Shown: positions 1 through 64,000 of the stretch, one piece after another | Layout: each line of letters opens with the position of its first letter | Numbering within the stretch: position 1 is the stretch's first letter | Assembly (NCBI GenBank): GCA_049322255.1 | Contig: JBMORE010000167.1 | Location: 1 to 64,000 of the forward strand | Source of the DNA: Myxococcota bacterium | GTDB lineage: Bacteria; Myxococcota; Myxococcia; Myxococcales; Myxococcaceae | Reading direction: 5' to 3' | Length of the DNA stretch: 64,000 bases | The notes under the pieces: generated by a model | Seen by the model: only the letters and a program-made list of their open reading frames with translations | What the model was told of the DNA's origin: nothing | The model's database searches: none | Position numbers and translations under genes: made by a program

Positions 1-329
1 TGATGGGCGGGGCCTTCGGCATCGCTCTGGGCACGGTGTGGTTCGGTGAGAGCATGTTCACCCGTGCCTCCGATGCCGGGAACGTCGCCCACGTCGTCTT
101 GAGCCAAAAGCTGCGCGCCTGGGGCTTCACCCTCATCGACTGCCAGCATCCGTCGGTGCACATGGCGCGCTTCGGGGGGGAGTCGTGGTCGCGCGCTCGC
201 TTCGAGGCCCATCTCGCGCAGGCGATGCGGGCGCCGACCAAGGTCGGGCCCTGGCAGCTGGACGAGCCGTGGCACCCGGGTGGGAAAACGCCGGGGCGGG
301 CGGTGGAGTCGTCGCTGCCGACTCAATGA
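1..329 (+). CDS. aat: Leucyl/phenylalanyl-tRNA--protein transferase, C-terminal part (5' end outside window)
   Basis: GGAFGIALG..FGESMF and WGFTLIDCQ..HMARFG motifs typical of L/F-transferase. Confidence 0.88.
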   Translation, partial: MGGAFGIALGTVWFGESMFTRASDAGNVAHVVLSQKLRAWGFTLIDCQHPSVHMARFGGESWSRARFEAHLAQAMRAPTKVGPWQLDEPWHPGGKTPGRAVESSLPTQ

Positions 330-1516
330 AAGGTGCCGCGCAGCCCGAGCGCCGCGCCGTTCCACCCCCGGGCGTCGGCCAGAGGCATGAGGGCCGGCTC
401 GACGCGCGGGCCGAGCACCATCGTCGCGTCCGTTGGCACCGAGTCGATGCTCGCCGTCGCGAGGAAGCTGACGCCCAGCCCCAGCACCGAGCCGAAGAAC
501 AGCCCGGGCACAGGGTTACGGCCGCCGGTGACGGCGGTGGCCATGAGCACTCCGATGACTGCTCCTCCGTAGCCGCCCCAGGTCGTCACTCGTACCCGCT
601 CGAGCGTCACCTCGGTTTGCATCGCCAGCAACAGCCCCAGGCCCAGCCCGCTGTACAGGCCCATCATTCCCGCCGTGCCCACGGTTTGGCTGGACGGACC
701 GCCGCAGCAGATGGTCGGGTCGTGGAAGGCGAAGGCGCCGGTGATGCCCAGCACCATGCCCCAGAAGCCGAAGTCGCGGACCAGCTGGGTGTCGCCCGGG
801 TCGAGGTCCAGCTTCATCGCCAAAATCGCGGCTGCCGGAACCGCCACCACGCCTGCGAGCACCGAGGCCAGCGCCATGGTGCGGCTGTCGGGATTCGGCC
901 AGAGGGCCAAGAGGGTCAAGGTGGTCGCCGCCGGCAGGTAAGAGCTGACCATCAGCGCCAGCGGCAAATCTCCGCGGTCGGGGCTCATCGTGTAGAGAAA
1001 GGCGATGGCCGCCCCCGTGTACACGAGCGAGCCTGCGACGATCGGCGTCACCGTCGCTGCGGTGTCGAAGGTCGGGTTGGCCAGGCCGTAGGAGACGCCG
1101 ACGGAGGCACCGTAGAGAAAGGCGGTGACGCCGAAGTCCAGCTTCTCCCAGGTGCTCAGCCGCAGCCGCTCCTGAGTCTTCGTCGAGTATGGTTCCAGCT
1201 GGTAGACGAGGTCATCGCGCGCGCCGGTGACGAGCTGGCGGCCCGCGGCCAACCGCAGGGCCTTGAGCACGCGCTCTGCCGCGTGGGCCTCCGGCGTTTC
1301 GGCGAACTCCCGCGCGATGCGCTCGTACAACAGGCGCGCCTTGTCCAGCTCGCCTCGGTCCAGCGCGGCGTCGGCTTCGGCCAACAGCTCCAGCGACGGC
1401 AAAGCCGCGGGCTGCGGAGGGGGTGAAGGCGGCGCAAGGAGGGGAACGCGCGATTCGGGCTGGGCCAGCGCCGACGGTGCGACGAGCAGAAAGACTGCCC
1501 CGAGAAGAAATCTCAC
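323..1516 (-). CDS. Exported/membrane protein with N-terminal TPR-like helix pair and Gly-rich hydrophobic C-terminal region
   Basis: GTG at 1516 preceded by GGAGG; signal peptide (FLLGAVFLLVAPSALA); LLAEADAALDRGELDKARLLYERI is TPR-like; many Gly/hydrophobic segments. Confidence 0.7.
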   Translation of the reverse strand: MRFLLGAVFLLVAPSALAQPESRVPLLAPPSPPPQPAALPSLELLAEADAALDRGELDKARLLYERIAREFAETPEAHAAERVLKALRLAAGRQLVTGARDDLVYQLEPYSTKTQERLRLSTWEKLDFGVTAFLYGASVGVSYGLANPTFDTAATVTPIVAGSLVYTGAAIAFLYTMSPDRGDLPLALMVSSYLPAATTLTLLALWPNPDSRTMALASVLAGVVAVPAAAILAMKLDLDPGDTQLVRDFGFWGMVLGITGAFAFHDPTICCGGPSSQTVGTAGMMGLYSGLGLGLLLAMQTEVTLERVRVTTWGGYGGAVIGVLMATAVTGGRNPVPGLFFGSVLGLGVSFLATASIDSVPTDATMVLGPRVEPALMPLADARGWNGAALGLRGTFH

Positions 1517-1631
1517 TGAAACCCTCCGCCAGCCCTTCGTGCAAGCAACGTTCCGTTCGCGGACAAGAGGGCGAGAAGGGCGGAGAGCGGCCGCGAGCCA
1601 GACAGCACTGTCATACCCTGGTGGATTTTCC

Positions 1632-1772
1632 GCTACTAGCCCACTGGTCAGCCGGGCGAAAGTGCGGTGGCGTTGCCGTCGAGCCATCGAACACGTACCA
1701 GCTGGCGGGTGGCTGGCGCGCGAAGGCAGCATCACGTTCGCCCAAAACCAGGCGCCGGCCCAGGTGCCGTAG
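1632..1772 (-). pseudogene. Degraded copy of the last ~50 codons of the Cys-rich gene at 2747-4678
   Basis: Aligns to 2746-2906 (shared run gctggcgcgcgaaggcagcatcacgttcgccca) with several indels. Confidence 0.85.
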
Positions 1773-1872
1773 AACGCGTCCGGTAATTCGGCGACCTCCG
1801 CGAGCGTGACGGGTGCGGCTCGGGAGAGCCGGAACCCTACTCGCCTCGGCGGAGTGGCGCCCCAAACCGGCC

Positions 1873-1904
1873 GACCCTGGGTGGGTGCCGGGGTCTTTTG
1901 CTTT
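1873..1904 (+). terminator. Candidate intrinsic terminator
   Basis: Stem GACCCTGG/CCGGGGTC (one G-U pair), 7-nt loop, followed by TTTTGCTTT. Confidence 0.45.
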
Positions 1905-2199
1905 CATTTCTTTATCATAAGTAAAAAATACGCTACGGATTCGTGCTAAAAACAAATGTCTAGCCAATGGAGGCCCAGGGCAGGCCCCGAGCCTCGGACC
2001 AAACGCTCACTTGCCGCTCCCGAGTGCGACGGCTGCGGCACGGCGCTTTCCCGGCGCGCAGTGCCTGAGTCCTGCAAGGAGGATGGTCGCTTGCGCGGCG
2101 GGAGTCGACAGGCTCGCTCGCAGTGCCCTGCTCGCGCGTGAAGAGCGAGGGGACGTCGCATGGCCTTGCGCAGCAGCGGGTCAAAGGTCTTCGGGCTCG

Positions 2200-2723
2200 G
2201 ACGAGGTGCTGTCCGGCTCGGAAGGAGCCGACTCGGCATCGGCGGGAACCGTGGCCTGTGTGACGCACACCGGTGCCACGTCATGGTTCCATGGTCCGTG
2301 AATCGGTGGTGGCGCATGCAACAAATCAGCTCCGCGAGGAGGTCGGCGTTTCCCCTATTGATGTAGCGCTGGGCCAGAAAATTGAGGGCTCCCCGAAGGT
2401 AAATTTTCTCTTCGGCAGTGAATAGGAGTGGAAGATGCGCCGCTGATACGGCCCACGTTGGCGCATGTGGTAAGTGGCGTCCTGTTTGAACCAGCGGTCA
2501 TTGATCTCGAGCATGTCGTGGGAGCGGTCCTCGTGGGCGATGAGCGTCACTTGCCGGACCCGCTCCAGAATCAGCTCCTGGTCGTCGCCCTCGGAGCATC
2601 CAAGAGCTCGACCAGGGCGCCAGCATCCGGCGGGGGAGCTGTTGCCGTGGTCTGCGCCCTGTACGGGCAGGCGCAGGAGCTGAAGGCCGACAGAGTCAAG
2701 GCGAGAGGTGCGCGCAACCGCAT
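2200..2723 (-). pseudogene. Probable frameshifted lipoprotein gene (3' boundary approximate)
   Basis: ATG 2723 gives lipoprotein-like leader MRLRAPLALTLSAFSSCAC but stops at 2571; protein-like sequence continues in a second frame (EGDDQELILERVRQVTLIAHED...) and apparently a third (QRYINRGNADLLAELICC). Confidence 0.4.
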
Positions 2724-2746
2724 GTTCTTTCCGCGCGAAGGGAGCC

Positions 2747-4678
2747 TTACTGGCCACTGGCCAGTTGAGTGAAAGTATCGCCGGTGTTGGCGGTGGCGTC
2801 GCCGTTGCCGTCGACCCACTCGAACACGTACCAGCTGTCGGGGTAGCTGGCGCGCGAAGGCAGCATCACGTTCGCCCAGAACCAGGCGCCGGCCTGGGTC
2901 CCGTAGCCGCCGCTGCACGCGCCGTAGCTGATGAGCGCCAGGGTGCCGTTGACCGGGTCGGTGACGAGCTCGACCACGAAGTGGTCTTTCCCTGGGCTGC
3001 ACTGCGCCTGCGGCAAGGTAGAGACCGTCGTCCCGTCCGCGCGCTTCTTGAAGTACAGCTCGGTGGTGCCGTTCTGGTCGAAGTAGATTTTGGTCGTCTG
3101 GCGGGTGCGCTCGAGCCACTTGACCACCTTGCTCGGCCAGGGGCCTCCGGCGAGCACGTAGGTGGCGCCGCTGCCGGCCAGCGGAGCCCCGGTCGTCTGG
3201 TCGACCAAGGCGGGGTTGGTCTGCTGGCTGTAGGTGAGCTGCGTCTGGGTGGAGCAGTTCTGCACGATGGTGGAGGCGAGCACGTTGGCCGCCCCGTCGT
3301 CGATGGCGATGCCGTCGTAGATGACGAACACGCGCCGGTTGGCGCAGAAGTTGGGGAAGGTCTGCGGCCGGCAGGCGGCTCCGTCACAGAAATGGTCGGC
3401 CGGGCAGGCGACGTTGCACCCACCGCAGGAGATGAGGGTAGAGAGGCTCTGGCAGTTTCCGGTGCAGCAGCCTTCGCCAAGGGTGCAGCCGTTGCCGCAG
3501 GCGCCGCAGTTCTGCACCGTGTCCAACCGCACGCAGGTGCCATTGCAGCAGCTCTCTCCCACCGCGCACACGTTGCCGCAGGCGCCGCAGTGGCTCACAT
3601 CGCTTTGGGTATTCACACAGCGTAACGCGCAGCAGCTGTCGGAGCCGCCGCAGGGGTTCTGCGCTCCACAGGCATCGACGCAGGCACCGCCCTGGCACAC
3701 CTTGCCGGCCGCGCACTGTCCATCGGAGGTGCAGGAGGCACAGGAGTGGTCGGCCAGGCATTGGCCGCTGGGGCAGTCGGCGTTCGACTTGCAGCCGCGT
3801 TCGCAGACGAAGTCGGGACGGCAGTAGAAGCCGCTGGGGCAGTTGTCGGTCGGCCCAGGCAGACAGGAGACGCAGGCGTGGGAGGAGAGGTTGCAGCGGG
3901 CGCCGTTGCACTGAGCGTCGGTGAGGCAGCTGACGCACTGACCCGTGCTGGTGTCGCATACCAGGCCGGTGGGGCAGGAGTGGCTCGCGTTGCAGCCGGG
4001 CACGCAGGTATTGGCCTGACAGACGAAGCCGCTGGGACAGTGGGAGTCGCTGGTGCATGCCACGCAGACGTGGGTCACCGGGTTGCACACCGGGGCGCCC
4101 TGCGGGCAGTGCGAATTCTGGGTACAGCCCACGCACTGGTGGGTGGCTGGATCGCAGCGGGGCAGCCCAGGGTTTTGACAGTCGACGTCCGCGGTGCACG
4201 CCACGCAGGCGCCGCTGGTCACGTTGCACACCAGACCGGAAGGGCACAGCGGGCGCGCGGCCGAGCACCCGGGGACGCAGACGTTCTGCTCCGAGCACAG
4301 GCGGCCGACGCCGCAGTCCCCGTCCTCCACGCACTCCACGCAGGCATTGCTCCCCGGCAAGCACTTCATGCCCACCGGGCAGCTGCCGTTGGCGTCGGAG
4401 CATCCGGGCACGCACAGCCCTTCGGTGCTGCACACCTGGCCGGCGGAGCACTGCTCGTCGTGGCCACACTGGGCGCAGGTGCCATCAGACCGGCAGATGC
4501 CCGTGGGGCACTGCTCGGGAAGGACGCACTCTACGCACTCACCGGTCAACGGCTCGCAGCGTCCCTTCCCGGGAAAATCGCAGTCGAGGTCGGAGACGCA
4601 CTGCGCAGGCGCGGCGCATTGACAGGCACCCCCCGCCAGCGCGAGGGCGAAGAGGGCAAGAAGCAACGGCTTGGACAT
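2747..4678 (-). CDS. Secreted/lipoprotein Cys-rich repeat protein with Cys-poor C-terminal domain
   Basis: ATG 4678, leader MSKPLLLALFALALAGGAC; tandem CVxCxxDxxC repeats, then CGACGNxC (Stig1-like) repeats, then a ~200-aa Cys-poor domain. Confidence 0.85.
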   Translation of the reverse strand: MSKPLLLALFALALAGGACQCAAPAQCVSDLDCDFPGKGRCEPLTGECVECVLPEQCPTGICRSDGTCAQCGHDEQCSAGQVCSTEGLCVPGCSDANGSCPVGMKCLPGSNACVECVEDGDCGVGRLCSEQNVCVPGCSAARPLCPSGLVCNVTSGACVACTADVDCQNPGLPRCDPATHQCVGCTQNSHCPQGAPVCNPVTHVCVACTSDSHCPSGFVCQANTCVPGCNASHSCPTGLVCDTSTGQCVSCLTDAQCNGARCNLSSHACVSCLPGPTDNCPSGFYCRPDFVCERGCKSNADCPSGQCLADHSCASCTSDGQCAAGKVCQGGACVDACGAQNPCGGSDSCCALRCVNTQSDVSHCGACGNVCAVGESCCNGTCVRLDTVQNCGACGNGCTLGEGCCTGNCQSLSTLISCGGCNVACPADHFCDGAACRPQTFPNFCANRRVFVIYDGIAIDDGAANVLASTIVQNCSTQTQLTYSQQTNPALVDQTTGAPLAGSGATYVLAGGPWPSKVVKWLERTRQTTKIYFDQNGTTELYFKKRADGTTVSTLPQAQCSPGKDHFVVELVTDPVNGTLALISYGACSGGYGTQAGAWFWANVMLPSRASYPDSWYVFEWVDGNGDATANTGDTFTQLASGQ

Positions 4679-4768
4679 CTGGAGGACTCCGGTGAAGCAG
4701 GCGAGGGCGTGCTTGCTTGTACCGGCAGGCGAGGGTGGGCTCAAGCCCCGCCCGGTTTCCAAACGAAG

Positions 4769-6847
4769 TCAGCGGGTTGGCGCGCTCGCAGCGTCCACGG
4801 CAAAGCTGCTCGCCCTCACCTGCGGTAGCTCGACCAGAAAGGTGGAGCCCTTCCCGGGAGCGCTGTCGAGCTCCACGCGGCCGCCCATGCTTTCCACGAA
4901 CTGACGGACAATCCACAGCCCCAAGCCGATGCCGCCGATGTGGCGCCCCGGCACCGCGCGCTCGAAGCGCTGAAAGATGCGCTCCTGTGCCTCGGGCGCG
5001 ATGCCGATTCCCTCATCACGCACGGTGAGGTGCACTTGCCCAGAGCGCTCCTCCAGGGACAGCGACACCGGCTTTCCCTTGCCGTACTTGAGCGCGTTGG
5101 AGAGCAGGTTGTCGATCACCTGGTCCATCCGCAGGCGATCCCACCGGCCCCACAGCGGACCTTCGACGTGGACCCACAGCGGGGTGCCGGTGCGGCGGGC
5201 GTCCTCCTGGTGGCGCTCGGCCACCTCGCGGGCCAGCTGTGCCAAATCGAGGTCTTCGAGCTCGAGGTCCAGCCGGCTGGCGTTGATGCGTGACACGTCG
5301 AGCAGGTTGGCGATCAGCCGGACCATGCGGTTGGCTTGCCGCTCGACGCTGGAGAGCTTGGTGGATACGAGCTCCACGTCGGCCGAGCTGGAGAGGTGTT
5401 TCTTGAGCGTGTCCACCTGCAGCTTGAGCGAGGTGAGGGGGGTGCGCAGCTCGTGCGAGGCGATGGAGCAGAAGTTCTCGTGCGCGCGTACGGCCAGCTC
5501 GGCAGCCTCGCGCGCCGCTTGCTCGTGCAAGAGTGCCACCTGCACCTCTTGGGCACGCTTTTGCTCGGTGATGTCCTCGGCGGTGCCAATCATCCGCACC
5601 ACCCGACCGTCCTCGTCGCGCACGACGGCGCCGCGCCCGCGCACCATGCGGGTCTCACCGCTGGCGAGGTTCAAGCGGTGCTCGAGCCAAAAGGGTCTGC
5701 CGCTACGCAGCGACGCTTCGACGGTGGCTTCTACTTTCGGCGCCTCATCTTCGGGCAAAAGCCGCAGATACTCCTCGAAGGTAGGAGTCAAGCTCCCCGG
5801 CTCCAGCCCGAAGATGCGGTACAGCTCGTCGGACCAGGTGATGCGGTCGGCGCCCACGTCCCACTCCCAGCTGCCGATGTGCGCCAGGTGCTGCGCTTCC
5901 GCCAGCTGGGCTTCGCTGCGGCGAAGACGGTGCTCGACCGCCTTGCGCCGGCTGATGTCGCGGAAGATGCGGGAGGCGCCCGCCAGCTCTCCGGTGGCTT
6001 TGTGGATGGGCGAGAGGCTGAGCGAGACATCGATGAGGTGCCCCTCTTTGTGACGCCGTCGGGTCTCGAAGGGCTCGACGCGCACCCCTCGGGTCACTTG
6101 CTCGGTCAACAGCTCGCTCTCGTGGTCGTCTCCTGGCGGCAAAAGCAGCGAGACGCTCTTGCCCAGCACCTCCTGAGCGGAGTAACCGAAGACAGCGGTG
6201 GCGGCGGCGTTCCAGCTTTCGATGACGCCCTCGATGGTGGTGCCGACGATGGCGTCGTTCGACGACTCGACGATCGAGCCCAACCGGGCCTGCACCTCCT
6301 CGACCTTTTTCCGCTCGGCACGCTGCCCTCTCACCTGCGCCTCATGCGCGAGGGTGGCACCCATGGCAGCGGTCAGGCCGATGAACGTCACCCGCACCGC
6401 CAGCTCTGGGAGCAGTGGCGCGAGCTGCGCGAGCCAGGCAGCGAGGGCGAGGTACGAGAGCCCGTAGACGGCGGCGACCAGCGCGGTGGCACGCGCCGAG
6501 CCGCGTATCGCTACGGAGAGAACTGAAAGGTAGAAAATCAAGAAGAAGGGCGAGCGGGCGCCGCCGGTCGCGGTGAGCCAGAGCAAGGTCAGCGCGCCGT
6601 CCATCATCACGGTGGCGTAGGTTTGGATGAGCCACGGGGAGCGCCGGTAAGGTTGCGCCCAGTACATCCACGCGCCGTAGACCCACCCCACCACGAGCGA
6701 CGGGTAGGCGAGCCAGGGGAGGGTGCTTTCCCTGTCGAGGAAGAGGGGAAGGAGCGCTGTCCCCGAGGCGAGCACCAACAAACGCACCCCGGAAATCACT
6801 CGTTCGGCATCGAGAAGGTGCTGGCTGGACTTCTCGGAAAAGCTCAT
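4769..6847 (-). CDS. Membrane sensor histidine kinase with two PAS domains
   Basis: N-terminal TM helices; PAS (IVESSNDAIV..SWN) and PAS_3 (GSWEWD..WSDELYRIFG); H-box ASHELRTPL; N box NLLSNALKY; G boxes DEGIG and GIGLGL. Confidence 0.93.
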   Translation of the reverse strand: MSFSEKSSQHLLDAERVISGVRLLVLASGTALLPLFLDRESTLPWLAYPSLVVGWVYGAWMYWAQPYRRSPWLIQTYATVMMDGALTLLWLTATGGARSPFFLIFYLSVLSVAIRGSARATALVAAVYGLSYLALAAWLAQLAPLLPELAVRVTFIGLTAAMGATLAHEAQVRGQRAERKKVEEVQARLGSIVESSNDAIVGTTIEGVIESWNAAATAVFGYSAQEVLGKSVSLLLPPGDDHESELLTEQVTRGVRVEPFETRRRHKEGHLIDVSLSLSPIHKATGELAGASRIFRDISRRKAVEHRLRRSEAQLAEAQHLAHIGSWEWDVGADRITWSDELYRIFGLEPGSLTPTFEEYLRLLPEDEAPKVEATVEASLRSGRPFWLEHRLNLASGETRMVRGRGAVVRDEDGRVVRMIGTAEDITEQKRAQEVQVALLHEQAAREAAELAVRAHENFCSIASHELRTPLTSLKLQVDTLKKHLSSSADVELVSTKLSSVERQANRMVRLIANLLDVSRINASRLDLELEDLDLAQLAREVAERHQEDARRTGTPLWVHVEGPLWGRWDRLRMDQVIDNLLSNALKYGKGKPVSLSLEERSGQVHLTVRDEGIGIAPEAQERIFQRFERAVPGRHIGGIGLGLWIVRQFVESMGGRVELDSAPGKGSTFLVELPQVRASSFAVDAASAPTR

Positions 6848-6993
6848 CGCCTGCTTCCATATAATCCGCTGCGTTCCTGCCGCATGCCCGCGGCCCCGCC
6901 TCAGGGTTGTGTCGCAGGGCCCGGAAGCCCGCAGGACAGTCGTTCGAGCGCACGCGGTGGATGACTCGGAAGCGCCCACCGGTTGGCGCAGCC

Positions 6994-7542
6994 ATGAAAA
7001 CCACCGCGCTCGCCGTCGTCCTCGCCGCCGTCGCCGCTTTCCCCGCCCACGCCCTCGGCGTCCAAGGCATGCCTCCCCAAGCGGAGTTTGGGGGACAGCC
7101 GCTGGTGCTCAACGGGGCCGCTACCCAGAAGGTGCTGTGGGCCAAGCTGTACACCGTGGGCCTCTACCTCGAAGAGCCCACCCGCGACGCCCATGAGGCG
7201 GTCGCCTCCGAGCAGACGAAGCTCTTGCGGCTCAAGGTGCTGCGCAATCTCTCCAAACGGCAGGTCGCCGCAGCCCTGCGGCAAGGTTTCGCACGGGGGG
7301 CCGGCAGCGCCTTCTCTACCCTCGAGCCACGCCTGGGCCAGTTGCTCGCCAAGCTGCGCGACGTGCGCAAGTCGGAAGAGCTCTTGCTGATGTACGTGCC
7401 CGGCCGAGGCACGGTGATGTCCGACGGCAAGCGGGTGCGGGTCGAGATTCCAGGCAAGGACTTCGCCGACGCCCTCTTCTCCATCTGGCTGGGGCCGAAC
7501 ACCGACGCCCCCCACATTCGGCGGGCGTTGCTGGGCAGGTAA
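6994..7542 (+). CDS. Chalcone isomerase-like periplasmic protein
   Basis: Signal peptide; LVLNGA..LYTVGLYL and IPGKDFADALFSIWLG..ALLG signatures. Confidence 0.85.
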   Translation: MKTTALAVVLAAVAAFPAHALGVQGMPPQAEFGGQPLVLNGAATQKVLWAKLYTVGLYLEEPTRDAHEAVASEQTKLLRLKVLRNLSKRQVAAALRQGFARGAGSAFSTLEPRLGQLLAKLRDVRKSEELLLMYVPGRGTVMSDGKRVRVEIPGKDFADALFSIWLGPNTDAPHIRRALLGR

Positions 7543-7546
7543 CCTT

Positions 7547-8671
7547 TCAGGGCAGCTCGCGCGCCGCTTGGCCGATGCGCTCCACCAGGGCGGACCCGAG
7601 GTCTTGATGGCAGGGCAGCTCGATGACCTCGCGGCGTAAGGAGTCGGTCACCGCGCACAGCCCCTTTGGCACGCTGGGGTGGCCGATGCGCCAAAAGTCG
7701 ATGGCCTGCACTCCGCGCTCGCGCAGCTTCGCCAGCGCTTCGTCACGGTCGCGAACGCGCAGGCCGTAGAAGAGTGGGCACACCCCGACAGGCAAGGTGG
7801 GCCAAGGCGTTCGCTCGGGCCCGAGGTGGCGGTGGAGGGTGCTCCAGTTCTCCCGCCGGCGGCGCACCACCTCCCCCGCGTCGCACTGCCCAAGGAGCCA
7901 ACGCGTCAGCCGGCTCATACGCACGTCGAGCACGCGCAGGTCGAGCGTCTGTGTTCCCACCGGCACAGCGGCCTTCAAGGCGCGACGCCGCGCCGGCCCC
8001 GCCACCTGACGCAGGGCGTTTCGCACCACTGTTCCCGCCCGGCCCAGCTGCCCCTCGACGCTCATCAAGAGCGAGCCGGTCGTCGAGGAGAGCGTCGAGA
8101 GAAGCGGCGGCGCCCTCGAGCTGGCTCCTTCTTCCGCGTCGGTTCGGCGCAGGAGCAAGGCGCCCCCGTGGGGGACCGGCAGCGTCTTGTAAAAGCAGAA
8201 GATGGCCGCTTCGCCCACGCTGCCCAAAGGCCGCTCGCCATCGTGCGAGAAGAGCGCGAGGGCGCAGTCCTCGAGAAGCGCGAGGTGGTGGCGTCTGGCC
8301 AGCTCCACCAGCGCGCCTAAGGGCTGGGGAAAGCCGGCGTAGTGGATGACGTAGAGCGCTCGGGTGCGGGGGCCGATGCGCCGCTCCACGTCGTCGAGGT
8401 CGAGCTCTGCCCGTGCGTTCAGCCGGGCGAAGCGCACCAAAGCCCCGGCCGCCAACAGCGCTTCCACCTCCACCCCGTGGTGGTAGGCCGGCACCACCAC
8501 TTCGGACCCGGCGAGCCCCAGTGCCCTCACCGCGCGGTGGACGGCGTTGCGCGCCAGATAGGTGGTCCACAAGCCTGGGTGACCCAGCGGGAAGGGGCGC
8601 ACCTGTTGCCTCTTGGGCCAAAGCTGGCTGGGCCACAGCGTGGGAAGAGGGAGGATGGGGGCAAGAGACAT
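7547..8671 (-). CDS. DegT/DnrJ/EryC1/StrS-family PLP-dependent sugar aminotransferase
   Basis: VIHYAG, LLEDCALA, IFCFYKTLPVPHGGAL (PLP Lys), IELPCHQ. Confidence 0.88.
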   Translation of the reverse strand: MSLAPILPLPTLWPSQLWPKRQQVRPFPLGHPGLWTTYLARNAVHRAVRALGLAGSEVVVPAYHHGVEVEALLAAGALVRFARLNARAELDLDDVERRIGPRTRALYVIHYAGFPQPLGALVELARRHHLALLEDCALALFSHDGERPLGSVGEAAIFCFYKTLPVPHGGALLLRRTDAEEGASSRAPPLLSTLSSTTGSLLMSVEGQLGRAGTVVRNALRQVAGPARRRALKAAVPVGTQTLDLRVLDVRMSRLTRWLLGQCDAGEVVRRRRENWSTLHRHLGPERTPWPTLPVGVCPLFYGLRVRDRDEALAKLRERGVQAIDFWRIGHPSVPKGLCAVTDSLRREVIELPCHQDLGSALVERIGQAARELP

Positions 8672-8689
8672 GGCGGCGCTTTTGCCCTT

Positions 8690-9865
8690 TTAGGGCGCGG
8701 AGGTGGTGCGAGGAGGGTCGGCTGGCGGGCGCTCGTGCCGGTGCGCCGGAGATTTGGGCGACAGGTCGGCTCGAACCGAGGCGTCGTCGCGCCGCAGCTC
8801 GTTCACCGCTCCGGCGAAGCCCGCGCGGGTGTCGCGGAAGAAGTGCCGGGTGAGCTCGAACGACAGCTCGGCCACCGTCACCGGCGCGCACACCCGGGGC
8901 AGCTCGAGCAGGTGGTTGCGCCGCGAGCACACCGAGGGCACGGTGGTCACCGCCGCGGAGAAATGGCGCCCGACCATCGCACTCACCCGGGCGTTGGTGT
9001 CGCCGTTGGGGTAGGCAAAGAGCGTGGGTCGCCGGCCCAGCTCGCGCTCCAGCGCCTCTTTGCACCCCGCCACCTCCGCCTCGGCGTCGGCCAGGCTCTG
9101 CCGCACCAAGATGGAATGGGTCACCCCGTGCCCACCGATGTCGAAGCCCATCGCGTGGAGCGCGCGCACCTCCTCCCAGGAGAGGAAGCGGTTCTCGTCG
9201 TCGACTTCCACCGGAGCCGCCCGGCGCAGGCGCTCCATCAGCTGCTCCACCTCGCGGGGCTCGAGGGTCTTCAAGAAGTCGACGCAGGCCGAGAGCAGCA
9301 CCTCGCGGGGCAGGCCACGCCCGCACAGGTCGGCCATCATCGGGTGGCCGAAGGCTCGTCCCAGCTCGGGGAGGGAGAAGCGCAAGAACATCTCTTCCAG
9401 CTCGTAGGCCCACATCCAGCGGTCGGTTCCAATCAATCCGGTGGAGACGAAGAAGGTCGCCGGCGCGCGGTGACGCCGAAGGACCGGAGCGGCGAGCAGG
9501 AGGTTGTTGCGGTAACCGTCGTCGAAGGTGATGGCCACCGCCCGGTCGGGCAGGCTTGCCTCGCCCGCCAGCCACTTCACCACCTGGGCGAGGGGCACGA
9601 GGGTGTGGTGGCGTGCCAGGTGGGTCAGGTGCTGGTCGAACTCGGCCACGCTCAACACCGGCTCTCCCCACAGGCCAGTCGGGCGTCGCTGCACCTTGTG
9701 GTAGAGCAGCACCACCACCGACGAGCTGCTCAACCGGTCGATGGCCGGGGACAACCCCACCCGGTGACCGAGCACCTTCACCCCTCGCCGAATCCAGGCA
9801 CGCAGACGTCGGCGAGTCTCCTGCCTGGCCTTGTTCACCAGGGCTTCGAGCTCTGTGGCGTTCAC
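8690..9865 (-). CDS. Polysaccharide deacetylase (NodB/CE4)
   Basis: LLYHKV, ITFDDGY, IGGHGVTH, FAYPNG motifs; start codon uncertain (GTG 9865 or 9838). Confidence 0.9.
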   Translation of the reverse strand: MNATELEALVNKARQETRRRLRAWIRRGVKVLGHRVGLSPAIDRLSSSSVVVLLYHKVQRRPTGLWGEPVLSVAEFDQHLTHLARHHTLVPLAQVVKWLAGEASLPDRAVAITFDDGYRNNLLLAAPVLRRHRAPATFFVSTGLIGTDRWMWAYELEEMFLRFSLPELGRAFGHPMMADLCGRGLPREVLLSACVDFLKTLEPREVEQLMERLRRAAPVEVDDENRFLSWEEVRALHAMGFDIGGHGVTHSILVRQSLADAEAEVAGCKEALERELGRRPTLFAYPNGDTNARVSAMVGRHFSAAVTTVPSVCSRRNHLLELPRVCAPVTVAELSFELTRHFFRDTRAGFAGAVNELRRDDASVRADLSPKSPAHRHERPPADPPRTTSAP

Positions 9866-10035
9866 GAAGGGTGGGTCTTGGCAATGGCCGTACCGGCCCG
9901 CTCGTGGCTGTCTTGCCGGCGAAGGGCGCTCCAAGAGGAGAAGCCTGCTTCCACCGGAAAGGAAGCAGGTTGCCCAAGGTAAAGAATCTGCGCGGTCCAC
10001 TGGACAACACCCGGGTCAGTGGCTACCAGGAGCGT

Positions 10036-11334
10036 ATGCTTTCCGCGGGAGAGCGTGAGGCCGCCCGCGGGGTGCTGAGCGAGGCGCGGGAGCGCACCTT
10101 ATGCCTCGTCGACGGTCTGGACGACGAAGCGTTGTGCGCGCAGCACTCGGTGTTGATGGCGCCGATGGTCTGGGACCTCGCCCACGTCGCCAACTACGAG
10201 GAACAGTGGCTGGTGCGCGCGCTGGGGGGCGGTCGTCTGTGCACGAGCGAGGTCGACCGCCTGCACGACCCGATGCTGCACGCTCGCGCCGAGCGGGGCC
10301 GGCTTCCGCTCTTCACGGTGGTGCGCGCGAAGGCCTATCTCGCCCAGGTGCGTCGGTGCGCGCTCGAGCGTCTGGAGCTTCCCTCCAACGGAAAGGACGC
10401 CCGGCTTCTGCGGGGCGGCTTCGTCTACGGCATGGTGGCCCAGCACGAGCACCAACACGACGAGACGATGTTGGCCACGCTGCAGCTGATGGAGCGGTGG
10501 GGGTACCAGCCGCTCCCGCCGGCGCCGCTTTCCCCTTCGGTGAGCGCCCGGGGCGAAGTGTTCATCGAAGGAGGCCCGTTCGTGATGGGCACCGACGAGC
10601 TCCCTTGGGCCTACGACAACGAGCGGGGGGGCCACGAGGTGCAGGTGCCGCCCTTCTTCATCGACCGGGCACCGGTGACCAACGCCGAGTACGCCGAGTT
10701 CATCGAGGCCCGAGGTTATGAGGATCGACGGTGGTGGAGCCCAGAGGGTTGGAGCCATCGCTCCAGCGCCGGGCTGCAGGCGCCCCAGTTCTGGTTCCGC
10801 GCTGGCCGAAAGTGGCGCCGCCGCCGCTTCGCCGCCGTCGAAGAGGTGCCGCTCGACGAGCCGGTGCAGCACGTGTGCTGGTACGAGGCCGAGGCCTACG
10901 CGCGCTGGAAAGGCAAGCGGCTTCCCACCGAGGCCGAGTGGGAGAAGGCCGCCTCCTGGAGCCCCGAGGGTCGAAAGCGTTTCTACCCTTGGGGAGAGAC
11001 GCCACCGGACAAGACGCGCGCCAACCTAGGGCAGCGCCGGCACTCCCCCGCGCCGGTGGGGACCTACCCTGCGGGGGCGAGCGCCTACGGTTGTTTGCAG
11101 ATGTTGGGCGACGTGTGGGAGTGGACGTCTTCCAGCTTCGCGCCGTACCCCGCGTTCGAGGCCTTTCCCTACCGCGAGTACTCGGCGGTCTTCTTTGGGC
11201 CCAAGTACAAGGTGCTGCGCGGCGGCTCGTGGGCGACTCACCCGCTCGCCATCCGCACCACCTTCCGTAACTGGGACCTTCCCGTGCGCCGGCAAATCTT
11301 CAGTGGATTTCGCTGCGCGCACACCGTTTGCTAG
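10036..11334 (+). CDS. egtB: Ergothioneine biosynthesis sulfoxide synthase EgtB (DinB + FGE-sulfatase domains)
   Basis: QHSVLMAPMVWDLAHVANYEEQWL, iron-binding QHEHQH, RLPTEAEWEKAA, FRNWD..RRQIFSGFRCA; AGGAG before ATG 10036. Confidence 0.88.
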   Translation: MLSAGEREAARGVLSEARERTLCLVDGLDDEALCAQHSVLMAPMVWDLAHVANYEEQWLVRALGGGRLCTSEVDRLHDPMLHARAERGRLPLFTVVRAKAYLAQVRRCALERLELPSNGKDARLLRGGFVYGMVAQHEHQHDETMLATLQLMERWGYQPLPPAPLSPSVSARGEVFIEGGPFVMGTDELPWAYDNERGGHEVQVPPFFIDRAPVTNAEYAEFIEARGYEDRRWWSPEGWSHRSSAGLQAPQFWFRAGRKWRRRRFAAVEEVPLDEPVQHVCWYEAEAYARWKGKRLPTEAEWEKAASWSPEGRKRFYPWGETPPDKTRANLGQRRHSPAPVGTYPAGASAYGCLQMLGDVWEWTSSSFAPYPAFEAFPYREYSAVFFGPKYKVLRGGSWATHPLAIRTTFRNWDLPVRRQIFSGFRCAHTVC

Positions 11335-11345
11335 GCCACGTCACG

Positions 11346-13745
11346 GTGAGCCCAGAAAAAGAAGAAGCTCCCCTTGGGCTGACGAGCGCGGAGGCGGCGC
11401 GCCATCTTCAGGAGGCCGGCGCCAACGAGCTTCAACGGGAAAAGCCCACCCCGGCGTGGGTTCTCTTCGTCGCGCAATTCAAAAGCCCAGTGATTTGGCT
11501 CCTCGCCGGCGCGTGCGTGGTTTCGGCGATCCTGGGAGAGATTGCCGACGCCACGGCCATCGGAGCCATCGTCGTTCTCAACGCGCTGGTGGGCTTCTTT
11601 CAAGAGAGCCGGGCGGAGCGCGCCCTCTTGGCCCTGCGCTCGATGACCGCCCCGCGCGCTCGGGTGATGCGCGACGGAGCGCTGACGGTCATTGCCGCCG
11701 CCGAAGTCGTTCCCGACGACGTGCTCGTTCTCGAGGCAGGCGACATCATCGCCGCCGACGGCCGACTCCTCGAAGCGCATTCTCTCGAGGCCAACGAGGC
11801 TTCCCTGACGGGAGAGAGTGTTCCGGTGGCCAAAAACGCCGTGCTGGCCGCTGCCGATGTCCCTCTGGCGGAGCGAAAAGACCACGTCTTCATGGGCACC
11901 AGTGTGACCCGCGGCACCGCCACCGCCCGGGTCGTCGCCACCGGAATGCGGACGGAGCTGGGCAAGATTGCGCACCTTCTGACCACCGCGCAGGAAGAGC
12001 CGACCCCGCTCCAGCAGCACCTGGCGCGCGTGAGCCAGGTGCTCCTCTATTTGTGCCTGGGAATCGTCGCGGTGGTGGCGGCGGCAGGAATTCTTCGCAG
12101 CGTTCCGCTTTTCGATGTTTTCCTCTCGTCCGTCTCGCTGGCCGTGGCGGCGGTGCCCGAAGGGCTTCCGGCCATCGTCACCATCGCGCTGGCCGTGGGT
12201 GTTCAGCGAATGGCGGGACGGCACGTGCTCGTGCGCCGTCTGCCCGCGGTGGAAACGCTGGGGTGTGCGACGGTCATCTGCACCGACAAGACGGGAACGC
12301 TGACCACGGGTGTCATGAAGGTTCGGGAGATTTGGGGGCCGGACCACGCCCAGATTCTCGAAGCCGCGGCGGCGTGCTGCGACGCCGAGCTGGCTGAAGA
12401 CGGGCGGACGGGAGTAGGCGACCCCACCGAGGTAGCGCTGCTCGTCGCGGCCAAAGAGCGGGGCATCACCCGCGCCGACATCGAGCGGCGGCTGCCACGC
12501 GTTCAGGTGAATCCCTTCGACTCCGAGCGCAGGCGCATGTCGATTTTACGCTCCGACGGCCGGCTGTATGCCAAGGGCGCGGTGGAGGTGATGCTCGCGC
12601 GTTGTACCGAGGGCACGGAAGGTGCGGTCGCGGCCAACGCGCAAATGGCGGCCCGTGGCCTGCGCGTGCTGGCGGTGGCGGTGGGAGAGAAACCCGAAGA
12701 GGAACGAATGCGTCTTCTCGGGTTGGTGGGCATCGCCGACCCGCCGCGGCTGGAGGCCATCGAAGCCGTCGCGCAAGCACGCTCCGCCGGCATCCACACG
12801 GTGATGATTACCGGGGACCACCCGGTGACCGCCCGCGCCATCGCGACGGAGCTGGGCATCGTCGGGCCTGGCGAGCAGCCTGAAGAGCTCGTTCATGCAC
12901 GGGCGACGGCGGAGGACAAGCTGCACATCGTCCGCCGCTGGAAGGCTCGGGGAGACGTCGTCGCCATGACCGGCGATGGGGTGAACGACGCTCCCGCGCT
13001 GCGCGAGGCGCACATCGGCGTGGCGATGGGCAAGACCGGAACCGAGGTCACCCGCGAGGCGGCCGACATGGTGCTCACCGACGACAACTTCGCCAGCATC
13101 GTCGCCGCCGTGCGCGAGGGGCGCGGCATCTTCGACAACATTCGTAAGACCCTGGTCTACCTTCTCGCCGGAAACGCCGCCGAGCTTGCCGTCATGTTCG
13201 TCGCCGCGGTCGCGGGGCTCCCGCTTCCGCTGCTGCCCCTCCACCTGTTGTGGATCAATCTCGTCACTGACGGGCTGCCCGCGCTCGCGCTCGTCATCGA
13301 CCCGCCCGAGCACGACGTGCTTTCCCGGCCTCCACGACGTCTTGCCGAAGCAATGCTCGGCAGACCTGAGTGGCGAACGATCGCGTTCACCGGAATGTTG
13401 CAGACCGTGGTGAGCCTGACGGTGTTCGTCTGGGCGCTCCAGACGCGCAACCTCGAGGAAGCGAGAAACCTCACCTTCTCTACCCTGGTCTTCGGCGAGC
13501 TCTTGCGGTCGTTCGCCGCGCGCAGCCCCCGGCGGCTCTTCTGGGAGGTGGGGGCGTTCACCAATTTGCAGCTTCTGGGTGTGGTGGTTGTCTCGCTCCT
13601 CGTGCAGCTGGGGATTCACCACATTCCCGCAACCCAGGCGCTGTTTCAGATTGGTGCGCTCTCCCTGGGCGACTGCGCTCTCACCCTCACCTTAGGGCTC
13701 ATTCCGGTGACGGTGCTCGAGCTTCACAAGCTCGCGCGGCGCTGA
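11346..13745 (+). CDS. Cation-transporting P-type ATPase, type II (Ca2+-like)
   Basis: TGES, PEGL, DKTGT, TGD, GDGVND, LWINLVTDG motifs; start uncertain. Confidence 0.93.
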   Translation: MSPEKEEAPLGLTSAEAARHLQEAGANELQREKPTPAWVLFVAQFKSPVIWLLAGACVVSAILGEIADATAIGAIVVLNALVGFFQESRAERALLALRSMTAPRARVMRDGALTVIAAAEVVPDDVLVLEAGDIIAADGRLLEAHSLEANEASLTGESVPVAKNAVLAAADVPLAERKDHVFMGTSVTRGTATARVVATGMRTELGKIAHLLTTAQEEPTPLQQHLARVSQVLLYLCLGIVAVVAAAGILRSVPLFDVFLSSVSLAVAAVPEGLPAIVTIALAVGVQRMAGRHVLVRRLPAVETLGCATVICTDKTGTLTTGVMKVREIWGPDHAQILEAAAACCDAELAEDGRTGVGDPTEVALLVAAKERGITRADIERRLPRVQVNPFDSERRRMSILRSDGRLYAKGAVEVMLARCTEGTEGAVAANAQMAARGLRVLAVAVGEKPEEERMRLLGLVGIADPPRLEAIEAVAQARSAGIHTVMITGDHPVTARAIATELGIVGPGEQPEELVHARATAEDKLHIVRRWKARGDVVAMTGDGVNDAPALREAHIGVAMGKTGTEVTREAADMVLTDDNFASIVAAVREGRGIFDNIRKTLVYLLAGNAAELAVMFVAAVAGLPLPLLPLHLLWINLVTDGLPALALVIDPPEHDVLSRPPRRLAEAMLGRPEWRTIAFTGMLQTVVSLTVFVWALQTRNLEEARNLTFSTLVFGELLRSFAARSPRRLFWEVGAFTNLQLLGVVVVSLLVQLGIHHIPATQALFQIGALSLGDCALTLTLGLIPVTVLELHKLARR

Positions 13746-13928
13746 ACGCGAGGGAAAAATTTTCGCCTGTTGGCTTCGATTCCGTTCTTTTTTGCAGCTT
13801 CCGACCGCGTGCCTCCCTGAGCTCGCTTGTACTTCGGGCCGGCACGCTTCCTGAAAATATGGTGTGCCGGCTTCCGGCGGTGCCCGGGACGACGTCGTTG
13901 GCCATTCGACACTCTCGGAGCGCAAAGG

Positions 13929-15197
13929 ATGAGCGCAGCGGCCACATGCTTCGAGGTGCTTGGCCGAGTGGTCTTCCTGCTTCCGTTGTGCACGCCCGTT
14001 TCCCTTTGGGCTCAGACCGCCGAGCTGCCCTCGCCGTTGCGCCTCGAAGACGTTCCGCGCCTCGCCCGTGAACGTCGGGCCGAAGTGGCTGCCGCCAAAG
14101 CAAGAGCGGTGGGGACGGCACAGCGCCCGGCCACCGTCTCGGCGCTGGAGGATCCGATGGTTTCTCCGTCGGTCGACCACTGGCCGTTTGGAATGCCAGC
14201 GGCGGATGTGAGCCTTGGCATCGAGCAGCGCTTTCCGCTCTCGGGTATTCGCGGTCACCGACGGCGCGCGGCCGAGGCGGAGTTTCAGCGCGTCCGTGCC
14301 GAAGTTGATCAAGTGGGCCTGGACGTCGAGCTCGATGCCACCAGCGCCTTCCTCATGCTCGAGGAACGTCGGCAAAGCGAGGTGATTCTCGAGGAACAGC
14401 GCGCGCTGGCGGTGCAATTCGTTCGCGCCGCCACGGCTCGGTACGCGGCAGGAACAGGGGCGCAAGCCGACGTCTTGCGGGCGCAAATCGAAGTCGCCCG
14501 CCTCGAGGGTGCGTTGCGCTCGATTGCCGCCGAGGTACGGGCAGCAGAGGCGATGCTGAACACGAGCCTTGGCCAGCCGGCGACCGCTGCCCTTCCTCCG
14601 CTGGACAGTTCCGTTGCGCTGACGCCTCCTTCTGACGCCAGGGCAGTGCGCGACGCGGCTTTTTCGCGACGGCCAGAGTTGAGGGCGGGCCTGGCCGAGG
14701 TGAGCCGCGCGCAAGCCGAAGTGTCGGTCATGCAGTCGATGTATTCCCCCATGGCGGTGGTGCGAACTGGTCCTGCGTCCACCATGGCAGAGGGGGTCGG
14801 ATGGATGCTGATGGTGGGTATCAGCGTCCCCATCTGGCGGGAACGCCTTCGTGCCGGAGTGGCTGAGGCGGAGGCGATGGTGAAGATGGCCGAGGCAGAC
14901 CTCGAGGCCATGCGAAGGATGGTCGACGGAGACGCGGTGGCCTCGCGAGAGCAGGTGCTTGCGGCGAGGGAGCGACTCATCGCGCTCAAGGATGAAGTCG
15001 TTCCGCGCGCGAAGCAGGCCATCGACCCAACCTTGGCGGGCTATGCCGCCGGCCAGGTTCCGCTCGTCAGCGTCATCGAAGCTGCCCAGGCTCTTTGGTC
15101 GGCCCAGGCAGAGCTCGTGATGGCTCAATTCAGCCTCGGTGTTGCCTGGGCACGGTTCCGGCGCGCCGTCGGGGGAGGAGGAGCTTCACCGCCATGA
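13929..15197 (+). CDS. TolC-family outer-membrane efflux protein (CusC-like)
   Basis: Helical OEP repeats (ARYAAG..QADVLRAQIE; YAAGQVPLVSVIEA); first gene of an RND operon. Confidence 0.88.
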   Translation: MSAAATCFEVLGRVVFLLPLCTPVSLWAQTAELPSPLRLEDVPRLARERRAEVAAAKARAVGTAQRPATVSALEDPMVSPSVDHWPFGMPAADVSLGIEQRFPLSGIRGHRRRAAEAEFQRVRAEVDQVGLDVELDATSAFLMLEERRQSEVILEEQRALAVQFVRAATARYAAGTGAQADVLRAQIEVARLEGALRSIAAEVRAAEAMLNTSLGQPATAALPPLDSSVALTPPSDARAVRDAAFSRRPELRAGLAEVSRAQAEVSVMQSMYSPMAVVRTGPASTMAEGVGWMLMVGISVPIWRERLRAGVAEAEAMVKMAEADLEAMRRMVDGDAVASREQVLAARERLIALKDEVVPRAKQAIDPTLAGYAAGQVPLVSVIEAAQALWSAQAELVMAQFSLGVAWARFRRAVGGGGASPP

Positions 15198-16348
15198 GGA
15201 ACGTGTTCGTCGCGTTTCTTGGGGCGCTCCTGGTGGCGGCGATGGGTTCTCAATGCCAGAGAGCTCCTGCGGCCACCGCCGCTGCGAGCGATGTACACGG
15301 CGCCCACGGGCCGTCGAAGTCCATGGACACGCCGATGCCAGCCGATGCCGGCCCGGTGGGCTACGCCCCCGTTTCGATTGCCCCGGACCAAGCAGTGGCC
15401 ATGCGGCTGGCGACGACTCCGGTCGAGCAGCGCGACTTCGTCAAAACCCTGCGCACGGTGGGCATCATCGCGCTGGACGAGACGCGGACCGCGCACGTGC
15501 ACTCGAAGGTGCGCGGCTGGATTGACGGCATCCACGTCGACTTCGTCGGCCGCGCGGTGCGATCCGGAGAGGTCCTCTGCTCCTTCTACAGCCAAGACGT
15601 CTATTCGGCCGAAGTGGAGCTCGTCTCTCTTCTGGCCACAGCTTCAGCGGAGCAAGACGTGCTGTTGGAAGCGGCGCGAAGGCGGCTGGCGCTCTGGGAT
15701 GTGCCAAAGAGCGAAATCGCCAGGCTCGAACGAACACGAGAGCCCCGCAGAACCTTTCCTCTCCTGGCGCCGGTTGCGGGTGTCGTGGTGGCAAAACAGG
15801 CGCTCGACGGAATGTTCGTCGACCCTTCCGTCGAGCTGTACACCCTCTCCGACCTTTCGCGCGTCTGGGTGCTGGTCGATGTCTACGAGGCGGATGTTCC
15901 CCACGTCCGTCTGGGAGACAAGGTTCTCCTGAGGGTTGAAGGGCAGAAATCATCGGTGGAGGCACGGGTGTCCTTCTTGCCCCCGACGCTCGACGAGGCC
16001 ACTCGAACGCGGAAAGTTCGACTCGACCTCGCCAACCCGGAGCACCGGTTTCTTCCGGGCGCCTTCGTCAACGCCCAAATGGAAGTGCCGATGGGGAGCG
16101 GGCTGGCGATTCCCGAGAGCGCGGTCATCCGCACGGGGACTCGCGCCATTGTCTTTGTCGCTCATGGCGAGCAAGGCCTGCACCTCGAGCCGCGAGAAGT
16201 GACGCTCGGGCCGCTCGTGGCCGACCACTACCGCGTGGACGAGGGGCTCTCCGCCGGCGAGCGCGTGGCGACGGGCGCGCAGTTCCTCATCGATTCAGAG
16301 AGTCGTCTGCGCGCCACGAGCGAGGGGGAAGGCGTTCATGGCCACTGA
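15194..16348 (+). CDS. cusB: Heavy-metal RND periplasmic adaptor (CusB-like)
   Basis: GWID..VDFVG, APVAGVV, DLSRVWV..DVYE, GLSAGERVATGAQFLIDSES; ATGA overlap with the upstream gene. Confidence 0.9.
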   Translation: MRNVFVAFLGALLVAAMGSQCQRAPAATAAASDVHGAHGPSKSMDTPMPADAGPVGYAPVSIAPDQAVAMRLATTPVEQRDFVKTLRTVGIIALDETRTAHVHSKVRGWIDGIHVDFVGRAVRSGEVLCSFYSQDVYSAEVELVSLLATASAEQDVLLEAARRRLALWDVPKSEIARLERTREPRRTFPLLAPVAGVVVAKQALDGMFVDPSVELYTLSDLSRVWVLVDVYEADVPHVRLGDKVLLRVEGQKSSVEARVSFLPPTLDEATRTRKVRLDLANPEHRFLPGAFVNAQMEVPMGSGLAIPESAVIRTGTRAIVFVAHGEQGLHLEPREVTLGPLVADHYRVDEGLSAGERVATGAQFLIDSESRLRATSEGEGVHGH

Positions 16349-19300
16349 AGGCCCCATCGCCAAAGTGATCGACTTCTCCTCGAGGAAGCGCTTCATGGTG
16401 TTTCTGGCCGTCGCCGGCCTCGCCGCCTGGGGAGCGTGGAGCGCTCAGAATGCCCAGCTCGACGCCCTTCCCGACCTCTCGGACACGCAAGTCATCGTCG
16501 CCACCGAGTGGATGGGGCGAAACCCCACGCTCATCGAGAACCAAGTCACCTATCCCATCGTCACCACCTTCTTGGGAGCGCCCAACATCAAGACGGTGCG
16601 TGGCTTCACGATGTTCGGGATGTCCTTCGTGTACATCATCTTCGAAGACGGCACCGACCTCTACTGGGCGCGTTCGCGGGTCATCGAATACCTCGCCAAG
16701 GTGCAGGGCCAGCTCCCCGAGGGAGTGACGCCCCAAATCGGCCCCGATGCGACGAGCGTGGGCTGGGTTTTTCAGTACGCCCTGGTGGACGAGGGCGGAG
16801 AGCAGAACCTGCAAACACTCCGTGCTTTCCAAGACTGGTCGCTTCGCTACTGGCTGCAGAGCGTCGAGGGTGTGGCCGAGGTCGCCAGCGTGGGCGGCTT
16901 CGAAAAGGAGTACCAAATTCAAGTCGACCCGGTGCGCATGAAGGCGCTCAACATCTCGGTGGGGCAAATCGCCGCTGCGGTGAGAGGCGCCAACGTCGAG
17001 GTGGGCGGACGGGTCGTCGAGATGTCGCAGCACGAGTACGCGCTGCGTGGCCGCGGATACGTCACCGACAAGAAGCACCTGGAATTGGCGGTCGTCGCGA
17101 CCGATTCACGGGGAACTCCGATTCGCATCCGCGACGCTGCCGACGTGACGGTGGGCGGGAACATCCGGCGCGGGCTGGTGGACCTGGATGGCCAAGGCGA
17201 AGTGGTGGGCGGAATCGTGGTGATGCGCGCGGGCGAGAACGCGCTCAAGGTCATTTCGCGGGTGAAAGCCAAGCTCGAGGAGGTCAAAGACGCACTGCCC
17301 CAAGGCGTGAAAATCGTGCCGGTGTACGACCGGAGTCAGCTCATCAAGGACTCGGTCTCGACGCTCACCACCAACCTTTTGCAGATTCTCGCCATCATCA
17401 TCCTCGTCATTTCCGTCTTCTTGTTCCATTTTCGCTCCGCCATCGTGGCGGCGATTACGCTCCCGGCGGCGACGGCAGCGACCTTCGTCACGTTCTATTA
17501 CCTGGACATCACCATCAACATCATGTCCCTGGCCGGAGTCATTCTGGCGCTCGGGGACATGGTGGATTCGGCGTGCGTGCTGGTGGAAAACGCGCACAAG
17601 AAAATTGCGGAAGCGCAGCGCACGGGAAGCAAGGTCGAGCGGAAAGAGTTGGTCATCGCCTCCGCGCGCGAGCTGGGGCCGTCGATGTTTGGCGCCTTGC
17701 TCGTGCTGACCATCGCCTTTCTGCCAGTGTTCGCGCTTGAGGGAGAAGAGGGGCGTCTCTTCCGTCCTCTGGCGCTCGCCAAGACGTTCTCGATGGCGTT
17801 CGCGTCTGTCTTCGCGGTGACGCTGGTGCCGGCGCTGATGGTCACGTTTCTCAAGGGCAAAATCACCCCGGAAGAGAAGAACCCCGTCAACCGGGCCTGC
17901 ATGGCGGCGTACCGGCCTGTCCTCAGCGCGTGTTTGAAGGGGCGCTATTTCCTCATCGTGCTGGTTCTTGCCGTGTTGGCGCTGACGGCTGTTCCCTTCT
18001 TGCGTCTGGGCTCTGAGTTCATGCCTCCGCTTTTTGAGGAAGATTTGCTCTACATGCCCATCACCGTGCCCGGCATCTCGGTGGCAGAGGCGAAACGTCT
18101 GCTCACGTGGCAGGACCGACAGATTCGCCAGGTGCCGGAGGTGGAGCTCGTTTTTGGAAAGACGGGGCGGGCGGAGACATCTCTCGACCCGGCTCCGCTG
18201 TCGATGTTCGAAACCATCGTTCGCCTCAAACCCAAGGATCAGTGGCGCGAGGGAATGACGGTCGAGCGCGTCATCGCCGAGCTCGACGAACGCACCAAGC
18301 TGCCGGGTGTGCAGGGCGCATGGACGATGCCCATCAAGGCGCGCATCGACATGCTTTCGACCGGCATTCGCACGCCCATCGGCATCAAGGTGTTCGGGCA
18401 AGACCTCGAGATCATCACTCGAATCAACGACCAGCTGGAGCGAAGCCTGCGCATGCTTCCCCATACGCGCAGCGTGTATGCCGAGCGCGAGCTGGGCGGC
18501 TTTTTCCTCGACGTCACGCCCGACCGCGAGGCCATCGCCAGGTACGGGCTGACCGTGCGTGAGGTGCTCGATGTCGTCGAGAGCACCATCGGCGGCATGG
18601 ATGTCACCACCACCTACGAGGGGCGAGAGCGCTACCGCGCGAACGTGCGCTACCCTCGCGAGCTGCGCGACGACCTCGAGGCACTGCGAAACGTTTGGGT
18701 GCCCATTTCTCCCCTGTCTCCGCGGCCGCTCCCTGCCGGGCCGCTCGCGTCTGCGTCGACCATGAGCGCGGCGACGCCCACTGCCCAGGCGATGGGTGCA
18801 GGTGCGATGGCGCAGCTCGGCGGCGGAGGAATGGGGGCGGGAATGTCTTCGCCCGCTGCTCCGATGGCGGGCCCCAGCATGGCCGGCGGAATGGGGAGCC
18901 AGAGCATGGGCGCGGGCGGAACAGCTGCTCCGAGCCTGCCGGTCGCGTCAGGCGTCACCGCTTCCTTCGTGACGTTGGGTCAGCTGGCGCGCATCGAGAC
19001 GGTAATGGGGCCTCCGATGATCAAGAGCGAGATGGGTTTGCTCTCCGGGTGGATTTACGTCGACATCGACACCGACGACGTCGGCGGCTACGTAGCGGCG
19101 GCCAAGGAGATGGTGGAACGGGAGGTGAAGATTCCGCCGGGGTACTTCCTCAAGTGGACTGGGCAGTACGAATTCCTGGAGCGCGTTCGCGAGAGGCTGA
19201 CGTGGATTCTTCCGCTCACCCTCGGAATCGTCTTCTTCATTCTCTACACCAATTTCAAGGGCGTCGCCCAAACGCTGATCGTCATGACGGGTGTGCCCTT

Positions 19301-19751
19301 CGCCGCCGTCGGCGCCATCTGGACGCTCTGGTTGATGCGCTTCAACACCTCCATCGCCGTATGGGTGGGGATGATTGCCCTCCTGGGGGTCGCCGCCGAG
19401 ACCGCCAGCGTGATGGTCGTCTACCTCGACGACGCCTGGAACGAGGGGCGCTCCAACGGGTCGATTCGGACGGTGTCGAGACTTGTCGATGCATCGTTCG
19501 AGGCCGCGACCAAACGTGTCCGGCCGATGCTGATGACAGTGATGAGCAACGTCTTCGGACTGCTCCCCATCCTGCTCGACAGGGGGGTCGGCTCCGACGT
19601 TGCCAAGCGCATTGCGGCGCCGATGTGGGGAGGCCTCGTGTCGCTGACCGTCCTCACCCTCCTGGTCGTTCCAGCGGTCTACGTCGTCTGGCGCAGCTTC
19701 CAGCTTCGCCGAGAAGAACAACCTTCGAGCGGTGGGCCACCTGAGCTATAG
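16338..19751 (+). CDS. cusA: CusA/SilA-type Cu(I)/Ag(I) RND efflux permease
   Basis: LDALPDLSDTQVIV, GPDATSVGWVFQY; three Met at positions matching the CusA metal site (LLYMP, PLSMFET, IDMLSTG); KRIAAPM. Confidence 0.95.
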   Translation: MATEGPIAKVIDFSSRKRFMVFLAVAGLAAWGAWSAQNAQLDALPDLSDTQVIVATEWMGRNPTLIENQVTYPIVTTFLGAPNIKTVRGFTMFGMSFVYIIFEDGTDLYWARSRVIEYLAKVQGQLPEGVTPQIGPDATSVGWVFQYALVDEGGEQNLQTLRAFQDWSLRYWLQSVEGVAEVASVGGFEKEYQIQVDPVRMKALNISVGQIAAAVRGANVEVGGRVVEMSQHEYALRGRGYVTDKKHLELAVVATDSRGTPIRIRDAADVTVGGNIRRGLVDLDGQGEVVGGIVVMRAGENALKVISRVKAKLEEVKDALPQGVKIVPVYDRSQLIKDSVSTLTTNLLQILAIIILVISVFLFHFRSAIVAAITLPAATAATFVTFYYLDITINIMSLAGVILALGDMVDSACVLVENAHKKIAEAQRTGSKVERKELVIASARELGPSMFGALLVLTIAFLPVFALEGEEGRLFRPLALAKTFSMAFASVFAVTLVPALMVTFLKGKITPEEKNPVNRACMAAYRPVLSACLKGRYFLIVLVLAVLALTAVPFLRLGSEFMPPLFEEDLLYMPITVPGISVAEAKRLLTWQDRQIRQVPEVELVFGKTGRAETSLDPAPLSMFETIVRLKPKDQWREGMTVERVIAELDERTKLPGVQGAWTMPIKARIDMLSTGIRTPIGIKVFGQDLEIITRINDQLERSLRMLPHTRSVYAERELGGFFLDVTPDREAIARYGLTVREVLDVVESTIGGMDVTTTYEGRERYRANVRYPRELRDDLEALRNVWVPISPLSPRPLPAGPLASASTMSAATPTAQAMGAGAMAQLGGGGMGAGMSSPAAPMAGPSMAGGMGSQSMGAGGTAAPSLPVASGVTASFVTLGQLARIETVMGPPMIKSEMGLLSGWIYVDIDTDDVGGYVAAAKEMVEREVKIPPGYFLKWTGQYEFLERVRERLTWILPLTLGIVFFILYTNFKGVAQTLIVMTGVPFAAVGAIWTLWLMRFNTSIAVWVGMIALLGVAAETASVMVVYLDDAWNEGRSNGSIRTVSRLVDASFEAATKRVRPMLMTVMSNVFGLLPILLDRGVGSDVAKRIAAPMWGGLVSLTVLTLLVVPAVYVVWRSFQLRREEQPSSGGPPEL

Positions 19752-19763
19752 GCCACAGCGGAC

Positions 19764-20816
19764 ATGTCCAAAAAAGCCACCAAATCCCCTCTCCCTTTGG
19801 GAGAGGGTAAGGGTGAGGGGCGCCAACTCCGTCGCGTTGACCCCCCGCTTCCGCTCGAGCGCGGCTTGTTGGTGCGCATGCACGAGCTGATGGTGAAGGC
19901 GCGGGTGCTCGAAGAGCGCCTCATTCAGATGTACCGCCAAGGCCACGGCTACTTCTGGATTGGCGGGCCGGGCGAGGAGGCGTTCAACGTCCCCTTGGGC
20001 CTTTTGATGACGGCGGGCGAGGGGCTCGACTACGACTACTTGCACGCGCACTACCGGCAGAGCGCGACGCTGCTTGCGCTGGGCGAGGAACCCATCGGTG
20101 CCTTGCGCCAGATGAAGAACACCGCCACCGACCCCTACTCGGGAGGCCGCAACTTCGCCGGTCACTTCGCGGTGAAGCGGCTCAACTTCGTGCCCGTGAG
20201 CTCGCCCATCGAGGTGCAGTACGCGATGGCGCCGGGTACCGCGCGAGCGCAGAAGCGTCACGGGGGCGACGCCATCACCATCGTCACTGGCGGCGATGCG
20301 GGCACCGCCGAGGGGGACTTCGCCTCCTGCCTGGTGTGGAGCAGCCGTCCGGGCGAGGAGCTGCCCGTTCTCATCGTGGTCACCAACAACCAGTGGGGCA
20401 TCTCCACTCCCTATGCACAGGTGCAGGGCTGCCCGCGCATCTCCGACCGCGGCAAAGCCTTCGGCATGCGCACCAAGACCATCGACGGTAACGACGCGGT
20501 GGCCTCCTACCTCGAGCTCAAAGAGGCGATGACCTACGTGCGAAAGGAGCGCAAGCCGTTCCTCCTCGAGGCGATGGTCTCGCGGCTGTACGGGCACTCC
20601 TCGGCGTCGGGCGCCAACCCGGTGGAGGGAGAGCTCGACTGCATCGCCGCCTTCGAGGAGCGGCTCGAGCGCCACGGGGTGCTCTCACGCGAAGAGATGA
20701 ACGAGGTGCGCCGCCGCTGGACCGAAGAGCTCGCCCAAGCCGCGCGGCAGGTGCGCGACGAGCCGCCGCCGGCCCCCGAGTCCATCTGGAACCACATCTA
20801 CGCGGAGAAGGAATAG
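19764..20816 (+). CDS. 2-oxoacid (branched-chain type, Esg-like) dehydrogenase E1 alpha
   Basis: ThDP motif GDAGTAEGDF..NNQWGIS; RLYGHSSAS. Confidence 0.9.
   Translation: MSKKATKSPLPLGEGKGEGRQLRRVDPPLPLERGLLVRMHELMVKARVLEERLIQMYRQGHGYFWIGGPGEEAFNVPLGLLMTAGEGLDYDYLHAHYRQSATLLALGEEPIGALRQMKNTATDPYSGGRNFAGHFAVKRLNFVPVSSPIEVQYAMAPGTARAQKRHGGDAITIVTGGDAGTAEGDFASCLVWSSRPGEELPVLIVVTNNQWGISTPYAQVQGCPRISDRGKAFGMRTKTIDGNDAVASYLELKEAMTYVRKERKPFLLEAMVSRLYGHSSASGANPVEGELDCIAAFEERLERHGVLSREEMNEVRRRWTEELAQAARQVRDEPPPAPESIWNHIYAEKE
19786..19820 (+). repeat. REP-like palindromic element, copy 1 (in frame in the E1 alpha N-terminus if ATG 19764 is the start)
   Basis: CCCCTCTCCC-TTT-GGGAGAGGG-TAA-GGGTGAGGGG, encoding SPLPLGEGKGEG. 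Confidence 0.85.
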
Positions 20817-20819
20817 CTC

Positions 20820-21875
20820 ATGGCGAACATGGCACAGGCCATTCGCATGGCGCTCCACTACGCCGAGGAGAAGCTGGGGGTCACCGACATCTTCGGGGAG
20901 GACGTGGGCCCGCCCTTGGGTGGCGTCTTCACCTGCACCCAGGGTCTGAAGACCGCCTGGAATTCGCCGCTGGATGAGCGCGGCATCATCGGCATGGCGA
21001 TGGGGCTGGCGCTCGCCGGTCAGCGCCCGGTCGCCGAGATTCAGTTCTGCGACTACATCTACAACACCATCGACCTGCTCAAGCTCGCCGGCGGCACCCA
21101 CTGGAGCTCGAACGGCCAGTTCAATCTGCCGATGGTGGTGATGACCCCGGTGGGGAGCGGCATTCGCGGGTCCATCTACCACTCGCATTCCTTCGACGCG
21201 ACGGCCACCCACATTCCGGGATGGAAGATTGTCATGCCCTCCACACCGCTCGACGCGTACGGGCTGATGCTCTCCGCCTGCCAAGACCGAAACCCGGTGA
21301 TGTACCTGCCGCCCAAAGCGCTCCTGCGCATCAAGGGCGAGGAGCTGATTCCCGGTGAGCCAACCGACGAGCGCGCCCTGTCGAAGATGATCGACGCGCC
21401 GCTGGGCGACCGCTCGAGGTGGACGCCGCAGTGGCCGGTGCTCGAGGGCTACAAGGTGCCCATCGGTGAAGCGAAGGTGGTGCGCGCAGGGAGCCAGCTG
21501 ACGGTGGTGAGCTACGGGCGCACCCTGCCCTTGTGCGCGAAGGCCGCCGCCGCGCTGGCCGAAGAGGGCGTGGACGCCGAGGTCATCGACCTGCGCAGCT
21601 TGTGGCCCTACGACTGGGAGGCGGTGAAGCGCTCCGTCAGTAAGACCGGCCGGGTGCTCTACGTGAACGAGGACACCGAGGTGACCAACTTCGGCGAGCA
21701 TCTCCTCCGGCGTACGGTGGAGGAGCTGTTCTACGAGCTCTACGCCCCGCCCAAGCTGCTCGCGGGAAAGTTCGTCCCCGGCATCGGTTTGGCCGACGCG
21801 CTGGAGATGGCGTCGGTGCCGCAGCTTGCCGACATCACCGAGGCGATTCGCGCGCTGGCTGAGCAGGCTCCCTAG
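20820..21875 (+). CDS. 2-oxoacid dehydrogenase E1 beta
   Basis: FGEDVG..GGVF, PLDERGIIG, PVAEIQF.DY, EVIDLRSL.P.D; 3 nt after the alpha gene. Confidence 0.92.
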   Translation: MANMAQAIRMALHYAEEKLGVTDIFGEDVGPPLGGVFTCTQGLKTAWNSPLDERGIIGMAMGLALAGQRPVAEIQFCDYIYNTIDLLKLAGGTHWSSNGQFNLPMVVMTPVGSGIRGSIYHSHSFDATATHIPGWKIVMPSTPLDAYGLMLSACQDRNPVMYLPPKALLRIKGEELIPGEPTDERALSKMIDAPLGDRSRWTPQWPVLEGYKVPIGEAKVVRAGSQLTVVSYGRTLPLCAKAAAALAEEGVDAEVIDLRSLWPYDWEAVKRSVSKTGRVLYVNEDTEVTNFGEHLLRRTVEELFYELYAPPKLLAGKFVPGIGLADALEMASVPQLADITEAIRALAEQAP

Positions 21876-21912
21876 CCTGATGACATTCCAGGGCTCGATA
21901 CCCAACGGGCGG

Positions 21913-22722
21913 TCACTTCGAAAACACCGCGTTGATGACGGCGACGGCTTTCTTGACCGCCAGAGCCATCTGGGCAGAAGCATCGGGCGCATCTTTGGCA
22001 GGCTGTAAGTCCTGACCGATGGTGAGCGCGTCTCCGAGCTTCTTGCCGGCAAACTGCCCGAGGAACGGGGGCGCCTCGATGGTTTTGGTGGACGGGTTCT
22101 TGAGAACGCGGACGCCGCTCACCGTGCCTCGCGTGTCCATCGCGACAGCAATGGAGATGGGCCCCTGGGGCGACTCGGCCGACACGAACTGCGCCACTGC
22201 GAAGCGTTTGCCCCCCTTGAGCGCGAAGTAGAAGGTGGGAACCTTGTCTTCATCGGTGAGGGTGACTCCCCGCTGCTCGACGCGGGTGACCTGCTCGGGC
22301 TTGAGCGTTCCTTCGATGGCCGCGAACGCGTCGGCGCTTGGGAACAGCGGGCGGAGCTGCTCCTCCGGGATGAAGGCCTTCTCCGCCTCGGCGAGCCAGT
22401 CGCCAATCGTGGCTGGTGTGCTCCGGTCGTCGCCGGCATTCGAGCGCTTGGTTATCTCTTCGAGGTTCGCGATGCGGTCCCCGTCGGAATCCTTCTGCTC
22501 GATTCTCGCGAAGGCCGGCAGGTTGGCGCCCGCTCGGAGGTAGTCGCGCCCATAGTCGTTGATGGCCGAGCCACCGCCAGCGCTATGGCAGAGGCTGCAG
22601 CTGATGCGATAGCCGTACTTGGCTTGGTACAAGCGCGAGTACGCAGGGAGCGCCGCTGCAGGCAACGACACGAGCGCGAGAGCGCAGAAGGTGACGGCCT
22701 GAAAGAGGCGCGTCGCGGACAT
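21913..22722 (-). CDS. Exported monoheme c-type cytochrome domain fused to an FMN_bind-like domain
   Basis: Signal peptide; ALPAYSR..CSLCH..NDYGRDY; DSDGD Ca-binding-like motif; C-terminal half paralogous to 22722-23270. Confidence 0.8.
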   Translation of the reverse strand: MSATRLFQAVTFCALALVSLPAAALPAYSRLYQAKYGYRISCSLCHSAGGGSAINDYGRDYLRAGANLPAFARIEQKDSDGDRIANLEEITKRSNAGDDRSTPATIGDWLAEAEKAFIPEEQLRPLFPSADAFAAIEGTLKPEQVTRVEQRGVTLTDEDKVPTFYFALKGGKRFAVAQFVSAESPQGPISIAVAMDTRGTVSGVRVLKNPSTKTIEAPPFLGQFAGKKLGDALTIGQDLQPAKDAPDASAQMALAVKKAVAVINAVFSK

Positions 22723-23270
22723 CACTTCGTCCCCAGTCGAAGTCCCGCCATTGCGATGAGCAGGGCGCGCCGCACACCGGTCGCCAATGCCTGCGCCGAC
22801 TTCTCAGCGCCAGCGGGAGCCTTCACGTCCTCCCCGACTCGGAAGGGGTCCGCTGCCTTCTTGCCCTCGAGCTTGGAAAGAAACTCCTTGGATGCCACCG
22901 AGCTCGGCTCGCTGTGCTCGTAGAGCACCACGCGCTGCACGGCGGCTGCTGGCGTCATGGCAACGCCCATCTCGACCTCGCCGTTCTCTCCGGCGACATC
23001 GAGAAAGAAAACGACACCCATGGTCCGTCCATCGGAGCCGGTCCCGATATAGAAGGTAGGGTTTTTGTCCTCGGTTCCGATGCGGCTACCGAGAGTCTTC
23101 TCAATCCATTCGATTTGCGCTGTTCCGAGGACGACCTGCTTTTGCGTGAACTTTTTTGCCTCGGGCATGGCCTCGGCGAGGCGCTTGCCGGGCCACGAAC
23201 GTTGGTGCGCTTCGGCCAGGGCGGGAGCGAGCCCGAGGGTGAGTACCAACCATGCAGTGAGTGCTTTCAT
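22722..23270 (-). CDS. Exported FMN_bind-like domain protein lacking the [ST]GA[ST] motif
   Basis: GGGAGG SD, ATG 23270, signal peptide; layout G..GEVEMGVAM..V..VV.YEHSE..EFLSKLEGKK resembles FMN_bind proteins. Confidence 0.75.
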   Translation of the reverse strand: MKALTAWLVLTLGLAPALAEAHQRSWPGKRLAEAMPEAKKFTQKQVVLGTAQIEWIEKTLGSRIGTEDKNPTFYIGTGSDGRTMGVVFFLDVAGENGEVEMGVAMTPAAAVQRVVLYEHSEPSSVASKEFLSKLEGKKAADPFRVGEDVKAPAGAEKSAQALATGVRRALLIAMAGLRLGTK

Positions 23271-23287
23271 CGAGCTTCCTCCCGTCT

Positions 23288-24574
23288 TCAGAACGCCATC
23301 AAAATTTGACTGCCTGCAACCCAGGCGACGTCCTCGCCGACGACGAGCCGTTGGTTCCCCTGGAAAAACACGCGCAGCCAGGATTCGTCCGTCAGGTTGT
23401 AGGTCATCGCCGCGCCCATCGCGCCGATGCGGGGCGTGTCCGGTCGCCCGTCGGTGAACCAGTCGTACTGCAGCTGTGCCGTGAGTTTCTGTGGCCGAAT
23501 CGTCCAGTCGGTGCGGAAGTACCAAGCCTGAACGACGAAGGTCTGACCTTCGTCGCGGTCTTTGCCAATCGTGTACTCCCCCGAGAACTTGAGCTTGCGG
23601 TAGTTCCATCTTCCGTCGAGCGAAACACGTTCTTTTCGGATGATTCGGTGCTGTTCATAGAACCCGCCGAACAGCATGGCGTCACCCGCTTGGAACCCAT
23701 CCGCTGCGAGCACCGGGTAGGCATCGCCATAAAAGCCAGACAGGCCCCAATTGGGCAGGTTGCCTTTGAAGTCGGTGCCCAGGCGCACGTAGAACGGGTG
23801 AAAGGACGAGTCCTGCGGCGTCTTCACCGTCGCGGCGATTTGCCCATCCAGACCCACCACGTCGCGAAGGACAAAGTCCGGCCCCATCGCCACCGCGCCG
23901 ACGAGCTCGATTGGCCCTAAGAATCCGGCGACCTCGATGGCTCGGTCGGACAGAATACCGATGGTCCGGTATTCGGTTGTCCGCAGAGGGTTCGCGGGTG
24001 CGTCGAGCTTGGCGTCGACCCCGTAACGAAGGCGCATTCGCCCTATGCGGAACGCCATTCCGTCGGCGAGCCACGGGAGGTTGGAGAACGTCGCGTAGAC
24101 GAAGCCATGGTCCTGACCAACAACGGTGCCGACGTCGCTGGTCAAGAGGAGCTGCTCGGCGAGGATAGAAATGTAGTCGCCGATGTTCGTGGTGAAGAAC
24201 AGCTCGTTGACGTGAATCATGTACATCCCCGAGGGCATCTCCTTGGGGAAGAGGAAGCGGTAGTCGAGCGTCCCGCCGAAGACGAGGCTGCCAGTGCCTC
24301 CCGTCCCGCCCGCAGCGGAGGGCGCTGGCGGAGCTCCCAACTCAGGCTGGTCAAGCTGAAGCCCGCCCTGCTGTTCGTCCGACGGAGGGGGCGGCTCGAG
24401 CGTCGTCTCTTTCGGAGGAGGCTCGGGAGTTGGCGTTTGGGCCATGAGCCAACGCTGAAGCGGGCCTGGACGAAAGAAGCGTTCGAAATAGCCGCGGTCC
24501 GGTGTTTCGGCGCGGACCACCGCGGGCGCAACAGATACAGCGAGCGCAACGGCGACGATCACGGAAGGCCGCAT
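23288..24574 (-). CDS. Outer-membrane beta-barrel (porin O/P-like) with Pro-rich N-terminal linker
   Basis: Signal peptide; amphipathic strands (FRIGRMRLRYG, SLDGRWNY, FSGEY, AQLQYDWF); terminal Phe; TGATG coupling to the upstream gene. Confidence 0.8.
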   Translation of the reverse strand: MRPSVIVAVALAVSVAPAVVRAETPDRGYFERFFRPGPLQRWLMAQTPTPEPPPKETTLEPPPPSDEQQGGLQLDQPELGAPPAPSAAGGTGGTGSLVFGGTLDYRFLFPKEMPSGMYMIHVNELFFTTNIGDYISILAEQLLLTSDVGTVVGQDHGFVYATFSNLPWLADGMAFRIGRMRLRYGVDAKLDAPANPLRTTEYRTIGILSDRAIEVAGFLGPIELVGAVAMGPDFVLRDVVGLDGQIAATVKTPQDSSFHPFYVRLGTDFKGNLPNWGLSGFYGDAYPVLAADGFQAGDAMLFGGFYEQHRIIRKERVSLDGRWNYRKLKFSGEYTIGKDRDEGQTFVVQAWYFRTDWTIRPQKLTAQLQYDWFTDGRPDTPRIGAMGAAMTYNLTDESWLRVFFQGNQRLVVGEDVAWVAGSQILMAF

Positions 24575-25278
24575 CAAGGCCCACCCCTTCCCAGCCACAT
24601 GTCCCGAAGGAGCGCGAGAGCCATCACGGCGAAGCCAAGCGAGAAGAACACGCCGGTCGCGATGGACAGGAGCTCGAATCCGGCACCTGCGTATTTCGTG
24701 AGCCACCACGAACCGATGTCGCCGATGACTCCAACGAGTGCCAGGGTCACGATTGCGCTGGAGAAAGCGGACGTGCGACGGCTCAACCCGTAGGCAAGTC
24801 CCGTCAAACCCTCCATCGTCGCGATGCCCATCAGGTGGGCATGGGAGAGCGCGCTCAGGCGTGCAGGCTTGAGGTAGCGGAAGTACTCCTCCGTCGAGGA
24901 ATAGACGACGCGCGTGTCCAGGTAGACAGTGACGGCGGCGACCAGGTGCGCTGCAGCGAACACCGCCACCGTGAGCGTCAACGCGAGCTTGGCTGGCAAG
25001 GGCCAGTTGCCGAGGTGCAGAGGAGGCTCTCCCTTGCCGTCAGCGCGTTTCCCGGCGAGCGCTGCCGCTCCCACGGCAGCAAGGAGGAGAGCCACCGAAC
25101 CCGCGGCCCAGATTTTCGATGCACTCGTCTTGGCCACTTGCTGAACGGACTCAGGAGGAATCTCCGTTTCTTCGAGGTTCAGGCCGCCCTCTTCCTGGTC
25201 GGCACCTGCCGTCTGCGCTGCCGTTGGACCGGCAGCCAGGAACGCCACAGTGGCCAGGAGTCCAAACCGCACCCGCAT
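24574..25278 (-). CDS. Inner-membrane protein, ~5 TM after a signal-like leader, with SHAHLMG motif
   Basis: Hydrophobic segments; membrane-proximal His (AAHLV, SHAHL); DIGSWWLTK. Confidence 0.8.
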   Translation of the reverse strand: MRVRFGLLATVAFLAAGPTAAQTAGADQEEGGLNLEETEIPPESVQQVAKTSASKIWAAGSVALLLAAVGAAALAGKRADGKGEPPLHLGNWPLPAKLALTLTVAVFAAAHLVAAVTVYLDTRVVYSSTEEYFRYLKPARLSALSHAHLMGIATMEGLTGLAYGLSRRTSAFSSAIVTLALVGVIGDIGSWWLTKYAGAGFELLSIATGVFFSLGFAVMALALLRDMWLGRGGP

Positions 25279-25280
25279 GT

Positions 25281-26432
25281 TTAGAACTCCCAGTCGAGCT
25301 GAAACATCACCTGTCGCTCGTACTGCCGCGCTGTCGTCAGCGGGAACTGGACGCCGAGGCCCACGGTGGCAGCAGAGCTCCCCAGGCCGATCTTCACGGC
25401 GGGCAAAAGGTAGATCGTGGTGTGCTCAGGACTGAATTCCCCGCGGTTCTCGACCAAGGCGTAGATGCGCCCCGCTGGACGGAACTGCAGGGCAGCCTCG
25501 TAGGAAACCTCGACTTCGGAAGCCGTGGGCGAGACGTGCACGTTCGCATCGAGAAGGACGCGGTTGGCCCAGCCCACCGCGCCGGAGACGCCGGCGCCTC
25601 CGCGCACCGACGGTCCATCTCCACGCACCGTTGGCCACGAGACTTCGCCAAAAATCGAAATCCCCTGGGAACCGTCCGCATTTTGGAAAATGGCGAACTG
25701 AAGCATCAGCTCGCTGCCGTGGTCCTCCGCTGCCTCGTCGGCCGTTCCAGCTCCGGCATTGGTGATCGCATCGTTTCGCAGGTGCAGGCCCAGACGGGGC
25801 AGGATGCCTGCCTCAACGTGAAAGGCGGCGTCGTTCCCCGCGCCCAGCTCGCCCGCCCGGCGAATGCCGGTCACGCGAACGCTTGCGCCACCCGGAGGGT
25901 CGGGCATGCCCATGTGGGCGAGGAAGGGATGCGTCATCATCACGGCCTCCGCCTCGGCCACAGGTGGTTGCTGACGAGAGATGGACAGCGGGAAGTCCAC
26001 GGACACCGGCGAGGAGTCTGGAAGGGCGACTGACGCGACGACGAGGTATTCGCCCGCCGGCGGTGGCTTGAAGTGCGCGCCGAAGACACCAGCCTCCGCT
26101 TCGGAGTGGGCTGGTGTGGGCGGCGCCACGTCACCACCATTGAGGGTGAGCTTCAGCGTGACAGCAGCCTCGGGGACCGGGACATGGCTGCCAAGAACTG
26201 GATCGGGTGGTTCGATGTGCCGTTCGATTTTGACCTCGATCTCCAGCTCCTCCGCCCCTTGGGTGGCACTGCCCGAGAGGCGAAGCTGTCCGGCGTTCTT
26301 GGTCCCAAGCGCCACGGTGGGCGCCGCTCCCGCTTCGGCCTTCGGCATCTTCTTCCCGTGGGCCAAGGCAACGGAGGGTCCAAAGGACAACCCCGCTATC
26401 AACAGCACCGGTCCAATTCTTGAGTGCTCCAC
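25281..26432 (-). CDS. Exported protein: YtkA/FixH-like Ig domain + His/Met motif + C-terminal beta-barrel
   Basis: GAGGAGG SD before GTG 26432; signal peptide ending ALA-H; GVFGAHFKPPPAGEYLV; MMTHPFLAHMGMPD; ends QLDWEF. Confidence 0.78.
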   Translation of the reverse strand: MEHSRIGPVLLIAGLSFGPSVALAHGKKMPKAEAGAAPTVALGTKNAGQLRLSGSATQGAEELEIEVKIERHIEPPDPVLGSHVPVPEAAVTLKLTLNGGDVAPPTPAHSEAEAGVFGAHFKPPPAGEYLVVASVALPDSSPVSVDFPLSISRQQPPVAEAEAVMMTHPFLAHMGMPDPPGGASVRVTGIRRAGELGAGNDAAFHVEAGILPRLGLHLRNDAITNAGAGTADEAAEDHGSELMLQFAIFQNADGSQGISIFGEVSWPTVRGDGPSVRGGAGVSGAVGWANRVLLDANVHVSPTASEVEVSYEAALQFRPAGRIYALVENRGEFSPEHTTIYLLPAVKIGLGSSAATVGLGVQFPLTTARQYERQVMFQLDWEF

Positions 26433-26466
26433 GACATCCTCCTCGAACAAGTTGGCAGCACTCGTG

Positions 26467-26482
26467 AGCAATAGGGGTGCCA
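26467..26482 (-). promoter_or_regulatory. Sigma-54 (-24/-12) promoter for the 26432->21913 operon
   Basis: Minus strand reads TGGCAC-CCCTA-TTGCT, matching TGGCAC-N5-TTGCW, 34 nt upstream of the GTG start. Confidence 0.8.
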
Positions 26483-26625
26483 GCACAAAAGTGGAGGGCG
26501 CCCGGGCTCCGTGCGCAGGGATTACCGCCCAGCCGAGATTCGCGGCAAGTTGTGCGCGAGAGGAAGAGAGCTCAACTGTGATCGGCGTTGTTACACGCTC
26601 ATCGGCAGAATCGATTGCCTCAGGC

Positions 26626-29600
26626 TCAGTACTCCTTGCTCCAGTAAAGGTCGGCGCCGCCCACCGGCGCGTCGCCCCACGCGGCCTCGAGGTACCAGCG
26701 GCGCGAGAGCTGGTACTGCAGAATGACCTCGTTGACGTTCTCCAAGCGCACCGTGGGAGGGCGTGCACCCAGCTCGGTGCGAAAGCCGACATAGGCGCGG
26801 GTGCCCACGTAGGTGCCGGCCTCCAGACGGGTGCCGGTGCCCTCCCCGGTGGGCTCGATGAAGAGCACGTCCAGCGGCACCGCCTGAGCGAGCGCATTGC
26901 GCAGCTGCGTGGCGGCGAGCGAGCCCAAGACCGAAGCGGCCACGGTGGGTCCGGTGGTCGAGCCTCCCGTGCCTGGCCGCAGGGTACGGCGGCCGGTGGC
27001 GAGCAGGGTGTAAATCTCCGTCTCCGGCAGGGGCGGTTCCGAGGTGGGAGTGATGGAAAGCTCCTTCGCTCTTCCGGTGAGCGAGATGTACACGGTGACT
27101 CCCGTGGTGGCGCTGGCGTGGCTGGCGGTGACGTTCAGCTCGGGGTTGGCCGAAGGGCCGGTGAAGCGGACGAAGGAGTCCTCCTCCAGCTCGAACCTCC
27201 GTCCCAGCACTTCCACTCGTCCCTGCAGCACCCTCACCGTGCCGAAGACTTGTGTTTGCCTGCCCACCTCGACTCGGAAATTTTCGGAGAGGCCGAGCTC
27301 CACGTTCACGTCGTTGCTCTCGATCCACACGTTGCGCGGAGCGTTGACGAAGGCGCGTAGCTGGAGAGCCTTCGGGCGCTCGTTCGCCTGGGTGTCGGTT
27401 TCCCCCGCGCCACCGATGCCCCGCCGCTCGCTGGGCCCGTTCACCGGCACGCCGTCACGGACGAAGACGATGTCCTCGGGCTCGTCCAACGCCTGCAAGT
27501 CCCGGCGCCGGACGTCAGGCAATTTCAAGTGGGCCTCCTCTACGCTCAAAGGGGTGAGGCTCACCAGGCCTGGCCGCAGAGCGCCCGTGGCTTTCGCCCG
27601 CGCGGAGAGCACGACGACGAGCTGGTCGTTGGAGACGATGGGAAAGTCGTCGAGCCGGGTCTTCAGGGTGAGGGCGTACGCCGGCCCTTGGCGGGAGGCG
27701 GAGCCAGTGAGGGTGGCTTCGCCGCCGCCGGCGCGCACGAACAGCCGGCTCACCTCGATTCCCTTCTCGTCACCAGAGAGCCGCAGTTGAATGTCGCGGT
27801 ATTCGCCATGGCGCTCCAACGCCAGCCGCCCGTCGAGGAGGGTGAGCATGCCCTGTACGTCGGGCGCACCCAGAGGCCCACGCACCTTCACCCCCGCGCG
27901 CACGATGCCGCCGACATCGAGCAGGGGTGGTGCCACGCCGGAGAGAAAGGAGAGCTGGAAATCGTTGGCGCTCAGCGAAGCATCTACCGGCGCGCTGGCC
28001 CAATCGAGCCCGCGCCGCAGGGCAGGGTAGGAGACATCGAGAATGAGCGCGCCGAAAAGCCGCAGCTGGCCGCCGTTGGAACGCAGGGTTGCGTCGACCT
28101 GGTGCCGAGTGTTGGCGTAGCGGTAGTCGAGCGCGATGTCGCCGGCTGAGAGCCCTCCCTGTTGGCCCAGCCCGTCGACCGAAGCGGTGAGGGCGATGCG
28201 CGGAGCGACCAGGCTGCCGTTCGCCGTCAGCTGCCCCGCGGCGATGCCCACGAAGGGGAGCAACTCTTCCTTCGAGTCTCTCCGCGCTCGAAAGAGCGAG
28301 CGCACCTCGACGAGAGACACCGGGCCGAGCTCCGCCTCGAGCTGAAGCTGGGTTTCGGTCAGACGCTCGTCGAAAAAGAGAGCGCCCAAGGGATGGGCCA
28401 GCTTCCCGTGAGCTTTCAGCAGGGAGCGTTCCCCCCGCAGTGCGTGTGCGGCGAGCGACAGCTCGTTCGGTTTGGCGTCGAGGTCAGCGCGCAACATCAA
28501 GGGCGGCTCGGTGTCCAGGCCCCGCTGCTCCACTTGAAGGGATGCGCTCCCCAGCGGAGAAAGCAACGAGCCCTGGAGTGTTGCCTGGGCGCTGGCACGC
28601 GGTGTGGCACCGGGTGTGCCCAGCGGCAAGGCGAAGGAGCGCACGTCGAGCCAGAGCGCCAACGGCGTTCGCAACACCTGCTGGCGCGAGGGAGGCTTTT
28701 GGAAGAGTTGGCGCAGCGTCCAGGGGGTCTCCAGGCGCGCCTGGCTGTCGCTTCCATCCTGTCTCGCGGTGACGCGCGCCCAAAGCCGTCCGTGCTCGTC
28801 GCTCTGCACCCAAAGAGAGGCATCCGCCGCCGGTAGCTCGCGGTAGCGCAATGAGCGCGCCTGCATGGAGAGCTCGAGCAAGGGAGCGCGCGCGGTGCCG
28901 TGCAGGCGCAACTGGCCAAAGACGCTTCCGCTGAGCGGTGCTTCGACGCCCAGGCTCTCCATGGCCGTTTGCAAAGAGAGCTCGCTCACCTCCACCTGGG
29001 CGTGCACCCAGCCGCCGGTGCCCGTGCGCAGTCCCTCCACGGGCAGGTCGAGGTCGGCGCTCAACGCCAGCCCCATGCCTGCGAAGCCGAGGGCTCCGGT
29101 GAAGCGGTCTTCGGCGTACCGGCCGTTGAGCGAGAGGTCGACGTCGCGATAGGTGCGGAAGCCGGCGTCGTACAGCGCAAGGTGGATGCGCGCGGCGGGG
29201 CGAGGCAGCGTGCCGTGTACTTCGAGGCGCGCCTCGAGCTTCCCAGCGAGGTTCCAAGGAGGGAGGAAGGCGTGGGGCAAAAGGTCCAAGCGCAGACGCT
29301 TCGCATGGAGCGTGGCGTCGAGGCGTGACCCGCGCCAAGTCCCGTCCACGGCCAGCATCTGCGCACCGGAGCGCAGGCGAAAACTCCCTCTCCCTGCGGG
29401 AGAGGGGAGGGGTGAGGGGCGATTGTCTTCAACGCGTACCCGTGCCGGAGCCCCCAGTTGCCAGCGCGCCTGTGGGTAGCTCAAGGCGAGGCGATGGAGC
29501 GTCAGCCCACGCAGGTCAGGGTCGAGCTGGCCGCGGGCGGCGAGTGCGAGGCGGGCCACGCCTCCGGTGGAGGCATCGAAGCGCAGCCGGCGGTCGGCGA

Positions 29601-31146
29601 CTGTCCACTCCGACCGTAAGCCGTGAAAGCGCCGGTCAGCCACCTCGAGCTCGTCTGCCTCGATGCGCGCCTGACTGTCCAGCGGCTGGGTGACGTCGGC
29701 GAAGCGTGCGAAGAGGGAGAGCTTGCGTGCCGAAACCTGGTCGAAGGCGATGGTGCCGAATTGGCCGCGAACGACGAGCGCGGGGCGCTCGGGCACTCCT
29801 GTTGCTTCGAGGGAAAGCTGCCCCTCGCCCGACAGCGGAAGTCCTTTCGGGCGTACGAGCTTGCCGAAAGTGGCTCCCAAGTCGGCAAGCGCCTCGGCCG
29901 TCACCTGCGCAGAAAGCTGCACCCGCTCCTTGGAGAGGCTGCCCGACGCCTGCACCCGCACTCCCGGCAAGCGGGCGAAGAGCTCTCGGAGGCGGAAGGT
30001 GCCGCTCTCCGCCGTGGCCGAAAGGCGCACCGGCCCGAAGGGAAGCCCGCCCACGGAGGAAGGGGGCGCCTTGAGCACCAGAGAGCCGGTGGCCTCGGAG
30101 AGACGGCGGCCTCCACCTTCGGCGCGCAAAGAGAAGGCGAGGTTCGAGCGGGGCCCGTCGTCGAGCCACTCAGAAAGGTCGATGTGGCGTGCTTCGACGG
30201 CCAGGGGCATGGCGATGCGCTGGTGGAGGTCGAGCGTACCTTTGACCGTGACATGGCCCGAAGCGGCGGTGGCGCCGAGGTCGACTGTCGCCTGCCCACC
30301 GCGTCTTTCCATCGCGCCGCGCAGCTCCACCGGCTGCACCAGCGGGTAGGGGGAAAAGAGGCTGCGCGCCAGCGTCGGCGATACCACCAGCGGGTCGAGC
30401 TGTACCCGTAAGTACCCGTCAGGGCGAATGGCCGCAGTGGCCTTCAGCGTCGAGCCGGCCGCGGACATGTCGACGTCGGCGAAATAACCCTCCTTCGTCT
30501 TGCGGGTGCGCGCCTCCAGCGTCACCTTTTCTCGGGGCGGCTCGGCAAGCTGTGCGTGCAGCGTCACCCGGCTGGTCATCGCTTCGCCGCCGTCGACGAG
30601 CTCGAATTCCCCTTGGGCGGAGATGTCCTCGAGTCGTGCTTCTCGTCCGCCTTCGTTCAGTTGAAAGACGAGCTGTCCCTCCGCCACAAAAAAGCGTTCG
30701 ACGGAGAGGTGGAGCCCGCCGCGCCGACGGTCATTCGTTTTCTCGCGCTTGCGCGAAGGTTTCAGCGCGCGCGTCAGGTTGAGCCCACGCTCGGCAGGGT
30801 GCAGGTGGAAGCGCGGCCGGAACACCTTCACCTCCGTCAGCTCGATGCGCCGTCGAAAGAGGGGAAGGAGGGCGACGCGGGTGAAGACGCGCTCGATCTC
30901 CGCCACCCGCTCGCCCTCGCTCGTGCGCAAGGCGACCCCGTGCACCACCACTCGCCCCAAGGACAGGTCGAGCTTCTCGACCTCCAGCGTGCCAGAGAGC
31001 GCTCTGTTGGCCCGGGTCAACAGCTCCATGCGCACGCGCTCGCTGCCGGCGTCGGAGCTCAGGTAGGCGAGCGCTCCCGCCACAAGGAGCGCGACCAGCC
31101 CGAGCACCGCCAGCACCACCCACCCCAACCGCTTGAGCCAGCGCAC
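26626..31146 (-). CDS. tamB: Translocation and assembly module TamB (AsmA-like, DUF490 C-terminus)
   Basis: 1506 aa, N-terminal TM anchor, beta-taco repeats, C-terminal FTG..NPELNV..SEPPLPETEIYTLLATG; directly follows an Omp85 gene. Confidence 0.9.
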   Translation of the reverse strand: MRWLKRLGWVVLAVLGLVALLVAGALAYLSSDAGSERVRMELLTRANRALSGTLEVEKLDLSLGRVVVHGVALRTSEGERVAEIERVFTRVALLPLFRRRIELTEVKVFRPRFHLHPAERGLNLTRALKPSRKREKTNDRRRGGLHLSVERFFVAEGQLVFQLNEGGREARLEDISAQGEFELVDGGEAMTSRVTLHAQLAEPPREKVTLEARTRKTKEGYFADVDMSAAGSTLKATAAIRPDGYLRVQLDPLVVSPTLARSLFSPYPLVQPVELRGAMERRGGQATVDLGATAASGHVTVKGTLDLHQRIAMPLAVEARHIDLSEWLDDGPRSNLAFSLRAEGGGRRLSEATGSLVLKAPPSSVGGLPFGPVRLSATAESGTFRLRELFARLPGVRVQASGSLSKERVQLSAQVTAEALADLGATFGKLVRPKGLPLSGEGQLSLEATGVPERPALVVRGQFGTIAFDQVSARKLSLFARFADVTQPLDSQARIEADELEVADRRFHGLRSEWTVADRRLRFDASTGGVARLALAARGQLDPDLRGLTLHRLALSYPQARWQLGAPARVRVEDNRPSPLPSPAGRGSFRLRSGAQMLAVDGTWRGSRLDATLHAKRLRLDLLPHAFLPPWNLAGKLEARLEVHGTLPRPAARIHLALYDAGFRTYRDVDLSLNGRYAEDRFTGALGFAGMGLALSADLDLPVEGLRTGTGGWVHAQVEVSELSLQTAMESLGVEAPLSGSVFGQLRLHGTARAPLLELSMQARSLRYRELPAADASLWVQSDEHGRLWARVTARQDGSDSQARLETPWTLRQLFQKPPSRQQVLRTPLALWLDVRSFALPLGTPGATPRASAQATLQGSLLSPLGSASLQVEQRGLDTEPPLMLRADLDAKPNELSLAAHALRGERSLLKAHGKLAHPLGALFFDERLTETQLQLEAELGPVSLVEVRSLFRARRDSKEELLPFVGIAAGQLTANGSLVAPRIALTASVDGLGQQGGLSAGDIALDYRYANTRHQVDATLRSNGGQLRLFGALILDVSYPALRRGLDWASAPVDASLSANDFQLSFLSGVAPPLLDVGGIVRAGVKVRGPLGAPDVQGMLTLLDGRLALERHGEYRDIQLRLSGDEKGIEVSRLFVRAGGGEATLTGSASRQGPAYALTLKTRLDDFPIVSNDQLVVVLSARAKATGALRPGLVSLTPLSVEEAHLKLPDVRRRDLQALDEPEDIVFVRDGVPVNGPSERRGIGGAGETDTQANERPKALQLRAFVNAPRNVWIESNDVNVELGLSENFRVEVGRQTQVFGTVRVLQGRVEVLGRRFELEEDSFVRFTGPSANPELNVTASHASATTGVTVYISLTGRAKELSITPTSEPPLPETEIYTLLATGRRTLRPGTGGSTTGPTVAASVLGSLAATQLRNALAQAVPLDVLFIEPTGEGTGTRLEAGTYVGTRAYVGFRTELGARPPTVRLENVNEVILQYQLSRRWYLEAAWGDAPVGGADLYWSKEY
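29386..29419 (+). repeat. REP-like palindromic element, copy 2 (in frame inside tamB, antisense to the gene)
   Basis: CCCTCTCCC-TGC-GGGAGAGGG-GA-GGGGTGAGGGG; reads PSPLPSPAGRG in TamB. Confidence 0.85.
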
Positions 31147-33198
31147 TTAGAAGGCCTCACCGATGGAGAGGTGGAGCGCGCAGGGGCTCTCGGGGGCGCC
31201 GGCGGCGTCGGGGTTTCCCTCGCCGATGCCGAAGCAGCCGGTGGCGCGGTCGAAGGAGAGCGGCCCGTCGGGAGAGGGAATGAGGGGCAGCGGACGCCCG
31301 GGAGAGGGGAGCCGGTAGGCCAAGTCGAGCCGCACCGGCCCCACCGGAGTCAGGTAGCGAAGGCCCACCCCCACCGCCACCATGAGGTTTTGGCGGAAGT
31401 AGTCGAAGTCGGGCTGGAGCCGCTCGATGGTGACGAAGCCGGTGTCGACGAAGGTAGCCCCAACGAATTTCTCGGTGAAGCGGTAGCGCGCCTCCAGCGA
31501 GCCTTCGAACAATCCATTGCCGCCGATGGGCACCGGCTCGCCCTCGAAGTCCGACTCCCCGTTGGAGCGGGCCACCACCTGCTGCGGCGCCAGGCGACGG
31601 GTGCCGAAGCCGCGCATCTCGTTCCCTCCGGAGGCGAAGCGGGCGACGATGGCGCTCTCGATGTCCGCGCCGGTGGAGGGGATGAGTGTTCCCAACCGGG
31701 TGCGTACCGCCAAGGTGAGTCGCTCACCATCGAGGAAAGAGAAGTAGGCCCGCGCTTCGGGAGCGATGCGCAGGTAGCCGAAGTCGCCTCCCAACGGACC
31801 TCCGCCTTCTTGAAGGGAGAGGGCGAGGAGCATCCCCCGCTTGGGAGCCAGCGGGTCATCACGCAAATCGAGCGTCACCAACTGCTCGAGGAACGACACC
31901 AAGCAGTCACGCGTGCAGCCGAAGCGCAAAGCCGGGGTGTCCCCAGCGATGAACTGGCCGGAGGTGAGGCGGAAGATTTGAAAATTGTAGGCGGGAAAGA
32001 GCGCGAAATAGGTGTACGGCTGCCACACCACCCCGGTGCGTGCGCGGATGATGTAGAAGCCATAGCCCGGCTCGGCGCCTTTCTCGAGCTCCAGCCGGTT
32101 GCTTTGGCGGAAGTTGGGGTGGAACAGCCGCGGGTGGTCGACGTCGGCGGTGAGCCGCGCCACCGGCTCGCTGCGGTTCACCGTGTCGCCGGGGCCAATC
32201 GCCTCGAAGACGCTGGGGATGAAGGCCCACCCGGCGAGCGCGTTGAGATTGAGCCGCCGAAGTCCTCCCAAAAAGTCGCGGTGGGTGTACTCGCCAACCA
32301 GGTGGGCGTCGTGCCGGGTGGGTTCGATGCCGATGCCAAAGCCGGCGCGCACGGAGTGAAAGGGCGCCTCCTGCACCTCCACCACCAGGGGTACGGTGCC
32401 CTTCTCCGGCGAAGGCGGGCCGAGGTTCACCCGCGCGGCCCCGAACACCCCCATGCGAAACACGCGCGCTTGCGCCTCCTCGCGCGCTGACTCCGAATAC
32501 CAAGCCTCGTGCTCGATGGCCTCGCGTGCCTGCTCGGCGATGCGCCACGCCTCCACCCGTGCGCCAGGGGCCTGCACCACTCGAATCTCACCGAAGCGGT
32601 AACGCTGGTTGGGCTCGATGCCCACGTCGATGCGCGCCCGCCGGGTGGCGAGGTCGACCGTCGCCTGCCCGGAGACTTTCGCTTCCACGTAACCCAGCTC
32701 GAGAAGCTCGTCGCGCAGCCCTCCCTTGAGCGCCTCCCAGCGCTCCTCGAGGAAGACGTCGCCTGGCGTCAGTTCCACCAGGCCGAGCAGCTCCCGGCGT
32801 TGCTCGAGGGGGAGCGCTTCGACGCCTTCGATGTTCCTCTCGGAGAGCAGGGTGGGCTCGCCCTCCTGCACCCGTACCACCAGCCGCACCTGGTTCGTCC
32901 CCTCAGGGATGATGTCGTCGCTCACCACCTTCGCCTGGTAGAAACCGCGCTCCCGGTAGTAGCGCTCGATGCGCCGCAGGTCGGTGCGCCAGACGTTGCG
33001 ATCGAAGTACTGCGGCTTGGCGAAGGGCAGCCAGCTCGTCTGTTGGGTGGCAATCTTGTTCTTGATGTCTTGCGCATCGATTTGCTGGGCACCGAGAACG
33101 TCGAGCTCGACCACCTCGGGCAAGTCGGGTCGTTCGGCGTCGTGCGCGCAGCCGACCAGCGCGGCGCCCAGCACCAAGAGAGACAGTCGAGAGCTCAC
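31147..33198 (-). CDS. tamA: Omp85-family outer-membrane protein TamA (lipoprotein, POTRA + barrel)
   Basis: Lipobox LVGC; POTRA (YYRERGFYQAKV); GG..MRGF loop; GVGLRYLTPVGPVRLD; ends SIGEAF. Confidence 0.9.
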   Translation of the reverse strand: MSSRLSLLVLGAALVGCAHDAERPDLPEVVELDVLGAQQIDAQDIKNKIATQQTSWLPFAKPQYFDRNVWRTDLRRIERYYRERGFYQAKVVSDDIIPEGTNQVRLVVRVQEGEPTLLSERNIEGVEALPLEQRRELLGLVELTPGDVFLEERWEALKGGLRDELLELGYVEAKVSGQATVDLATRRARIDVGIEPNQRYRFGEIRVVQAPGARVEAWRIAEQAREAIEHEAWYSESAREEAQARVFRMGVFGAARVNLGPPSPEKGTVPLVVEVQEAPFHSVRAGFGIGIEPTRHDAHLVGEYTHRDFLGGLRRLNLNALAGWAFIPSVFEAIGPGDTVNRSEPVARLTADVDHPRLFHPNFRQSNRLELEKGAEPGYGFYIIRARTGVVWQPYTYFALFPAYNFQIFRLTSGQFIAGDTPALRFGCTRDCLVSFLEQLVTLDLRDDPLAPKRGMLLALSLQEGGGPLGGDFGYLRIAPEARAYFSFLDGERLTLAVRTRLGTLIPSTGADIESAIVARFASGGNEMRGFGTRRLAPQQVVARSNGESDFEGEPVPIGGNGLFEGSLEARYRFTEKFVGATFVDTGFVTIERLQPDFDYFRQNLMVAVGVGLRYLTPVGPVRLDLAYRLPSPGRPLPLIPSPDGPLSFDRATGCFGIGEGNPDAAGAPESPCALHLSIGEAF

Positions 33199-33233
33199 CC
33201 GGCGAGGGTTTTCACCCCGCTCGAACGGAGCAA

Positions 33234-33282
33234 GGGCAAGCGGGCAGTCGACCGTTCATTGGCAGACGGCTTTGGAACAAGG
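33234..33282 (+). repeat. Copy 1 of the M64-peptidase upstream region
   Basis: gggcaagcgggcagtcgaccgttcattggcagacggcttt vs gggcgagcggccagccgggcgttcattggcaaacggcttt at 36010-36049. Confidence 0.75.
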
Positions 33283-33293
33283 GAGTGGGGCGA

Positions 33294-33614
33294 TCACGGA
33301 GCAAACATCTCTGCGAGCACCTCCAGCACGCGCGCGAAGGTCGACCTTTCTACTGAGCCGAGCCGCTTGACGAGTCTCGTTTGATTAACGGTACGGAGTT
33401 GGTCGAGCACGATGAGCCCGCGCTTGCGCTGGAAACTGATGGATACTCTCGATGGTAGAGGCCGCCCCTGAGTTGTCATCGGCGCTACGATGACCGTCCC
33501 AAGGTTCCGGTTCATTTCGTCCGGCGAAACGACCAAGCAAGGCCGCGTCTTCCGTATCTCATGTCCACGCGTCGGATCGAGCGAGACCAGGAACACGTCG
33601 CCACGGCCTACCAT
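33294..33614 (-). CDS. mazF: PemK/MazF-family mRNA interferase toxin
   Basis: RGDVFLVSLDPTRGHEIRKTRPCLVVSPD, DQLRTV..RL. Confidence 0.95.
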   Translation of the reverse strand: MVGRGDVFLVSLDPTRGHEIRKTRPCLVVSPDEMNRNLGTVIVAPMTTQGRPLPSRVSISFQRKRGLIVLDQLRTVNQTRLVKRLGSVERSTFARVLEVLAEMFAP

Positions 33615-33847
33615 TGCCAGTCGAGCTCATCGAAAGCGGTGGGAATCTCGCGGTCGAGCATTGCCTGGGGCCCGGCCTTCGCGAACGCCTTCGCCCAGCC
33701 CTCTCTTGGCGAGCGGGCGCGTCTAATGACGAGTGCGTCGCCAGCCACCTCAAGCTCGACCTCGCCTTCGAGCCGAAGCTGAGTCAGTAGAGACTTGGGG
33801 ACGCGAAGACCTTTGGAGTTACCGATTTGGATGATGTGCGCTCGCAT
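33608..33847 (-). CDS. mazE: AbrB/MazE-family antitoxin
   Basis: IGNSKGLRVPK; acidic C-terminus FDELDWQW; overlaps toxin start. Confidence 0.93.
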   Translation of the reverse strand: MRAHIIQIGNSKGLRVPKSLLTQLRLEGEVELEVAGDALVIRRARSPREGWAKAFAKAGPQAMLDREIPTAFDELDWQW

Positions 33848-33868
33848 GTAATTACCTTGTAATCACAT
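33846..33868. promoter_or_regulatory. Palindromic operator abutting the mazE start codon
   Basis: ATGTAATTAC-CTT-GTAATCACAT, inverted repeat with one mismatch; position typical of TA autoregulation. Confidence 0.7.
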
Positions 33869-33945
33869 CGCTGGCTGGAATCAAGGGACGAAGGAACGAT
33901 CGATCGATTTGAGGTGTCCAACGGTTCGCCCAAAAAGGAGGGAGC

Positions 33946-34707
33946 ATGTTGGGGTGGTTGGTGCTGATCGCGTTGGCCGAGCCCATCGTCGCACGTGACG
34001 TGTCCGTGTACCGACGTTCACTTGGCGAAGACGGCCCTCATCATGTCGTCGACGACGATTCTCGTACGGTGTGGCGAGGTAGGCAGCGGGCGCGGGCATC
34101 CTTCTGGTTCCAGCAGCACACGCGCGGAACCATGGCCATCACCGGATGTGGTGAGCGCGGGACCGTGCGGCTCCGCGCCTACTTGACGACTGCAGGTGAC
34201 ATGCGAGACGAGCCGTGGACAGAAGTGGCCTTAGAGCCGAACGTCGCACGCTCGGTGACCTTGGCCACTCCTGCCATCATTGACATGATCCAGATAGAAC
34301 TCGTGACTGCCACTTGCGTGGCACAGCTTGAGGTGGACACAGTACCCCAAACACCCAAGCGGAATGCAGCGTCCTCAAATGACGTTCGATTCTGTGCGCC
34401 GTCAAGAAACGCCAGCATCGGTCGGATTTCAGATGGTCAGCCCGAGTGCACATGGTTCGAGAGATCAGGTTCCGAAGTCTCGTTTCAGGGCACCTGCGAT
34501 CTGCACGACGACCTCTGGTCGCTCAGGGGACGAAGGCTGCAAAGGCGTGAAGACGGCGTGCCGTGTTGGACAACGGGAATGCCGTACGATTTTCCAGGTC
34601 CAGCGTGTCCCTGGGAGGTGTTCAGGGCGAAGTGGCCGGTGACGCGGTTAAACAAATGTCTCGTGTTGGTCGAGGGCCGCACATACGGCCGCTGCAATTG
34701 TTGGTGA
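33946..34707 (+). CDS. Hypothetical exported Cys-containing protein, possible discoidin-like N-terminal domain
   Basis: AGGAGGGAG SD; hydrophobic N-terminus; VVDDDSRTVW resembles the discoidin DG...T.W motif. Confidence 0.65.
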   Translation: MLGWLVLIALAEPIVARDVSVYRRSLGEDGPHHVVDDDSRTVWRGRQRARASFWFQQHTRGTMAITGCGERGTVRLRAYLTTAGDMRDEPWTEVALEPNVARSVTLATPAIIDMIQIELVTATCVAQLEVDTVPQTPKRNAASSNDVRFCAPSRNASIGRISDGQPECTWFERSGSEVSFQGTCDLHDDLWSLRGRRLQRREDGVPCWTTGMPYDFPGPACPWEVFRAKWPVTRLNKCLVLVEGRTYGRCNCW

Positions 34708-34772
34708 GGGCTGCGAGCGAGCGCGGCCTCTATATTCGACCGCCGAAATCGGGTTTTCGACCGTTGCCGCCA

Positions 34773-35206
34773 ACCGTTCATTGGCCGACGGCTTTCGAGT
34801 ACAAGGCGCGGCGCATGAGAATCTGCCTGACAGTCCTCCTGTGGTCTTTCGCAGCCATCGCCGCGCCGAAAACCTTCCGCGTCGACTACTTCCACACCGG
34901 CAACGCCACCGAGGAGCGCTTCAGCCTTGACCGCCCGGTGGTCGAGCCGCTCGATTGGCCGGGGGATTTGGGGCAGGCCTTCGACGAGACCAACTCGGGC
35001 AAGTACCTCTTCGAGGTGCGGGACCGGGAGACGACCGCCGAAGCGAAGGAGATGAACCGCACATTCCACGAATCCTTGCGCTTCCCCATGCCCGAGCGGC
35101 CGGTGCAGGTGCTGCTCAAGAAGCGCGACGCCCAGCTCGCCTTCCGCGAGGTGCAGTCCTTGATGGTCGACCCCAAGGACATGTTCGTCGACCCTTCCCG
35201 TCCCGC
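34773..35206 (+). pseudogene. Truncated, internally deleted copy of the upstream region and 5' end of the M64 peptidase gene
   Basis: Collinear with 36029-36514; ATG 34815; in-frame loss of 18 codons; homology ends after MFVDPSRPA. Confidence 0.92.
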
Positions 35207-35224
35207 CCAGCTCGCGCGCCCCTC

Positions 35225-35556
35225 TCAAAGCCGAGAGAGAAGCGCCTCGATGTTTCTACGAAGAGTCGGAACGTCCCGTTCAACGGTCATCCAGACGTGG
35301 GCCGTATCGATTCCAAAGTACGCGTGAACAAGGACGTTCCGCATGGCGACAATTTCCTGCCACGGAATCATCGGGGCGAGCGCGCGCGTCTTGTCGGAAA
35401 TCGCCCTGGCCGCCTCGCCAACAATCTCGAGGTGGTGGACTATCCACGTCTGGATGAGCTCTTCGCGCTCGAAGGCCTCGCGCCCCTTCGCCGCCACTTC
35501 TCCACTCGGGAAAGAGCCTCGAGAATGGCCCCGAGACGACTCTGGTCGTCCCTCAT
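35225..35556 (-). pseudogene. HEPN/DUF86 RNase toxin, frameshifted near 35496
   Basis: ATG 35556 overlaps the MNT stop; MRDDQSRLGAILEALSRVEK then one base missing before AAKGREAF; intact RNVLVH (Rx4H) motif downstream. Confidence 0.85.
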
Positions 35557-35846
35557 AACGGCCGTGCCTCCCGGAGGATGCGGTCCCTCATTGCTCCTCG
35601 AAGGGCTGAGGTCGTTGTCACGTCGACACGCCGGGCAAGCAAACTCTCAAGGTCAACGACCAGCCCCGCGTGGTCGAGGAGGCTCCTCTCGGGCTCGAAA
35701 TCCACCAAGAAGTCGATGTCGCTCTGCTCGTCGTCTTGTTGCCGTGCGACGGAGCCAAAGATGCGGACGTGGGTTGCACCGCGATGCGCGGCCGCTCGGA
35801 GGATGGCCTCGCGTTTCTCTTCCAGCAGTCGCGCCAATGTGCTCAT
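35553..35846 (-). CDS. Minimal nucleotidyltransferase (MNT) antitoxin
   Basis: RIFGSVAR..SDIDFLV, LLARRVDV. Confidence 0.92.
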   Translation of the reverse strand: MSTLARLLEEKREAILRAAAHRGATHVRIFGSVARQQDDEQSDIDFLVDFEPERSLLDHAGLVVDLESLLARRVDVTTTSALRGAMRDRILREARPL

Positions 35847-36068
35847 GGTCGTGCTCGTAGAATAGCTCGCTCGCGAATCGCCTGCAGGGTCGACGGCTGT
35901 GTTCATCACCTGGTCGTCTTTCTTTTGAAAGTTCTGGAGGGCGACCCGTAGCGGGCAGCTGCCGGCAAGGAGGTGACTGGGCCACGGGTGATGGGTTCGA
36001 GGCTGGAGTGGGCGAGCGGCCAGCCGGGCGTTCATTGGCAAACGGCTTTCGAGTACAAGACGCGTCTC

Positions 36069-37460
36069 ATGCAAACTTGCTTGACCGTCCTGTTGTGGTC
36101 TTTCGCCGCCATCGCTGCGCCGAAAACGTTCCGCGTCGATTTCTTCCACACCGGCAACGCCACCGAAGAGCGCTTCAGCCTCGACCGCCTGGTGGTCGAG
36201 CCGCTCGATTGGCCGGGGGATTTGGGCCAGCCGCTCGATGAAACCAATTCGGGCAAGTATCTCTTCGAGGTGCGAGACCGCGAGACGAACCGGCTCGTGT
36301 ACTCGCGGGGCTTCTCCTCCATCTACGGCGAGTGGGAGACGACCGCGGAGGCGAAGGAGATGAATCGCACTTTCCACGAGTCCTTGCGCTTTCCCACCCC
36401 CGAGCGCCCGGTGCAGGTCTTGCTCAAGAAGCGTGACGCCAAGCTCGCCTTCCGCGAGGTGTGGTCGCTAACGGTCGACCCCAAGGACATGTTCGTCGAC
36501 CCTTCACGCCCCGCATCGGTAGGGCCGCTCATCGAGCTGCAAAAGAAAGGAGAGCCGAGCAGGAAGGTCGACCTGCTCATTCTCGGTGACGGCTACACCG
36601 CGGCCCAGCGGGGAAAGTTCGAGAAGGACGCACGCCGGCTGGTGGAGGTGCTCTTCACCTACTCGCCCTTCAAGGAGCGGCGTAACGACTTCAACGTCTG
36701 GGGCCTATGCCCGCCCGCAGAGGAGAGCGGCATCTCCCGGCCCTCCACCGGCGTGCACCGGCGCACGCGGGTGGGCGCCACCTACGACGCCTTCGGCAGC
36801 GAGCGCTACATTCTCACCTTCGACAACCGCTCCTTCCGTGATGTGGCTGCTTTTGCGCCCTATGAGCTGGTGGAGATTCTCGCCAACAACGACACCTACG
36901 GGGGCGGCGGCATCTTCAACCTCTTCTCCACTGTCTCCGCTGACAGCGCTTTTTCGCCCTACGTCTTCGTGCACGAGCTGGGGCACCACATCGCCGGGCT
37001 GGCCGACGAGTACTTCACCTCGGAGTCGGCGTACGAAAGCCCGACCGACCGGCCCGAGCCCTGGGAGCCCAACGTCACCGCGCTCGCCGACCCGGCCAAC
37101 GTGAAGTGGAAGGCGTACCTTGCGGAGAAGGTGCCGCTGCCCACGCCCTGGCAGAAGGACCAATGGGTGGAGTGGCAAAAGGAGGTGCAGGCGCGGCGGA
37201 AGAAAATTCGCGCCGAGCGTCGCCCGGAGAAGGAGATGAACGCGCTGTTCCGCGAGGAGAAGGTCAAGGCCACTCAGTTCCTCTCCAGCGAGAAATACGC
37301 GGGCAAAGTAGGTGCCTTCGAGGGAGCGAACTACGAGCAGCGCGGCTACTTCCGCCCGCAGGCGGACTGCGTGATGTTCAGCCGTGACGACGTGCCCTTC
37401 TGTGCGGTGTGTCAGCACGCGCTCCACCGCATTCTCGACCTGTACGCGCCGCGACGCTGA
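36069..37460 (+). CDS. Peptidase family M64 (IgA peptidase-like) with N-terminal M64 domain
   Basis: Signal peptide; VDLLILGDGY, YGGGG, HELGH..LADEY, FEGA.Y..GYFRP..CVM..FCAVC. Confidence 0.93.
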   Translation: MQTCLTVLLWSFAAIAAPKTFRVDFFHTGNATEERFSLDRLVVEPLDWPGDLGQPLDETNSGKYLFEVRDRETNRLVYSRGFSSIYGEWETTAEAKEMNRTFHESLRFPTPERPVQVLLKKRDAKLAFREVWSLTVDPKDMFVDPSRPASVGPLIELQKKGEPSRKVDLLILGDGYTAAQRGKFEKDARRLVEVLFTYSPFKERRNDFNVWGLCPPAEESGISRPSTGVHRRTRVGATYDAFGSERYILTFDNRSFRDVAAFAPYELVEILANNDTYGGGGIFNLFSTVSADSAFSPYVFVHELGHHIAGLADEYFTSESAYESPTDRPEPWEPNVTALADPANVKWKAYLAEKVPLPTPWQKDQWVEWQKEVQARRKKIRAERRPEKEMNALFREEKVKATQFLSSEKYAGKVGAFEGANYEQRGYFRPQADCVMFSRDDVPFCAVCQHALHRILDLYAPRR

Positions 37461-37497
37461 GCTTCGGCAGTCGATCCGATCCCTGCGGATGGTCTAG

Positions 37498-37526
37498 TTG
37501 ACTTAGCTCTGCTTGGACAATAGCTT
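37498..37526 (+). promoter_or_regulatory. Sigma-70-type promoter of vapBC, probably giving a leaderless mRNA
   Basis: TTGACT-N17-TAGCTT ending 6 nt before GTG 37533; CTTAGC repeated at 37502 and 37524. Confidence 0.6.
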
Positions 37527-37532
37527 AGCCAT

Positions 37533-37766
37533 GTGTATACCGTGAACGTCCACGAGGCAAAAACCAAGCTTTCCAAGCTGTTGGCATTGGTCGAGAAGGG
37601 GGAGGAGGTCGTCATTGCCCGTAACGGTCGGCCTATCGCGCGACTGGTCCGGGCCGACGAACGTCCGGATCGTCGGGTGCCTGGTCTCGACAAGGGACGT
37701 ATCTGGTACGCGGATGACCTCGAGGCTCCTCTGCCAGATTCGATCGCGCGCGAGTTCGAGAAGTGA
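37533..37766 (+). CDS. vapB: Phd/YefM-family antitoxin
   Basis: VNVHEAKTKLSKLL..VEKGEEVVIARNGRPIARL. Confidence 0.93.
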   Translation: MYTVNVHEAKTKLSKLLALVEKGEEVVIARNGRPIARLVRADERPDRRVPGLDKGRIWYADDLEAPLPDSIAREFEK

Positions 37767-38149
37767 CGCACCTGCTCGACACGCACGTTCTCATCTGGTG
37801 GATCGCCAACGACCAGCGGATGTCGAGCCATGCGCGGGAGGTTCTCTCGGATCGAAGCAACCGCCTGTTGTGGAGCGCGGCCAGCACCTGGGAGCTTGCG
37901 ATCAAAGTCAGCCTGGGCAAGTTGAGGCTCCCTGAGTCGGTCGGCACCTTCGTGGAACGGCGCTTGGCGCAGAACAGCATCGACGTGCTTCAAATCTCCC
38001 ACGCGCACGCGGCGGCCGTTCAGGAGCTTCCTTACCATCATCGAGATCCCTTCGATCGCATGCTCGTGGCACAGGCGAAATCGGAGCAGGCCCGGCTTCT
38101 GACGGGAGATCCGTGGGTTCGCGCGTACGGCGTGGACGTTGCCTGGTAG
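37763..38149 (+). CDS. vapC: PIN-domain toxin
   Basis: LLDTHVLIW, SAASTWELAIK, HRDPFDRMLVAQA; GTGA overlap with the antitoxin. Confidence 0.95.
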   Translation: MTHLLDTHVLIWWIANDQRMSSHAREVLSDRSNRLLWSAASTWELAIKVSLGKLRLPESVGTFVERRLAQNSIDVLQISHAHAAAVQELPYHHRDPFDRMLVAQAKSEQARLLTGDPWVRAYGVDVAW

Positions 38150-38228
38150 TGAACGGCGTCGCCGGAGCGCCCGACCGCCCCCTCCCCTTCGACTTGGACC
38201 TGAACCTGATTTTTCCTATACGTCGCCC

Positions 38229-38864
38229 ATGAGACTCCCCGCGATATTTCTTGGCGCGATCGTTGGCGTGGAGGTGTGCGGCTGCAATTTCGTTCGTACC
38301 TGCGAACGAGACGAAGGCTGCGGCGAAGGTGCGGTTTGCGAGAACAGGTTGTGCGTTCGGGTCTCGGAAGAGGCGGACGGTGGCACTGACTTCGAGCAAG
38401 ACGGGGGCCCCGATAAAATCGATGCCGGCTCGACTCTGACTGGCGCTGGCGCCTTCACTGTGCGGACGGCGCTCGCCTTCCGGACCGAGTACGGCTTCGA
38501 CGTGCGGCTCGACGACGAGGCGTTCGACTGCGACAACGCCCTTCAAAATCTCGCGTTGGTCGACGAGTACCTCAAAATTAGACTGAATGCGCCCGAGGGT
38601 CTGACGCCAGGCATGGTTCTCGAGGATCGCGACGTTTTTTCACCGGACGCATCCCACACCGGCTCCCTCGTTCAGTGGGTCATCATCAAATTCGACATGA
38701 CTCGCAACAGCGCCGGATACCGCATCGAGATCGTTTCGCTCGACGCCAGCGCGCTCGCCATGCGGTTCTACGCCGACTTCCTGAGCAACGGGTTCGATCC
38801 CACTTCCTCGCGCACCGATGTGATCGAGGGCGACATCATGGCCACCATCTGTTCCCCTCAATAG
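38229..38864 (+). CDS. Hypothetical lipoprotein with short Cys module
   Basis: Leader ending VCGC; CERDEGCGEGAVCENRLC; DGG/DAG linker. Confidence 0.7.
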   Translation: MRLPAIFLGAIVGVEVCGCNFVRTCERDEGCGEGAVCENRLCVRVSEEADGGTDFEQDGGPDKIDAGSTLTGAGAFTVRTALAFRTEYGFDVRLDDEAFDCDNALQNLALVDEYLKIRLNAPEGLTPGMVLEDRDVFSPDASHTGSLVQWVIIKFDMTRNSAGYRIEIVSLDASALAMRFYADFLSNGFDPTSSRTDVIEGDIMATICSPQ

Positions 38865-38865
38865 G

Positions 38866-39387
38866 TTAGGAAGACCGTAGGGCTTTCTCCATCCGTACGG
38901 AGCTGATGCGAACTCCCCTCTTAATCGCATACTCGTTGAACACACCGATTTCGCGGAAGCCGAACTTGCGGTGAAGGGCGATCGACCCTTCATTCGGCAA
39001 CGCGATCCCAACAACGGCACGATGGAGCTGCTCAGGCGTGAGAGACTTGAAGAGGGCCTCATAGAGCGCGGTTCCAAGTCCACGTCTTCGAGCGTCGGCC
39101 GCGAGATAGATGCTCGTCTCGACGGTCTCGCGGAACGCCGGGTGATCGCGATAGCGACTGCTGTAGGCGACGCCGAGCACGCGATCGCCTTGCTCGGCAA
39201 CCCACATTCGGTAGGGGCCCGTTTCCTTGTATGTGTCGAACCAAGAACGCTTCTGCTCTGGCTCCCACGGCTGCTCGTCGAACGTAATGTTCGTCTCCCG
39301 AACGTAATAGTTCACGATCTCAGTGAGAGGGACGAGGTCGGAAGACCTCGCAGGTCGAACCGTCGGGGTGCTGATCTCGCCGCTCAT
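38866..39387 (-). CDS. GNAT N-acetyltransferase (phosphinothricin acetyltransferase/YncA-like)
   Basis: ETSIYL..RRRGLGTALY, PNEGSIALHRKFGF. Confidence 0.9.
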   Translation of the reverse strand: MSGEISTPTVRPARSSDLVPLTEIVNYYVRETNITFDEQPWEPEQKRSWFDTYKETGPYRMWVAEQGDRVLGVAYSSRYRDHPAFRETVETSIYLAADARRRGLGTALYEALFKSLTPEQLHRAVVGIALPNEGSIALHRKFGFREIGVFNEYAIKRGVRISSVRMEKALRSS

Positions 39388-39686
39388 CGCCCACGACCTT
39401 CGCATGGCTCGAGCCGCATTTATCAAGGCGCAAAAGCCGCGGTGTCAGAACTTGAGCGGCGCACGAGAGCCTGCCCGACCGGCCCGAGCCGTCGGAGCTC
39501 AACGTCACCTCGTCCCCCGGCCGCGCCTGGTTAGTCTGCCGGGCGGCGAAGGCCGGCGACGTCCGCGGATCGAGCGAAGACGGGCTCCAGCTCCGCCTCG
39601 ACAGAGCTGCACGCGCCGGTTCGGATTGCGCCCTCTGGAAACGAGCGAAAAATACACTGCGAGATGACCGTGAAGGCGGACAGTCC

Positions 39687-41120
39687 TCAGTACACCGAGC
39701 TGCCGCGGCCGCTGGAGCGCAACGCCTTCACCTTGAGCTGCTTCACCGCGTCGCTCAAGGCATCGCCGCCGCCGGCGCCGCCGACAGAGAGCCCGAGGGC
39801 AGCGTCCTCCCCGCGGTCGGCCGCCATCGCGGGCGCTCCCGCCACCTGGTCGGCGAAGTCGTAGAGCTTCTCGTTCTCACGCAGCACCCGCTGCGCCTCC
39901 GCTCGCTGGCCCTTGGAGAGCAGGCCGGCGGCGGCCTGGAAGTTGGCCGCGGTCTGCGCCCGCACCGCGGTGACGGTGGCGTTCTTGTCGCGACGGGCGA
40001 GCACTTCTTCGCGGCGGTGGGTGACATGGGCGACCAGCTGCGCATCAGAGCGCACGTCGGCGTCGGCGACCAGGTCGCGATAGGCGAGCTTCAAGCTGGC
40101 CACGTCGATGCTCTGGCCGGCAGAGGCGGCCTCGAGAGAGACGCGCATCACCACCTTCTCCACCTGCCCGGAGGAAAAGTCGGGCAGCGGCACTTCGATG
40201 GTGTCGCCCACGCGGGTGAAGCGGTAGCCGAGCACTTCGCCCAAGCGGCTCCCCGGCGGCAGCTGGAAGGAGAGGGTGACGTTGCGGGCAATCATCGTCG
40301 AGGCTTGTTGCAAGTCTTTCTGGAACAGCCATGGCAGTGCCGTGGTGTCGCGGATGTAGCCATAACTGCCCGCGCCCAGCTCGGCGATGGCTTGCATCAG
40401 GTCTTCGTTGAAGTCGGTGCCCACTCCGATGGCGCTCACCGACACCCCGGAGGCGCGAATGTTCTGCACCAGCTGGGTCAGCGCCCGCTCGCTGGTCATT
40501 CCTTCGGTGGGCTGGCCGTCGCTGATGAGGATGAGCCGATTCACCTTGTACTCGGAAAGCGCCGCAGCGAGCTGCTTCTGGCCCGTTTTCAGCCCCGCGC
40601 CGATGTTGGTGCCGCCGTCGTCCCAGATGCCGTTGATGAAGCGGACCATCCGCACGCGGTTCTCATGGTCGGCAATCATGCTGGGCAGCGCGCGCACGTC
40701 CGAGCCGTAGTGCACGATGGCCAGCCGGTCGGCCTCGCCCAGCTGGTTCACCAGTAGCTGGGCGGCGGCCTTGGCGCGCTGCAGCTTCACCCCGTTCATC
40801 GAACCCGAGCGGTCGATGACCAGCGCGAGATTGACCGGGGTGCGCGCTCCCGGCACCTGCACTCCGGTGAGGTCCACGGTGACGAACGCGTCGGAGCGGC
40901 CTACGCCGACGTACGGGTGGGAGAGGCGACTTTCCATGCGAATCGAGCCGTCGGTTCGCACCGCGGGGGTCGGAACGGGCGCAGGAGGTGCCGGTGGAAG
41001 CGAAGGGGGCGTCGCCACTGGGGCGGGAGTGGGGCGCAAGGTTTTCTGCGGCAGGCCAATCACCAGCGCCAACAGGCCCAAGAGAGCGGCGGAGGCGAGG
41101 AAGGTCAGGGTACGATTCAT
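39687..41120 (-). CDS. Membrane-anchored von Willebrand factor A domain protein
   Basis: MIDAS DRSGSM, GGTNI, ISDG, GVGTDFNEDLM; N-terminal TM and Pro-rich linker. Confidence 0.92.
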   Translation of the reverse strand: MNRTLTFLASAALLGLLALVIGLPQKTLRPTPAPVATPPSLPPAPPAPVPTPAVRTDGSIRMESRLSHPYVGVGRSDAFVTVDLTGVQVPGARTPVNLALVIDRSGSMNGVKLQRAKAAAQLLVNQLGEADRLAIVHYGSDVRALPSMIADHENRVRMVRFINGIWDDGGTNIGAGLKTGQKQLAAALSEYKVNRLILISDGQPTEGMTSERALTQLVQNIRASGVSVSAIGVGTDFNEDLMQAIAELGAGSYGYIRDTTALPWLFQKDLQQASTMIARNVTLSFQLPPGSRLGEVLGYRFTRVGDTIEVPLPDFSSGQVEKVVMRVSLEAASAGQSIDVASLKLAYRDLVADADVRSDAQLVAHVTHRREEVLARRDKNATVTAVRAQTAANFQAAAGLLSKGQRAEAQRVLRENEKLYDFADQVAGAPAMAADRGEDAALGLSVGGAGGGDALSDAVKQLKVKALRSSGRGSSVY

Positions 41121-41177
41121 GGGCAACTCCGGTGGATGCCCGGCTTCAACGCACCAGCTGCTGAAAGGATCTACGTG

Positions 41178-41213
41178 CCCCCTCTCCCTCTGGGAGAGGG
41201 TTGGGGTGAGGGG
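41178..41213 (+). repeat. REP-like palindromic element, copy 3 (intergenic)
   Basis: CCCCCTCTCCC-TCT-GGGAGAGGG-TT-GGGGTGAGGGG. Confidence 0.88.
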
Positions 41214-41222
41214 CTTTATTTT

Positions 41223-41828
41223 TCAGTGAATCGCCGCGCGGATGGGCAAGGCGCCGAGGAGCGCCGCCTCGGCATCGAGCAGCTCCTCGAGCCGTGCCTG
41301 CGCCTGGGCGGGGGTGTGCGCTTGAGCGGCCAGGCGGAAGAAGAGCTCCTGGTGTCCGTCCTCCGACTGGGCCAGCTCGGCGTAGAAGCGACGCAGCTCG
41401 GCGTCGGCAAACCCTTGCGCCAACAACGCCAGCCGTTCGCAGCTTCGCGCCTCGATGATCGCCGCTACCAAAAGCCGATCGAGCCGGCGCTCGAGCTGCG
41501 AGGTGCGCACCAGCGCCTGCAAGCCCTGCGCGTACGGGTCTCCGGCATCGCGTCGAAGCTTGATGCCCCGGCGCTCCATCAACGCCAGCACCCGCGCCAA
41601 ATGGGCGCTCTCCTCGCGGGCCAGCCGCGCCATCTGCGCCGGCAGCCCCTCGACTTCCGGGTAAGCCTGGAGCATCGAGAGCGCGTTGGCCGCCGCCTTT
41701 TTTTCGCAGTGCGCGTGGTCCGACAGCACGGCATCGAGCTGGGACAGCGCGAGCGGCAGCCACGAGGGGTCGGTCGCGCAGCGCAGGAGCACGGGACCTT
41801 GTCCAGCCAGCGGGCGGTGCATGGGCAA
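41223..41828 (-). CDS. miaE: tRNA-(ms2io6A37) hydroxylase MiaE
   Basis: DHAHCEKKAA, LAREE..H, IIEARSCER, SEDGH di-iron motifs. Confidence 0.92.
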   Translation of the reverse strand: MPMHRPLAGQGPVLLRCATDPSWLPLALSQLDAVLSDHAHCEKKAAANALSMLQAYPEVEGLPAQMARLAREESAHLARVLALMERRGIKLRRDAGDPYAQGLQALVRTSQLERRLDRLLVAAIIEARSCERLALLAQGFADAELRRFYAELAQSEDGHQELFFRLAAQAHTPAQAQARLEELLDAEAALLGALPIRAAIH

Positions 41829-41834
41829 GAGCTC

Positions 41835-42674
41835 TTAGCTGGCGAACACCAGGCGCTGGGTCTTTCCCGGCAGGTAGCCCACCTTGCGCGCCACCCCGGA
41901 GAGCGAAGCGTCGGGCTCGTCGACACGCAAGGTCAGGCGTGGCAGCGAGGAGAGCAGGTGGCGTGAAATCTGTCCGAGCGAGAGCGTCGCGTGGCCGCGC
42001 CGCCGCTCGGTGGGCAGGGTGTACAAGCCCTCCAGCTCGGCGCCGTACTGCGAACGGCTGCCGACGTCGATTTTGAACACCAGGCGGCCCTCCATTCGCA
42101 AGACGTAGGTGCGCTGGCCGCGAATTCGTTGCAGCACCCGGGCCTTGAAAGCCTCGGGGTCCTCCGCCAACGGATGGCGTTCGAACCTCTCTTGCACCGC
42201 ATGCGCCGCCATCGCGACGAGCTCGCCGAAGTCCTCCTCGGTGGCCAGGCGCAAGGTGGGGTTGGTGAAAGGCCCCAAGTCGTCGGCGGAGACGGTGAAG
42301 AGCCGCTGGGTGCGGGAAAAGCGCGGGCGGCCTGGGCACAGCTGCCGCACCAGCTCGTCGACGGCGGGCTTGTCGCCCAGCGCGCTCTCTAGCCGCACCT
42401 TTCCGGCAAGGAAGCTGGCGATGTGTGCCAGGTGCGAAGGGTCGCTGGCCGAGGGCACCAAAAGCCCACCCGTGCCACCGACGAAGAGCGCAGCGGTGAG
42501 CTCCCTTCCTTGAAAGCGCCCGTAGAAGGCATGAGGAGGGCGCCCTGGCCGTGGCTGAATGCCGAACTCTTCCAAAAGCCCGAACAGGTAGAGGTTGTGG
42601 GACGGGTCCTTGGCCAAGAGCGTGCGGAGCGCATCGGCGTCCTGGGGGCCTAGTGGCTCGACGGTGGCGGACAT
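41835..42674 (-). CDS. GNAT-family acetyltransferase (DUF4081-like N-terminus)
   Basis: C-terminal GLYTLPTERRRGHAT acetyl-CoA motif; VFKIDVG. Confidence 0.8.
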   Translation of the reverse strand: MSATVEPLGPQDADALRTLLAKDPSHNLYLFGLLEEFGIQPRPGRPPHAFYGRFQGRELTAALFVGGTGGLLVPSASDPSHLAHIASFLAGKVRLESALGDKPAVDELVRQLCPGRPRFSRTQRLFTVSADDLGPFTNPTLRLATEEDFGELVAMAAHAVQERFERHPLAEDPEAFKARVLQRIRGQRTYVLRMEGRLVFKIDVGSRSQYGAELEGLYTLPTERRRGHATLSLGQISRHLLSSLPRLTLRVDEPDASLSGVARKVGYLPGKTQRLVFAS

Positions 42675-42695
42675 GGAGAGCGAGACGACCTTAGC

Positions 42696-43646
42696 TCATC
42701 CACCTCGCCAAAACGGGAGCAGCCGTTCGTTCAGCTCGGCTTCGGCGGCGACCACCGGCTGGCGTGGAATTCGGCTCAGCGAGAAACCCTCGACCAGCTC
42801 AGCGGCGCGTACCGGAGAGCCGTCACCCAGGCCGCTCCACCGAGCGAGCAGGCCGATGATGCGCTCGGCGGAAACTCCGGCCTGGCGCAAATCGGCGACG
42901 GCGAAGGCGCCCTCCCGTTTGGCGAGGCGCTGATGGTCCTCTCCCAAAAGCAAGGGCACGTGCGCAAACCGTGGCGGAGAGCGCTTCAGCGCGCGGTAGA
43001 GCTGCAGCTGGCGCGCGGTGGAGGACAAGAGGTCATCGGCACGCAGGACGTCGGTGATGCTGCTGTCGGCGTCGTCCACCACCACCGCGAGCTGGTAGCT
43101 CGCCACCCCGTCGGCGCGCCGCACCACGAAGTCTCCCACGGTGGCTTCCACGTCTTGAGATTGCTCGCCGTGCACCAAGTCGACGAAGCGCTCGACGCCG
43201 GGCTGGACGCGAAAGCGCAGCGTGGCCGGGCGCTCCTTCAGGCGGGCGGCCGTCTCTGTTTCCGGCCGTCTGGCGCAGGTGCCGGGGTAGCGCGGGCCCT
43301 CATCCGCTGGCCCGTGGGGGGCCGACGCCGCTCGGGCGACCTCGGCGCGCGAGCAAAAGCACGGGTAGGTCCGGCCCTCGCGCGAAAGCTGCTCCAGCGC
43401 CGCCCGGTAAGCTTCTTCGCGCTGGCTCTGAAAAAGCGGCGCCTCGTCCCAGGTCAGGCCCAAGAACTCCAGGTCGCGGAAAAGCTCGTCGACGAGCTCG
43501 GGCCGTGAGCGCGCGCGGTCGAGGTCTTCGATGCGCAAGAGAAATTGCCCACCCGCGGCGCGTGCCTGCAGCCAGCCCAAGAGGGCGGTGCGCGCATTGC
43601 CCAAGTGCATTCGCCCGGTGGGGCTGGGCGCGAACCTTCCCCGCAC
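42696..43646 (-). CDS. gluQ: Glutamyl-Q tRNA(Asp) synthetase
   Basis: GRFAPSPTG.MHLGN, LRIEDLD, YPCFCSR, YQLAVVVDD, RLAKR; 316 aa with no anticodon domain. Confidence 0.92.
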   Translation of the reverse strand: MRGRFAPSPTGRMHLGNARTALLGWLQARAAGGQFLLRIEDLDRARSRPELVDELFRDLEFLGLTWDEAPLFQSQREEAYRAALEQLSREGRTYPCFCSRAEVARAASAPHGPADEGPRYPGTCARRPETETAARLKERPATLRFRVQPGVERFVDLVHGEQSQDVEATVGDFVVRRADGVASYQLAVVVDDADSSITDVLRADDLLSSTARQLQLYRALKRSPPRFAHVPLLLGEDHQRLAKREGAFAVADLRQAGVSAERIIGLLARWSGLGDGSPVRAAELVEGFSLSRIPRQPVVAAEAELNERLLPFWRGG

Positions 43647-43648
43647 GA

Positions 43649-44902
43649 CTACTTCTTCTTCAGCGGTGTGCGTTTGGCGGGCGCGAGCGGGGTGCGGGGG
43701 CCCACGTCCTTCACCGGCTCGATGGGGGCTTCGATGTCGGCGGCGAGGTCTTTGCCAGGCTGCACGCCATACTTCGCCTCGGCGACTTTCGCCGTGCTGG
43801 CGACCGTGGACAAAGAGACCGGCGACGGCACCTTCACCGCCTCGCCCACCTTGCCGCCCTGCAGGGCCAGCTTGCCGGCCAGCGCGTAGAACTCCATGCC
43901 CGCCGAGAGCAGCTCGGTGTCGAAAGTGGAGCGCGGCAAGCGGCGGACCTCGCCGCTGTGCGCCGAAAAGAGGAACGCATCGAGCGCCAGACCCTTGCCT
44001 TCTTTGGAGAGCGCGCCGAAGAGAAGCAGCTCGGCCTGGGCAGCGCCGGCGTGGTCGCGTGCGGCCGCCACCACCTCGGCGTCGAGCTTGTTCTGCGCCA
44101 GGGTGGCCAGAATCTTCGATTCGGGGTCCTTCGCCGCCGTCTGCGCGCTCACCTTCGCCTGCTTGGCGCCGGCCACTTCGACCATGCCGCCGAGCACCTC
44201 ACCCGAAGGAAGGGAGACCTTCCACAGGTGCTGGCCGGCAGGCACCTCTTTGACTTGCAACGGGGTAGCGCCCAGCGGCACGCCGTCGACGGTCACCATC
44301 GCGCCCTGCGGCGTCGACTCCACCAAGAGCGAGCCCTTCGCCGACGTCTGCACGCGCCGGCGCTCGTCCTCCACCACTTTGGTGAAGAGCGCCGAGGTCT
44401 TCGCCAGCGGCAGCTCACGGGTGGGCGCGAGGGCGAGCGCGGTGGCCAGACTCTGACGGCCCTCTTCGTCGCGGCCGGTGTTGAACTGCACCGCCGAGAG
44501 CAACGCATACACGTCGACCAGCTCTCCGATGTCGGTGAGCCCCAAGCCGGCCGTCTTCAGCTCGGCGAGCGCCTGGGTGAGGGCCTCCTCGGCGAGGCGG
44601 AACTTGCGTTTCGCTCGGTGGGCTTGGGCCTCCCCCAGCAGCTTGCGGGCCTTCTCCAGCCCGGGGGCGAAGGGGTCGCCGGCGGCGGGCTTGTGCGCGG
44701 CCACCACCTGCACCCCGTCGGTGTTCTTGAGCTCGGTGGAAAGCATGCCCGCGGCCTTGAGGCCGGCGCGCTGGGGCACATCGCCAGAGAGCGCGGCGAA
44801 GGGGATGACCGCCAACTTCTTGGCCGCCGCCTCCTCCGTCTGCGCCAGCGAGGCGAAGGAAACCAGCGCACACACGGCCGCCGGGACGAGGGTTCTGTTC
44901 AT
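43649..44902 (-). CDS. Exported PEGA-domain protein with TPR-like region
   Basis: Signal peptide; LLVESTPQGAMVTVDG..GATPL..VPAGQH PEGA motif. Confidence 0.85.
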   Translation of the reverse strand: MNRTLVPAAVCALVSFASLAQTEEAAAKKLAVIPFAALSGDVPQRAGLKAAGMLSTELKNTDGVQVVAAHKPAAGDPFAPGLEKARKLLGEAQAHRAKRKFRLAEEALTQALAELKTAGLGLTDIGELVDVYALLSAVQFNTGRDEEGRQSLATALALAPTRELPLAKTSALFTKVVEDERRRVQTSAKGSLLVESTPQGAMVTVDGVPLGATPLQVKEVPAGQHLWKVSLPSGEVLGGMVEVAGAKQAKVSAQTAAKDPESKILATLAQNKLDAEVVAAARDHAGAAQAELLLFGALSKEGKGLALDAFLFSAHSGEVRRLPRSTFDTELLSAGMEFYALAGKLALQGGKVGEAVKVPSPVSLSTVASTAKVAEAKYGVQPGKDLAADIEAPIEPVKDVGPRTPLAPAKRTPLKKK

Positions 44903-45019
44903 GGCGCGGCGCAGACTAGCGCACAGGAGGGGTGTGCCCAACAGTCCCCCTTGCGCCGCGCTCGCCCGTGCTCAGGTTTGGGCCTTTCGTCGTTGGGTGG
45001 GCGTCGCCGGGGGTGCACG

Positions 45020-45412
45020 ATGGGAAAAGAGAAGGGGGTCATCTTGCTCGCGGAGGACGACCCGGATCAGGTCGAGGTGTTGAGCGAGTTTCTCCGCCAC
45101 GAAGGATACGAGGTGCTGGTGGCCGATCGCTCGCTCGAGGTCATTCGGCAGCTGCGGGAAAACCCCGACGTGGTGCTGCTCGACCTCATCGGGGTGTCGA
45201 GCCCCGCTCTGGTCCGCGCCCTTTTGGTGGCACCTTCACGCCCCGCGGTGGTGCTGGTGTCGGCGGACAGCGCGGTGGCCCAGAAGGCCAAGGAGCTGGG
45301 GGCAGCGGCCTACCTGGCCAAGCCCTTCGAGCTCGACCAGCTCATCGACCTCATCGAAGCGGCGATGCGCCCGCGGCGCGCCCGTCGAGTGGAGGAAACG
45401 TCGCATCCATGA
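45020..45412 (+). CDS. Single-domain response regulator
   Basis: ILLAEDD, PDVVLLDL, LVSA, YLAKPF. Confidence 0.9.
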   Translation: MGKEKGVILLAEDDPDQVEVLSEFLRHEGYEVLVADRSLEVIRQLRENPDVVLLDLIGVSSPALVRALLVAPSRPAVVLVSADSAVAQKAKELGAAAYLAKPFELDQLIDLIEAAMRPRRARRVEETSHP

Positions 45413-45449
45413 GGCAGGCGACCGGCCGGCAGTTACAATGCCGGGGCCG

Positions 45450-46304
45450 ATGCGCTTCCTTCACTGCTCGGATGTCCACGTCACCACCAACTACTTCGCC
45501 CGCCCCAAGTGGGAGCTGGGGTGGCGCCGGTGGATTGCCCTCTTCGAGCTGGGCTTGGGCGGCCGGGCGCGCGACTACCTCGACGCCCCTTCGGTGCTGC
45601 GTCGCATCGTGCACGACCTCGCGCGCCACCGCGCCGACCATCTCATCGTCTCCGGTGACGTCACCGCCTACGGCATGGAGGAGGAGTTCTTAGGCGCGCG
45701 GGAGGCGCTGCTCCCAGTGGTGGAGGACAAGCGCAGGTGTACCATCATCCCCGGTAACCACGACACCTACACCCCAGTCACCGTGGCCGCGCGGTACTTC
45801 GAGCGGCAGTTCGGCCACCTTTTGGACAGCGACCTGCCCGGGTTGGCCAAAGAAGGGCCGTATCCCTTCGTGCGCCTGGTCGGGGAGCAGGCGGCAGTGG
45901 TGGGGCTGTGCTCGGCGCGGGTGCCGTTGATGCCCGGGTTTTCCTTCGGCTACGTCGGAAAGCGCCAGCTGGAGGGCCTGCGCGAGGTGGTGAACGATGA
46001 GCGGCTCAAGGAGCGCGCCTTGCTCGTGGCGGTGCACCACGCTCCTTTGGCGAAGAGCGGTGGGCGGGACAAGCCGCTGCACGGGCTGGTCGACGCCGAG
46101 GCGTTGATGCGTCTTTTGCCCGGCCCGCGCTTCGCGGTGCTGCACGGCCACATCCACCAGCGCTACCACCACCCGGCCACCACCACCCGCCCCCATCTGT
46201 TCGGCGCCGGTTCCTCGACCCAGAAGGGCAAGGAGGGTTACTGGCTCATCGAGGTGGAAGCTGGGCGAGTCAAAGGCGGTACGATGCATGTCCCGGGAGC
46301 ATGA
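45450..46304 (+). CDS. Calcineurin-like metallophosphoesterase
   Basis: SDVH, SGDVT, PGNHD, VHH, HGHIH. Confidence 0.92.
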   Translation: MRFLHCSDVHVTTNYFARPKWELGWRRWIALFELGLGGRARDYLDAPSVLRRIVHDLARHRADHLIVSGDVTAYGMEEEFLGAREALLPVVEDKRRCTIIPGNHDTYTPVTVAARYFERQFGHLLDSDLPGLAKEGPYPFVRLVGEQAAVVGLCSARVPLMPGFSFGYVGKRQLEGLREVVNDERLKERALLVAVHHAPLAKSGGRDKPLHGLVDAEALMRLLPGPRFAVLHGHIHQRYHHPATTTRPHLFGAGSSTQKGKEGYWLIEVEAGRVKGGTMHVPGA

Positions 46305-46645
46305 GAAGCGTGCGCGCGAAACTGCCCACCCACATTCGCCAGGCGGTGCTGGACTTCCAGGCGAGGGTGCGCGCACGGTTCGGCCCGAGGCTGAGCGACA
46401 TGCGCATCTTCGGCTCCTATGCGCGGGGCGACTGGGGACCAGAGTCTGACGTCGACGTGTTGACCGTGGTCGAGGGTCTCACCGAGCGTGAGCGGCGCGA
46501 AATCTTCGAGCTCGCTGAGGAGGTCTTCTTCGAGAGGATGATTCGCCTTTCGCCCCTCGCCTTCTCCGCCGCCGAGTATGAGGAGCATCGCGCGCGAGAG
46601 TATCAGCTCATCGCCGACATCCAGGCGCAGGGGGTGGTGCCGTGA
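46301..46645 (+). CDS. Minimal nucleotidyltransferase (MNT)
   Basis: IFGSYARGD..ESDVDVL; ATGA overlap with the upstream gene. Confidence 0.9.
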   Translation: MRSVRAKLPTHIRQAVLDFQARVRARFGPRLSDMRIFGSYARGDWGPESDVDVLTVVEGLTERERREIFELAEEVFFERMIRLSPLAFSAAEYEEHRAREYQLIADIQAQGVVP

Positions 46646-47052
46646 CCGAGGGAAACCGCCAGCGCAACATCGAGCTCGAGGTGGAAAAAGGGCAGGCCAG
46701 CTTGAAGGCCGCCGAGCTGTGCCTCCAGGCTTCTCTGTGGGACGACGCGGTAAGCCGCGCGTATTACGGGGCGTTGCATTTCGTGCAGGCGCTCCTACTC
46801 ACCGCGGGGCTGGAGGCGCGAAGTCACCACGGGGTGCACGACCTTTTCTTCCTGCACTTCGTTCGTCCCGGCACTGTGTCCGCCCGGGTGTCCAAGCTCT
46901 TCGCCGGGCTGCAGAAGTACCGCGAGGAGGCGGATTACGCCCGGGCGTTCCGTTTCTCCGAGCAAGGAGCGCGCGAGGAGGTCGCCAACGCGCTCGAGAT
47001 CCGCGACGAGGTGAAGAAGCTCCTCGTCAAGGATGGGTGGACGGCGCCGTAG
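46642..47052 (+). CDS. HEPN-domain protein
   Basis: AVSRAYYG, SHHGV..F, REEADY; GTGA overlap with MNT. Confidence 0.9.
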   Translation: MTEGNRQRNIELEVEKGQASLKAAELCLQASLWDDAVSRAYYGALHFVQALLLTAGLEARSHHGVHDLFFLHFVRPGTVSARVSKLFAGLQKYREEADYARAFRFSEQGAREEVANALEIRDEVKKLLVKDGWTAP

Positions 47053-47066
47053 AGGCGCGGCGGAGC

Positions 47067-47927
47067 TCAGTCCTCCCGAGGGCGGAGACCCCGACTTCGG
47101 TGGCCTGACATCACAGCTCCGATGGTGCCGGTGACCTTGTTCAAGGAGAAATGGAAGAAGTGCCCATAGCCATCGCGTGGATCGAGCGTGAGTTGGTACT
47201 CCTCCTCGTCCTCGCCAATCTTGACTTCGAATTCTTCTTTGACCCAGTCGAGGCCGGAAGTCACACTGCCGTAGACGCCGAAATCGCCGTTTTTTCGAAA
47301 GGCGCGGTCGATGTGCTCCCGCTCAGCGGAAGAGAGGAGGCGCGCCGCCCGGAGATCGGGGAAGTCGACCCACTTCACCGCTTGCACACTGCTCTGCGAA
47401 AGGTCGAGCTCGAAACAAACCAGGGAGCGGTGCGGTGCGCGAAAATAGAGGACTGCGGTCGTGCCAAAGCTGCGTGATGCCGCCAGCGAAAGGCCATCGA
47501 GGGTTTCTCTGTCTCGAGAGTACATTTCTACTTCGCCCGAATTGTCGGGCGGGCACGTGCGTATGCTTTCGAGCCCCTTGGAGACGCCGGTGACGACCAA
47601 GTAGTTGTTCATGGGCTCGATCAACCAAAGCTCGTTCTCCCGCTTCAGAATCTCGTCGACGCGCTTGAGCTGTTCGGCCGAAAGCTCGGGGCCCATGGGA
47701 ATTTTCGGACCTGAGTGGCTCATCGCGCCGTTCTTTCGAACCTGAAGCTGAAAAGTCAGGTGCGGTGGCGTGCGCATGGTGAGCGAAAGCTCATACCGTC
47801 GCCACTTGGCCGTGCCTTGCACGTCGAAGTCCTTCTCCAGCCCCGCGAGCCCGTTCGCCCAAGCCTCCCCGTACCGGCGAAAGTTGTCGTCGAGAAAGGT
47901 TCGGTCTGCCTGGCTGAGAGGAGCCAT
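47067..47927 (-). CDS. Hypothetical protein with three diverged internal repeats
   Basis: 286-aa ORF, apparently lower GC than neighbours; units start LSQADR, LSAEQL, LSSAER. Confidence 0.7.
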   Translation of the reverse strand: MAPLSQADRTFLDDNFRRYGEAWANGLAGLEKDFDVQGTAKWRRYELSLTMRTPPHLTFQLQVRKNGAMSHSGPKIPMGPELSAEQLKRVDEILKRENELWLIEPMNNYLVVTGVSKGLESIRTCPPDNSGEVEMYSRDRETLDGLSLAASRSFGTTAVLYFRAPHRSLVCFELDLSQSSVQAVKWVDFPDLRAARLLSSAEREHIDRAFRKNGDFGVYGSVTSGLDWVKEEFEVKIGEDEEEYQLTLDPRDGYGHFFHFSLNKVTGTIGAVMSGHRSRGLRPRED

Positions 47928-47939
47928 TGACAGCGGGCG

Positions 47940-48236
47940 CTATGGCGGCTCCACGCCCGAGCACTCCGTGGGTGCAGGAGCGCCGCAGTCCGCTTTGAGG
48001 ATGGCCTTGGCGCACTCGGCGGTGCGGTCGGCGCGGTCCTTGGGCACCGAGGCGGCCGTGGCGTTGCGGCAGCGTCGCGAAACGAGGACGCAACGCTCCT
48101 TGCCGTCGTTGCGGCAGCTGGTGGCGTGGCACTGCGCCCCCGCCCACAAATCGCACAGCCACTTCTCGCTGTACTCGTCGGGCTTGGCGCCCGGCATCAG
48201 AAGAGCCACCGCGATGGTCAACGCCGAGAAGGACAT
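47940..48236 (-). CDS. Small secreted Cys-rich protein
   Basis: Hydrophobic leader; 8 Cys in ~80 mature residues. Confidence 0.7.
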   Translation of the reverse strand: MSFSALTIAVALLMPGAKPDEYSEKWLCDLWAGAQCHATSCRNDGKERCVLVSRRCRNATAASVPKDRADRTAECAKAILKADCGAPAPTECSGVEPP

Positions 48237-48307
48237 GGGTCGCCTTTCGCCAAAGAGCCGCGCGCATTGTACCTTAAGGCCGCGCGAGTGAAGTAGAACG
48301 TGGCGAG

Positions 48308-49969
48308 ATGGATTCGACCCTTCCCGCCGCCGGCGACCTATCCATCGAGGAATTGAAGATGCTCCGGTTCCTCAACCGGGCGGTCGACGACGTCTTGGAA
48401 GAATCGCTCAAGGAACGGGAGAGCCTCTCTCAAACCTTCCGCCGCGCCTTCCCCCACATTCTCTCTCTCACCGGAGCCAAGGGCATCGCGGTCACCACCC
48501 TCGACGAGGAGCTGGTCGAGCGCACGTTTCACTTAGGGGACTTCGGTGACACTTTTCCCGGTGTGCTTTTGGCCAGCCACCCTTGGGGCGCCCAGCGGGT
48601 GGGGACCGATACCCTGGTCACTCAAGCGCTCGACGTGGTGGGAATGAAGATGGGCACCTTGGGGCTCTTCTTCGCCGGAGACCAGACCAGCCCGGTGAGC
48701 TCGGCGCGGCTTCTACGAATGCTCGAAACCATCGCCGAGGAGCTGGACACGGTGCTGGCCTCCATCCAGACCGCGGCGGAGAAGCACCAGCTCATCGTGC
48801 AGCTGAACCAGTTTCTCTCGAACCGGGTGTTCGAGGTGGGCATGGACAAGGCGGTGCTGGCGCTGGCCGAGCGCATCAAGCTGCCCGGCTTCATGCTCCT
48901 CTACCGGGACGCGGTGGATTCGAACGCCCTGCGCTACCGGGTGTACCGCTACGGGCACTTGGAGCACGACTCGGCGCAAAGCCCGTTCCCGCTGCTCGAC
49001 GAGGCGATTCGCACCCACGGGTCCACCCTCATCGGCGGCGGCGATGACCAGCTGCGAAAGGTGCTCGGCTCGCACCGCTCCGCCGAGTCGGTGGTCATTT
49101 CTGGCTTAGGAGTGGGGACGGCCAACATCCTGGGCAAGCTCTTGGTGTGGTCGGAGGGCGAGGGCTTCTCCGCCTACGCCATGGACCTCATTCGCGTGCT
49201 CTCTTCGACGTTGTCCCAGCGGCTCATCGACTACAACCGCGAGCGCATTCACTTAGGGCAGTTCTTCTCCGCCCCGGTCATCGACGAGCTGCTCCACGAC
49301 CCCGACTACGAGGTGCGCTACCTCACCCCGCGCGACGAGGAGGTGGGCATTCTCTTCGCCGACATCAACGGGTTCACCCGCATCTGCGAGCTTGTGCTGG
49401 AGAAGCCGGAGAAGATCGGCCAGTTCGTCGACGACTGGAGCACCGAGGTGGTGGACATCCTGTGGAAGCACGGCGGGGTGTTCGACAAAATGGTCGGTGA
49501 CTGCGTCATCGGGCTGTTCGGGCCGCCCTTCTTCCGTTCCTCGCGGGTGGAGCGGGCGGAGAGCGCGGTGCGCGCGGCGCTGGAGATTCAGGCCTTCACT
49601 CGGGACAAGATGAGCGCTCACCCCGAGGTGGCGCGCATCAGCGAGCTGATTTCGCTGCCTGGGCTGGGCGTGGCCGTCGGCCTCAACCTGGCCCACGCTT
49701 TTTGCGGGCTGTTCGGCCCCAACCGAAACTACACCGGCTTCTCCACCGGGATGAACCAGACCGCCCGGCTGCAGGCCTTGGGCTCCTTTCGCGAGACTTT
49801 GGTGATGGAGCCGGTGCGCCAGGCGCTCGAGCACAGCGCCGACCCGCGGCTACGCGCGCTCACCTACGGGCCGCTCACCGAAACCCCGGTGAAGAACGTC
49901 GCCCAGCCCTTGCGGCACTTCACGCTGAGCGAGCCTTCGCCTCAGGCTTCCAGCCGCTCCCCCACGTAG
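48308..49969 (+). CDS. Class III adenylate/guanylate cyclase with GAF-like N-terminal region
   Basis: LFADINGFT, DKMVGDCV (Lys suggests ATP specificity), NQTARL. Confidence 0.9.
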   Translation: MDSTLPAAGDLSIEELKMLRFLNRAVDDVLEESLKERESLSQTFRRAFPHILSLTGAKGIAVTTLDEELVERTFHLGDFGDTFPGVLLASHPWGAQRVGTDTLVTQALDVVGMKMGTLGLFFAGDQTSPVSSARLLRMLETIAEELDTVLASIQTAAEKHQLIVQLNQFLSNRVFEVGMDKAVLALAERIKLPGFMLLYRDAVDSNALRYRVYRYGHLEHDSAQSPFPLLDEAIRTHGSTLIGGGDDQLRKVLGSHRSAESVVISGLGVGTANILGKLLVWSEGEGFSAYAMDLIRVLSSTLSQRLIDYNRERIHLGQFFSAPVIDELLHDPDYEVRYLTPRDEEVGILFADINGFTRICELVLEKPEKIGQFVDDWSTEVVDILWKHGGVFDKMVGDCVIGLFGPPFFRSSRVERAESAVRAALEIQAFTRDKMSAHPEVARISELISLPGLGVAVGLNLAHAFCGLFGPNRNYTGFSTGMNQTARLQALGSFRETLVMEPVRQALEHSADPRLRALTYGPLTETPVKNVAQPLRHFTLSEPSPQASSRSPT

Positions 49970-50328
49970 GGGCGGATGAAGTGTATCCACCGGCGAGAGT
50001 CGATCTCCACCCGCCACTCGCTGTTGGGCAGGAAGGGGATGCGCGGGGAGAGGAAGGACTCCAGGCAGTCGGCTGCTTTCATCGGCGAGAGGTTCGCCCC
50101 GCGGAAGGCCACTCGCAGGTAAACCTCCAGGGTGGGGGTGACGTCGACCGAGGCGCAGATCCACAAGCTGCCGACCCGCCGCTGGTACGCCGGGTTCTGT
50201 CCCGGCCGAGCCGTCGGCTCGAAGCCGATGCGGGCGAGTGAAACCCAGTTCTTCGCCTCGAGGATGTAGTCGAGCAGCTCGCGCCCTGCCTGCTCTATCG
50301 TCGTCGCCTGGTCGATCGCCAGCATCAC
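49942..50328 (-). CDS. Hypothetical protein
   Basis: GAGGGAGG SD upstream; protein-like composition; host-like codon usage. Confidence 0.7.
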   Translation of the reverse strand: MMLAIDQATTIEQAGRELLDYILEAKNWVSLARIGFEPTARPGQNPAYQRRVGSLWICASVDVTPTLEVYLRVAFRGANLSPMKAADCLESFLSPRIPFLPNSEWRVEIDSRRWIHFIRPYVGERLEA

Positions 50329-50547
50329 CGGCCTCCCTCGTTGATGCCTGGAGAGAAACGATCTTCCAACGACCCCATGAACTGCAAGACCGTCAGAACG
50401 ATTTGTTGCGGGGTTGCGCGGAGCGGCTTGACGTTTTCAGTGCGCGTCGTTCACGGCACGCCCTTTCACTTTGCGGAGAGTCTTTGAGCGGCGCCCTCAA
50501 CCCCCCTTGGCGCCGAGGTAGGCTGTTCACCCCCTGTGAGGTGATGG

Positions 50548-52326
50548 ATGAGCCAGGTCAGATCGTGGGTGTTGGTCATCGGATGGGTGTTCGGTTCCAC
50601 CGCGGCAGCCGAGACGCTGACGTTTTCCACCTATTTGGGCGGAGCCGGCACGGACCAACTGCGAGACATCACGGTGGACGCCCAGGGAAACGTCTACCTC
50701 GCGGGAGGAACCCAGTCTTCGGACTTTCCTACCACCGCCGGTGCCTACTCGCGCGCTTCCAACGGCAGTTGGGATGCGTTCGTGGTCAAGCTCAGCCCCC
50801 AAGGAGCGCTCCTTTGGTCGACTTACGTCGGCGGGCCCAATTACGACCGCGCTTACGCCATCGAGGTGGACTCCTCGGGTGCGATTCTCATCGCCGGGCG
50901 GGCGGGCAGCGGCTTTCCGACCACGGCGGGAGTGGTGCAGCCAAGCTTCGTGGGAGACCTGGCGGTCAACCCCGCCTATGGCCCGCAGGATGGGTTCGTC
51001 GCCAAGCTGAGCGCGGATGGCGCCACCCTTCTTTGGGCGACCTATGTCGGAAACGACGACCGAAGCTTCATCCGCGACATCGATATAGACGCCTCCGGCC
51101 ATGTCCTCGCTGTCCTGACCGACGTCTCTCGTCCCTTCCCGCACGTCACCGCGGGCTCCGCCATTCCCAACCTCCAGGGAGGCACGGACGGTGCGGTGGT
51201 GAAGCTCAGATCCGACGGGCAGCAGGTGCTTTGGGGCACATACCTCGGCGGCGCCGGAGACGAGGCAGGCGGGCCGTCTTTGCGTGTAGAACGGGTGACC
51301 GGGTCGGTCTACGTCGTCGGCAATACGAGCTCGGCCAACTTCCCGACTCCGAACGGCTTCGACACGACCCTCGGCGGCGGAACCGATGCCTTTCTTGCCA
51401 AGCTCAGCGCCGACGGGGCGAGCTTGCTCTTCGCGACCTACCTGGGAGGTTCCGCTGCTGAAGGCACGGGGACTCACAACGTGGCCCTCGACCCCGCTGG
51501 GAATGTGGTGGTCGGCCACTGGAGCCAATCCACCGACCTCGCCATGACCGGCCACCGGAAGACGGCTCCAGCGGGCGTCAACAGCCTCCTGTGGAAGTTC
51601 TCCTCGGCGGGCCAGCTCCTCGCCAGCACCTACGTCGGTGGGAGCGGGGACGACGGTATCCAGGGAGTGGCCACCGACACGCAGGGAAACGTGGTGGTCT
51701 CCTTGGATGGAACCACCTCCCTGGATCTACCGGTGACGGCGGGTGCCTTTCAGGCGACGAACGCGGGCGCTCCCGATGGCGCGCTCATCAAGCTTTCGCC
51801 GGACCTGGGCGAGTTGTTGTACGCCACCTTCCTCGGGGGCAGGGGCTCCGACGGCAGCCGCAGCACGGTGGTGGACTCGAGCGACGGCTACTTCTTCGCC
51901 GGGTTCTCGTCTTCGGACGACTTTCCTTTGGCATCGCCCACCCAGTCTGTCCGCAAGGGGCAAGATGATCTCGTCATCGCTCGCTTCACGCTCTCCCCGC
52001 CGGGAGCCGATGCAGGGGTGACCGATGCAGGTTCTTCGCCGGGCGACGGCGGCCCAGGCGACGCAGGACAGGCGGTTCAGGACGCGGGTGGGCCGCTCCT
52101 CCAAGACGCGGGGGCGACGGGGGCCGAGGATGCGGGCACCAGCGTGGGCGGCACCGAGTCTCCACCAGGAGAGAGAGCGGGCGCTGGGTGTGGCTGTGGC
52201 GCCGGTGGCCCGCTCGCGCTCCTGCAGCTTCTGTGGCTCTTGGCCGCCAAAGGCCTCATGACAAGGAGGCCGGTGCATTCGTCAGCCGGTCGGCGAGGGC
52301 TGCCGCATTGCGAATGCAGTCGTTGA
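50548..52326 (+). CDS. SBBP beta-propeller repeat surface protein with MYXO-CTERM-like tail
   Basis: Repeated STYLGG..D..I.VD..GNVY..G.T.S.DFP and DAFV.KL; DAG linker; GCGCG + hydrophobic + basic tail. Confidence 0.9.
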   Translation: MSQVRSWVLVIGWVFGSTAAAETLTFSTYLGGAGTDQLRDITVDAQGNVYLAGGTQSSDFPTTAGAYSRASNGSWDAFVVKLSPQGALLWSTYVGGPNYDRAYAIEVDSSGAILIAGRAGSGFPTTAGVVQPSFVGDLAVNPAYGPQDGFVAKLSADGATLLWATYVGNDDRSFIRDIDIDASGHVLAVLTDVSRPFPHVTAGSAIPNLQGGTDGAVVKLRSDGQQVLWGTYLGGAGDEAGGPSLRVERVTGSVYVVGNTSSANFPTPNGFDTTLGGGTDAFLAKLSADGASLLFATYLGGSAAEGTGTHNVALDPAGNVVVGHWSQSTDLAMTGHRKTAPAGVNSLLWKFSSAGQLLASTYVGGSGDDGIQGVATDTQGNVVVSLDGTTSLDLPVTAGAFQATNAGAPDGALIKLSPDLGELLYATFLGGRGSDGSRSTVVDSSDGYFFAGFSSSDDFPLASPTQSVRKGQDDLVIARFTLSPPGADAGVTDAGSSPGDGGPGDAGQAVQDAGGPLLQDAGATGAEDAGTSVGGTESPPGERAGAGCGCGAGGPLALLQLLWLLAAKGLMTRRPVHSSAGRRGLPHCECSR

Positions 52327-53626
52327 CCCCCAAGCCGCGGTAGGCGTTGCCGGTGAGGGTGAGGCCGGGGTGGCTTGCCAGACGAGCGTCGATGCGCTCC
52401 AGCCGCGCGAGGTGTCCGACGTTGTACTGGGGGATGCCGCGGGGCCAGCGCACCAACTCGCGGAAGAGGGGAGGGGCGGTGACGCCGAGCAGCTCGCGCA
52501 GCGCTCCACCGGCGGAGGCGAACAGCGCTTCGTCGTCGTCGTTCAGCACCTCGCCGCGCAGGGCTCCCCCGACCAGGCAAGTGAAGAGCTCGGCCTCCTC
52601 AGGGGCACGCCAGGGAAAGACGGCGCTGACGTAAATGGCGCCCACCACCGCTCGGCGCAGCGAGGCAGGCACGATGAAACCAAACCCTCGTGGCCGTCGC
52701 GCCAGCTCGGAGCGGCGAAAGCCCAAGTGCACCTCGGCGATGGCCGCGTACTCGATGCCCTCGAGCTCGGCGGCGAGCTCGGCGTCGAGCGGAAACAAGA
52801 GGTGTGCAGCGGCGAAGGCAGGCACGGCGAGCACCACCTTGTCCGCCTCCAGCGTCGCCAGCGCGCCTGCTTCGCGTACCGACAGCCGCCAGCGCCCGCC
52901 CTCATACCCGAGCGCTTCCACCTGTGCCCCGGAGCGCACCGCGTCCCCCAACTGGCGCGCGATGGCAGCGGGGAGCGTCTCCATTCCGCCTTCGAAGCTG
53001 GCCATGGCTCCGGTGGAGGCCGCGTCGGGGGCGGCGCTGCCTTGCGTCTTGCGGGCCCGCAAGGCTCCCCACAGAAGGCTGCGGTGCGCGCGCTCGAGCT
53101 CGACGAGCGGAGGAAAGCTGGAGGCCGCGCTTAGCCGCTCGATGTCGCCGGCGAAGGTGCCGGTCTGCATCGCGTCGGTGAGCACCCCGGTGGCGGTACG
53201 GCCCAGATGGCGGCGGGAAAATTCGGCGAGCGATTCGTCCCCGCCGTCTCCCCGTCTGGAGAAGAGCTCCCCCAAAAGGCGGAGCTTGGCGGGCAGCGGC
53301 AATACCTTCGAGCGAAGCAAAGCGGGGGGCGACAACGGCACCTCGCGCAGCGCGCCGCGGGCGTAGACGAAGCGCTGCTTGGCTTCAGGAGCGGCCAGGC
53401 GCAGCTGGTTTTCCAGGCCCAGCGCGCGGACGAGCGTGCGGGTGGCCGGCTCGCGATCGACGAAGGCGTTGGGGCCCCACTCGGTGAGAAAACCATCGCG
53501 ACAGGTGGTGCGCATGGCGCCGCCCACCCGGGGTTGGCTTTCGAGCACGAGCACGCGCTTGCCGCGCTCATGAAGCGCGTGTGCGAGGGCCAAGCCCGAA
53601 ATGCCGCCGCCGACGATGGCGATCAT
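52256..53626 (-). CDS. hemY: Protoporphyrinogen/coproporphyrinogen oxidase (HemY type)
   Basis: IAIVGGGISGL, EWGPN, GFGF, WPRGIPQYNVGH, GNAYRGLGVNDC. Confidence 0.93.
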   Translation of the reverse strand: MIAIVGGGISGLALAHALHERGKRVLVLESQPRVGGAMRTTCRDGFLTEWGPNAFVDREPATRTLVRALGLENQLRLAAPEAKQRFVYARGALREVPLSPPALLRSKVLPLPAKLRLLGELFSRRGDGGDESLAEFSRRHLGRTATGVLTDAMQTGTFAGDIERLSAASSFPPLVELERAHRSLLWGALRARKTQGSAAPDAASTGAMASFEGGMETLPAAIARQLGDAVRSGAQVEALGYEGGRWRLSVREAGALATLEADKVVLAVPAFAAAHLLFPLDAELAAELEGIEYAAIAEVHLGFRRSELARRPRGFGFIVPASLRRAVVGAIYVSAVFPWRAPEEAELFTCLVGGALRGEVLNDDDEALFASAGGALRELLGVTAPPLFRELVRWPRGIPQYNVGHLARLERIDARLASHPGLTLTGNAYRGLGVNDCIRNAAALADRLTNAPASLS

Positions 53627-53700
53627 CCGCTGCGAATTAACACAGCTGTGCCCCGGCACCTTTGTCCATCGGCCGGCTCGTTCCTATTCTCCCCAAAGCG

Positions 53701-53958
53701 ATGTGGGAACGCCTCTCCATCCAGTCCGGCATGCGGGTGCGCTCGGCCGGGGGAAAGCGGCTGGGGCGGGTGTCTTCTTGCGGAGAACGACACTTTCTGG
53801 TCGTCGCCCCCTTTCGCCGCCGCCGCTTCTGCGTCGCCTACGAGGACGTGAAGAGCCTTTCGCGCGGAGAGGTGCGCCTGTCTCGCCAACGCTTCGCCGA
53901 TGTCGGCGTGCTCGGGGCCGAGGGCCCGCTCACCTTCACCAAGCCCCTCAAGGGTTGA
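53701..53958 (+). CDS. Small PRC-barrel/DUF2171-like protein
   Basis: IQSGMRVRSAGGKRLGRV..HFLV..VAYEDV pattern. Confidence 0.55.
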   Translation: MWERLSIQSGMRVRSAGGKRLGRVSSCGERHFLVVAPFRRRRFCVAYEDVKSLSRGEVRLSRQRFADVGVLGAEGPLTFTKPLKG

Positions 53959-54538
53959 GCAGCTCACTCACCCAGCGCTCCCCTTTGCGGCGGTAGAGCG
54001 TGCGCTCGTGCAGGCGGTTGGGCCGCATCTTCCAGAATTCGATGCAATCGGGAGCCAGCCGAAAGCCCGACCAGTGTGGGGGGCGGGGCACCGGCTTGCC
54101 TTCGTACTGCTTCTCCAGCTCGGTGAAGCGGCGCTCCAGCTCGGCGCGCGAGGCCAGCGGGCGGCTTTGGTCGGAGGCCCACGCTCCCAGCTGCGAGGCT
54201 CGGGGGCGGGAGGCGAAGTAGGCGTCGGCCTCGGCATCGTCGACGACGGCGACGCTGCCCTCCACTCGCACCTGCATGTCCAGCTCGCGCCAGTGAAAGA
54301 CCAGCGCCGCGAAGGGGTGGGCGGAAAGCTCGCGGCCCTTTCGTGATTCCAAGTTGGTGTAGAAGACGAAGCCCTGCGCGTCGAAGTCTTTGAGTAAGAG
54401 CACCCGCGCGGAAGGGCGCCCATCGTCGCCGACGGTGGCGAGCACCATGGCGTTGGGGTCGTGAGGCTGCGCCTCGAGGGCTTTGGCGTACAGCTCGGAG
54501 AAGAGGCGAAGCGGCTCGTCGACAGTCACGTTGCGCAT
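53948..54538 (-). CDS. pdxH: Pyridoxamine 5'-phosphate oxidase
   Basis: PNAMVLAT, RVLLLK, FYTNLESRKG, YFASRPRASQLGAWAS.QS, IEFW..RLHER. Confidence 0.95.
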   Translation of the reverse strand: MRNVTVDEPLRLFSELYAKALEAQPHDPNAMVLATVGDDGRPSARVLLLKDFDAQGFVFYTNLESRKGRELSAHPFAALVFHWRELDMQVRVEGSVAVVDDAEADAYFASRPRASQLGAWASDQSRPLASRAELERRFTELEKQYEGKPVPRPPHWSGFRLAPDCIEFWKMRPNRLHERTLYRRKGERWVSELLNP

Positions 54539-54540
54539 TC

Positions 54541-55938
54541 TTAGCGCCGGCGTGCAGCTCGCGCGAGGCCGACGGCGGCGAAGAGCGGCAGGGCGAGCCA
54601 ACTACTTCCGCAGCCGCAGCCCACCGGCAAGGGCGAGGGACGCGGACAGCGCACCGTCACGTCGAGCGGCTGCGAAGCGCTCCCCGTCGGGCCGGTGGCG
54701 ACGAGGTCGAGAGAGTGAAGGCCCGCCTGCTCCGGCGTGGGTGTCCACTGTACCGTGCCGGTCGAGGGGTCCACTTCGAGCCCTTCAGGCACGGAGCTAC
54801 GCCCGCTGGCGACCACCGAGAAGCCGGTCGCGCGTTCGGTTTGAGGTGAATAGATGAAAACCTGTCCGCAGAGCCCTTCGGCCGGCGGGGTGGAAAGAAA
54901 GCGGGGCACACCAGCGCGCTCTGGGGGAGCGAGCGCGGTGACCGGCTCGGGGTCGGTGTAGCGGCGCGCCAAGAAATCGTCGACCCACCAGCCGGTGTCA
55001 TCGGTACGGGTGCGGTGGAGCCCCACCGTTCCGCGGGTCAGGTTTGCACCCACGTCGAAGGATCCACTGAACGGCGGGTTGATCTGCACCCCATTGCGGA
55101 AGATGCGCGTTCGGGTGCCGACGATCGCCGAGCCGATACGTACCCACACCCCTGCCACCGGGACACCGGCATTGCTTAATATTTCACCGCTACCGCCGTC
55201 GAAACGCTCCCAGATACTCCAGCCGTCGGTGTTCTCGAGATTGGCTAGCACGAAGTAGTTGCCTGGTGTGGGCCCTGCCCGAATGAGGTGACCCACATCG
55301 ATGCTCAGTGCCTCGAAATACCACCAGGAGTCCACGTACACGTCCGCCTCATCGAAGGGCGGCGCCACCCCCAGGTTCCTCGCGCCGGAGAAGCTGCTCA
55401 AGGGGTACGTCAACGAGCTGGCTCCGCGGTGAGCGCGGGTGGTGTCGATGGCGAAGAGGCCCGCCGGGGTGAGGGTCGTCCACCGGTCGAGGTTGCCTGC
55501 CTCGAAGTCGTCGAAGAAGAGGAAAATCTGATGTGCGTCCGCCTTGGGCGAAGGCGGCGAGGGGTTGGCGTAATAGAGGTAGAAGTCGTCGGTCGAGCTG
55601 CCCGCGCCGAGCGCGTCGGCGTTCTTGAACCACAGGGTGGTGTCGTCGCGGTTCCAGGCGGAGCCGGTGTCGAGCACCCGGTCCAGCTCCAGCCAGCCGC
55701 TCCCCGTCCACCGCACCAATCGCACGTCGTCGCCATCGGCACGCGCCTGGCCCGCAGCCACCAGGGCGGCGTGGTCGAGCACCACAGAAAGCGAGTAGCC
55801 CGCGGGTGCTCCTGCGCTCGCCTGCAGCGAGATTTTCTGGCGGGAGGAAAATCTCGTATCCCACCAAGCCCCCGGCGGTGCCTCGGCGCGCGCCGACAGA
55901 CTGGCCAACACTCCAGCCCAAACGAGGAGGTGACGCAT
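54541..55938 (-). CDS. Surface protein: DUF2341-like + lectin-like + Ig domain, MYXO-CTERM-like tail
   Basis: DGDDVRLV..LWFK..YLYYANP, FFDDFE; PEGLEVDPSTGTVQWTP; GCGCG..LAR.ARRR. Confidence 0.82.
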   Translation of the reverse strand: MRHLLVWAGVLASLSARAEAPPGAWWDTRFSSRQKISLQASAGAPAGYSLSVVLDHAALVAAGQARADGDDVRLVRWTGSGWLELDRVLDTGSAWNRDDTTLWFKNADALGAGSSTDDFYLYYANPSPPSPKADAHQIFLFFDDFEAGNLDRWTTLTPAGLFAIDTTRAHRGASSLTYPLSSFSGARNLGVAPPFDEADVYVDSWWYFEALSIDVGHLIRAGPTPGNYFVLANLENTDGWSIWERFDGGSGEILSNAGVPVAGVWVRIGSAIVGTRTRIFRNGVQINPPFSGSFDVGANLTRGTVGLHRTRTDDTGWWVDDFLARRYTDPEPVTALAPPERAGVPRFLSTPPAEGLCGQVFIYSPQTERATGFSVVASGRSSVPEGLEVDPSTGTVQWTPTPEQAGLHSLDLVATGPTGSASQPLDVTVRCPRPSPLPVGCGCGSSWLALPLFAAVGLARAARRR

Positions 55939-55976
55939 GCAGCACAGACTGTACTTCACGTGGCATGGTGGGCGTG

Positions 55977-57434
55977 ATGAAGCTGCTCTTTCTCGCCTCC
56001 GAGGTGGCGCCGTTCTCCAAGACCGGCGGGCTTGCCGACGTCTGCGCCGCCCTGCCCGCCGCGCTCGCCGCCCGCGGGCACCAGGTGACGGTGGTCACTC
56101 CGCTGTACGGCTCGGTAAAGGAGCCCTCGCTTCGTCCTGTGGGCGAGCCCTTCACCTTGCGCTTCCCCTTCGGTCCGGTGACTGGCTCTTTGCAGAAGAC
56201 GCGGGTGGGCAAAAACCACGAGGTGCTGTTCATCGACCAGCGCGACTACTTCGGCGGTCGCGAGGGTTTGTACGGGGAGGGCGAGCGCGAGTACGGCGAC
56301 AACCACCGCCGCTTCGCCTTCTTCGCCATGGCGGCGCTGAACGCCGCTCAGCAGCTCGAGCTTTCCCCCCAAATCTTGCACTTGAACGACTGGCAGACGG
56401 GCTTGGCGGCGGTGGCGCTGCGCACGGGCTTTTCGGGCAGCCCGCTTCTGTCGGCCAAGAGCGTCTTCACCATTCACAACCTCGCCTATCAAGGTACCTT
56501 CCACAAGTCGGTGATGGACGAGCTGGGCCTTCCCTGGGAGCTGTTCACCGCCAACGGCGTGGAGTTCTACGACCAAGTGAGCTTCCTCAAGGCGGGGCTG
56601 GCCTTTGGCGACGCGCTCACCACGGTGTCGAAGAAATACGCGCAAGAGATTCTCACCCCCGAGGGCGGTCAGGGGCTCGACGGTTACTTGCGAGACCGGG
56701 CGAAGAGTCTCACCGGCATCCTCAACGGAGTGGACTACGCCGAGTGGAACCCGGCCAAGGACCCGGCGACTCCCCAGGGCTTTTCCGCCAAGGACCTCTC
56801 GGGCAAGGCCACGTGCAAAAAAGAGCTGCTCTCGCGCTTCGGTCTTCCCCTGGACAAGGGTGAGAAAGGTTCCGCGCTGTTGGGAGTGGTGTCGCGGCTG
56901 GCGGTGCAAAAGGGCGTCGAGCTGTTGCTGGGCGCGCTGCCGTGGCTGCTCGAGCGCGACGTGAAGGTGGTCGTCTTGGGCAGCGGAGAGCCGTCCTTCG
57001 AGCAGGCGCTGCGAGAGCTCAAGGCCCGCTACCCGGCGCGGCTGGGAGTGAAGATTGGCTTCGACTCCGCGCTCGCCCACTTGGTGGAAGCGGGGAGTGA
57101 CTTTTTCCTCATGCCGTCGCTCTTCGAGCCCTGCGGCCTCAACCAGATGTACTCGCTGCGCTACGGGGCAGTGCCGGTGGTGCGCGCCACCGGCGGGTTG
57201 GACGACACCGTGGTGGACCTTTCGCAACCCAAACCCACCGGCATCAAGTTCGTGGACTATTCGGTGCCCGCCTTCGTGGGAGCGCTGCGCCGCGCGCTCG
57301 AGCTGTACGCCGACACCAAGCGGCTCTTCGAGGTGCGAAGGCGAGGGATGGCGGTCGACTTCTCCTGGAGCCGCTCCGCCGCCGAGTACGAGGCGCTCTA
57401 CCTGCGCCTGTTGGAAGGACAAGGGGCGGGGTAA
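55977..57434 (+). CDS. glgA: Glycogen synthase
   Basis: KTGGLADV, HLNDWQT, FTIHNLAYQG, PSLFEPCGLNQMY, TGGLDDTV. Confidence 0.96.
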   Translation: MKLLFLASEVAPFSKTGGLADVCAALPAALAARGHQVTVVTPLYGSVKEPSLRPVGEPFTLRFPFGPVTGSLQKTRVGKNHEVLFIDQRDYFGGREGLYGEGEREYGDNHRRFAFFAMAALNAAQQLELSPQILHLNDWQTGLAAVALRTGFSGSPLLSAKSVFTIHNLAYQGTFHKSVMDELGLPWELFTANGVEFYDQVSFLKAGLAFGDALTTVSKKYAQEILTPEGGQGLDGYLRDRAKSLTGILNGVDYAEWNPAKDPATPQGFSAKDLSGKATCKKELLSRFGLPLDKGEKGSALLGVVSRLAVQKGVELLLGALPWLLERDVKVVVLGSGEPSFEQALRELKARYPARLGVKIGFDSALAHLVEAGSDFFLMPSLFEPCGLNQMYSLRYGAVPVVRATGGLDDTVVDLSQPKPTGIKFVDYSVPAFVGALRRALELYADTKRLFEVRRRGMAVDFSWSRSAAEYEALYLRLLEGQGAG

Positions 57435-57448
57435 CCTTCCGGTCCACC

Positions 57449-58366
57449 TTGGCCCAAGAAACCGAGCTCGGAGGTTACGAAATCATCGGCCGTCTCGCGA
57501 TGGGCGGCATGGCCGAGGTGTACCAGGCGCGGGCGCTGCCCACCACGCAGCGCTCACCGGGCGAACCCGACGACGTAGTGCTCAAGCGGCTCCTGCCCAC
57601 CTTTCGCAACGACGGCGCCTACGTGAAGCAGTTCGTCGACGAGGCCAAGCTCACCGTGCGGCTGCGCCACCCCAACATCGTGCGCACCTTCCGCTGCTTC
57701 AAGGCGGGCATCGACTACCTCATGGTGCTCGAGCTGGTCTCGGGGCGAACGCTGGCGTACATGCAGGAGGCGTACATGAAGGCGAAAGTCCCGGTACCGC
57801 CTTCGGCCGCCACCTACATCGTCTTTTGCCTGCTCAATGCGCTCGACTACGTCCACCGGGCGAAGGTGGGGGACAACGGAGCGAACATCATTCACCGCGA
57901 CGTCAACCCGGCCAATGTGCTCTTGGGCGTGAACGGCGATGTCAAGCTGACCGACTTCGGTGTGGCGGATGTGGAAGGAATGATGCGCGGCGAGGCAGGA
58001 GCGCTGCGAGGCACGGTGGCGTACATGAGCCCCGAGCAGGTGCTCGGCCTGCCGGTGGACGTGCGCTCCGACCTCTTCTCGGCGGGGGTGATTCTGTGGG
58101 AGCTGTTCACCAACCAGCGCCTCTTCGCCGGCGACTCCGAGATGGAGATGATGCACAAGGTGCGCGCCTGCAAGGTGCCTGACGTCGGCGAATTGAACCC
58201 CCAGGTGCCTGACTACGGGGCGCGCATCGTCCGCAAGGCGCTCCTCGCTGACAAGAGCTTGCGTTTTGCGAGCGCGGCCGACTTCGCCAAGGCCCTCGAG
58301 CTGCTCGCCCGACGAAACGGTTGGCCGCTCACCGTGGAGGCTCTCAAACCTCTGCTCGGAGGCTAA
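57449..58366 (+). CDS. Hanks-type Ser/Thr protein kinase (catalytic domain only)
   Basis: LAMGGMAEVY, VVLK, HRDVNPANV, DFG, YMSPEQ, DLFSAG; TTG start. Confidence 0.93.
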   Translation: MAQETELGGYEIIGRLAMGGMAEVYQARALPTTQRSPGEPDDVVLKRLLPTFRNDGAYVKQFVDEAKLTVRLRHPNIVRTFRCFKAGIDYLMVLELVSGRTLAYMQEAYMKAKVPVPPSAATYIVFCLLNALDYVHRAKVGDNGANIIHRDVNPANVLLGVNGDVKLTDFGVADVEGMMRGEAGALRGTVAYMSPEQVLGLPVDVRSDLFSAGVILWELFTNQRLFAGDSEMEMMHKVRACKVPDVGELNPQVPDYGARIVRKALLADKSLRFASAADFAKALELLARRNGWPLTVEALKPLLGG

Positions 58367-58375
58367 CGCTCGAAG

Positions 58376-58840
58376 GTGGCTCGCCCAACGCTCCTGGTCA
58401 TCCTCGCCCTCGGCGTCGCCGGGTGCCGTACCAGCCAGCACGCCGCCAAGGACCCGGTCCAGGTGGCGGTGCTCCAGCTTTCCTTTCCCGAGGCAGAGCG
58501 CGGGGAGATCGAGCTGTCGTTGGACCTCGAGAATTCCGAGCCGCGCGCGGGAGCGGTGAGCGCGGTGTGGTGGGAGCTGTGGCTGGGCGGTCGCTTTTTC
58601 GCCGCCGGCACCCAAGGAGTGCAACAGGTCCTCCCCCTGGGCGGGCACGCGCGATTGGAGTTGGCCCTGCCGGTGGTGTTTCGCCACGCGGCGCAAGACC
58701 CACAGACAACGGCTTTCGACGTGGGGGTGCGCGGCCGGGTGGCGGTGCATTTCGGAGGCGAGCTCGTCTTCTTGCCCTTTCACGCCGCCCGCCGGCTGGT
58801 GCTCGAGGGGGCGCCGGTGCTGGCGGTGGAGGAGGAGTGA
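58376..58840 (+). CDS. Lipoprotein, LEA_2/WHy-like
   Basis: Lipobox VAGC; L.LENSEP..WELWLGGR.FAAG. Confidence 0.7.
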   Translation: MARPTLLVILALGVAGCRTSQHAAKDPVQVAVLQLSFPEAERGEIELSLDLENSEPRAGAVSAVWWELWLGGRFFAAGTQGVQQVLPLGGHARLELALPVVFRHAAQDPQTTAFDVGVRGRVAVHFGGELVFLPFHAARRLVLEGAPVLAVEEE

Positions 58841-58844
58841 CTTT

Positions 58845-60194
58845 TCAGGAGCTCCCCGGTGACGGCTCGACCGCTCCCAGGGGAAGGTCGGGCTTGCTCT
58901 GCCGTTCCTTGGCTGGAGTGCCCTTGGGCTTGAGCACGCGAATGCGGTCCAGCTTTGGGCCCACCTTGGTGTGCACGGTGAACTGCCAGCCGGCGAAGGA
59001 AAACCGCTCGCCCACCTCGGGAATGCTGCCGGCCAGCGAAGAGAGAAAGCCGCCCAACGTCTCGAACTCGCCCTCGGGCAGGGCCAGCCCGAACGCCCGA
59101 GCGAAGTCTTCGGTGGTGAGCGCGGCGTCGACGAGGAAGCTGCCGTCGGCCTGCTTTTCTATCTGCTTCACCTCTTCTTCGAACTCGTCGCCGATGTCGC
59201 CGACGATTTCCCGCAAGATGTCTTCCAAGGTGACGATGCCCATGAAGCCCCCGTACTCGTCGACCACCATCGCCATGTGAATCTTTTCCCGCTGCATCTC
59301 CCGGAGCAGGTCGCCGATCGGCTTGACCCAGGGCACGAAGTGCGCCGGGCGAATGATGTCCGGCAGCACGATGAGCTCGGGGTGCTGCATCATCGGAATC
59401 AGGTCGCGCACGTGGAGAATGCCCACCACGTGGTCCAGGTCGTCGCGGTACACCGGCATGCGCGAGTGGTTTTCCTCGGCGAGCACGCGCAAAATTTCTT
59501 CGGCCGGAGCGCCCGTCTCCACCGCTACCACCTCCGTGCGCGGCACCATCACGTCGCGGCAGGTCTTGTCCGACAGCTCGAAGATGGAGCGGATGAGCTG
59601 GGGTGCACCTTTGTCCACCGTGGCTTTGGCGGCCTGAGCGGCGAGCAGCTTCTCCAGCTCGTCGAGCGGCGGCGGAGGGGCTTCGAAGCGCACCCGGGTG
59701 CGAAAGGGGCGCAGCACGAGGTTGAGCGCGGCCACCATCAGGTGCATCAAGGGGTAGAAGGCGAACACCGCCGCCGACACCAACCCCGACAGGCGCAGCG
59801 CCCAGTGCTCGGGGTTGTTCGAGGCGCCCGCGCGCAGCGTCACGTCGACCATGCTGGCGAGCAGGCCCACGAAGACCGCGCTGGCCAGCGGGGTGAGGAA
59901 GGCGAACCAAGGCGCGTCGCCGAAGCGGGTGAAGTCGAGTAGGCGCGGAGGCACCAGGGTGCCGATGGCGGCGGCGAGAAAGCCGAAGAGCACCATGCCG
60001 AAGCGCAGCGCGGCGGCGGTGGCCTCGCGCTCGGTCTTGTGGCGCAAGACCCGGCGTCCGCGGCGGGGACTGTCGTCGGCGAGCTCTTTGGCGCGGTGGT
60101 CGCTCGTGCCGTAGAGGGCCGACTCGGAGGCGGCAAACAGCCCGCGCACCAGGAGCAGCCCCAAGCAGGCGGCCCACATGGCCCAAGTTGGCAT
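58845..60194 (-). CDS. CNNM/CBS/CorC-HlyC (hemolysin-family) membrane protein
   Basis: [53 protein letters not shown]. Confidence 0.93.
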
Positions 60195-60275
60195 ATGGAG
60201 ATGTTCTAGCGCGCGGGCGCCTTCGGCACCACTCGGCGGGGAAAGGTGCTAAGGCAGCGCGCGTTTGGAGGAGTG

Positions 60276-60515
60276 ATGGTCGCGCGCGTGTTCGTCACCC
60301 TGAAGCCGGGCGTCCTCGACCCCGCGGGGAAGGCAGTGGAGAAGGGTCTCCACTCGCTGGGCTACCCGGAGGTCGGGCAGGTTCGCCTGGGAAAGTACCT
60401 GGAAGTCACTCTCGACGAGACGGACCCGGCGCGCGCCAAGGCCCGTGTCGAGCAGATGTGCAAAAAGCTGCTCGCCAACACGGTGGTGGAGGACTTCCGC
60501 GTGGAGCTGGGATGA
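60276..60515 (+). CDS. purS: FGAM synthase subunit PurS
   Basis: [40 protein letters not shown]. Confidence 0.95.
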
Positions 60516-61162
60516 GGTTTGGCATCGTCGTCTTCCCCGGGAGCAACTGCGACCACGACGCCTACCATGTCGCCAAGCACGTGCTCGGCCAGGAGGCGGT
60601 CTTCCTGTGGCACAAGGAGCGCGACCTCAAAAGCAGCGACGTGGTGGTGCTGCCGGGCGGCTTCTCCTACGGTGACTACCTGCGCTGCGGGGCGCTCGCC
60701 CGCTTCTCGCCGGTGATGGAGGAGGTCGCCGCCTTCGCCAAGAAAGGGGGGCGGGTGCTGGGCATCTGCAACGGGTTTCAGATTCTCACCGAGGCGGGGC
60801 TGTTGCCGGGCGCGCTTTTGCAGAACGCCTCGCGCAAGTTCATCTGCAAGGACGTGGCGCTCCAGGTCGAAAACCCCGACACCCCGTTCACCCGCGGGCT
60901 CTCCCAGGGGCAGGTGATGCGCTCGCCCATCGCCCACGCCGAGGGCAACTACTTCATCGACGAGGAGGGCCTGCGCCGCCTGGAAGGCGAAGGTCAGGTG
61001 GTGTTTCGCTACCTCGACAACCCCAACGGGTCGCTGAACGACATCGCTGGCGTCGTCAACGCGGGCAGGAACGTGCTGGGCATGATGCCCCACCCCGAGC
61101 GCGCCGCGGAGGCAGTGCTCGGTTGCGAAGACGGAAAACGAATCTTCGAGTCACTCGCGTGA
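60512..61162 (+). CDS. purQ: FGAM synthase glutaminase subunit PurQ
   Basis: [35 protein letters not shown]. Confidence 0.97.
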
Positions 61163-61839
61163 GGGGCGCATTCACAGCCGTCTTGTTGACCACCTTGCTC
61201 GCCTCCGGCGCACACGCCTGGCCCGTCGATGTCTACGTCGACCTCGAGGCCGGTCGCGAAGAAATTTCCAAGCCCGCGTCCGTCACTTGGGTCGAGTCGG
61301 AAGACCCGAAGGTCGCTACCGCCGAAGTGCTCCTGGGGGGCGAGGTGCTCGTCACCGGCGTCTCTGTCGGCCGCACGGTGGTGCTGCTCTACGACCAGGG
61401 CAAGCTCGCCGCCTGGCGGGTGCGAGTCTGGCCCAAGGCGGAAAAGGTCAAGCCCCTGACCGCAGAGGAAAAAGCCCTGCGCCAGGCGTGCCCGGGGTTG
61501 ACGCTCTCGGCCGAGGCGCTGGCCGGCCCGGTGAAAGACGAACGCTGTCGCAGCGCGCTGCGGGCATATCTGGAGGCCGACGGCTACGCGGCCCGCCAGC
61601 TCGACTTGCGCTTCGAGCTGTCCGCGCTGCAGGCCCAGCTGGTCGCGCTGCGCTCGGCGTTGGCCGGAGCGGTCAAGCCCAAGGTGGAAGCGCGCTACCT
61701 GGGAGCGGCGCTGGTGCTCGAAGGCAGGCTCACCGACCAGGAGCACCGGAGGGTGCTGTGGGAGACCTTCCGCCACACCGTCGGTCGGGTGGTGCTCGAA
61801 GATCGCGTTCACGTTCACGCGGAGGCCGCCGCGCCATGA
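61159..61839 (+). CDS. Exported hypothetical protein (pilus-secretin N-terminal/Ig-like domain)
   Basis: Signal peptide ending [33 protein letters not shown] and ATGA overlaps with purQ and purL. Confidence 0.7.
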
Positions 61840-64000
61840 GTCACTCGCCTGCGGTCATTGCTCAGCACGGACTGAAGCCTGACGAGTACGCGCGCATCGT
61901 CGAGCTCATCGGCCGCGAGCCCAACCTGCTCGAGCTGGGCATCTTCTCCGTCCTGTGGAGCGAGCACTGCTCATACAAGTCGTCGAAGAAATACCTGCGC
62001 CAGTTCCCCACCACCGGGCCGCGTGTGCTGGTCGGCCCCGGGGAGAACGCCGGGGTGGTGGACATCGGCGACGGGTTGGCCGCCGCCTTCAAGATGGAGT
62101 CGCACAACCACCCCAGCTACATCGAGCCCTACCAAGGCGCGGCCACGGGGGTGGGTGGCATCTTGCGCGACGTCTTCACCATGGGCGCGCGCCCCATCGC
62201 CTTGCTCGACAGCCTGCGTTTCGGTGACCTCTCGCACCCCAAGACCCGCTGGCTGCTCGAGGGGGTGGTGGCGGGCATCGCCGGCTATGGCAACTGCATC
62301 GGCGTCCCCACCGTGGGCGGGGAGGTGGCGTTCGACGAAAGCTACGACGGCAATTGCCTGGTGAACGCCTTCACCGTGGGCGTTTTGCCCAAGGACCGCA
62401 TCTTCAAGGGCACCGCCTCCGGCGTGGGCAACCCGATTCTCTACGTGGGCAGCAAGACCGGGCGCGACGGCATTCACGGCGCCACCATGGCCTCGGCGGA
62501 GTTCGACGAACGCTCGGAAGAGAAGCGGCCCACGGTGCAGGTGGGAGACCCCTTCACCGAGAAGCTGCTCCTGGAGGCGTGCCTGGAGCTGTTCCAGACG
62601 GACGCGCTGGTAGGCATTCAGGACATGGGGGCGGCGGGGCTGACCTCATCGTCCATCGAGATGGCCGGCCGCGCGGGCAGCGGCATCGAGCTCGACGTGG
62701 CGAACGTCCCCCGCCGCGAGGAGGGCATGACCCCGTACGAGGTGATGCTCTCGGAGAGCCAGGAGCGCATGGTGCTGGTGGCGAAAAAGGGCCGCGAGCA
62801 GGAGGTGCTCGACATTTTCCGGAAGTGGGACTTGGACGCCGCGGTGATCGGCAAAGTGACCGGCGATGGGCGAGTGCGCATCCTCGATGCGGGCGCGGTG
62901 GTCGCCGACCTGCCGGTGAAGCCGCTCACCGAGGCGGCGCCCGTCTACGACCGCCCCACCGCGCGCCCCCAAGAGCTCGATGCGCTGCAGGCCTTCGACC
63001 CGCGGTCGCTGCCGCCCCCCAAAGACCTGGGTGAGGCGCTGCTTTCCTTGCTCGCCCATCCCACCATCGCCAGCAAGGAGTGGGTCTTCACCCAGTACGA
63101 CCACATGGTGCGGCTGGGCGGAGCACTCTTGCCCGGGCGGGGCGATGCGGCGGTGGTGCGGGTGGAGTGCTCTCAGAAGGGCTTGGCGCTCGCGGTCGAC
63201 TGCAACAGCCGCTACGTCTTTTTGGATCCGTTCGAGGGCGCGCGGCTCGCGGTGGCCGAGTGCACGCGTAACGTCTCCTGCGTGGGCGGAGAACCGCTGG
63301 GGCTGACCGACTGCCTCAACTTCGGCAACCCCGAGAAGCCGGAGATCATGTGGCAGTTCGCCGAAGCCTGTCGGGGGTTGGCTGCGGCTTGCCGCGAGCT
63401 TTCGGTGCCGGTGGTGAGCGGCAACGTGAGCCTCTACAACGAGACCGACGGTCGAGCCATCTTCCCCACGCCCAGCGTCGCCGTCGTCGGCTTGCTCCCC
63501 GACGTGTCCAAGCGCTGCGGCGGTTTCTTTCGACGCGAAGGCGACCACATCGCGGTGCTGGGCACGACCCGCGGGGTGCTCGGCGGCTCGGAGTACCTGG
63601 TCGCCTTTCATCAAAAGACTGCCGGGCTGCCGCCCAGGCTCGATGTCGCCGCCGAGCGCGCGCTGCAAACGACGGTGCGGGCGCTGGTGCGCGAAGGGCT
63701 CCTGTCGAGCGCGCACGATTGTGCGGAGGGAGGCCTGGCGGTGGCGCTCGCCGAAAGCTGCATGATGGCGCCGGAGCAATCCATCGGAGCCCAGGTGAGC
63801 TTCGACGTCGGCGAAACCGCTCCCCATGCGCTCCTCTTTGGAGAAGACGCCTCGCGCATCGTCATTTCCTACCCTCCTCACGCCGAGGCGCGCATCGAAA
63901 CTGTTTGCCGGGAGGCCGGCGTTCCCTTTCGGTTCGCGGGCACAGTCACCGGCAAGGAGCTGGTCATCTCCGGTCTGCTTGGGCTGAGCGTCGACGCCCT
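61836..64000 (+). CDS. purL: FGAM synthase subunit PurL (runs off window end; absent from the ORF track)
   Basis: Read from ATG 61836: [54 protein letters not shown]. Confidence 0.97.

Follow-up and report, generated by a model that had tools for sequence, protein, structure and literature searches.

A conserved five-gene cluster of Myxococcota as a candidate copper-handling system of the cell envelope

Gene layout and promoter

The window, meaning the whole 64,000-nucleotide stretch of Myxococcota DNA that was analysed, contains five minus-strand genes, G1 to G5, which look co-transcribed, span positions 21913-26432 and lie downstream of one TGGCAC-N5-TTGC site. The features are as follows:

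26467..26482, minus strand: sigma-54-type -24/-12 promoter element TGGCAC-N5-TTGCT (motif match)
25281-26432, minus strand: G1, ORF of 383 aa with GTG start and AGGAGG 7 nt upstream
24574-25278, minus strand: G2, ORF of 234 aa
23288-24574, minus strand: G3, ORF of 428 aa with ATG start; in-frame TTG at 24577
22722-23270, minus strand: G4, ORF of 182 aa
21913-22722, minus strand: G5, ORF of 269 aa with ATG start; in-frame GTG at 22725
13827-19751, plus strand: CusCBA-type heavy-metal RND efflux operon (OEP, CusB/CzcB-type adaptor, CusA/CzcA pump), context only

Direct reading of the junctions revealed a 2-nt gap between G1 and G2, TGATG at G2/G3, a 17-nt gap between G3 and G4 and again TGATG at G4/G5, exactly the layout and spacings given in the initial annotation. 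Export signals, proposed there for all five products, could be read by eye as hydrophobic N-termini ending in A-x-A, with hydropathy used for G2. The CusCBA operon placed about 2 kb away was also found, as a CusCBA-type operon ending 2.2 kb from the G5 stop. Its products match Pfam OEP, HlyD_D23 and ACR_tran, and the pump scores 1059 bits with TIGR00914 CusA/CzcA (cut-off 701).

The promoter match, TGGCACCCCTATTGC at 26468-26482 on the minus strand (the 15-nt TGGCAC-N5-TTGC core), is present as claimed, and 36 nt separate the end of the element from the G1 start. It is the single match to TGGCAC-N5-TTGC in the 64 kb vs. 0.06 expected, and one match was seen in 6 of 100 shuffles. Promoter-like sites occur also upstream of G1 in two related loci, at -92 in L007 (10/11 consensus positions) and at -84 in L008 (9/11). 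As RpoN is encoded in the source genome, and a histidine kinase and an NtrC-type activator adjoin the cluster in L007 and L049, the proposed sigma-54 control of the five genes is plausible. The copper genes of Myxococcus xanthus are reported to be under the NtrC-type regulator CorR (PMC3707914).

Predicted products of the five genes

G1 was initially described as an Ig-like, His/Met and barrel protein, and this is what we observed. Its architecture comprises a predicted mature N-terminal His, an Ig-like domain at approximately residues 50-153, an HPFLAHMGMPD motif and a C-terminal barrel; H168, P169, F170, H173, G175 and P177 are nearly invariant, and the N-terminal His is predicted after cleavage in 5/6 long forms. 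The last ~220 aa form an outer-membrane barrel ending in Phe, which in the Atlas model resembles Phenol_MetA_deg, HAEPLYID and DUF3187 barrels (TM for these three named rows 0.62-0.79 by matched cluster and 0.47-0.54 by query). G1 has no Pfam and no NCBIfam match. Among its relatives (81 at E<=0.001), those matching the barrel part are proteins of ~240-270 aa, and the Ig-like part matches the N-termini of ~610-aa proteins, five of which were scanned and all carried a CusB-type HlyD_D23 domain. This recurrence of the Ig-like domain at the N-termini of CusB-type adaptors supports a copper reading of the cluster.

The five transmembrane helices and the SHAHLMG motif (residues 145-151) claimed for G2 were both seen; to be added as a correction is that its family already has a name. 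Precomputed Pfam annotation places G2, all 20 relatives found and likewise the Atlas neighbours in PF27139 (Aq_1264_TM), an uncharacterised family whose function is undescribed, and no mention of aq_1264 was found in a full-text literature search. The predicted topology, with which the loop charges agree, consists of a signal peptide, an N-terminal transmembrane helix and a four-helix bundle, and exposes a conserved cluster to the periplasm. Invariant in 14 sequences are Y119, D121, R123, E131, Y132, H146, H148, M150, D187, W191, W192, K195 and E202. The AF2 model (pLDDT 78.6) gave no specific fold match in the PDB, and neither fold nor motif ties G2 to any known copper protein. G3 is a porin-like outer-membrane barrel that lacks Cys and ends in Phe; it has 79 relatives, two of them with precomputed Porin_4 (PF13609), and 41 invariant columns. 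Natural G2-G3 fusions exist as five ~639-aa proteins (five clusters), and in the three of them that were read the G3 signal peptide is kept as an internal hydrophobic segment.

G5 is a periplasmic protein in which a small CxxCH domain (CSLCH, as annotated) is joined to an EF-hand/TSP3-like DSDGD loop and a flavin-free NqrC/RnfG-like domain; G4, also periplasmic, is a paralogue of the latter. FMN_bind matches are genuine, although with 16.9 bits for G4 (E 0.01) and 14.6 bits for G5 both are under the Pfam cut-off of 22. The fold of G5 was confirmed by structure search with the AF2 model (pLDDT 89.5), which gave Foldseek matches to NqrC/RnfG at E 8e-6 to 3e-4 and an rmsd of 2.5 A over 154 columns with RnfG. 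G5 has in addition a partial match to NCBIfam diheme_GEGP (E 2e-14). The domains had been called flavin-less, and indeed both have another residue in place of the SGAT Thr, at a position that is not conserved, and ApbE was not found in the 99.6 %-complete source genome by a search that, as a control, found it in 8/14 reference genomes. Because the CxxCH is nearly invariant (C42, C45 and H46 in 28 sequences) and Ccm-type maturation genes are present in the source genome, heme on this motif is plausible; no distal Met or His is conserved among the 28 sequences. G4 is predicted to be cleaved between AEA and HQRSWPGKRL, giving a mature N-terminal His. The pattern H-[QD]-[RK]-x-W-P-[GA]-K directly follows the G4 signal peptide in 9 distinct loci, and the N-terminal His is predicted in 9 of the 10 G4-bearing loci, with L049 outside the pattern.

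G4 and the C-terminal domain of G5 have the fold of the NqrC and RnfG subunits (FMN_bind, PF04205) of Na+-NQR and Rnf, and like these they face the periplasm as partners of a membrane protein. G4 and G5 differ from them by the missing flavinylation Thr, the ApbE-less genome, the sub-threshold Pfam scores and cleavable signal peptides (read by eye) where NqrC and RnfG have a membrane anchor; moreover, G2 shows no relation to NqrB/D/E or RnfD/A/E, and G5 adds the heme motif. ApbE-dependent extracytosolic flavinylation clusters (PMC8238504) likewise combine FMN_bind-type periplasmic proteins with membrane proteins and barrels, but need ApbE and a flavinylation motif, neither of which the G1-G5 cluster has. 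A term search of the main text of that survey (Meheust et al. 2021) found neither 'copper' nor 'porin'.

Recurrence and genomic neighbours

A neighbourhood search showed that all the related Myxococcota MAG loci (5/5) keep the G1-G5 order within the DNA available for each: L004, L006 and L008 are complete, whereas L005 and L007 are truncated. Relatives occur in uncultured bacteria, and G5- and G2-family genes share 17 distinct loci: seven arranged as (G1-)G2-G3-G4-G5, nine with G5 followed directly by G2, and one with the two 1.9 kb apart; related loci are not independent samples. A further locus (L038/L039) has G3-G4-G5 with no G2 within 7.8 kb upstream. The five genes form one conserved cluster, as the initial annotation held, but its evolutionary core is the G5-G2 pair rather than all five genes, and G1 is present only in the Myxococcota version.

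The metal link that had been claimed recurs as copper-gene neighbours: canonical copper genes (CsoR-type repressor, Cu P-type ATPase, multicopper oxidase, CopB or CusA/CzcA pump) flank 7/17 loci. These are the window, with its CusCBA-type operon; L029, where the start of a multicopper oxidase gene overlaps the G5 stop and a CusA/CzcA pump is also encoded; L006 (multicopper oxidase and RND pump); L041 (multicopper oxidase, CopB and YHS P-type ATPase); L050, with a CsoR-type repressor and a YHS/HMBD ATPase as its immediate upstream and downstream neighbours, respectively; L051 (CsoR-type repressor); and L055 (YHS/HMBD ATPase). Beyond those seven, L034 and L032 carry SCO1 and a cupredoxin, respectively; 8/17 loci had no recognised copper gene. 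A V-type ATPase operon adjoins G5 in three contigs (L043, L054, L057), and TPR or thioredoxin genes are the neighbours in L044 to L046.

Some of these neighbours would fit a route that delivers or takes up copper for cuproenzymes (cytochrome oxidases, multicopper oxidases) during their maturation, instead of detoxification. The multicopper oxidase of L029 is apparently co-operonic, SCO1/SenC adjoins the pair in L034, cupredoxins occur in L030 to L034, and CopC, which delivers copper, is a known example of a protein with an N-terminal His site. We consider this reading improbable: the CsoR-type repressors and Cu-exporting ATPases of L050, L051 and L055 suggest induction under copper excess, and a cluster of which any G2 relative occurs in only 20/401 Myxococcota genomes would be odd for housekeeping maturation.

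The surroundings of the paralogous loci L030 to L034 are of a redox or sensory kind and not copper-related, with CheA-like kinases, cytochrome c peroxidases, small cytochromes and Cyc2-like proteins. Such surroundings would fit a periplasmic redox or metal sensor, in which G5 and G4 would offer an open heme or His site to a metal, gas or oxidant ligand and pass the signal on via G2 to histidine kinases, with the barrels serving access only. The G5-G2 pair indeed lies beside dCache/HAMP-Hpt-HATPase (CheA-like) kinases in L030, L032 and L033, beside CheA/CheB/MCP genes in L031, and beside a histidine kinase and sigma-54 response regulator in L007 and L049; the unconserved sixth heme ligand of G5 would agree with an open site. 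Yet G2 has no cytoplasmic signalling domain and its cytoplasmic loops are just 4 to 15 residues long, most loci, the window included, have no kinase nearby, and translational coupling and the porin gene fusion suit a transport or redox machine better. A sensor is the least probable of the readings weighed here.

Proposed function in comparison with known systems

Cyc2, a fused cytochrome-porin, is the iron oxidase of neutrophilic and acidophilic Fe-oxidisers. G3 and the G5 heme domain might analogously form a 'split Cyc2', exchanging electrons with Fe, outside the cell or in the periplasm, or with some other redox-active substrate; G2 would be the membrane end-point. The single CxxCH of G5 follows a PxF/Y-x-R motif, the cluster also encodes a porin, and the sequence A-L-P-A-Y-S-R-L-Y ... 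CSLCH is similar to the signature AXPXFAR[Q/K][T/Y]...CXXCH of Cyc2 (PMC8406198). Aligned by hhalign with the Cyc2-like N-termini of L030 and L034, the heme domain gave a probability of 74 % (E 3e-5, 30 columns). Bona fide Cyc2-like fused cytochrome-barrel genes adjoin paralogous G5/G2 pairs in L030, L034 and L049, the last with an exact AIPAFARKY...CVTCH...PKL motif, and these loci also hold small c-type cytochromes and cupredoxin-like proteins. At the same time, cytochrome and porin are separate genes here, the G5 motif lies 9, not 3 to 5, residues before CxxCH with Y/S/L replacing F/A/[QK], and in G5 an NqrC-like domain and EF-hand-like loop are fused to the heme domain. G3 lacks Cys and matches the profile of Cyc2-like barrels weakly (probability 27 %), and G2 has no heme or quinone-site signature, H146 and H148 being its only conserved His. 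As the recurrent neighbours are CsoR-type repressors, Cu ATPases and multicopper oxidases, a copper and not an iron context, we regard an electron conduit of this type as unlikely, albeit less so than delivery or sensing.

Pco/Cop operons encode the multicopper oxidase PcoA, the barrel PcoB/CopB, PcoC/CopC and PcoD/CopD. By analogy, G1 would stand for the outer-membrane barrel with a His/Met region, G4 for the periplasmic protein with a predicted N-terminal His, G2 for the His-bearing inner-membrane protein and G5 for the redox protein, and true multicopper oxidase and CopB genes adjoin the cluster in L041, L029 and L006. It differs in that G1-G5 have no match to CopB, CopC or CopD (E<=1) or to CusF models, the redox centre would be heme c and not a multicopper site, and the porin is extra.

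What the analysis established directly is the gene order, the conservation, the folds and motifs, and the association with copper genes in the genomes; we infer the function of the five genes from genomic context only. The reading that we prefer, tentatively and with a rough probability of 0.45, is a copper-stress envelope module that would use heme c and His ligands in place of flavin. G5 may dock on the periplasmic face of G2, which would offer there its invariant His-x-His/Asp/Glu/Trp cluster, and G4 may bind Cu through its predicted N-terminal His. The G5 heme would change the redox state of copper, probably by Cu(I) oxidation without O2, and passage of the outer membrane would be provided by the barrels G1, with its His/Met motif and CusB-N-terminus-like Ig domain, and G3; in which direction copper would be moved or its redox state changed is a guess. 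Transcription would start from the sigma-54 promoter, driven by an unlinked NtrC-type activator. In line with the initial annotation, no named system has this composition, and as the cluster recurs, often beside copper-resistance genes, it is likely to be a cell-envelope system for copper handling that has not been described before.

Layout and control region of the cluster

The genes under study form a compact block in a stretch of 63–70% G+C from a 4.8-Mb, 99.6% complete metagenome-assembled genome (MAG) of Myxococcota. The block and its upstream side comprise:

21913–26432, minus strand: five open reading frames, G1 to G5, from ORF calling
26468–26482, minus strand: sigma-54-type promoter element TGGCACCCCTATTGC, a TGGCAC-N5-TTGC match
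26626–33198, minus strand: TamB (1506 aa) and a TamA/Omp85-POTRA protein (683 aa), adjacent to the cluster on its upstream side

The spacings reported in the initial annotation were recovered from the sequence: 2 nt between G1 and G2, a TGATG overlap between G2 and G3, 17 nt between G3 and G4, and a second TGATG overlap between G4 and G5. The sigma-54-type promoter proposed there was likewise found to agree with the consensus, at 11/11 positions (GG-N10-GC, TGGCAC-N5-TTGCW). The TGGCAC-N5-TTGC pattern occurs once in 64 kb (0.06 expected), and the element ends 36 nt before the GTG start of G1, which has AGGAGG 7 nt to its 5′ side. A search within the cluster revealed no sigma-70-like promoter. 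RpoN, the product of rpoN, is encoded in the genome, as are approximately 29 NtrC-type activator paralogues, none of them linked to the cluster; the window ORFs that were scanned yielded no sigma-54 enhancer-binding protein. Among the sequencing runs listed, the stretch is contained in one DNA run, which may be that of the source sample, and in no RNA run.

Of the neighbors, TamA/TamB constitute the translocation-and-assembly module for outer-membrane proteins and adjoin, on the same strand, a cluster with two barrel genes. Downstream and convergent lie a pair of E1 dehydrogenase genes, followed by a heavy-metal RND operon; its earlier assignment to the CusCBA type stands, with the pump scoring 1059 bits to TIGR00914 CusA/CzcA (cut-off 701). 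The P-type ATPase adjoining this operon (11328–13745, plus strand) was rejected as a copper pump, being of the PMR1/SERCA calcium type; it scores 608 bits to TIGR01522, under that model's 798-bit cut-off. Farther away are two likely toxin-antitoxin pairs, in each of which the upstream ORF overlaps the toxin-like gene: a MazF/PemK-like toxin with an ORF of 79 aa (33294–33847, minus strand), and a PIN-domain protein with an ORF of 77 aa (37533–38149, plus strand). A full M64 (IgA-peptidase-like) metalloprotease gene (35973–37460, plus strand) is preceded by a shorter ORF with the M64 N-terminal domain alone (34563–35327, plus strand).

Predicted properties of the five proteins

G4 (182 aa) is a paralogue of the C-terminal half of G5 (269 aa), and both were described initially as FMN_bind-like. 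At the level of fold this description holds: Foldseek relates the C-terminal domain of the G5 model (pLDDT 89.5) to NqrC and RnfG chains with E-values of 8e-6 to 3e-4, and the domain superimposes on RnfG with an rmsd of 2.5 Å over 154 columns and aligns with G4. In Pfam, G4 and G5 reach 16.9 and 14.6 bits, below the PF04205 gathering cut-off of 22. The claim that these domains are flavin-less agrees with their sequences, in which no [S/T]-G-A-[S/T] flavinylation motif is conserved. Aligned with RnfG by HMMER, they have a non-conserved position where RnfG has the flavinylated Thr of ITGATITS; the site reads AGAE in the window's G4, DAPD in its G5, and AGAE, SGDQ, ESAA, DDSK, SGAE, SDAI, KDAP and others across 13 G4/G5 domains. 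The flavin transferase-family search for ApbE (PF02424) gave no match in this genome (99.6% complete), while being positive in 8 of 14 reference genomes used as a control. Thus, G4 and G5 have the fold in common with the NqrC/RnfG flavoproteins (PF04205) but differ from them in three of four defining features, namely the Pfam cut-off, the flavinylation motif and the presence of ApbE in the genome.

The N-terminal 85 residues of G5 carry CSLCH (residues 42–46 in the numbering of sequence P0022), a CxxCH that is nearly invariant, and a DSDGD...N..E loop resembling an EF-hand or a bacterial TSP3 repeat. This region partly matches the NCBIfam GEGP diheme protein (E 2e-14) and, weakly, Cytochrome_CBB3 (12.4 bits); no conserved distal Met or His column, which a class I c-type cytochrome would have beside its CxxCH, was found among 28 sequences. 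As the genome has cytochrome c maturation (Ccm) genes, covalent heme on G5 is plausible. In G4, the predicted signal peptide ends small-x-small and is immediately followed by H-[QD]-[RK]-x-W-P-[GA]-K in 9 of 10 distinct G4-bearing loci (sites located by eye), with no match to this pattern in L049. An N-terminal His is a hallmark of histidine-brace copper sites, e.g. that of CopC.

The cluster may represent a Cyc2-related electron conduit. A single CXXCH near the N-terminus is common to Cyc2 and G5, and the G5 heme domain aligns with Cyc2-like sequences at an hhalign probability of 74%. The Cyc2 signature, AXPXFAR[Q/K][T/Y] about 5 residues before CXXCH (PMC8406198), has in G5 a related but unfitting counterpart, ALPAYSRLY, 9 residues before the Cys. 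A Cyc2 is expected to be a cytochrome fused to a 16-strand porin, with at least 365 aa; G5 is shorter and lacks a barrel, and G3, the Cys-free porin, is encoded by a gene of its own. G3 was not taken as the barrel half of Cyc2 because the hhalign probability was just 27%. Judged by these alignments, the G5 heme domain appears Cyc2-like, outside both the motif and the fusion that define Cyc2.

In precomputed Pfam annotation, G2 (234 aa) and each of the 20 relatives found are assigned to PF27139 (Aq_1264_TM); a literature search on aq_1264 or this family returned nothing. Its model (pLDDT 78.6) consists of an N-terminal TM helix and a four-helix bundle, and the invariant residues (Y119, D121, R123, E131, Y132, H146, H148, M150, D187, W191, W192, K195 and E202) are all predicted, from loop charge, to be at the periplasmic face. 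Foldseek against the PDB gave nothing at E ≤ 0.001, a wide structure search nothing beyond generic four-helix bundles at Z ≤ 8.5, under the level meaningful for helical bundles, an Atlas structure search only its own family, and a profile search against PDB sequences nothing. Five natural metagenomic G2-G3 fusions of about 639 aa were found (P0119, P0124, P0125, P0128 and P0130), each joining an inner-membrane domain of alpha-helices to an outer-membrane barrel in one polypeptide. In the three whose sequences were read (P0119, P0124 and P0128) the G3 signal peptide is kept as an internal hydrophobic segment, which comes after the positively charged G2 C-terminus. Retention of this peptide in a topologically consistent position argues for a 1:1 functional G2/G3 pair; signal peptidase presumably cuts the fusion.

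No Pfam or NCBIfam match was found for G1 (383 aa), for which an exhaustive search gave 81 relatives and which is restricted to the Myxococcota five-gene form of the cluster. Residues 165–383 belong to a family of proteins of about 240–270 aa with a nearly invariant H-P-F-x-x-H-x-G-x-P motif. The Atlas model resembles the outer-membrane barrels Phenol_MetA_deg, HAEPLYID and DUF3187, with TM-scores of 0.62–0.79 when normalised by the matched cluster and 0.47–0.54 when normalised by the query. The Ig-like part (residues ~50–153) matches the N-termini of ~610-aa proteins, which in 5/5 cases scanned are CusB-type adaptors with HlyD_D23; its profile search against PDB sequences gave nothing. The predicted mature protein begins with H-G in 5 of 6 long G1 forms (cleavage sites by eye). 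G3 (428 aa) ends in a C-terminal Phe. Of its 79 relatives, some carry a porin annotation, and some come from MAGs that are Nitrospirota, Bdellovibrio-like or Pseudomonadota. Porin_4 (PF13609) is precomputed on two of these 79, the window's G3 itself having no match, and the sole match in a profile search against PDB sequences, adiponectin, is spurious.

Distribution and gene neighborhoods

The five genes had been read as one operon, and the order G1-G2-G3-G4-G5 was found in 5/5 loci as far as the DNA reaches, all in Myxococcota MAGs and from one-genome-per-species contigs. The cluster is nevertheless uncommon. Any G2 relative was present in 3 of 41 relatives and in 20 of 401 Myxococcota genomes, with a close orthologue in one genome (G151) alone. 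When per-protein HMMs of G1–G5 were run over all fetched loci, G5- and G2-family genes occurred together in 17 distinct loci. Seven have the order (G1-)G2-G3-G4-G5 (window, L004, L006, L008, L041, L043 and L045), in nine G2 comes immediately after G5 (L030–L033, L049, L050, L051, L055 and L059), and in L034 the two are 1.9 kb apart. One further locus (L038/L039) has G3-G4-G5 without G2. Named relatives are all MAG proteins called "hypothetical protein" or "porin", and no cultured organism was found among them.

Among the 17 loci, which are mutually related and not independent samples, canonical copper genes lie beside seven; eight have no recognised copper gene, which speaks against a copper link.

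Copper genes beside the cluster loci
Window: CusCBA-type operon
L029 (the same locus as L008): multicopper oxidase, its start overlapping the G5 stop; CusA/CzcA pump
L006: multicopper oxidase; RND pump
L041: multicopper oxidase, CopB and YHS-type P-type ATPase
L050: in a row, CsoR-family repressor, His-rich 168-aa exported protein, G5, G2 and YHS/HMBD ATPase
L051: CsoR-family repressor
L055: YHS/HMBD ATPase

Two further copper proteins are SCO1 in L034 and a cupredoxin in L032. Exported His-rich proteins of 160–200 aa are encoded directly upstream of G5 at L050:8493–8999, L051:8522–9010 and L055:164–766, in L050 and L051 between the CsoR-type repressor and G5. Their ends are His-rich (e.g., PHSHH near the N-terminus and HGHEGH at the C-terminus), no Pfam family was found for them, and they are likely periplasmic metal binders.

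Regulatory genes differ between loci. In L007, genes for a histidine kinase and an NtrC-type sigma-54 activator immediately precede G1, with TGGCACAACATCTGCT at −92, and in L049 such a pair follows the cluster. A sigma-54-type site ahead of G1 has 9/11 positions in L008 and is distant in L004, and none was found in 300 nt in L006. In other lineages a CsoR-type repressor appears, from gene order, to take the regulatory place.

The cluster may also have a sensory role, and in the distant Myxococcota paralogue loci L030–L034 the neighbors include CheA-like dCache/HAMP-Hpt kinases, together with small c-type cytochromes, cytochrome c peroxidases and cupredoxin-like proteins (the last read by motif). 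The kinases at L030:11940–14597, L032:10505–13162 and L033:6374–8917 have about 850–885 aa, with periplasmic dCache/HAMP input, Hpt and HATPase_c but no CheW domain, and adjoin G5-G2 pairs as well as the cytochrome and peroxidase genes. Cyc2-like fused cytochrome-barrel genes also lie beside G5-G2 pairs, at L030:10745–11932 and L034:10808–11998 (minus strand), both in Myxococcota genomes and with an N-terminal CxxCH, and at L049:7447–7783 on a metagenome contig. The gene at the L049 end encodes a Cyc2 with the exact AXPXFARKY...CXXCH...PXL signature (motif published in PMC8406198). Also counting against a copper context, L044–L046 have TPR or thioredoxin genes as neighbors, and on three metagenome contigs a V/A-type ATPase operon directly follows G5 (L043:9881–18294, L054:630–4941 and L057:752–2506), which may be lineage synteny.

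A candidate role in copper handling

The most economical reading of the cluster is a copper-stress module, for which we infer the following mechanism. Copper entering, or pumped into, the periplasm would be bound by G4, by the His-rich parts of G1 or, in other lineages, by the His-rich exported protein. G5 would be anchored on the periplasmic His/Asp/Glu site of G2 through a putative docking, its heme would alter the redox state of the copper, and G1 and G3 would link the periplasm to the outside. The cluster may instead serve copper uptake for cuproenzyme maturation; detoxification, as Cu(I) oxidation without O2, is favored because of the apparent co-transcription with CsoR-controlled Cu-ATPase genes in L050.

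The part list of Pco/Cop systems would parallel this copper-stress module functionally, yet no cluster protein is a member: none of G1–G5 matched CopB/PcoB (PF05275), CopC or CopD at E ≤ 1 in Pfam and NCBIfam, while the true CopB in L041 gave 252 bits with the same tool. The papers listed by a literature search combining copper, FMN-binding, porin and CsoR were all general ones on copper, and the words "copper" and "porin" do not occur in the main-text portion of the flavinylation survey PMC8238504 considered here.

Taken jointly, these results could describe a novel copper-resistance machine, a reading to which we give about one chance in five. It would be a heme-c-driven, oxygen-independent periplasmic copper oxidoreductase and relay, built from an NqrC/RnfG scaffold stripped of flavin and a heme domain of the Cyc2 type, docked to the previously uncharacterised Aq_1264_TM inner-membrane family, equipped with its own outer-membrane channels and controlled by CsoR or sigma-54. 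Such a machine would be spread through Myxococcota and Nitrospirota that have not been cultured, and homologues of one component, the G3 porin, also occur in MAGs of Bdellovibrio-like bacteria and Pseudomonadota. We file the cluster as an envelope metal-homeostasis operon variant assembled from uncharacterised parts.

Most of what is understood about copper detoxification in the periplasm comes from O2-dependent multicopper oxidases and Cus-type pumps. Should the heme-copper chemistry prove real, the cluster would be a new kind of system, and it would give a testable candidate for Cu(I) handling in bacteria of low-oxygen sediments and biofilms. It would also provide the first functional lead for Pfam PF27139 and exemplify reuse of the NqrC/RnfG fold without flavin, and its link to the Cyc2-type heme domain bears on the evolution of metal-oxidising conduits.
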